Part shown: positions 1 through 42,254 of the stretch, one piece after another
How the letters are laid out: the number at the start of each line of letters is the position of its first letter
How positions within the stretch are numbered: position 1 is the first letter of the stretch
Virus record (IMG/VR): IMGVR_UViG_3300023174_000305
Coordinates: 1-42,254 of that record
Length of the DNA stretch: 42,254 nt
Direction: 5' to 3' (one strand)
Source: a virus
Lineage: Duplodnaviria; Caudoviricetes
The notes under the pieces: generated by a model
What the model was told of the DNA's origin: nothing
The model's input: only the letters and a program-made list of their open reading frames with translations
Database searches by the model: none
Made by a program: the position numbers and the translations under genes

Positions 1-150
1 AGTGTCAATCAAAATGGGTATCCGGAAGAAGGCAGCAGGGTTTTTGAATGGGGCTGGAACCCAATAGGTGGTTCTCAAGGATTTGATGATGGGTTGACAC
101 CAAATTCTTTGGTATTAAACTTTACACTTGGCGACGTAACGGTAACTTAG
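1..150 (+). CDS. 3' end of a phage structural-region protein (truncated by the window)
   Basis: Frame 1 is open from base 1 to TAG at 148-150: SVNQNGYPEEGSRVFEWGWNPIGG...GDVTVT*. It is followed closely by the next gene. Confidence 0.7.
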   Translation, partial: SVNQNGYPEEGSRVFEWGWNPIGGSQGFDDGLTPNSLVLNFTLGDVTVT

Positions 151-158
151 GAATCAAA

Positions 159-317
159 ATGAATCGTAAAGAAGTTAAGGGCATTGCTGATGTCGAAGCC
201 GCAAAAGCGGTCAAAGGACATGAGAAAAAAATGCACGGCATGAAGAAAGGCGGGCCTACAAGCCTTGATCGCAAAAAGTTTGGACGTAATATGTCCCGCG
301 CAATGAACCAGAGGTAA
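159..317 (+). CDS. small basic hypothetical virion-region protein (52 aa, not in ORF track)
   Basis: AGGA then ATG159; MNRKEVKGIADVEAAKAVKGHEKKMHGMKKGGPTSLDRKKFGRNMSRAMNQR*; TAA ends 3 nt before the next ATG. Confidence 0.75.
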   Translation: MNRKEVKGIADVEAAKAVKGHEKKMHGMKKGGPTSLDRKKFGRNMSRAMNQR

Positions 318-319
318 TC

Positions 320-577
320 ATGTTTACTATGAAAAAAAGCGGGAAAGAAATTGGCCCAGCCAGTGTTTATGCCAAACCACATACTGGCTCCAGCCCAAAA
401 GTTGAGTTAGGTAACGGTTACGGCAAGTCAAATAAAAGCGATCAGCTTGATGACATGGCTGTAAGTGTTAACGCTGTCAAAAGCAAGCCTTATCCCGAAG
501 CAAAAACATCTGGTATCAAAATCCGTGGAACTGGCGCTGCTACAAAAGGCACAATGGCTAGAGGCCCAATGGCATGA
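320..577 (+). CDS. small basic hypothetical protein with C-terminal RGTGAATKG motif
   Basis: GAGG RBS; ATGA overlap with the next gene; Lys/Gly-rich. Confidence 0.75.
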   Translation: MFTMKKSGKEIGPASVYAKPHTGSSPKVELGNGYGKSNKSDQLDDMAVSVNAVKSKPYPEAKTSGIKIRGTGAATKGTMARGPMA

Positions 578-1236
578 ACTACACCGAGTTGGTTGCGGCG
601 GTTCAGAATTATTCTGAGAATAGCTTTGACTATTCAACGACGCCTAGCATCCTTAATCGGTTTATTCAACAAGCTGAACAGACAATTTATAATGCTGTTC
701 AATTGCCGTCGCTACGCAAAAACGTAACTGGCATTACAACCATCAATAACAAATACGTTTCTTGTCCAATTGATTATTTATCTGCATTTTCTTTTGCAGT
801 TATTGATGCAACTGGAAACTATACATATCTGTTAAACAAAGACGTTAACTTTATTAGACAAGCGTATCCAAATCCAACTGATACCGGGCAACCAGTCTAT
901 TACTCTTTGTTTGGTCCCCGTTCTGATCTTGTAACAGAATTAACGTTTTTGTTTGGTCCAACGCCAGACGCCGTATACAACTTAGAACTTCATTATTACT
1001 TTTATCCAGAGTCAATTGTTACAGCCGGTACAACTTGGCTTGGTGACAACTTTGATATTGCATTACTTAATTACTGTCTTGTAGAAGCAATTACATACAT
1101 GAAGGGCGAGCAAGATTTGGTTGCCCTTTATAAGAGTAGAGCAGAGAACGCTATGATTCTGCTCAAACAGTTGGGTGATGCCAAAGAGAAAGGTGATTCT
1201 TACCGTAATGGTTCACCTAAGTACAAGGTCATATGA
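574..1236 (+). CDS. putative head-tail adaptor / tail tubular protein A-like
   Basis: 220 aa; N-terminal MNYTELVAAVQNY helix and GPTPDAVYNLELHYY motif typical of podovirus adaptors; lies upstream of the tail genes. Confidence 0.65.
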   Translation: MNYTELVAAVQNYSENSFDYSTTPSILNRFIQQAEQTIYNAVQLPSLRKNVTGITTINNKYVSCPIDYLSAFSFAVIDATGNYTYLLNKDVNFIRQAYPNPTDTGQPVYYSLFGPRSDLVTELTFLFGPTPDAVYNLELHYYFYPESIVTAGTTWLGDNFDIALLNYCLVEAITYMKGEQDLVALYKSRAENAMILLKQLGDAKEKGDSYRNGSPKYKVI

Positions 1237-1646
1237 TTACCCAGACCATCACCACATCGTTTAAATATGACTGTTACACGGCGCAGCAGAACCTATTAAC
1301 GGACACGTTAAAGATTGCGCTGTATACCGCAACAGCAGATTTAAACGCTGCTACAACGGAATATACATCGTCTAATGAAGTATCTAGCGCAAACTATACC
1401 GGAGGTGGTCAGGTATTGACCGGGGTAACAGTTTCAACTTTAAACACAACTGTATATGTAAGCTTTGACAATCCTTCTTGGTCAAACGTTTCGTTTACTT
1501 GTAGAGGTGCGTTAATTTACAATTCAAGCAAAAGCAACAAATCTATTGCTGTTTTAAATTTTGGTTCAGATAAAACTGTTTCAAATAGCACCTTTACTGT
1601 CACTCTTCCTTCTAACAACGCAACAAGTGCGTTAATAAGATCTTAG
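1233..1646 (+). CDS. virion structural protein (tail-fibre associated)
   Basis: S/T-rich beta protein with LKIALYT...YTGGG...RGALIYN...AVLNFG motifs; ATGA-coupled. Confidence 0.6.
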   Translation: MITQTITTSFKYDCYTAQQNLLTDTLKIALYTATADLNAATTEYTSSNEVSSANYTGGGQVLTGVTVSTLNTTVYVSFDNPSWSNVSFTCRGALIYNSSKSNKSIAVLNFGSDKTVSNSTFTVTLPSNNATSALIRS

Positions 1647-1654
1647 GTTTAATT

Positions 1655-2368
1655 ATGGAAAAAATGCTCGCATCTGGTCGCTTCCACGTTCTTTGCTATG
1701 ATGAGAACGGCGACCTCAAATGGGAAGAAGGTAATGACAACTTGGTTGTCAATGCCGGTATCCAGTATATGGCTGGCGTGGCTTTAACTGGTACAACGCA
1801 AATTCTTAATGCAAGCTGGTATCTTGGGCTTGTTGGTAATGCGGGTAGTACAACTACTTTTGCCGCCGCCGACACAATGTCAAGCCACGCCGGATGGAAT
1901 GAGTTTATTGGTTACAGTCAATCAACTCGCGTTTCTCCTTCTTTTACTGCGGCCACCAACGCAAATCCTTCAGTAGTCACCAACGCATCTGCTGCGGCGT
2001 TTAGCATTAACTCTGCGTTTACTTCAACTGGTTCTTCCATTTCTGCAACCACGTTGACGATTGGTACTTTGGCTACTGGGACAGTATCTCCGGGACAGAT
2101 TATTACGGGTACCGGAGTGACGGCTGGTACTTATATTGTTTCGGGAAGCGGTTCTACTTGGACGGTTTCTCCATCACAAACCGTAGCTTCGACGGCAATT
2201 AGTTCTACTTCGGCTGTTATTGCTGGTGCTTTCTTAACTAGCGGCAGCGCAAAATCTGGTACGACCGGAACTCTGTTCTCGGGTTCTGATTTTACTGGCG
2301 GCGACCGCACTGTTGTCTCTGGCGATACTCTTAACGTGACTTACACATTCAGCTTGACTGCGACTTAA
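1655..2368 (+). CDS. virion structural / tail fibre protein
   Basis: 237 aa, S/T/G/A-rich, with NLVVNAG, ADTMSSHAGW and GDTLNVTYT motifs. Confidence 0.6.
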   Translation: MEKMLASGRFHVLCYDENGDLKWEEGNDNLVVNAGIQYMAGVALTGTTQILNASWYLGLVGNAGSTTTFAAADTMSSHAGWNEFIGYSQSTRVSPSFTAATNANPSVVTNASAAAFSINSAFTSTGSSISATTLTIGTLATGTVSPGQIITGTGVTAGTYIVSGSGSTWTVSPSQTVASTAISSTSAVIAGAFLTSGSAKSGTTGTLFSGSDFTGGDRTVVSGDTLNVTYTFSLTAT

Positions 2369-2380
2369 TCAAGGTGGGGC

Positions 2381-2662
2381 ATGAAGAACATTCCCCCAAC
2401 TTACACCTTCCTTTACGATAAGGTAAGGTTTGCGGTCTATCACGCAAACACGGGGGAAGGGCTTCCCCGTCATGAGCATACGTTCGCGCACCTGACTATG
2501 TGTGTTGCTGGTCAAGCAGCCATCCGTAAAGAGAACCTTTACAAAGAGATGGACAAGGACACTACGCCTGTGATTCTCAAAGAGAACGAGTGGCACGAGG
2601 TTGAGGCGTTAGTAGACAACACTATATTCATTAACGTGTTCCCCGCCAAGGAGCAGGAATGA
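2381..2662 (+). CDS. cupin-fold (RmlC-like) protein
   Basis: Cupin motif 1 PRHEHTFAHLT and motif 2 ENEWHEVEAL; AGGTGGGG RBS. Confidence 0.8.
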   Translation: MKNIPPTYTFLYDKVRFAVYHANTGEGLPRHEHTFAHLTMCVAGQAAIRKENLYKEMDKDTTPVILKENEWHEVEALVDNTIFINVFPAKEQE

Positions 2663-2841
2663 CAACGTGCGTTCTGTTCAATGACAAAGGCGAGTTTGTT
2701 AACACAATCATGGCCGAGCCAACAGATTGGGTGGAAGAAGGCTGGCGGCTGGAAGAAGTGCCAGAAGGATACGTTTGGAACGGTAAGGCTATTGTTCTTG
2801 CAGGAATAATGCAAAACGAAGTTACGCCGGAAGTTATTTAA
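2659..2841 (+). CDS. small hypothetical protein, possibly tail-fibre assembly
   Basis: 60 aa; ATGA and TAATG overlaps with its neighbours. Confidence 0.65.
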   Translation: MTTCVLFNDKGEFVNTIMAEPTDWVEEGWRLEEVPEGYVWNGKAIVLAGIMQNEVTPEVI

Positions 2842-5800
2842 TGCCTACCGTAACGATTGCAATTACATCGGGGACTCGCTGGAGGGTTCCGGTTGATTGC
2901 ACATCTGCAACTATTGAAGTTATTGGTGGTGGTGGCGGTGGTGGTGGCGCTTATTCAAAAACCAATTCAGTTTCGCTAACTCCGCTTTCGTTTGTTTATG
3001 TAAATATTGGAGCGGATGGCGGAGACACTTGGTTTAATAAAGCCGCCAACTCTGCACCAACATCAACTACAAACGGTGCTTTAGCAAAAGGAGGCGCAAC
3101 TACCGCTGGATGCTGTGACCCTATTCTTCTTGGGGGTCAAGCGATTGATGGTGTTGGTGACACTAAGTTTTCTGGCGGCAATGGAATAAGAAACCTTACC
3201 TGTAGTGGAACCGTTTATGAAATTGGTGGCGGCGCTGCGGGGCCTTCTGGGGCGGGTGGAAACGCGGGGGAAACAAAATATAACGGAGGCGGAGGCGGAG
3301 GCGGAGGAGCCAACGGAGGAACAAACGGAACAAACGGATCTCTCTCGTTACCAAGCGGTAATGGGAATGGTGGAACAGGTGGAAATTCTGGAGCAGGGGG
3401 CGCTGGAGGGGCGGGAGGTCTTGGTTCAATAAGTTCAGGAACGACGGGATCTCCGGGAACAAACGGTGGTGGCGGTGGCGGTGGCGGTGCTGATACAGTT
3501 GTTCCATTTGTTGCCGTAAACAATGGTGGCGGCGCAGGGTCCATGCAAGCAGTCTGGACAGACTACTTGGGAAATTCATATGGACCGGCTGGCGGATCAG
3601 GCGGAGAACCTTATACAAACATTGATCTTGTTAGGACCATTACGCGAAGAACCAATTATGGCGGTGGTGGAGCTTTAAGCGGTGGTCAAGGTCTAATTAT
3701 CATTGCCTATACCCCGGTAGTGACGATTGGCAACTCGTACACGGAAGTATTAAATGAGGATGGTTCAACTGGAGTAAGCACACCAAGCCGTTGGCGTATT
3801 CCATACGGAGTAGATACTGTAACCGTTCACGCTATTGGTAGCGGATCATCTGGCGCAACGGCTTCTCCTTGGGGCGGCGGTGGCGGCGGAGCATATGCTA
3901 CATCTGCCGTTGATGTAAGCACGTTAAACAACACAGGCGCATACTATTTAAATTACTTTACTAGTGGTCTTACGGGAGGATCGGACGCTTGGTTTAATAA
4001 ATCAGCTTCATCTGCCCCCAGTGTTTCAACCAATGGTGCTTTAGCTAAAGCGTCAGCAGCGGGTAGTAGAACCGGAGGAACTTCTGGATCTTCTGTAGGT
4101 TCGACCGTTTATTCTGGAGGAACCGGAGGACAAGGTGCTGGCACAACGATCAGAAAAGTTGGTGGCGCCGGCGGTGCTGCTGGTCCATCTGGAGTAGGTA
4201 AAAATGGAGGAGATGCAAATGGTGGTAGTTCCGCCTCTTCCGGAGGCGGAGGTGGATCAAACGGCGGGTCTTCCACTGCTGGCGCTACCGCACCAGCCGC
4301 CGCGACCGCTGGTGCTGGGGGCGCAGGTAATGGTGGGACAGGAGGTGGCGCGGCTGCGACTGCATCAACTAATGCTGGAAACGGGTCTAATGGTGGTGGC
4401 GGTGGTGGCGGAAAAAATACTAACGGCACGTTTTTAAACGGCGGCGCTGGCGGCACACAAAACATCTGGACTGATTCTGGGACTGCCAATTCATACGGAC
4501 CCGGTGGTGGTGGTGGAGGTAGTGCGGCGACTAACTCAACTAATATTGGAACTCCGGGTGCTGCTGGATCGTGGGGCGGTGGCACAGGATATTTAGGCAC
4601 TGCTGGTCATCCGTTAATAGTTCTTCAGTACACAATTAGCAAAGCCGCTCCGGCAGACAATTCCACAATAATAGAAACAGCTTCCGGCGCGGACTCTGTA
4701 TTAGCAGGTTTGGTTTATTCTAGGTCAGTAACAGAAACCGCTTCTGGCTCTGATGCTGTACTCGCCAGCTTGCTTTATGCTAGGTCAGTATCGGAAACGG
4801 CTTCTGGCTCTGATTCTGTATTAGCAAGTTTGGTTTATGATAGGTCAGTATCGGAGACGGCTTCCGGCTCGGATTCTGTACTTGCTAACTTGCTTTATTC
4901 TAGATCTGTATCGGAAACGGCTTCTGGCGCTGATTCTGTATCCAATACGCTAACAATCTCTTCATCGGTCACTGAGTCCGCGTCTGGCGCGGATGCTATT
5001 ACTAGCAAGGTCACGTTTAATCTAAGCGTATCGGAGTTAGCGTCCGCTCTAGAAGCGATTAACGGTGGGCTTTCATTTAGTAGCAGCGTTCTTGAGTCGG
5101 CAGCGGGGGCGGATGTAGCAAACGCTGTTGCTTCTTTTGTTGGGACGATTGCAGAAACCGCCGCTGGACTGGACGCAGTATCTGGCACGTTCTTATTCAG
5201 CGTAACCGTTACTGAAACGGCAAGTGGTGTTGAGGCTGTCTCCGCTACATCCACGTTTGCTTTAGACATCGCCGAAACGGCTGCGGGGCTAGACTCCATA
5301 AGCAGCACCGGCACGTTTAATATTTCCGTGTCTGAGTCGGCCAGCGGTGTTGACAATGTAAGTTCTGTTGCCACTATAGCCGCAAGAATTGCCGAAACCG
5401 CTGCGGGCGCAGACCTTACGGTTGGGGGGCTTTTATTTATTCTAACCGTATCCGAGTCGGCTTCGGGTACAGACGCTAGTACTAGCGCCTTGGCTTATGC
5501 CGTAATCATCAACGAGATCGCTTCCGGCTTAGACGCACTTGGGGTTGGCGGCACATTTAATATTGCGGTTGTAGAGGCGGCGTCAGGTTTTGATGTTGAC
5601 TTGCCCTCCGGTTCCTTTGGTATTTCCGTTGTTGAATCGGCAACGGGCGCTGAAGTTGTCACCACCCGCCTTGCGTGGGAACCAATTGATGACTCGCAAG
5701 TACCGAATTGGACTACAATCAGCACATCCCAAACGCCAACGTGGACTACAATAGGCACGGCGCAAACGCCAAATTGGACTACAATGGGCACGGCGCAAAA

Positions 5801-5861
5801 TCCGGTTTGGACTGATATTTCCAACCCACAGACTCCCGGCTGGACACAGATTCCAACGTAA
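2841..5861 (+). CDS. glycine-rich tail fibre / receptor-binding protein with repetitive stalk
   Basis: 1006 aa: two homologous Gly-rich domains (RWRVP...IGGGG and RWRIP...IGSGS, each with WFNK...NGALAK), then 17 x 20-aa repeats and 6 x 11-aa Trp repeats. Confidence 0.75.
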   Translation: MPTVTIAITSGTRWRVPVDCTSATIEVIGGGGGGGGAYSKTNSVSLTPLSFVYVNIGADGGDTWFNKAANSAPTSTTNGALAKGGATTAGCCDPILLGGQAIDGVGDTKFSGGNGIRNLTCSGTVYEIGGGAAGPSGAGGNAGETKYNGGGGGGGGANGGTNGTNGSLSLPSGNGNGGTGGNSGAGGAGGAGGLGSISSGTTGSPGTNGGGGGGGGADTVVPFVAVNNGGGAGSMQAVWTDYLGNSYGPAGGSGGEPYTNIDLVRTITRRTNYGGGGALSGGQGLIIIAYTPVVTIGNSYTEVLNEDGSTGVSTPSRWRIPYGVDTVTVHAIGSGSSGATASPWGGGGGGAYATSAVDVSTLNNTGAYYLNYFTSGLTGGSDAWFNKSASSAPSVSTNGALAKASAAGSRTGGTSGSSVGSTVYSGGTGGQGAGTTIRKVGGAGGAAGPSGVGKNGGDANGGSSASSGGGGGSNGGSSTAGATAPAAATAGAGGAGNGGTGGGAAATASTNAGNGSNGGGGGGGKNTNGTFLNGGAGGTQNIWTDSGTANSYGPGGGGGGSAATNSTNIGTPGAAGSWGGGTGYLGTAGHPLIVLQYTISKAAPADNSTIIETASGADSVLAGLVYSRSVTETASGSDAVLASLLYARSVSETASGSDSVLASLVYDRSVSETASGSDSVLANLLYSRSVSETASGADSVSNTLTISSSVTESASGADAITSKVTFNLSVSELASALEAINGGLSFSSSVLESAAGADVANAVASFVGTIAETAAGLDAVSGTFLFSVTVTETASGVEAVSATSTFALDIAETAAGLDSISSTGTFNISVSESASGVDNVSSVATIAARIAETAAGADLTVGGLLFILTVSESASGTDASTSALAYAVIINEIASGLDALGVGGTFNIAVVEAASGFDVDLPSGSFGISVVESATGAEVVTTRLAWEPIDDSQVPNWTTISTSQTPTWTTIGTAQTPNWTTMGTAQNPVWTDISNPQTPGWTQIPT
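4674..5675 (+). repeat. in-frame 60-bp tandem repeat (17 units, consensus like ETASGxDxV)
   Basis: A Glu codon occurs at exactly 4674+60k for k=0..16; the first 4-5 units are the most similar at DNA level. Confidence 0.9.
5676..5858 (+). repeat. in-frame 33-bp repeat (6 units, WTTIxTxQTPx)
   Basis: TGG at 5676, 5709, 5742, 5775, 5808 and 5841. Confidence 0.9.
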
Positions 5862-5871
5862 AGGATTTAAA

Positions 5872-7179
5872 ATGGCAGCTTCATATACCTCACTTCTTGG
5901 TCTTGTATTGCCAGCGCAAGGTGAAACCGGCTGGGGCGACACGGTAAACAGTTTTTTAACAGCTTATGTTGATGCAGCCGTTGCTGGGGCGCAAACGGTT
6001 ACGACCGACACAACGCTAACCAAAACCACAAATGCTGCGCTTGGGTCTACGTCATCCCAATATGCAATTATTATTGCGTCGCCCGCATCAGCCAACATTA
6101 CCATCACGGCTCCTGCTGCGAGCAAGATTTACACAATCATCAATACTTCAGCGACGTATACGGTCAAGATTGTAGGTGCTGGACCCACGACGGGTATCAC
6201 ATTAGGTGTGAATGAAAAAGCTCAAGTTGCTTGGAACGGTTCGGATTTTGTGCGTATTGGCGCATCTGGTGGCGCGGGAGTATTTAGTTCAATTACCAAC
6301 ACCGGCCTAACGTCGGGGCGTGTGGTGTATAGCACCACAGGTGGGCTTGAGACTGACTCTGCAAGTTTGACGTTTGACGGGACAACTCTGACCGCAGCGG
6401 GGCTTGCAGGGCCGCACAACGGGACTGTGGGGGCAACAACCCCAAGCACTGGAGTATTTACGACTGCAACCGCAAGAGCGGCGGCAACGCAAGACTCTGT
6501 AATTTTGCAAGGTCGGGCCGGAGGAACGAGCAGTTACGGCGTAACGTTAACCCCAACCACGCTAACGGCAAGCAGAACAGTTACGTTTGCAGATGCAAAT
6601 ATTAACTTTGCTACTGGTCTAGGCGTAGCGCAAGGCGGGACGGGATTGACATCTGGAACGTCTGGCGGGGTTCTGTATTACTCGGCAACGGGGACATTGG
6701 CTTCTAGTGCTGCACTTGCAGCCAGCGCATTAGTTGTAGGAGGAGGTGCTGGAGTAGCACCATCAACCATCACGACGGGAACTGGCGTAACTACCGCTCT
6801 AGGAGTAAATACAGGCTCTACTGGCGCGTTTGTAGTAAACGGCGGCACTGCTCTTCAGATTATCAATACCGTCAACCCGGTTACGGTAACGTCCAATGCA
6901 GGTACGGTTCCGATCACTTATCGGATCAACAATTTTACCAATAGTTCAGCGGCCACAATGACGATTACGTTGGCCACCGCAAGCGCTGTGGATGGCCAGA
7001 TGTCTATTGTGAGAATTTATGATTTCAGCGCGGCGGCACAGAACATTACTTGGGTTAACACCGAAAACAGTACCGTGACCGTCCCAGCAACGTCTAATGG
7101 ATCTATAACGCTTCCTTTGACAGTTGGCTTTATGTATAACAGTCAAACTTCGAAATGGCGTTGCATTGCTTCTGCATAA
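5872..7179 (+). CDS. tail fibre protein
   Basis: 435 aa, T/A/G/S-rich; N-terminal GETGWGDTVN anchor-type motif; VAQGGTG and NGTVGATTP fibre motifs. Confidence 0.75.
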   Translation: MAASYTSLLGLVLPAQGETGWGDTVNSFLTAYVDAAVAGAQTVTTDTTLTKTTNAALGSTSSQYAIIIASPASANITITAPAASKIYTIINTSATYTVKIVGAGPTTGITLGVNEKAQVAWNGSDFVRIGASGGAGVFSSITNTGLTSGRVVYSTTGGLETDSASLTFDGTTLTAAGLAGPHNGTVGATTPSTGVFTTATARAAATQDSVILQGRAGGTSSYGVTLTPTTLTASRTVTFADANINFATGLGVAQGGTGLTSGTSGGVLYYSATGTLASSAALAASALVVGGGAGVAPSTITTGTGVTTALGVNTGSTGAFVVNGGTALQIINTVNPVTVTSNAGTVPITYRINNFTNSSAATMTITLATASAVDGQMSIVRIYDFSAAAQNITWVNTENSTVTVPATSNGSITLPLTVGFMYNSQTSKWRCIASA

Positions 7180-7188
7180 GGAAAATCA

Positions 7189-7359
7189 ATGGTAATTGTT
7201 TTTGAGTTTGACACTCCTTACGGTTTGTTCCGTGATGCTCTGCATCTTGCTGATGATCACAATCTATCAGATGCGGAGATTGAGGCAATGAAACAAGAAC
7301 GGGTGGATAATTGGATAGCGTTTATATCTAATCCGCCTGTTGCGCCTGAAGGAGTTTAA
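7189..7359 (+). CDS. small hypothetical protein (56 aa, not in ORF track), possible fibre chaperone
   Basis: AAGGA RBS, ATG7189; MVIVFEFDTPYGLFRDALHLADDHNLSDAEIEAMKQERVDNWIAFISNPPVAPEGV*; fills the gap between two fibre genes. Confidence 0.75.
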   Translation: MVIVFEFDTPYGLFRDALHLADDHNLSDAEIEAMKQERVDNWIAFISNPPVAPEGV

Positions 7360-7361
7360 GC

Positions 7362-8390
7362 ATGGCTAACCGATACTGGGTCGGTGGATCAGCGACTTGG
7401 GATAGCACTGCCGGTAGTAAATGGGCGCTAACGTCTGGAGGAGCCGGGGGGCAAGCTGTCCCCACTAGCACAGACGATGTATTTCTTGACGCCGCTTCAG
7501 GCGCTGTAACGGTCACAGTAAACACTGTGCAATCGTGTTTAAGTCTTAATTGTACTGGGTTTACAGGAACTCTTACAGGCACAGCAACAATTACCTTTTA
7601 CGGAAATTTAACGCTTGTTTCCGGCATGACTCTTTCTTCAGTTGGAATTCGACCTTCCGCAACAAGTGGAAGTTGGACAATAACAACTGCTGGCAAAACC
7701 CTTGCTGGAATGGCTTTTGGGCTTAATGCAAGCACCGCAACGTGGACTCTTAATGACGCGCTAACTACTACAAGTGTAATACAAGTAGTTAACGGAACGG
7801 TTAACACTAACAATTTTGCAGTTAGCGGTGGAACATTTTTTTCTAGCAGCACAAACACTAGAACTTTTAACACTGGAAGCAGTACGCTAACATTTACTTC
7901 TGGCGGCACTGTTTGGAATTGCACAACTGCTACTAATCTTACACTGTCCGGAACCGGGACAATTAGTCTTACAAGTGCATCAGTCAAGACATTTATTGGT
8001 GGCGGGATTCAAACTTATCCCACCTTAAACCAAGGTGGTGCTGGTGCATTAACAGTAACGGGCAGTAATCAGTTTGCAGACATAACAAACACATACGCAT
8101 CAACCGGCGCTACGTCAGTATTGTTTACCGCCGGAACAACAAACGTATTTACAGCGTTCAATCTTACAGGACAAGCAACAAGAGTTTGTACTCTTGGTTC
8201 GGCCACGGCTGCTCAAGCAACTTTGCAAAAAAGCACTACTTGGTATATGGGTGCAAACTCAACAAACGGTGGAAACAACACCAATCTAGTGTTTACCGCT
8301 GGTGGAGGCATTGATTATCTTAGTGTAAGTTATATTAACGGCACCGGGGCGACTGCTTCTAACAACGCAAACTTTTTAAATTTCTTTTAA
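7362..8390 (+). CDS. tail fibre / beta-helix adhesin-like protein
   Basis: 342 aa, T/G-rich; starts MANRYWVGGSATWD...VPTSTDDVFLD; GGAG RBS. Confidence 0.7.
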   Translation: MANRYWVGGSATWDSTAGSKWALTSGGAGGQAVPTSTDDVFLDAASGAVTVTVNTVQSCLSLNCTGFTGTLTGTATITFYGNLTLVSGMTLSSVGIRPSATSGSWTITTAGKTLAGMAFGLNASTATWTLNDALTTTSVIQVVNGTVNTNNFAVSGGTFFSSSTNTRTFNTGSSTLTFTSGGTVWNCTTATNLTLSGTGTISLTSASVKTFIGGGIQTYPTLNQGGAGALTVTGSNQFADITNTYASTGATSVLFTAGTTNVFTAFNLTGQATRVCTLGSATAAQATLQKSTTWYMGANSTNGGNNTNLVFTAGGGIDYLSVSYINGTGATASNNANFLNFF

Positions 8391-8421
8391 GTTATAAAAT
8401 AGATAAAATTAAGCACCCAGC

Positions 8422-8450
8422 TTGTCAATAGCATTTCTGCAAAGTAACGT
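8422..8450 (+). promoter_or_regulatory. putative sigma70 promoter
   Basis: TTGTCA-N17-TAACGT in the AT-rich gap before the acidic protein gene. Confidence 0.4.
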
Positions 8451-8513
8451 CTCTGTCTTACAAACACAATATACTTGCTACGGGCATACGCCCGGTTAAC
8501 TTTGGAGAATCCC

Positions 8514-8714
8514 ATGAAAGACCAAATCATTGAAATTCTTGAAGGCTCTGAGCCTATCGATGCGCTGAACGTTCTGTTCTCCGCTGTTTATGCAGTTGCT
8601 GCTGCAAACGGCGTTAGTGAGTTCACGTTGAGCAGCCTCTTCTCTTCTAACATTGAAGCTCAATTTGAGATTGATGCTGAAGAAGAAGAAAAAGACGAAC
8701 AAACTGACGATTAA
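8514..8714 (+). CDS. small acidic hypothetical protein (66 aa)
   Basis: GGAG RBS before ATG8514, preferred over the upstream TTG; 17 D/E versus 2 K. Confidence 0.75.
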   Translation: MKDQIIEILEGSEPIDALNVLFSAVYAVAAANGVSEFTLSSLFSSNIEAQFEIDAEEEEKDEQTDD

Positions 8715-8797
8715 CGTTAAACCCCGGTAATACGGGGTGTTATTGTGTTTTCACAATACTATGCTATTAGGTGGGTTCCTCAACAGGGAACCCCACC

Positions 8798-9754
8798 ATG
8801 AATGTTAAAGTAACTGATAAAGAGTTCTTGGACGCTTGGGAAAAATACAAGTCTCCAGCGGCACTTGCAAGGTTGTTTAAAATATCTGAACGGCGCATTC
8901 ATAGCAGGCGACGTTCATTAGAGAACAGTTTAAACATCAAACTTAACTCTGAAAAATCAATTGAACCACACATAAAAAAAGCTCGGCATCAAGCAGGTTT
9001 AACAGACGGGATAGCTCTAGTATTTAGTGATGCCCACTTCTGGCCCGGAATTAGAAGCACCGCGTTTAAAGGGCTTCTATGGGCAATCAAAGAACTCAAA
9101 CCCCACGTTATCATTAACAACGGAGACGCATTCGATGGCTCCGCGATCAGCAGATATCCTAGAATCGGTTGGGGTCATCAGCCTTCGGTCCGGCAAGAAC
9201 TAGAAGCTTGTCAAGAAGCTTTAGGAGAGATTGAAAAAGCAGCACACAAGGCTAGGCACCACACACAACTGATATGGCCTCTTGGCAATCATGACAGTCG
9301 ATTTGAGACTAAATTAGCTCAGTCAGCATCAGAGTTTGAAGGTGTTTCAGGTTTAGCTCTTAAAGACCATTTTCCAAAATGGCATGCTTGTTGGTCATGT
9401 TGGCTAACTGATAACGTGATTGTCAAACATAGATATAAGGGCGGCATTCACGCTACGCATCAGAACACCCAGTCAGCCGGAATCTCAATAATAACTGGGC
9501 ATCTGCACTCGTTAAAATGTACGCCATACAGTGATTACCGAGGCACGCGCTTTGGGGTAGACACCGGAACATTGGCAGAGATTGACGGTCCCCAGTTCAT
9601 AGACTATTTAGAAGATTCGCCTGTAAACTGGAGATCAGGGTTTGCGGTGTTAACGTTCAAAGATTCAAAGATGCTATGGCCGGAGTTGGTAAGTAAACAC
9701 GAAAATGGGATAATAGACTTTCGAGGTCAACTCATTGATGTAAGTGAGTTTTAA
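8798..9754 (+). CDS. calcineurin-like metallophosphoesterase
   Basis: Motifs SDAH, NGDAFD, GNHD and GHLH in canonical order; ATG8798 chosen as the start. Confidence 0.85.
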   Translation: MNVKVTDKEFLDAWEKYKSPAALARLFKISERRIHSRRRSLENSLNIKLNSEKSIEPHIKKARHQAGLTDGIALVFSDAHFWPGIRSTAFKGLLWAIKELKPHVIINNGDAFDGSAISRYPRIGWGHQPSVRQELEACQEALGEIEKAAHKARHHTQLIWPLGNHDSRFETKLAQSASEFEGVSGLALKDHFPKWHACWSCWLTDNVIVKHRYKGGIHATHQNTQSAGISIITGHLHSLKCTPYSDYRGTRFGVDTGTLAEIDGPQFIDYLEDSPVNWRSGFAVLTFKDSKMLWPELVSKHENGIIDFRGQLIDVSEF

Positions 9755-9912
9755 TGGACATTATTGAACTATTCCTCAAAGCGTGGCCTGTGCTATTAGG
9801 TATAGTCACGCTTATAATTGTACTTTCTAAGCTTGATCTAAGAGTTGCGGTGCTTGAGGAAAAGGTAAAATCGGCGTTTGATATTATCAACAAGATGAAG
9901 GATAAACAATGA
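9754..9912 (+). CDS. single-TM membrane protein in the lysis cassette (52 aa, not in ORF track)
   Basis: TAATG overlap at 9752-9756; MDIIELFLKAWPVLLGIVTLIIVLSKLDLRVAVLEEKVK...; ATGA overlap with the next gene. Confidence 0.75.
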   Translation: MDIIELFLKAWPVLLGIVTLIIVLSKLDLRVAVLEEKVKSAFDIINKMKDKQ

Positions 9913-10220
9913 CTGAAAAACTTGAAGCCAAATCGCATCTAATTGAAAAAGTTGCGTTTGCGGTTTTCCCAATCTTATTTACATGCGTTGTTTACTTAAT
10001 GAGCGCGTTAGATAAACTGACGCATGATGTGACGGTGCTCAACGCTAAGATCAGTTTGGTAATCACTTCAGACAACAAGCAAGCGGTCAACTCTGGCGCG
10101 GAACTTGCTCGGGAAAAACTGCGGCAAGACCTTGAAAAAGAAATCCAGCACAACCGCGACATGATCCACGAAAACCAAAAGCACATTAGCATCATCGAAG
10201 ACCGGATGGCGAGAAAATAA
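9909..10220 (+). CDS. single-TM coiled-coil protein (holin/antiholin/spanin-like)
   Basis: Hydrophobic stretch VAFAVFPILFTCVVYLMSAL followed by a charged helix; directly upstream of the endolysin. Confidence 0.6.
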   Translation: MTEKLEAKSHLIEKVAFAVFPILFTCVVYLMSALDKLTHDVTVLNAKISLVITSDNKQAVNSGAELAREKLRQDLEKEIQHNRDMIHENQKHISIIEDRMARK

Positions 10221-10729
10221 TGGCTGACTTCAATCCCGCTTTTGAAAAAATGATCCACGACGAAGGTGGATATCAACTAACCGACATTCCGGGTGACCGG
10301 GGAGGACAGACGTATGCAGGAATCGCAAGAAAGCCAAACCCAGACTGGGCAGGATGGCAGCACATCGACCGTAAAGACTTTGGGTCGGCTACGCCTTTGG
10401 TCCGCGAATTCTATAAGTCTCATTTTTGGGATCGTGTCCGAGGTGACGAGCTTGCGAACCAAGCTATCGCGGAAACCATCTTCAACTTCTCCGTCAACAC
10501 CGGAGTCGGCGTCGCAGCCAAGCTCGCTCAACTCATCGTCGGCGTTACCCCAGACGGAGCAATCGGCACAAAAACCGTTGAACGGTTAAACATCTGTACG
10601 CCAGAAAAGTTCTTGCCAGCCTATGCGTTAGCAAAGATAAGCCGGTACGCGCAGATCTGTAACAAGGACCGAGGGCAATCTAAATTCCTTCTCGGCTGGA
10701 TCAATCGTACCCTGCAAGGACTCAAGTAA
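10220..10729 (+). CDS. endolysin, glycoside hydrolase family 108 with C-terminal peptidoglycan-binding region
   Basis: EGGY...DRGGQTYAGI catalytic motif; DGAIG and FLLGWINR C-terminal motifs. Confidence 0.9.
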   Translation: MADFNPAFEKMIHDEGGYQLTDIPGDRGGQTYAGIARKPNPDWAGWQHIDRKDFGSATPLVREFYKSHFWDRVRGDELANQAIAETIFNFSVNTGVGVAAKLAQLIVGVTPDGAIGTKTVERLNICTPEKFLPAYALAKISRYAQICNKDRGQSKFLLGWINRTLQGLK

Positions 10730-11166
10730 TGGACTTAATCGGAATAGGATCAATAATTGAAGGCGTGGGTAAGGTTGCCGGTGACCTCATTACCACCGAC
10801 AAAGAGAAGCTCCAGATGGCGCTCGAAGAGCGCAAACTCGATCTGGAGGAAAAGAAGATTGACCAAGCCACTGACTTGGCACAGGTTGAAGTCAATAAGA
10901 TTGAAGCGGCGTCTTCTAATTTTTTTGTCGCTGGCTGGCGTCCTGCTGTCGGTTGGGTTGGGGTTTTGGGTTTGGCTTACCAGTTTCTTGGCTACCCTCT
11001 AATGCAATGGCTATGGGCTTTTGGTCAAGGTTACGATATCATTCCTAAAGGTTTAAACCCTCCTCCAGATCTTGATGTTGAGCAGTTGATGACACTGCTT
11101 GCCGGTTTGCTTGGGTTTGGCGGTATGCGTAGCTTTGAAAAGCATAAAGGCGTAGCGAGTAAGTAA
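10729..11166 (+). CDS. holin (GTA 3-TM holin family-like)
   Basis: FVAGWRPAVGWV and LLGFGGMRSFEK motifs; adjacent to the endolysin. Confidence 0.85.
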   Translation: MDLIGIGSIIEGVGKVAGDLITTDKEKLQMALEERKLDLEEKKIDQATDLAQVEVNKIEAASSNFFVAGWRPAVGWVGVLGLAYQFLGYPLMQWLWAFGQGYDIIPKGLNPPPDLDVEQLMTLLAGLLGFGGMRSFEKHKGVASK

Positions 11167-13331
11167 TGCCACTCAAAAAGTTGCTGCTGAAGCCCGGAGT
11201 CAATAGAGAAAATACACGCTATACAAACGAAGGCGGGTGGTATGAATCTGACAAAATTAGGTTTCGACAAGGCACCCCTCAAAAAATTGGGGGTTGGCTG
11301 CGTATCTCTTCCAGTACATTTTTAGGTGTCTGCCGTTCTCTTTGGAACTGGGTAACCCTTGTTGGTTTAAACCTTATTGGGGTTGGTACAAACCTTAAGT
11401 TTTACATTGAAGAGAGTGGGACATATAACGATATCACCCCAATTAGAACAACCGTAACTCTTACAACTAACTATTTCACCACCAATACATCTACAAACTC
11501 TGGCGGCAAAACAACTGTTACCGTTAACCATACTGCTCACAATGCAATAAACAATGATTTTGTCACCATTTCCTATGCTGGATCTGCCCCTACAGTTGGT
11601 GGCGTTACGGTTGCGGCTGGGCAATATCAAATTATTTCTGCAAGTACAAACACTTATACAATTAGTGTAACTGGAACCGCATCTAGCAATGCAACTGGTC
11701 CCGGTTCTTCAACAACAGCATATTTTATTTACCAAATCAACGTAGGGCCAGCGATTGTTTCTGCGAGCGTTGGGTGGGGATCTGGAGGATGGGGCACTCT
11801 TGGTTGGGGGCGTAACGCCAATTCGACTGATTCAATTCGTATTTGGAACCAAGCAAATTGGGGTGAAGACCTTTTGTTTGGACCAAGAGGCGGTGGGTTG
11901 TATTACTGGGATGCTGCACTTGGGTTAACGCCGTCCATCGTAACCATTTCAACTGCTTCACCGGCAGTAGTAAATTCAACCATTACAGTTGCTACGGGAA
12001 CTTCTTTTACGTTTTCAACGTCTGGTGCGCTTCCAACTGGGCTTATACCGGGAACAATCTATTACGCTATTGCATCAACAGGCACTTCTTTTAATGTGTC
12101 TTTGACCGCTGGCGGCGCGGCAATTAATACAACTGGATCTGGTAGCGGAACTTTTTACATCAATCCAAACGGCGTCCCGTTGACGGGATTAGCTGGTACA
12201 GATGGTTACTGCCCTCTTTACCAAAACGCATTTACTGTTTCAGATGTAAGCCGCTTCCTTATTGTATTTGGCACAAATGCTATTGGTTCTACCGTATTAG
12301 ATCCAATGCTTATTCGTTGGTCAAACCAAGAATCTTTGACGGTATGGAACCCAGCAGCAACCAATCAAGCCGGGGATGTTAGGCTTTCCCACGGATCAAA
12401 GATCGTTACCTATCTACAAAGTAGGCAAGAGATTTTGGTTTGGACTGACTCAAGTTTTTATTCAATGCAATATTTTGGATCGCCAGCCGTTTGGCAAATA
12501 CAATTGCTTGCTGACAACATATCTATTATTGGGCCAAATGCAGTGGCATTGGCATCTGGTGTTGTCTATTGGATGGGTGTAGACAAATTTTACAAATATG
12601 ACGGTAGATCTCAATCATTAAGATGTGATCTTCGCCAATACATATTTGATGACATAAACCTTAATCAATCTGACCAAGTATTTGCAAGCACAAGCGAAGG
12701 ATTTAATGAAATTTGGTTTTTCTATTGCTCCGCAGGAACCACCGAAGTACCAAATACAACAATTGACAAATATGTTGTATACAATTACGCAGAAGATGTT
12801 TGGTATTACGGTTCTATGGGCAGAACCGCTTGGTTAGATAGCGGGTTAAGGCAATATCCAATTGCAGCAACTTATAGCTACAATCTTGTAGACCATGAAT
12901 ATGGTTTAAACGACGGGACTGATTCTGATACCGGGGTTCCAATTGAAGCTTATATCAACTCATCTCAGTTTGACATTGATGATGGGCAAAACTTTGGTTT
13001 TATTTGGAGACTTGTGCCAGACATCACGTTCCGTGGTTCAACATCTACCACACCTAGCGTGACAATGACTTTGTTGCCTCTTCAAAACTCTGGGTCTGGA
13101 TATAACAATCCAACATCTGTTGGCGGGCAGTCTTATGCTTCTGTATCAAGTTCCGGCAATCAGGCAATCACCGTAGGCGGTAAAGCCTATGAAATTGAAC
13201 AGTTTACTGGGCAGGTATATACAAGGGTGCGCGGTCGGCAGTTATCTTTGTCTGTGTATTCCAATCAATTGAATACAACTTGGCAGCTTGGCGCTCCGCG
13301 TATTGACATTAGAGCGGACGGTAGACGATGA
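11166..13331 (+). CDS. tail nozzle / tail tubular protein B (P22 gp10-like DNA stabilization protein)
   Basis: 721 aa beta-propeller-like; KPGVNRE, KIGGW, IRWSNQE, YWMG, EIWFFY and RGRQ motifs; two T/S-rich inserts in the N-terminal half. Confidence 0.75.
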   Translation: MPLKKLLLKPGVNRENTRYTNEGGWYESDKIRFRQGTPQKIGGWLRISSSTFLGVCRSLWNWVTLVGLNLIGVGTNLKFYIEESGTYNDITPIRTTVTLTTNYFTTNTSTNSGGKTTVTVNHTAHNAINNDFVTISYAGSAPTVGGVTVAAGQYQIISASTNTYTISVTGTASSNATGPGSSTTAYFIYQINVGPAIVSASVGWGSGGWGTLGWGRNANSTDSIRIWNQANWGEDLLFGPRGGGLYYWDAALGLTPSIVTISTASPAVVNSTITVATGTSFTFSTSGALPTGLIPGTIYYAIASTGTSFNVSLTAGGAAINTTGSGSGTFYINPNGVPLTGLAGTDGYCPLYQNAFTVSDVSRFLIVFGTNAIGSTVLDPMLIRWSNQESLTVWNPAATNQAGDVRLSHGSKIVTYLQSRQEILVWTDSSFYSMQYFGSPAVWQIQLLADNISIIGPNAVALASGVVYWMGVDKFYKYDGRSQSLRCDLRQYIFDDINLNQSDQVFASTSEGFNEIWFFYCSAGTTEVPNTTIDKYVVYNYAEDVWYYGSMGRTAWLDSGLRQYPIAATYSYNLVDHEYGLNDGTDSDTGVPIEAYINSSQFDIDDGQNFGFIWRLVPDITFRGSTSTTPSVTMTLLPLQNSGSGYNNPTSVGGQSYASVSSSGNQAITVGGKAYEIEQFTGQVYTRVRGRQLSLSVYSNQLNTTWQLGAPRIDIRADGRR

Positions 13332-13657
13332 CTTATATAGTTACGTCTCCATATGAATTAAGTCAGGTTGTAGCGCCAAGGCTATTGAATGCTCCATTAG
13401 AATATGAAAGATCTTATCAAGACCAGCTTAACAACGTTCTTCGATTGTATTTTAATCAGATTGATAAAATCTTAGGGCAGTTACAAACTAACGCTCCAAT
13501 AGCAGTGGCCGATCTACCCAGTGCAGTTACCTCCGGTATTGGCTCTAGAGCGTTTGTGACTGATTCATCTGTATCAACATTTGGATCTACGGTAGCTGGT
13601 GGCGGGGCAACCAAGGTGCCTGTGTATTCAGATGGAACCAATTGGAAAGTAGGTTAA
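13328..13657 (+). CDS. hypothetical virion protein (positioned like a tail needle/plug gene)
   Basis: ATGA overlap with the nozzle gene; LRLYFNQID helix followed by a short fibre-like PVYSDGTNWK end. Confidence 0.55.
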   Translation: MTYIVTSPYELSQVVAPRLLNAPLEYERSYQDQLNNVLRLYFNQIDKILGQLQTNAPIAVADLPSAVTSGIGSRAFVTDSSVSTFGSTVAGGGATKVPVYSDGTNWKVG

Positions 13658-13659
13658 TC

Positions 13660-13914
13660 ATGAAGCAACCAGACCGTAAAGAACTAATCAAACACACCAA
13701 GATGTTTATGGAGGAGAATGATTTAAACGCTGCAAAAATGAAACAGATTGGTAAGTTGGCTGTTGAGGCAATTGGAAGTAATGAAGCGTACCGAACGTTT
13801 CGCAAGAGCATGATTGATGCTGGGTACCTATCTGATAACGATCTTCCAGCAGAAAAGAACTACATGATCCTGATGGCTATCGGCACGATGGGCGAAATGG
13901 CTGGGGAGGTGTAA
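13660..13914 (+). CDS. hypothetical protein (84 aa)
   Basis: ATG13660 follows the previous TAA and an AGGT RBS; fills the operon gap. Confidence 0.7.
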   Translation: MKQPDRKELIKHTKMFMEENDLNAAKMKQIGKLAVEAIGSNEAYRTFRKSMIDAGYLSDNDLPAEKNYMILMAIGTMGEMAGEV

Positions 13915-13916
13915 TT

Positions 13917-16679
13917 ATGTCCGTAGAATCTTTACTTAAAGAACTAGGCAAAAACGAACCTGCATATCGAAAAATTGCAGAGGGATTGGCAAACCAAGGC
14001 ATTGCAAGTCTTAGGGATATTCAATACACAAAGACTCCCAAGTATGAAAATCAACAAATAACTTACCATCCTAGGGGTATTAGTTATGAAGATGGCACAA
14101 CTTCAGATCCCGGATGGTATTCAAACTTTACCAACAGGAAAGTATTTGATATAAATGACCCCAAAATAGCAGAATTTAAATCAAAAGGCCAGTGGAAAGA
14201 GCAAACGCAGGACTATGGAGACGGACCCTTTACTACTTATGGCGCCACGCTTCCAACCGGCGAGTTTACCGAAAGTTGGACTAACAAAGCTACTGGCAAA
14301 CCAATAAGCAATTACCGCTTTGGAATGCTTGGCAACGGGCAAGGCGGCATATCCGGCGGGGATTTGTTTTTCAGTTTAAAAGCTGATGATAAAGGTGCTG
14401 TTTCTATTGCTCCGGATTGGAGTCCAAGAAAAAAAAGTGAATTCAAAGAAATTGCATTTCCGCTTTTAGCTATTGGTAGTTTAGCGTTTGACTGGTCTGG
14501 CACAACAGGCGCTGCAATCCTCGGTGCTGGAAGCGCGGCAGCGGGGCTAGAGCTTGCCGGGACAATTGCGGCAGGGATAACATCAGCTACTGGCGTCGCT
14601 GTTTCTGCTGGAGCTATTACGGCAGGTATAGGCACTGCTGCGCTTACCACTGGCATGACATACGCCACAACGGGTAACTTTGAAACAGCCCTCAAAGCCG
14701 GTGGTACAGCACTTGTTGGTAGTGTTGTTGGGTCTGTTGCCGGGGGTGCTGCTGCCGGTGCATTGCCTGCCGACGCCAGTTCTGCACTTACAAAGTTTGT
14801 AACCAACGCCGTTACTGCCGGTACATCCACTGCTATAAGCGGTGGCGATGCAAGTCAAATTCTTACGAATGCATTTGCTAGTGGGGCCAGTGCTGGCGTT
14901 AGAGATGCTGCAACCTCTATTGTAGGGGCAGATGTAGCTAAGGGACTTGGCGCTGCTACCGCGTCATTCATCAAGACTGGAGACATAGAAAAAGCAGCCA
15001 CTACTGGATTGATGTCTGGATTTGGTTCTGCTGTTAAAGATTCAAATAAAGGTATAACTGGTATTGGCGGTAATGTTGACGCCAGCCAGTTTAGTTCTGC
15101 TGCCCTTGATGAACTAAAAAACGTTCCTGATCTTAATGCTGAAAGTGGAATTAAAAGTCTTGATACCACTCAAGCGATTGATACTCGCGCAGATGAAAAC
15201 GGCTTAGGTCAAGATCTTGCTGTTGATACTCGCGCAGATGAAAACGGTATTGGTAGTTTAATCCCTAATGCTCCAGTAGAAACTTCCCCGGTAGAAAGTC
15301 CTAAAGACATCAAACAAGAAGGTATTGCTAGTTTAGAACCAAAAGATAACATTTCTGAACCAGCAGATGCTGTTAAAGATGAAGGATTAGGTTCTTTATC
15401 TCCTAAAGAGTTGCAGACTGTATATGACCAAGAAAACCCCGGCGCTGCTAATGTTGATGTTGAAACAGCCAATACTGTTACAATTGATGGAAAAGAATAC
15501 TTTCTAAACAATGAAGGTGGAGCATCAGTCCAAAACCCTGATGGTTCTTATACAAATTTAAACGCTGAAGAGTTTGCCGCTTTGGGTGAACCTGACGAAG
15601 TTCAATCAGACGGAACGCTTGATACCGTTACTGTTACCGGAGGTAATGACGTTGTTACAGATGACTCAGAAGGTGGTTTTGATAACTACACTCCTGAAGT
15701 AGATGTTAACGCTCCTCTAGAGCTTCCTCCGGGCGCAGAGCCAGATGAAGAAAAACCGGAAGAGCCGTATCTTTTAAACCCGGATGAACCAGTAAAAGAC
15801 TTGCCCAAAGTTCCGCCAATCTTCCCTCCTGCCACACCAGTTAAACCACCAGTTAAACCACCTGTAAAACCACCTGTAAAACCACCAGTAAAGCCGCCTG
15901 AAAAACCTGCTGATCCAACGGGATTGAGCGGTTTGATTGCTGGACTTATTGCTGGCACTACATTAAATAAATCGAATGATTCTTCTCCTCCTCCAGAAAA
16001 ACCTACTGACTTAACTGGCGGGTATACATTTGATTGGGACTCTCAAGACATTCAAAATCCGGTAAATGGTATTGCTTATGGACAGGAATACTTTAAGCCT
16101 CATTGGAAAAAAACCATGATTAATGATTATGCTGAAGGCGGCTTAATGGCTTTGGATAAAACAATGGAATCACCAACGTTTAAACCAACTATTGGAGACG
16201 GCGGTATAAAAGTTGAAGATCTTTCAACCAATAACATTGCGAATCAAGCACTTCAGCATTTGCGCCGAGGAGGTCATGTAATTGACCATAAACTGCATTC
16301 ATCGGTTAGCTATCTTGCAAACAAGGGAGAACCAGTTCATCATATTGTTGGTTTTATGAACCACCAAAAGCGCATGGCAGAAGGTGGGATTGCATCCACT
16401 TCGCTGGGTTCTTATTCAGATGGTGGTCATCTTCTCAAGGGTCCGGGCGACGGTATGTCTGATGACATCCCTGCCGTTATCGCAGACAAGCAACCTGCCC
16501 GTCTTGCGAACGAGGAGTTTGTAATCCCCGCTGACGTTGTATCCCATCTAGGGAACGGTTCATCTGAGTCCGGCGCAAAGGTTCTGTACGAAATGATGGC
16601 TAGGATCAGGAAAGCTAGAACTGGAAATCCAAAACAGGGCAAACAGATTGACCCTCATAAGTTACTGCCAAAGGTTTAA
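13917..16679 (+). CDS. putative internal virion / DNA ejection protein
   Basis: 920 aa; long Ala/Gly hydrophobic region, acidic and Pro-rich linker, C-terminal GPGDGMSDDIPA...EFVIPADVV domain; follows the nozzle gene. Confidence 0.65.
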   Translation: MSVESLLKELGKNEPAYRKIAEGLANQGIASLRDIQYTKTPKYENQQITYHPRGISYEDGTTSDPGWYSNFTNRKVFDINDPKIAEFKSKGQWKEQTQDYGDGPFTTYGATLPTGEFTESWTNKATGKPISNYRFGMLGNGQGGISGGDLFFSLKADDKGAVSIAPDWSPRKKSEFKEIAFPLLAIGSLAFDWSGTTGAAILGAGSAAAGLELAGTIAAGITSATGVAVSAGAITAGIGTAALTTGMTYATTGNFETALKAGGTALVGSVVGSVAGGAAAGALPADASSALTKFVTNAVTAGTSTAISGGDASQILTNAFASGASAGVRDAATSIVGADVAKGLGAATASFIKTGDIEKAATTGLMSGFGSAVKDSNKGITGIGGNVDASQFSSAALDELKNVPDLNAESGIKSLDTTQAIDTRADENGLGQDLAVDTRADENGIGSLIPNAPVETSPVESPKDIKQEGIASLEPKDNISEPADAVKDEGLGSLSPKELQTVYDQENPGAANVDVETANTVTIDGKEYFLNNEGGASVQNPDGSYTNLNAEEFAALGEPDEVQSDGTLDTVTVTGGNDVVTDDSEGGFDNYTPEVDVNAPLELPPGAEPDEEKPEEPYLLNPDEPVKDLPKVPPIFPPATPVKPPVKPPVKPPVKPPVKPPEKPADPTGLSGLIAGLIAGTTLNKSNDSSPPPEKPTDLTGGYTFDWDSQDIQNPVNGIAYGQEYFKPHWKKTMINDYAEGGLMALDKTMESPTFKPTIGDGGIKVEDLSTNNIANQALQHLRRGGHVIDHKLHSSVSYLANKGEPVHHIVGFMNHQKRMAEGGIASTSLGSYSDGGHLLKGPGDGMSDDIPAVIADKQPARLANEEFVIPADVVSHLGNGSSESGAKVLYEMMARIRKARTGNPKQGKQIDPHKLLPKV
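15178..15247 (+). repeat. exact 25-bp direct repeat (DTRADENG x2)
   Basis: TTGATACTCGCGCAGATGAAAACGG at 15178 and 15223. Confidence 0.9.
15837..15908 (+). repeat. 12-bp in-frame tandem repeat (PVKP x5 plus PEKP)
   Basis: Units of the form CCWGTWAARCCR. Confidence 0.9.
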
Positions 16680-16681
16680 AC

Positions 16682-17830
16682 ATGCCTAATGTCCTACAAC
16701 CATCGCTGTCAAACACGCCGACCTCTAAACAAGAAGACACGATTACGGGCATAGCTCCGTATGTGGAAGATCTGCTAAAGCGTGGGCAAGCTTTCTCAAC
16801 TGCAAAAACCCCTGTTTATAAGGGGCAGTTAACTAGCGGTCCTGCTAAGTATGAAAGCGAAGCTTGGAAAGGGTTGGCAAACTTAGCATTGCCTGAGAAT
16901 TCTAAGTTTAATACTGCTGCCGCGCAGCAATATATGAATCCGTACATTGAGGCGTCTTTAAACCCGCAGCTAGAACTACAAAGAAGGCAAGCCATTATCA
17001 ATCTTGAGCCTGAAATGACAAGGTTAACCAAAGCAGGTGGCTTTGGTGGCTCTAGGCAAGCTGTGCTTCAAGGGTTAGCACAAGAAAATCTTCTTCGCCA
17101 GCAAGCGGCAACCACTGGCGCTGAGTATGAGAAGGCATATAACGCTGCTGTGGCTCAGTTTAATGCTGACCAAGGCAATCAGCGTTCCAACTTAACCGCT
17201 TTGTCTACTGCGGGTGGAACCCAGCATGAGCGGGAGCAAGCCGCTCTAGATGCCCAGTACAACGAATGGTTGCGTCAAACCAAGTACCCTAAAGAACAGC
17301 TTGAAGAGCAGAAAGGTCTTATATCTGCGCTTGCTCCTACATTGCCTAAGACTCAAGTTTTGTATGGGCAAAAACAAAGTGCATTGCAGCAACTCACCGC
17401 TGGAACCGCTGGTCTTACCAAGTTTGCCAAAGATCTTGGGTACGCATCTATAACAGACTTGGCAAAAGGGATGGGCGTACCAATTGAGAAGCTGGCAAGT
17501 GTGTTTGGTATTACAGGCATGGTCAACGAAGCAGAAAAGAAAATCAGCGATCCAACCTATGGAAAAGTGGGAGAGTCTGGAAAGCCAGTTGAAACTGACA
17601 CTCCAGAAGGCACCCATAGAGATGCCGCTGGAAATTTGATTGATGATTCAACTGGATTGCCCGTTGGCGCCGTTGAAACCCCTGACAATCAAGATGATAA
17701 TTTTGATCATATTATGATTGACCCTAGGGAAGCCGGAGGTTTTGACACGGTCAATTATGGCGGAGAAGTTCCAGAAATTGCTAGTGGCGGGTTGATTGAT
17801 TTGCTGCACAAGATGCGAGGTTACAAATGA
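16682..17830 (+). CDS. putative DNA ejection (pilot/transfer) protein
   Basis: QQYMNPY and GGFGGSRQAV motifs; Q/A-rich helices typical of podovirus ejection proteins. Confidence 0.65.
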   Translation: MPNVLQPSLSNTPTSKQEDTITGIAPYVEDLLKRGQAFSTAKTPVYKGQLTSGPAKYESEAWKGLANLALPENSKFNTAAAQQYMNPYIEASLNPQLELQRRQAIINLEPEMTRLTKAGGFGGSRQAVLQGLAQENLLRQQAATTGAEYEKAYNAAVAQFNADQGNQRSNLTALSTAGGTQHEREQAALDAQYNEWLRQTKYPKEQLEEQKGLISALAPTLPKTQVLYGQKQSALQQLTAGTAGLTKFAKDLGYASITDLAKGMGVPIEKLASVFGITGMVNEAEKKISDPTYGKVGESGKPVETDTPEGTHRDAAGNLIDDSTGLPVGAVETPDNQDDNFDHIMIDPREAGGFDTVNYGGEVPEIASGGLIDLLHKMRGYK

Positions 17831-19182
17831 ACTTAGTTCAAATTACGGAACAGTTGAAGAATCCTGCTATCACTGTTCCCCAGTTAATGCAATACGCAAA
17901 CAACTCTAATCCTCAAGTGCCTTCTTATGTTGCCCTTGCAGAAATGCAAAGACGGCAATCTATGCAAGCACCTGCACAAGTTCCTCAAGAGACAGTGAAG
18001 GATCAGCTTGGTGCACAGTTGATGGGTTTACCTGCTGCCCCCGGTGCTGCGCCACAACAGGGAACAGAACAGCCTCCGCAGCCTCCGCAACAACCTCCGC
18101 AGCCTCCGGAACAACCTCCGCAACAGCCTCCACAACAGCCTCCACAAGGAATGCAGCAGCCGCAAATGCCTCAACCCAAACCTGCGCTGCCTATGCAGCC
18201 GGGGATGGCTGGGGGAGGACTTACATCCATCCCTTTAAACATGCATCATGATTTTGCTGCTGGGGGGATTATTGCATTTGCTGGAGGCGGGGAGCCAGAT
18301 CCTTATAGATTAAAAACCCCGATAACAGAAGAAGAGGCAGAAAAAAAACAAAGGGAAGCAGAAACCAAGTATGGTTTTGGCAATGATCCATATGCAGAAG
18401 CTAAACGCCGTTATGCTGAGATTGAAGCTAAACAGAAAGAAGCCGAGAAAGGTGCGGGGTTTGATAGAATAATTGCTTCCCTTGCCGCTATGGGTGGCGG
18501 TGGACCAAGACAGTTTGGCGATGTAATGGCGTCATATGCAAATACATCATCCAAGATGGAAAGCGAACAAAAGAAAGAAGCCGAACAGAATGCCATGAAG
18601 ATGGCAGATCTCCATACCTTGTGGGCTAAAGAACAGGAAGCCATGAACCGCGCTCGGTATGCTGCGGTTACCGGGAAGGTTAAAGAAGAAGAAGAAGCGA
18701 ATCGTGAGATTGCTAAACTTCAACATGCCCGCGCACAAGCTCAAGCTTCAACCACAACGGCTGAAGCTGCCAAGAGAAACGCTGAAGTTAATGTTGGAGA
18801 ACTTGCTCTTAAAGAAACAGAGGCTCCATTTAAACTTGCACTATATAAAGCACAAGCCCTTCGTGAAGGAAGACCGCCCCCAAGCATTGAAGAAACTCTA
18901 CGCTATATGTCTGATCCAAAATATGCAGCAGCATATGATCGAATGCAAGCTGCAAGGACTGGCGAAAAGAGCAGTCTTACTGAAAAAGACATTTGGGAAT
19001 CAAAAGCCAAAAATGATCCTATGTTTGCCCAGCTTCCTATTGATGAGCAGCTTAGACAAGTGCGAGATGCAATGAAACCTGCTACCGGGACAACTGTAGT
19101 AAAGTTGCCTGATGGGAGGTCTTTGTCTTTCCCAACTGCACAAGCAGCAGCCGAGTTTAAAAAGAAAGCCGGAATTCAGTAA
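17827..19182 (+). CDS. putative DNA ejection protein with a Q/P-rich repeat
   Basis: VPSYVALAEMQRR start region, (QPPQ)n linker at about 18067-18150, long A/E/K helices. Confidence 0.6.
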   Translation: MNLVQITEQLKNPAITVPQLMQYANNSNPQVPSYVALAEMQRRQSMQAPAQVPQETVKDQLGAQLMGLPAAPGAAPQQGTEQPPQPPQQPPQPPEQPPQQPPQQPPQGMQQPQMPQPKPALPMQPGMAGGGLTSIPLNMHHDFAAGGIIAFAGGGEPDPYRLKTPITEEEAEKKQREAETKYGFGNDPYAEAKRRYAEIEAKQKEAEKGAGFDRIIASLAAMGGGGPRQFGDVMASYANTSSKMESEQKKEAEQNAMKMADLHTLWAKEQEAMNRARYAAVTGKVKEEEEANREIAKLQHARAQAQASTTTAEAAKRNAEVNVGELALKETEAPFKLALYKAQALREGRPPPSIEETLRYMSDPKYAAAYDRMQAARTGEKSSLTEKDIWESKAKNDPMFAQLPIDEQLRQVRDAMKPATGTTVVKLPDGRSLSFPTAQAAAEFKKKAGIQ

Positions 19183-22100
19183 TGAACTATGACGAACTTG
19201 CCAAGCAGTATGGCGGAACCTTTGTTGGAAGCAACATTGATGATCTAGCCAAGCAGTACGGTGGTAAGTTTGTTGAAGAAACAAAACCTGTAGAACCGAC
19301 TACCGGCTTCACTGGAGCATTTGGTTCCAGTGTAGAACGCCTCAAAGGTCAGGGTGCGTTGCTTGCTGGGAAGGTAGGGATCATGGACCCTGCCGAAGCG
19401 GAGAAATATTACCGCGAGCAAGAAAAGAAAGCAGGTGCGTTTAAACCAACAGAGAAGGGTTGGGGTGAAGCTCCGCTTACAAAGGTGGCTGAACTTGCAG
19501 GGCAGTCCATTCCTTATATGGTTGCGCCTATTGTTGCCGGGGCAGCAGGTGCTGTTGCCGCGCCTGAACTGGCTGTTGCAGGTCTTGGCGCAGGTACTTT
19601 AGCTGCTTTTGGAACCAGTGCTGGGCAGTTCACTGCCAGTAACCTTGGGCGGCAGATGGACACCGGGAAGAGCTTGGCAGACACCAATCTGCTTAAAGCA
19701 GGTGCTGCCGCGATCCCACAAGCTGCTCTTGACACCATCTCAATGAAGATGGCTCCGGGCATCGGGCGTATCTTTGAATCAGCAGGAATTAAACTTACGC
19801 AAGACACTGCGGAACAGATTGCTAAGAAAGGACTTCTAGCAAATGCTGGAGAACTTGCCTATGCAACAGGCAAACACGCAGGGACTGAAGGTCTTACTGA
19901 ATCAGCGCAGCAGGTATTTGAACGGCTGCAAGCCGGTTTAAACATCACAAATGAAGAAGCTCGCAAAGAATATTTTGAGAACTTCATTGGCGGTGCTGTA
20001 CTGGGTGGGACAATAGGTGGTGCTGGTCATGTGTATGAGAAAGCGTTCCCTAAAACTGACAAGCCAGAGACACAACCAAATGCACCGGCTGTTCCAAAGA
20101 CATATTTAAACGAAGAGACTGACTATAAACATCCAGTCCACAATCCAACTGGGATGTTCACTGCTGCCGAGCTTGGTGATGTTGCACAGCAAGTTAACAA
20201 TGTCCGAGAAGCTGAAGGCAAGCCCCTGCTGCGGTCTTTTTCCATCGAAGACCTGCATGATGCCAAGATAGGTCAGGACGTCATAGACGGGCTTGTAGCA
20301 GCCAAAACGGGGTATCAGGGACAGGAAGTCACTCCTCAAACTGTGATTGATGCTGCCCAGAATATAGATACATCATCCAAAGGGTTCACGGATTTCCTAG
20401 CCCGGACAACAGGTAAATCCAACCTCACGGAGATGACTCCTCCTGAGTTGCATGCTGCTGTTACCGCGCTCAATGGCTTGCAGGGAATCACGGAGCTTCC
20501 AGAAGGAACTAACTCCCACGCATTTAAACGGTCTGACTATGATCAGGCCATTCAAAACCTTTCCGGTTCGTTGCAGACCAACCCCTTTATGGGACCAACT
20601 AGTGTCATCCATGAGATCAAGACTAGTCTCAACACATCGGATGAAATCGCAGATCAAATTCTAAAAGCTGCACTGCGTAACAAAGAACTCACTATCACCA
20701 CCACGCCGCATTACGACTTGACTGATGCCGAGGGCAAGGTGGTGTTCTCTACCCCGGTCAAGGCGGTAGCAGACAGTGCAGCCAGCAAGCATGGTTTAAA
20801 CGTTATTGAGAGTTCCAGCGAGGCTATTCATCTGCCCACCACTGAGATCAAGTCAGAAGATCTTGAAGGCCCGGATGCGCCTGCTGAATATGAACTCAGG
20901 GCAGGCAATCAGTTGCTTGACAGGTTTAAATCTGAAGATGATGCGTTTACAAAAGCTCAAGAGTTTCAAAAGGTAAGGGCTACGCGCAAAGCTGCTGCCC
21001 GCGATGAAAGGATTGAAGCTCTTGCTGAAGTGGATGCAGATGCAAAAAAGATCGAGGAGATGGCTGCTCTTGGTAAGAGAGACACTCCAGAATATGAACA
21101 AGCAGTTGCAAAAGCTGAAGCCAAAGCTGAACAGAGCATGGCTAAAGCAAAAGCTCTTGAGCTTGAGCAACTGGAATTGGACGCGCCGGTATCAGTTCTT
21201 CCCTATACAGCAAAGGCAGTCTTTAATCGTGAAGCACAGGGTAAAGCTCTAGACCTAGCTAAAGATCTGCATCCACAACTGAAGCGGTTTGGTCTTGAGA
21301 ATGTTTCCCTGCGTGTTGTGGATAGCATTCGCAACGGCACGGCAGACGGTGAGTACGCACAGAACCTCATCACAATTGCGATGGATGCTGATAACCCGCT
21401 TGGGGTACTGCGTCATGAGTCCATTCACGCTCTGAAAGAACTCGGTGCTTTTACAGATGCTGAGTGGAAAGTTCTTACCGAACGCGCTCGGAAAGAATGG
21501 ATTCCTAAGTACATCCAAGAAACTGGTTTGTATGATGAGTATTACAAACAGTACACAAGTCAAACAGGATCTGATGCCGGGTTTCAAGAATACATCGAAG
21601 AAGAAGCCATCGCAGAAGCGTTTAAACACTTCTCGGTTAAACCGCCTGCCGGGTTGCTCGGTAACCTTGTCTATCGTTTAAAGCAGTTCTTCGCTGCGCT
21701 AAAGGCTGCGTTTAAAAAGCAAGGGTTTAACACCGCAGACAGCATCTTTGGTCGCATCGAGGAAGGGAAGGTTCGTCCTACCTTAGCTCCCGGCACTTCA
21801 AATGGGAAGTATTCAATTATATCTTTGACAGAAGCTCTTCGTAAAAAAGAAGAAAAAGAAGACGAAGATTTTGACAAAACAATGGCTGACTATCAGTTTG
21901 CCAATCAATTAAACAAACAGGAAAAGGCTTTAAAAGATGCCTATAAGTTTATAAATGAAAACAAAGATACATTTGAGATTGCACAAAAGGTAAAAGACCT
22001 TCAACTCTTTGATTTTGATTCTTTTGCAGAAAAGCAAGGAGTAAGATTTTACGACATAGACGGGCTGGATACTGCATTAAACAATTACAAAAAAGTATAC

Positions 22101-25100
22101 AGCGATGCGGATAAAATTTTTCAAAACTGGCAAACATTAAAAGACAGAAATCAATTGTACGAAGGAGGAGTCTGGGCTAACAATATAGACTATTACTTAA
22201 AAGATCAAGAAAGCTATATAAAATCTGCAAATGATTATGTTGATGCAGTTCGTGAATACCAAAAGACTGCTAACAAAAAGAGTGCATATGTTCGCCGTGA
22301 ATTGGCGGAGCTAAACAAAATCCTTCCGCCGGTAACAGAACTTAAGGTTAAGAAAACCAAAGCCAAGCAACAAGAAGGGCAGGTACTGCCGTTTGTTAGA
22401 CCGCAGAAGTTTGAGCGGTTTAGTCTTCGTTCAGAGCGAGATGCTTCAGACACGTTTGGCGCTGGTGCAAAACGGGTTAAGTATACGGATGAACAAAGCA
22501 ATGGAACTATAGAAGTAGTTGTCCGTTCAGATGGAAGCGCATCTGTTCTTAACCTTGAAGTTCCAGAAGAATTTCGCGGCAAAGGGTTTGGGAAAAAACT
22601 TCAAGCTAAAATATTAGAAGACTTCCCTAAAATGCAAGGGCAAGTGTCTTCTAAAGCTGCTGCTAAAACTGCTTATGATTTAGGAAGAAGACCTCCGGGC
22701 AAACCTAATGCCACATTAGAAGATGTCTTTAAGTCTATTGACAAAGATTCTTCTGTTAATTTGGTTTCTCCTGATATGCAAGGAAGGTTTAGTCTTAGGG
22801 GGGTTAAGGCTCCAGAAGGAACCAATCTTAAGGCAGCAACTGTTGGCTTGACTGAAGAAAGAATAAACGACCTAGTGCGTGAGTATGGCTATACCGATGG
22901 GCGATTTAAAGCTGAAGTTGTTTACGTCAAACCGCAAGAGTTTTTAGATGCGGTGGCTGATCGTGCTTATCAAACCCGCCTGAAAGAAGAAACAGAGAAA
23001 TACGGCAAGCCTGACTTTGCTCAGTATGCGCCAATGAACCTTCAGGTTAGAGATGGGAAGATCGTTAACCATGAGGGAAGGCACAGAGCTTTAGAGCTAG
23101 TAAATGCTGGCGTGGATAAAGTTGCTATTGTTCTTTACAGAAACGATGGTTCACTTAAACGTTTCCCTAAAGTCTTGTCTCCGCAAGATCAAGGAGCACA
23201 TACTGGCTTTAAGTCTTTGCATGTTGAAAACGCAATACCAACTACATACGAAAATTTAAACAAATTAAAAGAAACGTTTGTTGAAAAACCGGAAGTCAGA
23301 TACAGCCTTCGTGCGCCTCAGACCGAAGCGTTCAAGAAGTGGTTTGGCAAAAGCAAGATTGTTGACTCCAACGGCGAACCTAAAGTCATGTACCACGGCA
23401 CTGCGCGGGACATTACTGAGTTCAAGCCAAAGCAAGCTGATGCTATCTTTTTGACACCTGATCCAGAGTTTGCAGCAAAATTTGCTGGAATGTCTGAAGA
23501 TTACATGGAGAATGAGTTTTACAAAAACCTTTCAAGCAAAGAAAAACAGCATTTGTTTCTTTTAGTAATGGAAGAGAACAAAGACAATTACATAAAAGAC
23601 TATGGTAATGAATGGTATGAAGATGCAATTGATACCATAAAGTATTCTCAGTCTTTGTATACATCATCCGGTATTCGCACCTTGCCAACTCATTTTGGCG
23701 TAGGTGCAAAAATGTTTACAAGCGACTTAAAGAAAAAGATAGCACTTAATCTTGAATCTCGCGCAAACATAATGCCCGTATATGTACGGGCAGAGAACCC
23801 GTTTGATTACGAAAACAAACGGCATTACAGGATTTTGCTTGAAGACAATGACCTTGATGAATCAGTTCTTAATGAAATGATGCATGGCGATTGGGAGACT
23901 ATTGAGTCGGATTTGGTTCAAGAAGCAATTCAAAATTCTGGGTTTGACGGGTTTTATATTAAAGAAAATGGCGTAAAGAACCTTGCCGTTTATGAGTCCA
24001 ATCAAATAAAGTCTGCCACTGGAAACATTGGTACATACGACATCAATAACCCTGATATCCGGTTTAGCCTTCGCGCTCCTGACACCAAAGAGTTTAAAAA
24101 GTTCTTTGGTAACAGCAAGGTTGTTGACAAAGATGGAAACCCGGAAGTCCTGTATCACGGCACTACAAACGACTTCTCTGAGTTTGATAACCTGTACACC
24201 ATAGGCCAGCATTTTGGGACTGCAAAGGCAGCTAATGACCGTTTAAAGCACATTGCTTATAAAAGACGGATGCAAGGGTTTAAGAACCTTAAAGAAGCTG
24301 AAGGAATACCAGAAGGCGCAAACATCATGCCTGTGTTTGTTAGTCTGCAAAATCCTTTGCAAGCCGAAGATGTTGGCAATTGGATGGATTCAGCCAATAT
24401 TGCAGTAGATAATAGTGAAAATAAACAATTGTCTAAAAATGCTAGAAAAAAGTTAAGCGAGTTGGCTGATGAGCTTGAAGATGAACGCAGTCAGTTTGAT
24501 TTAGAAGAACTCCCGTATGAAGATTTTTCAGATGAAGATGGCAATCCAGCACCTGTTCCAGATTGGGCAAACAACTGGACGGTTTCAGATGAAAACAGAC
24601 GCGCTCTTAGAGAGATTAGGTATATTCTGGAAGAAGACGGGTTTGATGGAATCGTTTATACCAATGACGTAGAAGATAAAGGAAAGAAATCTTACATTGT
24701 ATTTGACTCGGAGAACGTAAAGTCTGCTACTGGAAACATTGGCACATACGACAAAGAGTTTAGAGATGTTCGATTCAGCATTCGTGCTCAAGTCTCTCCT
24801 GCTATCACTGCCCGTGTTGATACTGTTTCCCCGGCTCGCGTAGAAAAAGGATTCGTCGAACGTATCCTATTGTCAGTGTTCCCTGAAAGCGCAGCCAAGT
24901 TCCGTATCGGGTACATCAATGCGCTAGAAGGGATTGAGCGTCAGACCAAAGCAAAAGCTGAACAGTTTGGCAACCTTGAACTACTGGCAGATGTATCCGC
25001 GCTGGCAGCAGCTAACCAGTCCCAACGCGCAGCAGGTATCGCGGCAGCAGCCTTCCAGCATGGCGTACCTGTTTACTCCAGAGGTCGCACTACCGTTAGT

Positions 25101-27422
25101 GATTTAAACGGTTCCGTTAAAGGTCTGTTGGATGTTTTGCAACCGTTGATGGCATTGAAAGACCCGGAGGTATTCCGTTACTTCCAGTTCTATGCAGGGG
25201 TTAAACGCGGGCAGCGGCTGCTTCGCTCAGGCAAAGAAAAACTCTTTGAACAAGCAGATGCTCAAAAGGGTCGTGACCTTGAGCGTCAGTTCCCTGTGTT
25301 CAGACAAGTGTTTGATGACTTCCAAGCCTATAACAAAGGGCAGGTCAAATACATGCGAGACACTGGAGTTATTTCTCCAGCGGAAGAAAGAATCTGGACG
25401 CAGAACTGGGACTACATTCCTTTCTACCGTCAGCTTGATGATGAAGTGACTCAGGGTCCTAAGATCTTCTCTTCGATCTCTGGTGTTGCCAAGCCGAAGG
25501 AACTGACTGGTTCCGCGCAGTACGTTGTCTATGACGCCAACGGCAACGAGGTGGGTGCGTATAAACAGCAAGCTGAAGCTAACCAGCATGCTGCCCGTGT
25601 AAACGGTACAGTGCAGCTTGAAGGTACCCCGCTTGCCGACTTCATCGAAACGGTTGTGCGTAACTCCCGTGCAGCTATTGAAGCAGGTCTGAAGAACGAA
25701 GCTTGTCGTAGAGCTATCCGAGATTCTGTTGCGCTTGGTACTGCTACCCGCTTACCAAATGTGCAAGCAGGGACAGACGTTATCAATTACAAGGAGAACG
25801 GGAAGACTGTGTACTACCGAGTACATGACCCGTTGCTTGTTGAATCCTTAAAGGGTTTAAACCTGCCACAAGTTCCCATGTTGGGACTGTTTACCGGGCC
25901 AGCTAGAATTTTGCGGGAAGCGGTGACCAAGACCCCGGACTTCGGCATCGTAAACTTAATGCGTGACTCTCTGTCTACTTGGATTACAAGTGGCAGCAAG
26001 ATGACCCCGATTGTTGATTCGTTTAAACAAGCGGGAAAGATCCTAGCCAACCGAAGCCCGGAAGCAGTTGAACTAGCAAAGATGGGCTTGGGTGGGTATG
26101 ACTTTCAAGGAGATGTCAAAGCATCTGCTGAAGAATTCACCAAAGAACTTAGAGCAAGAACCGGGAATCGGACAAAGGCAGAACAAGCTCTTCTGCCCAT
26201 ATCCAAATTCTGGGACATGCTAGAGAAAGGCTCTTACGCATCTGATATGGCTACCCGTGTCGAAGTGTATAAACGGGTACTGGCTGATACAGGAAACGAA
26301 GCAGAAGCGTGGCATCAGGCTCTAGAGATTCTTAACTTCTCCCGCCGTGGTAACTCTCAGTTCATCCGGGTGCTATCGGCTATTGTGCCGTTCTTGAATG
26401 CTCGCATCCAAGGTCTTGACGTTCTTTATCGCTCAGGCTTTGGTCAAGCGGCAATGGTCAACAAAGAAGAAATGCGTAAAGCATTCTGGATTCGTTCGTT
26501 GATCTTGCTTGGTCTAACCGGCATGTATTGGGCAATGGTCCATGATGACGATGAATACAAAAAGCTCACCAACGAAGAACGGGATAACTACTGGATCATC
26601 CCCGGACTAACTGTTAACGGGCGTCCGTTCAGGTTCCCGATTCCGTTTGAACTTGGCACTATCTTCAAGGTGTTTCCAGAACGCATCTTGGAAGCCACAC
26701 TGGGTCAAGACACCAACCAAGACTTCATGAAAGCATTTAAACGCAATGTGATGTCTAACCTTTCGTTTAACCCCGTCCCTGTGGCTGCATTGCCAATCAT
26801 GGAGAACTGGTTTAACTACTCAGTGTTCACTGATCGCCCCGTGGTTGGTAGGGGGTTAGAAGGTCTTGCACCTGAAGCTCAGTACACCTCGTCTACATCA
26901 GAGTTTGCAAAAGACCTTGGCAAGATCATAGGGTATTCACCTATCAAGATTGATCACTTGATTCGCGGGTACACAGGCAACATGGGCATGTACGCTACAA
27001 GCATGCTTGATACTGTGCTTGCCAGCCAAGATGATCCTGTACGCGCTACAAAGAGATTTGAGCAACTGCCTGTTATTAAGAGGTTCTTCTCAACGGACTC
27101 TGGCAGCATCGAGGCGTTCTATGCTCTCAAAGGCGAAGTGGATGAAACTGTACGGACAGTGAATAACATGTCTCGTACCAATCCGCAGGAACTCAAAGAG
27201 TACCTCGACCAGAAACATTTAAACCTGTACGGTCTGCGGTCCTACATCAACGTGATGTCCAACTACATGGATAACATCCGTGCTGCCCGGAACGCAATTA
27301 ATTTAAACAAGAACCTGACTGCTGATGAAAAGCAAGAGCGATTGGAAAGGCTACATCAAGCAGAAGTTAAAGTGACTGAAAACATCAGGGCGCTTCGGAA
27401 ACGATTTGAACAACCTTCTTAA
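19182..27422 (+). CDS. large polyvalent internal virion protein: zincin metallopeptidase, GNAT, ParB-like, two ADP-ribosyltransferase-like domains, C-terminal LPD38-like region
   Basis: 2746 aa. HESIH at 21414-21428 with downstream EEEAIAEAF; GNAT-type VPEEFRGKGFG; ParB-type NHEGRHRA; two copies of FKKxFG.SK.VD..G.P.V.YHGT...NIMPV...GFDG...KSATGNIGTYD; C-terminal ERDNYWIIP...FPIPFELG. Confidence 0.8.
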   Translation: MNYDELAKQYGGTFVGSNIDDLAKQYGGKFVEETKPVEPTTGFTGAFGSSVERLKGQGALLAGKVGIMDPAEAEKYYREQEKKAGAFKPTEKGWGEAPLTKVAELAGQSIPYMVAPIVAGAAGAVAAPELAVAGLGAGTLAAFGTSAGQFTASNLGRQMDTGKSLADTNLLKAGAAAIPQAALDTISMKMAPGIGRIFESAGIKLTQDTAEQIAKKGLLANAGELAYATGKHAGTEGLTESAQQVFERLQAGLNITNEEARKEYFENFIGGAVLGGTIGGAGHVYEKAFPKTDKPETQPNAPAVPKTYLNEETDYKHPVHNPTGMFTAAELGDVAQQVNNVREAEGKPLLRSFSIEDLHDAKIGQDVIDGLVAAKTGYQGQEVTPQTVIDAAQNIDTSSKGFTDFLARTTGKSNLTEMTPPELHAAVTALNGLQGITELPEGTNSHAFKRSDYDQAIQNLSGSLQTNPFMGPTSVIHEIKTSLNTSDEIADQILKAALRNKELTITTTPHYDLTDAEGKVVFSTPVKAVADSAASKHGLNVIESSSEAIHLPTTEIKSEDLEGPDAPAEYELRAGNQLLDRFKSEDDAFTKAQEFQKVRATRKAAARDERIEALAEVDADAKKIEEMAALGKRDTPEYEQAVAKAEAKAEQSMAKAKALELEQLELDAPVSVLPYTAKAVFNREAQGKALDLAKDLHPQLKRFGLENVSLRVVDSIRNGTADGEYAQNLITIAMDADNPLGVLRHESIHALKELGAFTDAEWKVLTERARKEWIPKYIQETGLYDEYYKQYTSQTGSDAGFQEYIEEEAIAEAFKHFSVKPPAGLLGNLVYRLKQFFAALKAAFKKQGFNTADSIFGRIEEGKVRPTLAPGTSNGKYSIISLTEALRKKEEKEDEDFDKTMADYQFANQLNKQEKALKDAYKFINENKDTFEIAQKVKDLQLFDFDSFAEKQGVRFYDIDGLDTALNNYKKVYSDADKIFQNWQTLKDRNQLYEGGVWANNIDYYLKDQESYIKSANDYVDAVREYQKTANKKSAYVRRELAELNKILPPVTELKVKKTKAKQQEGQVLPFVRPQKFERFSLRSERDASDTFGAGAKRVKYTDEQSNGTIEVVVRSDGSASVLNLEVPEEFRGKGFGKKLQAKILEDFPKMQGQVSSKAAAKTAYDLGRRPPGKPNATLEDVFKSIDKDSSVNLVSPDMQGRFSLRGVKAPEGTNLKAATVGLTEERINDLVREYGYTDGRFKAEVVYVKPQEFLDAVADRAYQTRLKEETEKYGKPDFAQYAPMNLQVRDGKIVNHEGRHRALELVNAGVDKVAIVLYRNDGSLKRFPKVLSPQDQGAHTGFKSLHVENAIPTTYENLNKLKETFVEKPEVRYSLRAPQTEAFKKWFGKSKIVDSNGEPKVMYHGTARDITEFKPKQADAIFLTPDPEFAAKFAGMSEDYMENEFYKNLSSKEKQHLFLLVMEENKDNYIKDYGNEWYEDAIDTIKYSQSLYTSSGIRTLPTHFGVGAKMFTSDLKKKIALNLESRANIMPVYVRAENPFDYENKRHYRILLEDNDLDESVLNEMMHGDWETIESDLVQEAIQNSGFDGFYIKENGVKNLAVYESNQIKSATGNIGTYDINNPDIRFSLRAPDTKEFKKFFGNSKVVDKDGNPEVLYHGTTNDFSEFDNLYTIGQHFGTAKAANDRLKHIAYKRRMQGFKNLKEAEGIPEGANIMPVFVSLQNPLQAEDVGNWMDSANIAVDNSENKQLSKNARKKLSELADELEDERSQFDLEELPYEDFSDEDGNPAPVPDWANNWTVSDENRRALREIRYILEEDGFDGIVYTNDVEDKGKKSYIVFDSENVKSATGNIGTYDKEFRDVRFSIRAQVSPAITARVDTVSPARVEKGFVERILLSVFPESAAKFRIGYINALEGIERQTKAKAEQFGNLELLADVSALAAANQSQRAAGIAAAAFQHGVPVYSRGRTTVSDLNGSVKGLLDVLQPLMALKDPEVFRYFQFYAGVKRGQRLLRSGKEKLFEQADAQKGRDLERQFPVFRQVFDDFQAYNKGQVKYMRDTGVISPAEERIWTQNWDYIPFYRQLDDEVTQGPKIFSSISGVAKPKELTGSAQYVVYDANGNEVGAYKQQAEANQHAARVNGTVQLEGTPLADFIETVVRNSRAAIEAGLKNEACRRAIRDSVALGTATRLPNVQAGTDVINYKENGKTVYYRVHDPLLVESLKGLNLPQVPMLGLFTGPARILREAVTKTPDFGIVNLMRDSLSTWITSGSKMTPIVDSFKQAGKILANRSPEAVELAKMGLGGYDFQGDVKASAEEFTKELRARTGNRTKAEQALLPISKFWDMLEKGSYASDMATRVEVYKRVLADTGNEAEAWHQALEILNFSRRGNSQFIRVLSAIVPFLNARIQGLDVLYRSGFGQAAMVNKEEMRKAFWIRSLILLGLTGMYWAMVHDDDEYKKLTNEERDNYWIIPGLTVNGRPFRFPIPFELGTIFKVFPERILEATLGQDTNQDFMKAFKRNVMSNLSFNPVPVAALPIMENWFNYSVFTDRPVVGRGLEGLAPEAQYTSSTSEFAKDLGKIIGYSPIKIDHLIRGYTGNMGMYATSMLDTVLASQDDPVRATKRFEQLPVIKRFFSTDSGSIEAFYALKGEVDETVRTVNNMSRTNPQELKEYLDQKHLNLYGLRSYINVMSNYMDNIRAARNAINLNKNLTADEKQERLERLHQAEVKVTENIRALRKRFEQPS

Positions 27423-27666
27423 ACAGGTCCCATTCGCTTCCGTAGCGGCGTTCAAACTCTGCCTTGTATGGATGCCTCGATACCACGCGGGGCGTGTTGT
27501 AGCCCAGTCTATGGTGCGCCGGACACAGTGGGATAGTGTGTAGATCATCCACTCTACGCCCGTTGCGATGTATGTGATGTATGTCAGGAGGAGAGTAGAC
27601 ACCTTCCTCCAGACACACGATGCATCCTAGATCAACTAGCTTGCTGAACCATTTCTTTGGCGGCAT
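27385..27666 (-). CDS. ref: Ref-like (RecA-dependent) HNH endonuclease
   Basis: LGCIVC...DIHHI...TIPLCPAHHR...SRHPYKAEFERRYGSE matches the P1 Ref family pattern. Confidence 0.75.
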   Translation of the reverse strand: MPPKKWFSKLVDLGCIVCLEEGVYSPPDIHHIHRNGRRVDDLHTIPLCPAHHRLGYNTPRVVSRHPYKAEFERRYGSEWDLFKKVVQIVSEAP

Positions 27667-27793
27667 TTATCTTACGGTCTATGTATTCATCTAGCTCGGA
27701 CTCGTATAGTAACCCTTCTGCGATGTCCGTTTCCCGGCCTTCAGCTAGTTCCTTGCGAAGCCATTGATATCTCTTGGCGTCTTGGTTATCCAT
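27632..27793 (-). CDS. hypothetical protein (DAKRYQWLR motif)
   Basis: GGAG RBS, ATG27793; DAxRYxWLR...LDxxID is a common phage motif. Confidence 0.7.
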   Translation of the reverse strand: MDNQDAKRYQWLRKELAEGRETDIAEGLLYESELDEYIDRKINAAKEMVQQAS

Positions 27794-27953
27794 GTTCGCT
27801 CCATACCCAGCCGGTAGCAGCCACATCCATAATCTTACGGAAGTGGTCAGCTAAAAGTTTATGATCTACTTGACTGTCAGCACTCAGATTTTGCAGTTGC
27901 GTAATTAAATGCTGTAGATCAACAACAGCTTCTGCAATTTTTATTTCTCTCAT
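27786..27953 (-). CDS. hypothetical protein (55 aa, not in ORF track)
   Basis: GAGG RBS, ATGA overlap; MREIKIAEAVVDLQHLITQLQNL...WVWSEHG*. Confidence 0.65.
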   Translation of the reverse strand: MREIKIAEAVVDLQHLITQLQNLSADSQVDHKLLADHFRKIMDVAATGWVWSEHG

Positions 27954-28228
27954 TTGGTTACCTCAATCAGTTTGTTTAAATACCAAGCTGCCTTCTTGTA
28001 GTCCTCTAAGACATCGCCTTTGTGACCAGCGCGGCTCAGGTACTTGAGACAGTTTAAACGCAGGTAACCGGCAAATTCTGCCGGTGTGCTTTTGGCTTGC
28101 AGGTAATCAATCGCCTCAATCCCTCCTACGGTGTAATGATCTGGGCTATTGACCATTTCATTTTTATCTTTCAACCACTTAAGGTGGCTGGCAGACCATT
28201 GTTGTGGTGTTACATCATCAATGCTCAT
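27950..28228 (-). CDS. DUF3310 / SaV-like protein (T7 gp1.7-related nucleotide kinase family)
   Basis: MVNSPDHY...GIEAIDY...NCLKYLSRAGHKG...EDYKKAAWYL. Confidence 0.85.
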   Translation of the reverse strand: MSIDDVTPQQWSASHLKWLKDKNEMVNSPDHYTVGGIEAIDYLQAKSTPAEFAGYLRLNCLKYLSRAGHKGDVLEDYKKAAWYLNKLIEVTK

Positions 28229-28415
28229 TTTTAATTCCTTCCAATTGTTCATGCTTTTGTAGGGTTCTGATTGCCACTTCAATCGTTAACAACTTTTCTT
28301 GCACTTCTTCTGAGGGCAGGATTTCTGCGTGTAGCGCGATAAATCGTTGAATGTCCTTCATCACTATCGCAACTAACCCCGGCACACTCATAGCGGTGAT
28401 TTCATCTTCATTCAT
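28218..28415 (-). CDS. hypothetical protein
   Basis: GGAGG RBS; overlaps both neighbours. Confidence 0.65.
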   Translation of the reverse strand: MNEDEITAMSVPGLVAIVMKDIQRFIALHAEILPSEEVQEKLLTIEVAIRTLQKHEQLEGIKNEH

Positions 28416-28782
28416 TGACTACCTCCTCTGACAGTCGCTCGGCAACAGTTTTAGTGAACTTGTATTTGTTCCATGCCATGTCCCAAGCATCTGAGAACAC
28501 ATACCAAAGATCGCCGTGTTCACCGTGCATCTTTTGATCCATGACCCATTTGCGCCATGCTTGTGTCTTGGCGTCAGGTGCTTCCCTTCGCCGTTGCCCC
28601 GCTGGTGGACTGGCTGGGTCAAGCTTAGAAAGCTTCTCATAGGTTTCAAACCTAACCTTAACGGTCTTACCTTTAAACACTCGGCTGATAACCGGCTGGG
28701 CAAGACCTGATTCTTTAGCAATTGATGATTGATTCCATCCTGCACGTAGCAGTTCAATCACTAGCTGTTGTGGTGTTTTCAT
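28408..28782 (-). CDS. Cro/CI-type helix-turn-helix protein
   Basis: GWNQSSIAKESGLAQPVISRVFKG HTH pattern. Confidence 0.75.
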   Translation of the reverse strand: MKTPQQLVIELLRAGWNQSSIAKESGLAQPVISRVFKGKTVKVRFETYEKLSKLDPASPPAGQRRREAPDAKTQAWRKWVMDQKMHGEHGDLWYVFSDAWDMAWNKYKFTKTVAERLSEEVVNE

Positions 28783-28943
28783 TTGCTCTCCTCGATTGGT
28801 CCTTTAAACAGAGCAGCCCAAAAATTGTCCAGTATCTTTGCCTTAACTTCTTCGCGCCTGTCCTCGGGTATGTCTTTGACCGACTCATTGAGCGCATCAA
28901 GCACCGATTGAATCATCTGTTGTGGGGTAATGATTGCGCTCAT
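28779..28943 (-). CDS. hypothetical protein (54 aa, not in ORF track)
   Basis: ATGA overlaps at both ends; MSAIITPQQMIQSVLDALNESVKDIPEDRREEVKAKILDNFWAALFKGPIEESK*. Confidence 0.7.
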   Translation of the reverse strand: MSAIITPQQMIQSVLDALNESVKDIPEDRREEVKAKILDNFWAALFKGPIEESK

Positions 28944-29182
28944 ATGTTTTTTCCCTTTAATTTGTTTTCAATCTGGTCAAACAGTTTGCGTGTATATCCT
29001 TTGATTGGTGTATCACCCCACGGCCCTATAATTTCTTTGATCTCGTCATCCGTCAGCCCTACCCACCGCTGTGGCAGGGTTGGTTGCGCCAAGGCCAGCA
29101 TCTCTTGAACTTGAGTAGTAGAGGGCCACCAGTCTGCGTGATACCCGCAAAAGTCTCTGATTGCTTTTTCAATCGGTGTCAA
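28940..29182 (-). CDS. hypothetical protein with WVGLTDDEI module
   Basis: AGGAG RBS, TTG start; shares its C-terminal module with neighbouring genes. Confidence 0.7.
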   Translation of the reverse strand: MTPIEKAIRDFCGYHADWWPSTTQVQEMLALAQPTLPQRWVGLTDDEIKEIIGPWGDTPIKGYTRKLFDQIENKLKGKNI

Positions 29183-29493
29183 GTGTTCTTCTCCTTTAAC
29201 CTAGCCTCAAGCGCGGCTATCATGTCTATTACATATGGGCGATTTGCCATCGAAATTTCTTTTGCTTCTTCTTTAGTCAGCCCGACCCACGGGCGCTGTG
29301 GCGGGACGGTATAGAGCGGTGTAACTGACGAATCATTTGGCGGAACCTCGTACTCAATCTGCTCGCATTCGCCGTCTGAATTCACATACATCCACGCCAC
29401 CGGCTCCTGATTAGGTTGTGGGCAGCAATGACCGCACCGGGGGCAGTCAATCACATAGGGGGTGACTTCGGGGGTCACATCGGGGGTAGTCAT
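29179..29493 (-). CDS. hypothetical protein (CPRC; EPVAW...PLY; WVGLT module)
   Basis: ATG29493 (GGAG RBS, ATGA coupling) preferred over the longer ORF-track start. Confidence 0.7.
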   Translation of the reverse strand: MTTPDVTPEVTPYVIDCPRCGHCCPQPNQEPVAWMYVNSDGECEQIEYEVPPNDSSVTPLYTVPPQRPWVGLTKEEAKEISMANRPYVIDMIAALEARLKEKNT

Positions 29494-29573
29494 AATGGGC
29501 ATCTCCCACAATACGGGCAGTGGACAATAATGGTGCGGATTGGTCTGCCGCATCGTAAACAGGTGTAGGTCAT
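29490..29573 (-). CDS. 27-aa zinc-ribbon microprotein (not in ORF track)
   Basis: MTYTCLRCGRPIRTIIVHCPYCGRCPL*; GGGGAG RBS; ATGA overlaps at both ends. Confidence 0.7.
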   Translation of the reverse strand: MTYTCLRCGRPIRTIIVHCPYCGRCPL

Positions 29574-29896
29574 TTCTCTCCCCTTGCGCGGATAGCGTTA
29601 GCAACACCGCTCGGGCAGGTATCGCAAGTCGGCTCATATGATTCGGCTACGCTGGCGCACCCCTCTCGTTCCCGTTCCGCAGCTTGCCAATCTATTTCTG
29701 TCAGCAGGTCTTCAATCGTGTCGCCATGCCCTGTCGCATAGCTGCGTTCCACCATCCATTGTGCAACCTTTTCCCGCTCATGCGCGGCGACACGCTTGGC
29801 GACTTCTACCCAAGCGTTGTCCATAACCCAGTTTTCCATGCCCCCTTCATGTAATCCCATATCGGTCATCATGTTCATTAATTCTTCGTTAGCCAT
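29570..29896 (-). CDS. hypothetical protein (ERExCA...AIRARG family)
   Basis: YATGHGDTIEDLL and AIRARGEK motifs. Confidence 0.7.
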   Translation of the reverse strand: MANEELMNMMTDMGLHEGGMENWVMDNAWVEVAKRVAAHEREKVAQWMVERSYATGHGDTIEDLLTEIDWQAAEREREGCASVAESYEPTCDTCPSGVANAIRARGEK

Positions 29897-30141
29897 TTCT
29901 CCCCCCTTGCGCGGATAGCAGTAGCACAGTCACATTGATATCGAGGGTCAAGTATTTCTGTTTGCCACTCATTAGCAACCTTGGCGCACTCCTCCCGCTC
30001 ATGCGCGGCAACAATGGCGGCGAAGCGTTCAATGGCGGCGATGCCTACGATACTGTTTGATAGTAATTCCATTGCATTCTGGCCCCCGTCAAAAACGGGA
30101 TCGGCCTCCACCGCCATACGGATAATGTCGTCCTTATTCAT
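29878..30141 (-). CDS. hypothetical protein (ERFA...AHEREECA...AIRARG family)
   Basis: Shares its C-terminal module with the neighbouring gene. Confidence 0.7.
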   Translation of the reverse strand: MNKDDIIRMAVEADPVFDGGQNAMELLSNSIVGIAAIERFAAIVAAHEREECAKVANEWQTEILDPRYQCDCATAIRARGEKWLTKN

Positions 30142-30607
30142 TTCTGTCCCTCAGCTTTTGCTCAATGATGTTGGCAAAATCAATTACATAAGAACCAAAG
30201 ATAAGACCCCATGCATTGCTTAACTGTTTTAGCTCCTCTTCGTTTAAACTTTTCCATTTGCTTTTCTTGGCAAGTGCAATAGGTTTTGGTTCTGCCAGAG
30301 ATTTCATAACTCGCTGGTTTTTGCCTGATGCCCCCTTTCTGCGTTCGCCGGTATCTTCAATAAATCCTTTATCAAGTAACGCCCGATAACGAGCAGTGAT
30401 AGATGAATAGGGATAGCGCGGGAACAAAGATCTAATCTGATCGCTGATGCAACCGTCTGGAAACTTAGCAATTGCGTCGTAAACCATAAACTCTAGACGC
30501 GAAGTGTCAATTGAGTGCGCGGCTTCGTGACTGGTATCGGGGTCTTCTCTTCGTGCCAACGTGATTGGATCGCTACCAAACATGTCGATTGTTATTACGT
30601 CAGTCAT
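30134..30607 (-). CDS. hypothetical protein, probable winged-HTH
   Basis: LARREDPDTSHEAA...SITARYRALLDKGFIEDTGERRKGASGKNQRV; C-terminal WKSLNEEE module. Confidence 0.65.
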   Translation of the reverse strand: MTDVITIDMFGSDPITLARREDPDTSHEAAHSIDTSRLEFMVYDAIAKFPDGCISDQIRSLFPRYPYSSITARYRALLDKGFIEDTGERRKGASGKNQRVMKSLAEPKPIALAKKSKWKSLNEEELKQLSNAWGLIFGSYVIDFANIIEQKLRDRNE

Positions 30608-31131
30608 TCTGGTGATCCTTCAAATACGGCAAAACTAATTTTGGTCTTAGACAACTGCTGAATCTGTTGCAGGGCAGCAGCCATGCGTTCAGCATTTGCT
30701 AAAGCTTTCTCAAAATCTTGGCTAGTTAAGAGGTCAACTGCCACTCTGTACTTAGATTGCATTTGACTGACTTCGTTCTGTACTCGCTCGCTCGCGGCTT
30801 TCATAGAAACCAAGTCGTTCTTAACGTTATTCCTAAACGCATCTACCGTTTCTTTTAGTTTTGTAATTGCGGTATGTGCGCGTTCATTTGATTCTGTTGC
30901 AGCTACATGTACTTGCATTGACCACTTCCATGCTTTGTATGAATAAAGAATTGTTTCTTGTTCTTGGAATACCGAAACTTTCCAGCCAATACCTTCTCTT
31001 GTATCTGATTTGACCATTGCAGTGTCAGTGATATCAATGACTGCATTTATCAAATCCTTTGGAGCTATTTTGTCTATCTTTGAATCAAAGGCATCGTATT
31101 GCCCGTTCCACCACAGTTCACCGGCCCGCAC
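30604..31131 (-). CDS. hypothetical coiled-coil protein
   Basis: 175-aa ORF in the coupled operon. Confidence 0.6.
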   Translation of the reverse strand: MRAGELWWNGQYDAFDSKIDKIAPKDLINAVIDITDTAMVKSDTREGIGWKVSVFQEQETILYSYKAWKWSMQVHVAATESNERAHTAITKLKETVDAFRNNVKNDLVSMKAASERVQNEVSQMQSKYRVAVDLLTSQDFEKALANAERMAAALQQIQQLSKTKISFAVFEGSPE

Positions 31132-31402
31132 TTGCGACTACCTCGCAGGAGTTTGGGGATACCGTCCCGCAAACTAAGGTGCGTTGCTCCTGCACTGTCT
31201 CCGCTTTGTAGCCAGACAATTTAAACGCTATGGGCATGGCGTTCTTGAGAATCCCAAGCGCACTGATACCGTTGTCGTCTGACTTCCGGATAGCAACATC
31301 CATTGCTTCTGCAAGCTCTGAGATGAAGCTATCTGCATCTAGGCAGGTGGTCTGAATGACAAACTCACCGCTACCTTGTGTGTCTGAATAGATCCTAATC
31401 AT
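31118..31402 (-). CDS. hypothetical protein
   Basis: AAGGAG RBS; ATGA coupling. Confidence 0.7.
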   Translation of the reverse strand: MIRIYSDTQGSGEFVIQTTCLDADSFISELAEAMDVAIRKSDDNGISALGILKNAMPIAFKLSGYKAETVQEQRTLVCGTVSPNSCEVVASAGR

Positions 31403-31533
31403 TTTTTCTCCTTAAACCCACTGGGCATTTTTCGTTTAAAGCAAGCATCACATTTCCACCTGAAAGAAGCTCCGTTTACAGTTGCAACTTTGTGAGTTGC
31501 AAAGTTTCTTCGGCACTGCTGACAGGTAGGCAT
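31399..31533 (-). CDS. 44-aa CxxC/CxxC zinc-finger protein (not in ORF track)
   Basis: MPTCQQCRRNFATHKVATVNGASFRWKCDACFKRKMPSGFKEKK*; TGATG and ATGA overlaps. Confidence 0.7.
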   Translation of the reverse strand: MPTCQQCRRNFATHKVATVNGASFRWKCDACFKRKMPSGFKEKK

Positions 31534-31745
31534 CACTTTCTCAGCGGACATTCTTTGCCTTGTTTACAGTCGCCGTTGCAGCATTGTTTAAATCCCATGT
31601 CCCAGCCATCAGACCAAGCCTCATAAACGTAACCCTCTAGCGGGTGATAGCCACCCATAGGCTGGTTCTTGCCATGTTTCTCAGTCCACCATTTTCTCCA
31701 AGCTTCGCCTTTCTTTATTGCTTCAGTGTAATTTGGTTTCGTCAT
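31533..31745 (-). CDS. hypothetical protein with C-terminal CCNGDCKQGKECP motif
   Basis: 70-aa ORF in the coupled operon. Confidence 0.65.
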   Translation of the reverse strand: MTKPNYTEAIKKGEAWRKWWTEKHGKNQPMGGYHPLEGYVYEAWSDGWDMGFKQCCNGDCKQGKECPLRK

Positions 31746-31944
31746 GTTCTTGCTTCATTTTAAAAACGTCTCTAATTGAGTTAGAGACAAATTCAACAAA
31801 CACCTCTGCACCAACGCCACTGCTTATACCAACGTCAGCAAGTATCAATGTAAGGGCAGGAACAAGATCATCAAAAGGTTCTCCTTCAATTACGTCTAAT
31901 ATTTTTTTAGAAATCAAATGCATTGGTTTTACTGGTTGTTCCAT
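31723..31944 (-). CDS. hypothetical protein
   Basis: GAGG RBS; overlaps its neighbours. Confidence 0.65.
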   Translation of the reverse strand: MEQPVKPMHLISKKILDVIEGEPFDDLVPALTLILADVGISSGVGAEVFVEFVSNSIRDVFKMKQEHDETKLH

Positions 31945-32246
31945 TTGAGTATTACCTCTAAAGATTTAACGAATTCATATACGTCCCCTTCTACTACAGA
32001 AATATTGTTAGACACAATGCAATGGTTTATTTCTTCATTGGTTAATGCTTGCCATTCTTTCTTAAAACCAATGCTTTTATTAAAGTGTTTGCACACCCTA
32101 AAGTATGTGCTTAGGCTCATCCCATGTTCGTTGTTCTCGTATCTTGACCAACATGATTTGTTGATCCCGAGTTCTTGGGATAGTTTGCTAAGTGATACAC
32201 CTGTTTGTTTCCGCAATGATCTAAGTTCTTCTCCGAATTCAGACAT
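31929..32246 (-). CDS. XRE-family HTH protein with C-terminal WQALTNEEI module
   Basis: FGEELRSLRKQTGVSLSKLSQELGINKSCWSRYENNEHGMSL; start placed at ATG32246. Confidence 0.8.
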   Translation of the reverse strand: MSEFGEELRSLRKQTGVSLSKLSQELGINKSCWSRYENNEHGMSLSTYFRVCKHFNKSIGFKKEWQALTNEEINHCIVSNNISVVEGDVYEFVKSLEVILKWNNQ

Positions 32247-32415
32247 TTCCGTTATCTCTGTTGATTTTAAATAGCCAATCATTGCGGTACTCAGTTGGTG
32301 GCTTCCATTTCTCGCCCGTCTCCGGGTTGATCACTACAGATTTAAACGTGTTAAGGATGTTGGCTCCGTGAGTCCAGACCTTGCCCCATGGCGTTGTATG
32401 TTCAACTTTTTCCAC
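32239..32415 (-). CDS. hypothetical protein (58 aa, GTG start, not in ORF track)
   Basis: AAGGA RBS; MEKVEHTTPWGKVWTHGANILNTFK...WKPPTEYR...; fills the operon gap. Confidence 0.6.
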   Translation of the reverse strand: MEKVEHTTPWGKVWTHGANILNTFKSVVINPETGEKWKPPTEYRNDWLFKINRDNGNV

Positions 32416-32716
32416 GGCGCATATCCTTTCTTCTTACGGTTTTGTCGAGTGTTGCAAGGATCAAGCGCAAGTCTTGCGGAGACATCACTCTTGACCTGCC
32501 CTGATAGATGTACTCCTCAACCCATCTGCGCTTCCACAGATACTTGGTTTGCAGAAAAGCTTTTGAATTAAGCAACTCATCTGTTGTCGCGGTTATCCCT
32601 GCAAGCGTGACCCATATATGTGGCTTGATGTAATGCGGTATCCAGTAAATGTTGTCTTGCATTGTCCATACAGGCTCAAATGCAAAGTCATTCATAATTA
32701 CGTCATCTGTCTTCAT
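32402..32716 (-). CDS. hypothetical protein
   Basis: AGGTG RBS; 104 aa. Confidence 0.65.
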   Translation of the reverse strand: MKTDDVIMNDFAFEPVWTMQDNIYWIPHYIKPHIWVTLAGITATTDELLNSKAFLQTKYLWKRRWVEEYIYQGRSRVMSPQDLRLILATLDKTVRRKDMRRGKS

Positions 32717-32719
32717 GTT

Positions 32720-32806
32720 TCACCTAGAACGAAATAAAATTATTAATTGAACCAAAATACAAAAGATAAAAAACAAGTACGCAACAGTTGCAATCTTAAG
32801 GAACAT
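32720..32806 (-). CDS. 28-aa single-TM peptide (not in ORF track)
   Basis: AGGAG RBS; MFLKIATVAYLFFIFCILVQLIILFRSR*. Confidence 0.6.
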   Translation of the reverse strand: MFLKIATVAYLFFIFCILVQLIILFRSR

Positions 32807-32996
32807 CGTATCTCCTTTTGTATCTGCGATGTTTGATGGCAGCTATACCTTTTTCTTCTTCCATCATTGCATCTGCCATTTCAAATGAAGACTGGCGTAT
32901 TTGGTTTAATGAAAGAACATCTGGATACCGGGACATCAGTCCGTTCATCGCAAACGCCGCAAGTACCAATCTCCACTCATCCTTTTGTTCCATCAT
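32796..32996 (-). CDS. hypothetical protein (AAFAMNGL...ADAM family)
   Basis: GAGG RBS; common small phage motif. Confidence 0.7.
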   Translation of the reverse strand: MMEQKDEWRLVLAAFAMNGLMSRYPDVLSLNQIRQSSFEMADAMMEEEKGIAAIKHRRYKRRYDVP

Positions 32997-33288
32997 GCCT
33001 CACCAGTTGTTGGATGTTTTCGCATACGAGATCTGCGAATGACTTCCCCGAAGGAAACATCATCTTTGCTCCTTCGATTGACCGAGTGACCTTCTGGGCT
33101 TCGTTTAAACCATCGTTGAAGCCCGTGTTGTAGTCGCTATCGGTGATCCGCATCTTGATCCCTTCACGTGCTAACTGACTAACAGGCATCTTCTCTTTCT
33201 TGGCATATGCGTTGAGGTCTGCCCTGTCTTGATCATTTAGGTAGATCATGACGGGCTTGACCCTAGAATGCGGTTTTGGTTCTTTCAT
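32977..33288 (-). CDS. ribbon-helix-helix (Arc/CopG-like) DNA-binding protein
   Basis: VMIYLNDQDRADLNAYAKKEKMPVSQLAREGI beta-alpha-alpha pattern. Confidence 0.65.
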   Translation of the reverse strand: MKEPKPHSRVKPVMIYLNDQDRADLNAYAKKEKMPVSQLAREGIKMRITDSDYNTGFNDGLNEAQKVTRSIEGAKMMFPSGKSFADLVCENIQQLVRHDGTKG

Positions 33289-33667
33289 ATTGTTCTATGA
33301 TCCTGTCAAATTTGAGTTGTGCTTCTAAGTTGGCGGCTAGTTCGCTACGAGACTTGATGCCACATTCATCATACAAAAACTTACTTGCAGATAGTTCTGT
33401 GGTGTCTTCGATGTCGTAGTGTTCGTAGAGCCAAGTTTGGAAGTTTAAATTTTTGCAGAGGATTCCTGCCTGTTGCACACGATTGACGTAGGTAACAGGG
33501 CGTTCATCTTCTCCAATCCGCACTAGCACACAGGCGTAACGCGCCCCGACAAAATCCCGAAACAGTTCTTCTGGGATGTCGTCGGGGTGGATTCGCACGG
33601 TCAGCACGAATCCAGCGTTGTCCTGCTTGAGTGCAATCTTGATGCATTCAAACTGGAGTCCGTTCAT
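33263..33667 (-). CDS. conserved hypothetical phage protein
   Basis: 134 aa; ATGA coupling; CGIKSRSEL motif. Confidence 0.7.
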   Translation of the reverse strand: MNGLQFECIKIALKQDNAGFVLTVRIHPDDIPEELFRDFVGARYACVLVRIGEDERPVTYVNRVQQAGILCKNLNFQTWLYEHYDIEDTTELSASKFLYDECGIKSRSELAANLEAQLKFDRIIEQYERTKTAF

Positions 33668-34002
33668 TCTCTGAAAATCTTCCCTTCAAGGTATCCAACA
33701 ACAATCAACGCGGCTTTGTGTTTTTTCTCCACCGCTTGGATGTGCAACTCAGCGCCTTTAAACGCAGAGTTTGCAAGATTAAGTTCCTCATTTAAACGAG
33801 TAACTTCCGCTTTCAACTTCTTGACTTCGCTGTTTGCGAGGACCGCTTCCATGTTGATCACAACTTTCTTCACCGGCTTTTTTTTCTTAACGCCGTCACC
33901 GTTCTTTACTCCGGTAGGGCGACCACGACCACGTTTAAATGAAACCACAGAGGTGGGTTCTCCGGTGATTTGCACGGCGGGGGTATCAGAAAGGGATGTC
34001 AT
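33664..34002 (-). CDS. AT-hook / coiled-coil protein
   Basis: KRGRGRP, a Lys-rich stretch, then a heptad helix. Confidence 0.6.
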   Translation of the reverse strand: MTSLSDTPAVQITGEPTSVVSFKRGRGRPTGVKNGDGVKKKKPVKKVVINMEAVLANSEVKKLKAEVTRLNEELNLANSAFKGAELHIQAVEKKHKAALIVVGYLEGKIFRE

Positions 34003-34258
34003 CGTCTTCTTCCTTTTTAGGTTGTGGCCGAGTGGCCGTTGGTTTCCACTGGTCTACCTTCAAAGACAGATAGGTATTGCCAGAGGTTTTGGATTTCGAT
34101 TTCCAGCCAGCAATCTTGATCGTTGCGTAGCCGTCTTCAATCTCCAATCCGTCCATAGCGAGCTTGATCTCGCCACGGTAATCGGGAGCTTCTGCATGTG
34201 CCTTTGTCGGCACGTTAAACAGATTCCCGCTATTTGGTTTAAGGACAAACTTATCCAT
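33986..34258 (-). CDS. single-stranded DNA-binding-like protein
   Basis: NSGNLF...PDYRG...IAGW...YLSL core and acidic DDDIPF tail; next to erf; GAGG RBS before ATG34258. Confidence 0.7.
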   Translation of the reverse strand: MDKFVLKPNSGNLFNVPTKAHAEAPDYRGEIKLAMDGLEIEDGYATIKIAGWKSKSKTSGNTYLSLKVDQWKPTATRPQPKKEEDDDIPF

Positions 34259-34880
34259 TCTTTTCCTCAAAGTTTTTGCGAAGCATTGCGAAGTGTTCGG
34301 TTAGTTTTGTGTATAGCTCTTTGTGGTTCTCCTTCATTTCATCAATTGCGACTTGGTTGCCTTTCCAGAGCTTGGTGAGTTCTGGAATGCTGGTAGCCAC
34401 GTTCGCCCACTCAAACATCATGTTCACGAGCATCGGGTAGTCTTGTTTAAACTCTTCCTCCTTCTTCTTAACTTCGATCTTCTTGACTTCCGGTTTGGGG
34501 TCAGGCTTATCTGTGTCCCGGTCAACCGTGTCGTGCTCGACGATCTCCATTGCCATTAGCCAGAGGTAGCGCCGAAGGTAGGTATGGGTTGAACCAAGAT
34601 CTTGGATTGCTTGACCCTTTGCGCTTTGAACGGCAACCATAGGGCTTGCAAATGCAATTGATCCTGCCCCTTCGGTGTCATGGATGGTTAACGTGACGTT
34701 CGGTCCCTCGAAAGAAAACACGCCACACAATCCCACTTCGTCGAAGATCTTATGAATGTGCGGGATGAAGTCGCCAAGTTCAAAGTAGTGGTACTTGGCA
34801 AACTTGTTCTCGCCGCTCTTCTTCATGGGCGATTCCAAAAGCTTTAAACGAGCCTTTGTTAGTTTTGCGTATACGGTCAT
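34251..34880 (-). CDS. erf: ERF-family single-strand annealing recombinase
   Basis: N-terminal KKSGENKFAKYHYFEL and the ERF motif GSTHTYLRRYLWLMAMEI. Confidence 0.8.
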   Translation of the reverse strand: MTVYAKLTKARLKLLESPMKKSGENKFAKYHYFELGDFIPHIHKIFDEVGLCGVFSFEGPNVTLTIHDTEGAGSIAFASPMVAVQSAKGQAIQDLGSTHTYLRRYLWLMAMEIVEHDTVDRDTDKPDPKPEVKKIEVKKKEEEFKQDYPMLVNMMFEWANVATSIPELTKLWKGNQVAIDEMKENHKELYTKLTEHFAMLRKNFEEKNG

Positions 34881-35047
34881 GGGGACTCCAAGTATTTGCG
34901 CGTCAGGGCTTGAGCCATTGCCAACGTAATATCAGCAATGTGGTCTGCAACGTCTGGTTCGTCTTCGATAAAGTCAATGTCTTCAGACTTGATGTTTGAA
35001 GCAATTGCCAACATAAAATCAAGAATAAGTTCGTCACGAGTCTTCAT
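34877..35047 (-). CDS. hypothetical protein
   Basis: MKTRDELILDFMLAIASN...; coupled to erf. Confidence 0.65.
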   Translation of the reverse strand: MKTRDELILDFMLAIASNIKSEDIDFIEDEPDVADHIADITLAMAQALTRKYLESP

Positions 35048-35909
35048 TTTGTTCCCGTTTAAATTGTGAGCACCACTGCGCGACACCGCAGAAGTTCCCG
35101 GTACATCTAACTGCCTCTCCTTTACGGATCTGTATGTAATGTTTGGGGTCTGTGCTTTTCAGTTCATCTGCTTCCTCCTGTGTGTCAAATAGTCTGACTG
35201 CCGTCTTTCGGCCTTCCTTCATCACGGCGTACTTGGTTTCCCGAATCCACCGTTCGTCCTCATCGCATTCAGGTAGCTCGTCGCCCCAGTCAGCCGAAAC
35301 CTTGGCATGCCGGTGAGCATCCAACCGCATCTGTATAAACTTCTCGGTGAAGTTCATCTTCCAAAGTGGTATCTGCACCATCTGTATAGGGGCTTGCGGG
35401 TAATCGGGTTTCACTGCCGCTTCCCGGCGCGACCAATCTCTTATGAGCGCACAAATGCTTAGACTTCTAACCTTTAAACCTTTGACCTTCTCAACCAAAT
35501 ACGCATACACATTCTGTTGTTGCTCCCAATCAGGTTTATCTGCCCTCAATGCCCATGCACTTGTAAATTTGTAGTCGGTGATGTCCACAAAGTCGCCCTC
35601 AATTTTTTGAAGGTCAATGGCTCCGCTCAGGACTACCCCGTCAATGTTTAAATACAAACGCTCTTCGTTGATGTGATCGTTGACCTCGGACCTTTCAGCA
35701 ACCACATGCAGGGCAGATCCCATGAGGGACCAGAGCATGTCGGCGGCATCGGTTTCAATCTCATCAAAATGCTTCTCACGCAGCCTCTGAATGCGCGGAG
35801 GAGACAGAATTTCAGTCACACTATAGTTAGCCTTACCCTTCGTGTAGAAGTCCCTCTCAGCGAGCGCCATGAGGGTTGCCGGTATGTTGTGCTTGTTAGT
35901 GATCTTCAT
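35034..35909 (-). CDS. PD-(D/E)XK exonuclease (Cas4/RecB-like), likely ERF partner
   Basis: GSALH...EERL...GAIDL...DYKFT...QQNVYAYL; C-terminal CxxxxCxVxxWC cluster. Confidence 0.8.
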   Translation of the reverse strand: MKITNKHNIPATLMALAERDFYTKGKANYSVTEILSPPRIQRLREKHFDEIETDAADMLWSLMGSALHVVAERSEVNDHINEERLYLNIDGVVLSGAIDLQKIEGDFVDITDYKFTSAWALRADKPDWEQQQNVYAYLVEKVKGLKVRSLSICALIRDWSRREAAVKPDYPQAPIQMVQIPLWKMNFTEKFIQMRLDAHRHAKVSADWGDELPECDEDERWIRETKYAVMKEGRKTAVRLFDTQEEADELKSTDPKHYIQIRKGEAVRCTGNFCGVAQWCSQFKREQNEDS

Positions 35910-36070
35910 TTCTGCCTTATATTAGTGGGGAGAACCGTAGATTCCACGCCCCCCGTCCGTGGTGAGAGAAGAGACAAACCAGACCTTCCGTCTACTGGTA
36001 AGCTTGTCTCGACAGGGCTACGTCAGATCTACGAGCCTAGTTCCCCGCCTGAAATGCAACCAGTGGAAGA

Positions 36071-36099
36071 ATAGTAACATGGTCGATACGAACGCGCAA
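36071..36099 (-). promoter_or_regulatory. sigma70-type promoter for the leftward recombination operon
   Basis: Minus strand TTGCGC-N17-TACTAT with an extended -10 TG. Confidence 0.55.
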
Positions 36100-36456
36100 G
36101 CACTTTCACAAATATTTTTCACAATTTTTGGTGAACCCGCGTCGAAGGCAAACAGTAGGCGGCTTGTGACGCGGGGAGGCAAGCCGATGTTCATCAAAAG
36201 TGAGAAGGCGCTGGACTACGCGGAAAAGTTTAAACTTCAGGCCCCGGAGACAGTCCCGATGGAATGCGACGTAAAAGTGACGATGACTATCTACTACGCC
36301 AGCCGGAGGCCGGACCTTGACGAGTCACTGGTGCTAGACCTGCTGCAAGGGGTCGCATATTTAAACGATAGGCAGGTCAAGGAAAAGCACATCCGTTGGG
36401 CGTTGGACAAGGAACTGCCCCGTTGTGAGATTATGGTTACCCCGTGGTCAGGTTGA
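36079..36456 (+). CDS. rusA: RusA Holliday junction resolvase
   Basis: GEPASKANSRR and RRPDLD...DLLQG...NDRQV catalytic motifs; start uncertain. Confidence 0.85.
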   Translation: MVDTNAQALSQIFFTIFGEPASKANSRRLVTRGGKPMFIKSEKALDYAEKFKLQAPETVPMECDVKVTMTIYYASRRPDLDESLVLDLLQGVAYLNDRQVKEKHIRWALDKELPRCEIMVTPWSG

Positions 36457-36501
36457 TCGCTTATACTTGCGTCATTGTCTCCTCCTAGGGCGAAAGCTCT
36501 T

Positions 36502-36527
36502 AGGCCCCTTTCGAGGGGCTTTTTTTT
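36502..36527 (+). terminator. Rho-independent terminator
   Basis: AGGCCCCT-TTCG-AGGGGCTT followed by a T tract. Confidence 0.85.
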
Positions 36528-36530
36528 CGC

Positions 36531-36559
36531 TTGACAAATGCTTTGCCCCTCGGTATGAT
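36531..36559 (+). promoter_or_regulatory. near-consensus sigma70 promoter
   Basis: TTGACA-N17-TATGAT. Confidence 0.85.
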
Positions 36560-36587
36560 CGTTCGTATTGAGCGTGGTAGCTCTAAG

Positions 36588-36668
36588 AATCGCTAAGTAA
36601 GGCCCTGCCCCGCAAGGGGGGTATCCACAAGATATCTACCACCGGGGTCTTTCTTAGCGATTTTTTTT
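36588..36668 (+). ncRNA. C4-like antisense RNA (multibranch hairpin)
   Basis: Outer stem AATCGCTAAG/CTTAGCGATT; inner stem AAGGCCCTG/CGGGGTCTT; CCCC-GCAA-GGGG hairpin; GGTATC-CACAA-GATATC hairpin; CTACCAC complementary to upstream GTGGTAG; T tract. Confidence 0.6.
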
Positions 36669-36693
36669 GCCCCGCTCAGTCGTACCTTCCGCG

Positions 36694-36918
36694 TTAGCAA
36701 TTGCACCTGCATGGGTGGCTGAAGAGAAAACACCGGACCGTCGCCACACCTCGACGAGTTTCGCGTAGCCTGTGCGCGAGGGACTACAACAGATGCTCAG
36801 AACAGGGTGGTATACCACTGGGCGTTGAATGAATCGCGTCGTCAAGCGTGCGCTGGTGAGCTTCCATGAGCAAGCTCGCGGGCGGGTACTCAGACCACCT
36901 TGGGAGAGCTTTGCCTAA
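36694..36918 (+). ncRNA. candidate structured non-coding RNA
   Basis: Nested stems with G-U pairs (listed in findings); no credible ORF. Confidence 0.5.
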
Positions 36919-36942
36919 AATATTTAAACGCAGATGATCACG

Positions 36943-36971
36943 TTGCACTATACAAAGACTAACGATACGAT
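36943..36971 (+). promoter_or_regulatory. sigma70-type promoter for the HNH / primase-helicase genes
   Basis: TTGCAC-N17-TACGAT, then GGAGG RBS. Confidence 0.6.
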
Positions 36972-36989
36972 GAGCCTATGGAGGGCGTT

Positions 36990-37214
36990 ATGGCTAGAGA
37001 CTGGAAGCGTGAGTATCAGACCCAGCTTGAGCGTGGGGATGATCAAGGGCAGATCGAGCGTCAAAGAGCGCGACGAGCATTGGACAAGAAGGGTGTAGCT
37101 CGCAAGGGTTTAAACATCGACCACATCAAACCGATTTCGCAGGGGGGGTTGTCCACTCCCGGCAACCTGCGACTCCGATCACCAAAGGCAAATAAATCTG
37201 ACAATAAAAAATGA
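36990..37214 (+). CDS. small HNH endonuclease-like protein
   Basis: DHIKPISQGG...NLRL...AN motif; GGAGG 5 nt before ATG36990. Confidence 0.8.
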   Translation: MARDWKREYQTQLERGDDQGQIERQRARRALDKKGVARKGLNIDHIKPISQGGLSTPGNLRLRSPKANKSDNKK

Positions 37215-38887
37215 GAGCAGTCGAAACCTATGTTTCGTCGCTTCATGTGGACAGTCACGCCCGTGTGACCTGCCCTAGTTGTACAGACGAACGCAAGAAA
37301 AGAGACAAGGACTTAGTGATTCAGCGTAGGGCTGATGCATGGGTCTTTTTCTGTCACCACTGCAACATCACGGGCAACGTCCCATTTAAACAAAGGTACA
37401 CAATGCAACCACAGTTGAAGGTCGTCACTTCCACCTATGATCTCGCCACCGAGCATTTTGAGTTTCTTGCCACGCGGGGCATCAGCAGGGCAACCGCAGA
37501 AGCAGCCAAGTTGTTCCCAGCAGAGAAGTTCTTCAAACGTTTAAACAAGGTAGGCAAGGCTATCGGGTTTCCGTACACCAAGGATGGCAAGTTCATCTCA
37601 GCCAAGTACAGGTGTATTGAAACCAAGGACTTCACTCAGGACGAGGGTGGCAGTCAGGAGTTCTTTGGCATCGACTCGATTGATGTTACCAAGCCGGTAA
37701 TCATTGTGGAGGGAGAAATCGACGCCTTGACGCTACTTGAGTGTGGTGTTGAGAATGTTCTTTCGGTTCCCGCTGGTGCGCCAATGAAGGTGAAGGACGG
37801 GAAGATTGACGCATCGGAAGATCGGAAGTTTGCGTTTGTATGGAACGCTTTTGATGTTCTGTCGAAGGTTCCTTATGTTGTGCTGGCAGTTGATACTGAT
37901 ACTGCGGGCCAAGCACTTGCTGAAGAACTAGCCCGCAGGATTGGAAAGGACAAGTGTCGCCTCACCTCGCATGAGTTCAAGGATTTAAACGAGGCATTCC
38001 TTGCAGAAGGTAAGGAGAAGGTTCTACATGTTTTGCAGAATGCGACCGCCTACCCCGTAGCTGGGTTGAGCGAGGCTTCCAAGTATGAGGAGCGTTTAAA
38101 CGATCTGTGGGCCAAGGGTAACGGCAAGGGGTCGAGCACTGGCTACAAGAACGTGGACCAGATTTACACCATCGCGCAGGGTCAGTTAAGCATCATCACG
38201 GGTTACCCCAGTTCGGGTAAGTCAAACTTCGTGGATCAAATGATGGTGAACCTAGCCAAAACCGAGGATTGGAAGTTCGCCGTTTGTAGCTTTGAGAACC
38301 AGCCGGAGATCCACATTAGCCGGTTCATGGAGATCTACAAGGAGAAGCGGTTCCTTGATGGCACGAACAGGATGACGGATGAGGACCGGGCATCAGCGTT
38401 TAAATGGGTCAACGATCACTTTCTGTTTTTGGATTCCGAAGGGGCAGAACCTTCAACGATAGATTCGATTCTGGAGAGGGCGCGGGTAGCGGTGGCACGA
38501 ATCGGCATCAGAGGATTGGTGATTGATCCGTATAACTATATTGACAACAACAAAGGACAGGCAGAAACAGAATTCATTTCGCATATGCTTACGCGAATCC
38601 AAGCATTTGCTAAAGCATACGGGGTGCATGTGTTCTTTGTAGCGCATCCATCCAAGATTAGCCGTAGCGGAATGGACTTGCCTAGACCAGATGGTATGGC
38701 TATCAGCGGCTCGATGGCATGGTGGGCAAAAGCAGATTGTGGAGTCACCATCCATCGAGGAGAGGGCAACGAGGTTGAGGTCGCGGTTTGGAAATGCCGG
38801 TATCGGTGGGTCGGGCATCAGGGAGAAACTACCCTGAGATACGATAAGGTCACCGGAACGTACTGGCACAAGGAAGACGCCTTCTAA
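37211..38887 (+). CDS. T7 gp4 / Twinkle-like DNA primase-helicase
   Basis: Zn finger CPSC...CHHC; TOPRIM VEGEIDAL and DTD; Walker A GYPSSGKS; SF4 motifs IDPYN, VAHP and ISGS. Confidence 0.92.
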   Translation: MRAVETYVSSLHVDSHARVTCPSCTDERKKRDKDLVIQRRADAWVFFCHHCNITGNVPFKQRYTMQPQLKVVTSTYDLATEHFEFLATRGISRATAEAAKLFPAEKFFKRLNKVGKAIGFPYTKDGKFISAKYRCIETKDFTQDEGGSQEFFGIDSIDVTKPVIIVEGEIDALTLLECGVENVLSVPAGAPMKVKDGKIDASEDRKFAFVWNAFDVLSKVPYVVLAVDTDTAGQALAEELARRIGKDKCRLTSHEFKDLNEAFLAEGKEKVLHVLQNATAYPVAGLSEASKYEERLNDLWAKGNGKGSSTGYKNVDQIYTIAQGQLSIITGYPSSGKSNFVDQMMVNLAKTEDWKFAVCSFENQPEIHISRFMEIYKEKRFLDGTNRMTDEDRASAFKWVNDHFLFLDSEGAEPSTIDSILERARVAVARIGIRGLVIDPYNYIDNNKGQAETEFISHMLTRIQAFAKAYGVHVFFVAHPSKISRSGMDLPRPDGMAISGSMAWWAKADCGVTIHRGEGNEVEVAVWKCRYRWVGHQGETTLRYDKVTGTYWHKEDAF

Positions 38888-38913
38888 CGCATCCCCACGA
38901 TTCCCCACGACAT

Positions 38914-38939
38914 ACCCCACGAAATGTGGGGTTTTTTTT
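38914..38939 (+). terminator. Rho-independent terminator after the primase-helicase
   Basis: ACCCCAC-GAAAT-GTGGGGT followed by a T tract. Confidence 0.8.
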
Positions 38940-39291
38940 AACCTATCGCGGCGACGTGTTAAAAAGCGGCAGTAAATATTAACGCATGTTTAAACGCATC
39001 CCCACGATACTTGGCGCGGCAACGGTGGGGCGCCCCAGCCATGCCCCAGTTCGCCACCAGTTCGCCGTTTAAACACCGCAACACGGCGGAAGCAGCGACG
39101 GCGGAAAAAAAGCTGGGTTAAGGAAAAAGCTGGGTTAAGAGATGTTTAAACGCATCCCCACGATTCGCACGGTGAATCGCATCTCCACGAAATATGGCGG
39201 AGCGTTTGCATCCCCACGACACTTAGTGCATCCCCACGACATAAGCGCGGTGGGTGGGTTACAACGAATGGGTGGGTGGGTTTAAACGGGC

Positions 39292-39300
39292 TGTGGATAA
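39292..39300 (-). promoter_or_regulatory. consensus DnaA box
   Basis: TGTGGATAA, which reads TTATCCACA on the minus strand, inside the non-coding repeat block. Confidence 0.5.
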
Positions 39301-39379
39301 CTTTAGGCTCACGGCATGAGCCACGTTTAAACATGGGCGCATACGCAATGCCGTCCGGCGTCCGACGCAAAATTTAAAC

Positions 39380-39404
39380 AAAAAAAACCCGGCAATTAGC
39401 CGGG
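39380..39404 (-). terminator. Rho-independent terminator for the leftward module (possibly bidirectional)
   Basis: CCCGGC-AATTA-GCCGGG flanked by A8 on the left and CTTTTCTTT on the right. Confidence 0.8.
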
Positions 39405-39429
39405 CTTTTCTTTAATAGAAAAACTAGTG

Positions 39430-39654
39430 TCAGTCGGACAATCGGGATAACATAAAGTCTATCGCGCTGGATTCAAACGAATCAGAATCCAACGGAATAG
39501 ATTCCCATGTCCATCGAAATTGGGGCAATTGGTTTCTGCCCCGTTTAATGATTGCATTGGCCCGATGCATGTCAGTAGTGGCAAACCGATGCAATGCATC
39601 GGATTCATCGCTAATCGGATCGGCCGTAATAATATAAACGTATTGCATGGGCAA
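39430..39654 (-). CDS. hypothetical protein
   Basis: GAGGA RBS; ends just before the terminator. Confidence 0.65.
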   Translation of the reverse strand: MPMQYVYIITADPISDESDALHRFATTDMHRANAIIKRGRNQLPQFRWTWESIPLDSDSFESSAIDFMLSRLSD

Positions 39655-39657
39655 TCC

Positions 39658-40002
39658 TCAATAGTTATAGGACGTTTTAATTTCAACGATATATTCCCGT
39701 TTTGAAATGCGCCTAGCAAATGCATTAGTGAATGCGCACCCGCAACAATCCCATTCGTGCCTGCAATTAGATCCGCTAAAGTATGAGCCAATTGCGATTG
39801 ATAGATCATTGTTTGCCAATGATCTAGGCGCGATAATTCTATGGCGATAAATACCGCCATCATCAAAATCGCTTGATTCCTTTATGCGTTTGCCGCCGAG
39901 CATTTTAACGTCGCCCACATAAACTTCGTCATCTAATTCGCGATATGCATCGCGATATTTAAACGTCGTGCGCTGATATAAGTTAATTATATGCACGATC
40001 AA
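39658..40002 (-). CDS. hypothetical protein with CRHEWDCCGC motif
   Basis: 114 aa with a Cys/His metal-binding-like motif; start uncertain. Confidence 0.7.
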   Translation of the reverse strand: MIVHIINLYQRTTFKYRDAYRELDDEVYVGDVKMLGGKRIKESSDFDDGGIYRHRIIAPRSLANNDLSIAIGSYFSGSNCRHEWDCCGCAFTNAFARRISKREYIVEIKTSYNY

Positions 40003-40805
40003 CCCTTGTTTACGGTTTCTAATAGTTTGCTGAATGTGCTAGAACCCAATTGACCAATTCGGGTAACATTCACCGAATTGCTAAACGAATGATGAATGTC
40101 CTGAGCGTTTATGCCAATGCCGACTAATTTAACGCCATGCTTTTTGGCAATGGATTCAACGTAACGCATATGCTCCACATTGAAACCCGCGCTATCGGTC
40201 AATACGAAAAGAATGCGTTTCTGTTCTTTTCTGGCAAGTAATGATTGCAAACCCAGATATACCGCCGAATAGTCCGGGGTACTATCATCGGCCATCATAT
40301 GCATCAAACCAAGTTTAGGGGCTGATTGTTGCAATGATTCACCCCATTCTTTAAACGGAATCAAATTTACTTTTTCTTTTCGCATGCAAGTAGATTCACT
40401 CAATGGATTAGAATCTAGATATTCCAGTCTATCCTCACCATTGAATCCGGTAATCGCCCATGCGCAATTGGTGCGAGCGAATATTTTAGCCAATTGAATC
40501 GAAACCGATTGCGCCATTCTGATATCGCGACCATGCATTGAACCCGAACAATCAACCATTAAATGCACCGCCGTTTTAATTGCGGGTTTATATGCGCGGG
40601 TTTTAAAGATATCGGGCGATCCGTTTGCCATTCGGGTTAATGCTCGCAAATCAACCCGCCCGGATTCTTTATGGGTATTCCAACCAATATTGTCGACCGA
40701 TTGCAATAAACGCAATAGGTTAGCGGTAGTCGCTCCCATGTTGCTAATTGGGGTATTGTATTCACGTGAATACGTATATTGTCCCTGAGACTTATCGGCA
40801 TGCAT
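39999..40805 (-). CDS. vWA (MIDAS) domain protein, CobT C-terminal-like
   Basis: SGRVDLRAL, MVDCSGSM (DxSxS), STPDY, ILFVLTDS and LVGIGI motifs. Confidence 0.85.
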   Translation of the reverse strand: MHADKSQGQYTYSREYNTPISNMGATTANLLRLLQSVDNIGWNTHKESGRVDLRALTRMANGSPDIFKTRAYKPAIKTAVHLMVDCSGSMHGRDIRMAQSVSIQLAKIFARTNCAWAITGFNGEDRLEYLDSNPLSESTCMRKEKVNLIPFKEWGESLQQSAPKLGLMHMMADDSTPDYSAVYLGLQSLLARKEQKRILFVLTDSAGFNVEHMRYVESIAKKHGVKLVGIGINAQDIHHSFSNSVNVTRIGQLGSSTFSKLLETVNKG

Positions 40806-40808
40806 AAT

Positions 40809-41777
40809 TTAAACCCATTCAAATTTGACGATTGACGGTTTGCCAATTGCTGGCAATGGATTACTTGCATTAATAGAATGAGAATGCTTTCCTAATTCAT
40901 TCTCAATAAAACCCGTAGGTTCTGGGTTTCTACCCTTGAATTTACCGCTACCCGGATGATTGCCCGGACCGTCGCTATCGCTAGGACCATCGCTAGGACC
41001 ATCGCTATCGCCCATAGGACCGTCGCTAGGCGCATCGCTAGGGTTCTCAGTACCCTTACCCTTACCCGGACCATTCGGACCGTTAGGCGCGTCGCTATCG
41101 GGTTGATCGGGTTGATCGGGTTGATCGGGTTGATCGGGTTGATTAGCCAATGCATTAAACAATTCAATTGCAACATCTACAATGCCGAAGGTATCAGTGC
41201 ATTTATTGGCATCGGCCAATGCTTTAGCAATTGGTTTGCGCCATGGGCTTTTAGTGACAATTTCAGGGAAGTAAATAGGGTAGCCATTTAAACGTCTACC
41301 CTCAATTGCAAGCATAAATGGAATGTTATTAAAATCATTGGGCTTTACATAACCGTCTTTTAGCAGAATGTTATTGACCAATTCGCTAAACAATGCCATA
41401 GCGTTATTAGCGCGACCCGAATTGATAACTGCTAATTCGATGCGTGGGTCTTCCAATCCATTGATCAATGCATTTAGAAACGGACCATGCGTTACGGCCG
41501 CGTTATTCCATGGCGCATTGTCCGTATACCATGCGTGACCTAATTCGTGAAGGATAAAACCAACGGAATTATTGAATGTCACATTCGACACTTGCGAATT
41601 GTCGTCAATGTTAGGCATTACAATCGTTAGATCAATTGCATTGCGAACCCGCCGAAAGTTAATTGCGGCAGTCTTACCATTCCAAAGGAATTGGAAGTCT
41701 ATAACTTTCATTCCGGAAGCTTTTAAAAACCGTTCAGCGGCAGTTTCAATACCGCGCTTTGCGTCAATTCCCAACAT
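40809..41777 (-). CDS. HExxH metallopeptidase-like protein, CobT N-terminal-like, with acidic repeat linker
   Basis: ILHELGHAWYT and NGLEDPRIE motifs; (QPD)n and (DGPS)n low-complexity tail. Confidence 0.8.
   Translation of the reverse strand: MLGIDAKRGIETAAERFLKASGMKVIDFQFLWNGKTAAINFRRVRNAIDLTIVMPNIDDNSQVSNVTFNNSVGFILHELGHAWYTDNAPWNNAAVTHGPFLNALINGLEDPRIELAVINSGRANNAMALFSELVNNILLKDGYVKPNDFNNIPFMLAIEGRRLNGYPIYFPEIVTKSPWRKPIAKALADANKCTDTFGIVDVAIELFNALANQPDQPDQPDQPDQPDSDAPNGPNGPGKGKGTENPSDAPSDGPMGDSDGPSDGPSDSDGPGNHPGSGKFKGRNPEPTGFIENELGKHSHSINASNPLPAIGKPSIVKFEWV
41098..41141. repeat. 9-bp tandem repeat encoding (QPD)n
   Basis: TCGGGTTGA repeated about 5 times. Confidence 0.85.
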
Positions 41778-41779
41778 GT

Positions 41780-42253
41780 TTAAACTCCCATTGCAGTTTG
41801 AAATTCAGACTCATTAATTTCGGCAACATAGATTGCCATTAATTCCGGCAATGTATCCATTGGATACTTATTGACAACGGAATTATTAAATGCAATTGAT
41901 ACCGGCATGCCCATTTTGCATGCCGATGCCCATGCAAGTAATTGACGAATGCTAGGTGGCTGAGTTAATACGCCATTGCGTGCCTTTTCTCGCGCAACAT
42001 TAGCGAATTGCACAATCTTATCGGTGGCGGTAATTGGCAATCCGGAACGGCCAGCAATTAATGCGGATTCTTTAGCGGCATCCATGTATTCAAAGTTAAG
42101 GGTATATGCAAACCGATCAATGAATGCGGTATTCATTGCGGTGGTGCCAGCAAATAAGTGATTACCGTATCCGTTAGTATTATCAGCGGCAAAAAACGCA
42201 ACATAATCGCCAACGGGAATCTTAATATTAGATTCGGGGAATGTAATTCCACG
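41780..42253 (-). CDS. MoxR/CobS-like AAA+ ATPase, C-terminal part (5'-truncated by the window)
   Basis: The frame stays open to the window end: FFAADNTNGYG...FAGTTAMNTAFIDRF (sensor 1 and Arg finger) and PSIRQL (sensor 2). Confidence 0.85.
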   Translation of the reverse strand, partial: RGITFPESNIKIPVGDYVAFFAADNTNGYGNHLFAGTTAMNTAFIDRFAYTLNFEYMDAAKESALIAGRSGLPITATDKIVQFANVAREKARNGVLTQPPSIRQLLAWASACKMGMPVSIAFNNSVVNKYPMDTLPELMAIYVAEINESEFQTAMGV

Positions 42254-42254
42254 T

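What the first reader, a model, noticed from the sequence alone, without database searches (positions are those of the whole stretch)
21414..24785. Motif-delimited effector cassette array directly behind a protease in the giant virion protein: candidate self-processing, shufflable injected polyprotein
Seen: a short motif recurs at the apparent domain boundaries of the 2746-aa ORF: KYSII (21807, degenerate), RFSLR (22416), RFSLR (22785), RYSLR (23298), RFSLR (24060), RFSIR (24771). These sites bound five cassettes: ~203 aa unknown, ~123 aa GNAT-like (VPEEFRGKGFG), ~171 aa ParB/Srx-like (NHEGRHRA), and ~254 and ~237 aa ART-like. I saw the motif nowhere else in the protein. An HESIH...EEEAIAE zinc-peptidase site lies just upstream. 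Two junctions also share DNA sequence (GGTTTAGTCTT at 22417 and 22786; GGTTTAGCCTT at 24061). Established: phage polyvalent proteins combine metallopeptidase, GNAT, ART, ParB and LPD domains and are thought to be injected. Inference: the motif is a cleavage site for the in-cis peptidase that releases individual anti-host enzymes, and/or a microhomology joint for cassette exchange. I know of no description of this motif as a processing signal.
Basis: partly seen in the sequence, partly recalled or inferred. Interest (0 to 1): 0.92.

Follow-up and report, generated by a model that had tools for sequence, protein, structure and literature searches.

The report
Seam code in injected phage polyprotein
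A freshwater phage builds one giant, likely injected protein from enzyme modules that are gained and lost exactly at a five-residue tag, and that tag is likely the site where the protein's own predicted zinc protease cuts the modules free, though no cutting has been shown.

Summary
Confirmed. The 2746-aa ORF is an LPD38/ART-PolyVal phage polyvalent protein. The motif [RK]-[FY]-[SQA]-[LIF]-[RK] sits at all five strong seams, and degenerate KYSII at a sixth. In held-out homologues it occurs 244 times in the variable middles and 0 times in the flanks. Close relatives and public DNA contigs gain or lose whole cassettes in frame, with breakpoints inside the motif codons. Ser is coded by AGY and TCN about equally, so selection acts on the peptide; within one gene the codons are homogenised, so seams are also crossover points. 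The same ART seam reads xF/Y mostly in proteins with a HExxH motif and I-x-E almost only in proteins without one. Best reading: the cut site of the in-cis HExxH peptidase (0.6). Iyer et al. 2017 proposed such autoprocessing; I found no site described. This scan noted similar seam motifs on other DNA (e1-7010445, e1-6017589, e1-5275858).

The parts
19182..27422 (+). Giant polyvalent (LPD38 / ART-PolyVal) protein gene, 2746 aa, about 306 kDa
19182..21239 (+). N-terminal scaffold, shared with homologues, no motif, function unknown
21240..21797 (+). Predicted Zn-metallopeptidase domain; HESIH at 21414-21428; invariant Glu-Glu at 21600-21605
   Evidence: fold not confirmed
21807..21821 (+). Seam 0, degenerate KYSII, in the post-peptidase slot
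21807..22415 (+). Cassette 1, 203 aa, no family; only 55-57% identical in relatives whose peptidase is 89-99% identical
22416..22430 (+). Seam 1, RFSLR
22416..22784 (+). Cassette 2, GNAT-like, 123 aa (below Pfam cut-off); absent exactly in P0002-P0004 and in a public contig
22785..22799 (+). Seam 2, RFSLR
22785..23297 (+). Cassette 3, ParB/Srx-like by its EGRHR motif only, 171 aa; absent exactly in L179 and P0002-P0004
23298..23312 (+). Seam 3, RYSLR
23298..24059 (+). Cassette 4, ART-PolyVal, 254 aa
   Evidence: 81 bits, cut-off 31.2
24060..24074 (+). Seam 4, RFSLR
24060..24770 (+). Cassette 5, ART-PolyVal, 237 aa
   Evidence: 67 bits
24771..24785 (+). Seam 5, RFSIR, start of the conserved C-terminal module
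24771..27422 (+). Conserved C-terminal module with LPD38 at 26547-27074, no motif
16682..17830 (+). Upstream gene with a weak match to a PHROG labelled DNA ejection protein (context)
   Evidence: phrog_4287, E 4.7e-5
34251..34880 (-). ERF single-strand annealing protein; candidate agent of short-homology cassette exchange (context, inferred)

Best explanation
The protein is a fixed N-terminal scaffold, a HExxH domain and an LPD38 module enclosing a variable string of enzyme cassettes joined at a conserved [RK]-[FY]-[SQA]-[LIF]-[RK] tag, and that tag is likely the cut site of the predicted in-cis zinc peptidase, which would release the cassettes as separate anti-host enzymes. Shown: the tag marks cassette ends, is conserved as a peptide in Pro/Glu/Thr-rich linkers, and is where cassettes are gained and lost in frame. 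Inferred: the protein is packaged and ejected with the DNA; the HExxH domain is an active peptidase; it cuts the tag after packaging or after entry, giving pieces of about 94, 24, 13, 19, 29, 27 and 99 kDa if every seam is cut. Also inferred: exchange happens by crossover at the few shared tag codons, perhaps through the phage ERF protein, and only products that keep a tag at every seam survive. The scissile bond is not determined. S|L and L|R are the candidates; CapP, another metallopeptidase, cuts Phe|Arg.
For: (1) Confinement: strict motif 161 times in 155,037 aa of middles against 0 in 183,386 aa of flanks in 120 homologues. Held-out set of 83 found by the C-module: 244 matrix hits in 81,228 aa against 0 in 128,491 aa in the 75 with a peptidase hit. 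(2) With the motif masked, BLAST alignments start just after it 11.5x and end just before it 6.8x more often than expected; a decoy motif shows no excess. (3) Exact in-frame gain or loss in 4 of 4 close relatives (P0002, P0003, P0004, L179) and in 4 of 12 listed contig joints. (4) Protein-level selection: Ser coded AGY at 156 sites and TCN at 166. (5) HExxH and the EExxA motif intact in 120 of 120; H, E, H, E, E invariant in 112 of 112 (that set was filtered for HExxH). In the peptidase-independent set 74 of 83 have HExxH, and the other 9 appear N-terminally cut. (6) Motif at background level in the other 325 ORFs of the window and five near-complete relatives, none in the one capsid protein identified, and no HK97- or T4-type prohead protease in those five. 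(7) The same ART seam reads xF/Y in 45 of 78 proteins with a HExxH-like motif against 10 of 50 without, and I-x-E/D in 1 of 78 against 12 of 50. Cleavage after Glu in a short motif is the known T4-type head-protease rule (PMC5694885). (8) Autoprocessing by these peptidases was proposed by Iyer et al. 2017.
Against: No cleavage data exist. The AlphaFold2 model of the HExxH domain (pLDDT 90) is all-helical, without the zincin sheet, and neither Foldseek nor VIA found a peptidase. Pfam gives only scattered weak peptidase hits (M13 in 5 of 112, SprT 2, Tox-MPTase2 2). No peptidase-dead full-length homologue was found, so loss of the motif with loss of the enzyme is untested. S-to-Q/K tag variants sit mainly in one clade, so co-variation with peptidase residues is confounded. 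Ten of 50 ART proteins without HExxH still have xF/Y seams (some may be fragments). The HExxH-less Lederberg protein has one strong hit, while PTXU04 and D274, which have HExxxH domains, have none. Homologues are not independent samples. Iyer et al. cite N4 vRNAP, ArdC and TraC1 as packaged or transferred uncut despite an MPTase.
Confidence: 0.6

Rival explanations
1. The tag is an uncut docking or threading signal: each copy binds as a short strand to the HExxH domain, the LPD38 module or the ejection channel, to pace packaging, unfolding or passage of each cassette.
For: Explains protein-level conservation, confinement and seam position equally well. The HExxH domain model is not a recognisable protease fold. 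Several MPTase-bearing proteins travel uncut.
Against: Does not explain why metal-ligand and general-base residues are invariant, or why the same seam takes a head-protease-like I-x-E form in proteins lacking HExxH.
Confidence: 0.17
2. The tag is a cut site for another protease, either from the host or encoded elsewhere by the phage, and the HExxH domain acts on a different target such as a host protein or peptidoglycan.
For: The seams look like protease sites. Other HExxH ORFs exist in these genomes. The phi24B preprint proposes peptidoglycan degradation for its metallopeptidase domain. xF/Y seams occur in 10 of 50 ART proteins without HExxH.
Against: The tag is absent from other phage proteins, including the capsid examined, and no known prohead protease was found in 5 of 5 near-complete relatives. 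The xF/Y seam is enriched with an in-cis HExxH (p 2.5e-5).
Confidence: 0.14
3. The tag is only a recombination joint or a scar of duplication, with no protein function.
For: Crossovers fall inside the tag codons, one with 11 identical bases. Ser codon class is homogenised within genes (25 of 94 mixed against 67 expected), and codon use at the tag departs from background (AGC enriched). The phage encodes ERF.
Against: Across the family all synonymous codons and both Ser codon boxes are used, while R/K, F/Y and L/I/F are kept as chemical classes. Three of the four joints share only 2-3 bases with the window's copies.
Confidence: 0.08

Closest known systems
Phage-type polyvalent proteins with MPTase, ART-PolyVal, GNAT, ParB-like and LPD38 domains (Iyer et al. 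2017, PMC5512222)
   Same: Domain set, size, position among virion genes; proposed autoproteolysis by the zincin-like MPTase; cassette recombination raised once, for Verrucomicrobium.
   Different: In the passages and parts I read, no cleavage motif is given and no exact in-frame exchange at a peptide tag is described. Their alignment files were not seen.
phi24B giant virion protein (gp47 in the 2026 preprint; vb_24B_48 in HM208303) and PTXU04_00025
   Same: LPD38 giant proteins. The phi24B one is detected in virions and proposed as an ejection protein; the PTXU04 one is needed for efficient infection. phi24B has Y-S-R before and after its second HExxH domain and near the start of its C-module (by eye).
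   Different: Their HExxH domains are remote from this one (phi24B hhalign E 0.001, probability 20%; no tblastn match among cultured phages). PTXU04 has no matrix hit. The preprint assigns the peptidase to peptidoglycan.
Prohead-protease processing of head and ejection proteins (T4 gp21, phiKZ, SPN3US gp245; PMC5694885)
   Same: A short motif marks cut sites in packaged, ejected proteins. ART arrays without HExxH carry I-x-E at the equivalent seam.
   Different: Those enzymes cut after Glu, act in trans and also cut the capsid. Here the tag is basic-aromatic, confined to one protein, and no such protease was found.
Polymorphic toxin cassette systems (as described in Iyer 2017; details recalled)
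   Same: Effector modules exchanged by recombination at a shared junction.
   Different: Here several cassettes sit in frame in the middle of one protein between fixed flanks, not one C-terminal toxin.

Membership tests
Phage polyvalent proteins (Iyer 2017) | Large polypeptide joining domains of disparate activity, including hallmark domains | tested here: met
   2746 aa; LPD38 137 bits and two ART-PolyVal above cut-off
Phage polyvalent proteins (Iyer 2017) | Encoded among late/virion genes | tested here: met
   Follows virion structural, lysis and weak DNA-ejection PHROG matches
Phage polyvalent proteins (Iyer 2017) | Packaged in the virion and delivered with the DNA | not testable with these tools
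   Only by analogy to phi24B
Zincin-like MPTase | HExxH helix plus a later Glu ligand | tested here: met
   HESIH and EEEAIAE; 120 of 120 homologues; invariant columns
Zincin-like MPTase | Three-stranded sheet flanked by helices (zincin fold) | tested here: inconclusive
   Both AF2 models assign no strand; no listed peptidase in Foldseek or VIA (best Z 5.8, rmsd 4.2, 108 aligned, AdnA); weak Pfam M13/SprT/Tox-MPTase2 hits in a few members
Zincin-like MPTase | Zn-dependent proteolysis | not testable with these tools
   Needs biochemistry
ART-PolyVal (cassettes 4, 5) | Pfam PF18760 above cut-off | tested here: met
   81 and 67 bits against 31.2
ART-PolyVal (cassettes 4, 5) | H-Y-D active-site triad | tested here: inconclusive
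   YHGT His present in both; Phe appears where Tyr is expected (FLT, HFGT, by motif only, not aligned to a structure)
GNAT (cassette 2) | Family score above cut-off; acetyl-CoA-binding R/Q-x-x-G-x-G/A motif (motif recalled) | tested here: inconclusive
   RGKGFG present; five GNAT-clan hits, all under cut-off
ParB/Srx fold (cassette 3) | [DE]G-x-HR motif and profile match | tested here: inconclusive
   EGRHR shared by 5 aligned cassettes; no Pfam hit for the window cassette; the most distant one (18% identity) hits ParB_N at E 1.8e-5, under cut-off
T4-type prohead-protease substrates | Cleavage motif ending in Glu | tested here: not met
   Seams are [RK][FY][SQA][LIF][RK]
T4-type prohead-protease substrates | Prohead protease gene and the same motif in the capsid | tested here: not met
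   PF03420 and PF04586 in 0 of 5 near-complete relatives (PF03420 rang in 3 of 5 other phage records); no tag in the G007 capsid
Polymorphic toxin cassette systems | Variable C-terminal toxin with silent downstream cassettes and immunity genes | tested here: not met
   The C-terminus is the conserved part and variation is internal; orphan cassettes were not searched systematically

The most novel reading that the evidence does not exclude
Polyvalent proteins are protease-coded polyproteins with a readable seam code. Portable effector cassettes move between unrelated viruses, and each seam is rewritten to match whichever protease processes that virion: the [RK][FY]S-type tag where an in-cis HExxH enzyme is present, I-x-E where a T4-type head protease does the work. 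The tag doubles as the crossover point, so new effectors plug in already releasable, and the tag alone would delimit dozens of unannotated injected anti-host enzymes.
Probability: 0.45. Interest if true: 0.88.

Novelty: new variant of a known kind. Interest (0 to 1): 0.74.

Why it matters
Since 2017 the processing of polyvalent proteins by their own metallopeptidase has been a proposal with no site that I could find. This gives a specific peptide, predicted fragment sizes and matched natural variants, so it can be tested with one construct and two mutants. Whatever the tag does, it cuts these giant proteins into natural units: 378 segments in 54 clusters and 75 architectures among 120 proteins. 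Of 57 cassettes scanned, only 6 pass a Pfam cut-off. That is a list of candidate injected anti-defence enzymes. A small self-processing peptidase with a five-residue site would also be a usable reagent.

Tried and rejected
Peptidase-tag complex prediction: not available; no verdict. A first AF2 model from 13 sequences had pLDDT 70 and the tag region under 50, so it was uninformative. Fold searches of the better model gave no peptidase in PDB and only related uncharacterised phage proteins in BFVD. A profile search of PDB sequences gave only helical noise. Cassette 1: no usable Atlas hit. Peptidase-residue versus tag-variant co-variation: rejected as evidence because 10 Q/K-type proteins fall mostly in one clade. 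A conserved tag upstream of the peptidase: 0 of 193 proteins, although a few loci have one. Universal DNA recombination site: rejected. Chance and assembly artefact: rejected. One contig spans the stretch in run X1, which may be the source; near-identical pieces come from runs X2 and X3 of other studies. Linking I-x-E seams to a gp21 gene in the same genome failed: P0241's contig is a 36-kb fragment with no hit, the three records with PF03420 were reached through ART relatives not shown to carry such seams, and P0345 has such seams on an LPD38 protein. No RNA holder listed. No cultured phage matches the peptidase domain.
Full report
Observation. The window is a 42-kb fragment (69% complete) of a phage genome; runs that hold it are lake and freshwater metagenomes. 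ORF 19182..27422 is 2746 aa. R[FY]S[LI]R occurs five times, and none of 20,000 shuffles gave two. Pfam gives LPD38 and two ART-PolyVal domains above cut-off and a sub-threshold GNAT. The gene follows virion and lysis genes and a weak 'DNA ejection protein' match. This is a phage polyvalent protein in the sense of Iyer et al. 2017.

The motif is a family-wide seam mark. A search with the peptidase region listed the best 120 of 213 hits. In them the strict motif occurs 161 times in 155,037 aa of middle region and 0 times in 183,386 aa of flanks; for 35 proteins the C-module was not located, so their 'middle' runs to the end. An iterated matrix gives [RK]-[FY]-[SQA]-[LIF]-[RK]. On 83 new proteins found through the C-module (best 120 of 604), the 75 with a peptidase hit had 244 matrix hits in 81,228 aa of middle and 0 in 128,491 aa of flank; the strict pattern gave 110 against 3. 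Of the 83, 77 have a tag just before the C-module. With the motif replaced by X, alignment starts pile up just after it (260 of 1885, 22.5 expected) and ends just before it (200 of 2144, 29.6 expected); a rarer decoy motif shows 0 and 3 against 3.2 and 4.0. Flanks are rich in Pro, Glu and Thr and poor in Leu, Trp and Tyr. These proteins are related, so counts are not independent.

Cassettes move exactly at the tag. The window reads c1-GNAT-ParB-ART-ART. P0002 lacks GNAT and ParB. P0004 reads c1-ART-Y-ART'. P0003 reads c1-ART-X-Y-ART'. Their peptidases are 89-99% identical to the window's and every change is bounded by a tag. L179, a contig in a Burkholderiaceae MAG, has GNAT joined directly to an ART, and its DNA switches from the GNAT end to the ART start within the tag codons. 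In public contigs laid at 85% identity, 4 of 12 listed joints run tag to tag and in frame: 369, 882, 513 and 711 bases. Two of these are marked 'between: not known', so they may be replacements. The other 8 joints lie inside cassettes or the C-module and mostly mark diverged stretches. Splitting the 120 proteins at tags gives 378 segments, 54 clusters and 75 architectures; missed degenerate tags and fragments blur these numbers.

Protein signal or DNA joint. Over 371 distinct sites from loci, Ser is AGY 156 times and TCN 166 times, and all synonymous codons appear, so there is no family DNA site. Within a gene the copies are alike: 25 of 94 genes mix Ser classes against 67 expected, and codon use departs from background. 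Both roles therefore hold. The peptide is under selection, and the seams are where lineages recombine. The phage encodes an ERF annealing protein, an inferred agent.

What reads the tag. The HExxH and EExxA residues are intact in 120 of 120. In the peptidase-independent set, 74 of 83 have HExxH, and the other 9 begin inside the peptidase or a cassette. Outside this protein the tag is at background: 9 hits in 325 ORFs (81 kaa) of the window and five near-complete relatives, none in the capsid identified in G007. Neither prohead-protease family was found in those five. A wider search with the second ART gave 149 new proteins, of which 128 have a detectable ART tail. The residues after that tail are xF/Y-type in 45 of 78 proteins with a HExxH-like motif and 10 of 50 without, and I-x-E/D-type in 1 of 78 and 12 of 50 (the HExxH pattern fires in 5% of shuffles and does not prove a peptidase). 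In P0241, [IL]-x-E-[SD] marks seams around non-ART modules too. T4-type head proteases cut after Glu in a short motif (PMC5694885), so the slot seems to hold a protease site whose form depends on the resident enzyme. I could not tie an I-x-E protein to a gp21 gene in one genome. Other seam words seen include RxNP and TK/TA forms. Earlier unchecked notes of this scan report an RxNP motif and a Lys-based motif at seams on other DNA, and I read these words in that light.

Results against. The AF2 model of the HExxH domain from 112 sequences has pLDDT 90 but no strand. Foldseek and VIA list no peptidase, and only a few members give weak peptidase hits. The Atlas places the domain with polyvalent-protein clusters (LPD23, LPD1, MuF_C). 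So 'peptidase' rests on sequence motifs. Tag variants are homogeneous within proteins at position 3 (0.77 against 0.67 shuffled) but follow clades. Among seven cultured LPD38-type proteins the matrix finds nothing in PTXU04, D274 or Page, and one strong hit in Lederberg, which lacks HExxH. By eye, phi24B (first 2617 residues read) has Y-S-R on both sides of its second HExxH domain and near the C-module start, phiARM81mr has RFSK and KFSQ around its domain, and MinM2 repeats RESAR.

Mechanism and odds. In-cis cleavage 0.60; uncut docking or threading signal 0.17; another protease 0.14; DNA joint only 0.08. The bond is open: S|L (thermolysin-like preference, recalled) or L|R (CapP cuts Phe82|Arg83).

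Literature. PMC5512222: abstract, passages and parts 3, 8 and 9 of 14. It proposes MPTase autoproteolysis; I saw no motif there, and its online alignment files were not seen and could show one. Passages only: the phi24B preprint, the CRISPRi-ART preprint, PMC5694885, PMC9024508, PMC9503650 and the CapP preprint. Searches listed no paper whose title or abstract describes this motif. The library lacks most subscription papers.

Verdict. A real, well-supported feature of a known protein class. The family and the processing idea are known; the explicit seam tag, exact exchange at it and its dependence on the resident protease were not found in print. New variant of a known kind; interest 0.74.

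Noticed in passing
P0241, P0235, P0219, P0268, P0269; L221:10001-13776: ART-PolyVal arrays without HExxH whose seams read [IL]-x-E-[SADN], like T4-type head-protease sites; P0241 has them around a GNAT as well.
   Followed up: partly
L220:29149-37001 (phi24B vb_24B_48): Y-S-R recurs near residues 1462, 1693 and 1894, at apparent domain seams around the second HExxH domain and before the C-module; KLYSLR at 1074.
   Followed up: partly
L214:7821-16232 (MinM2 giant protein): Shares cassette types with this family by eye but repeats RESAR (1124, 1328) at apparent seams; it has two HExxH motifs.
   Followed up: no
P0207, P0237, P0246, P0211, P0290, P0320: ART arrays without HExxH preceded by repeated GRFA[SE]-type words; P0264, P0279, P0313 use R-x-N-P.
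   Followed up: no
L062:11015-12562, L028:10559-12214, L129:13835-14704, L120:4083-4499, L082:12914-13810: Tag-bounded cassettes in homologues match GP88 and DUF7178 above cut-off, and RelA/SpoT, PFIN and YunG-like/ddrB-ParB weakly.
   Followed up: no
window 39999-42136 (-): VWA (CobT-like) gene, a 322-aa gene with HELGH and a weak peptidase PHROG match, and a CbbQ-type AAA tail: a MoxR/VWA-like module.
   Followed up: no
window 2841-5861 (+): 1006-aa Gly-rich tail-fibre-like protein with S-V-x-E-T-A-S-G repeats and short C-terminal W-T-T-I repeats.
   Followed up: no
L023 protein residues 1780/1793 and relatives: Two tags only 10-13 residues apart in one clade, as if an empty slot were kept after a cassette was lost.
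   Followed up: no
L193-L201: Several copies of distant HExxH polyvalent genes in Bryobacterales MAGs, with RESR words after the domain; some have the domain split across ORFs.
   Followed up: no
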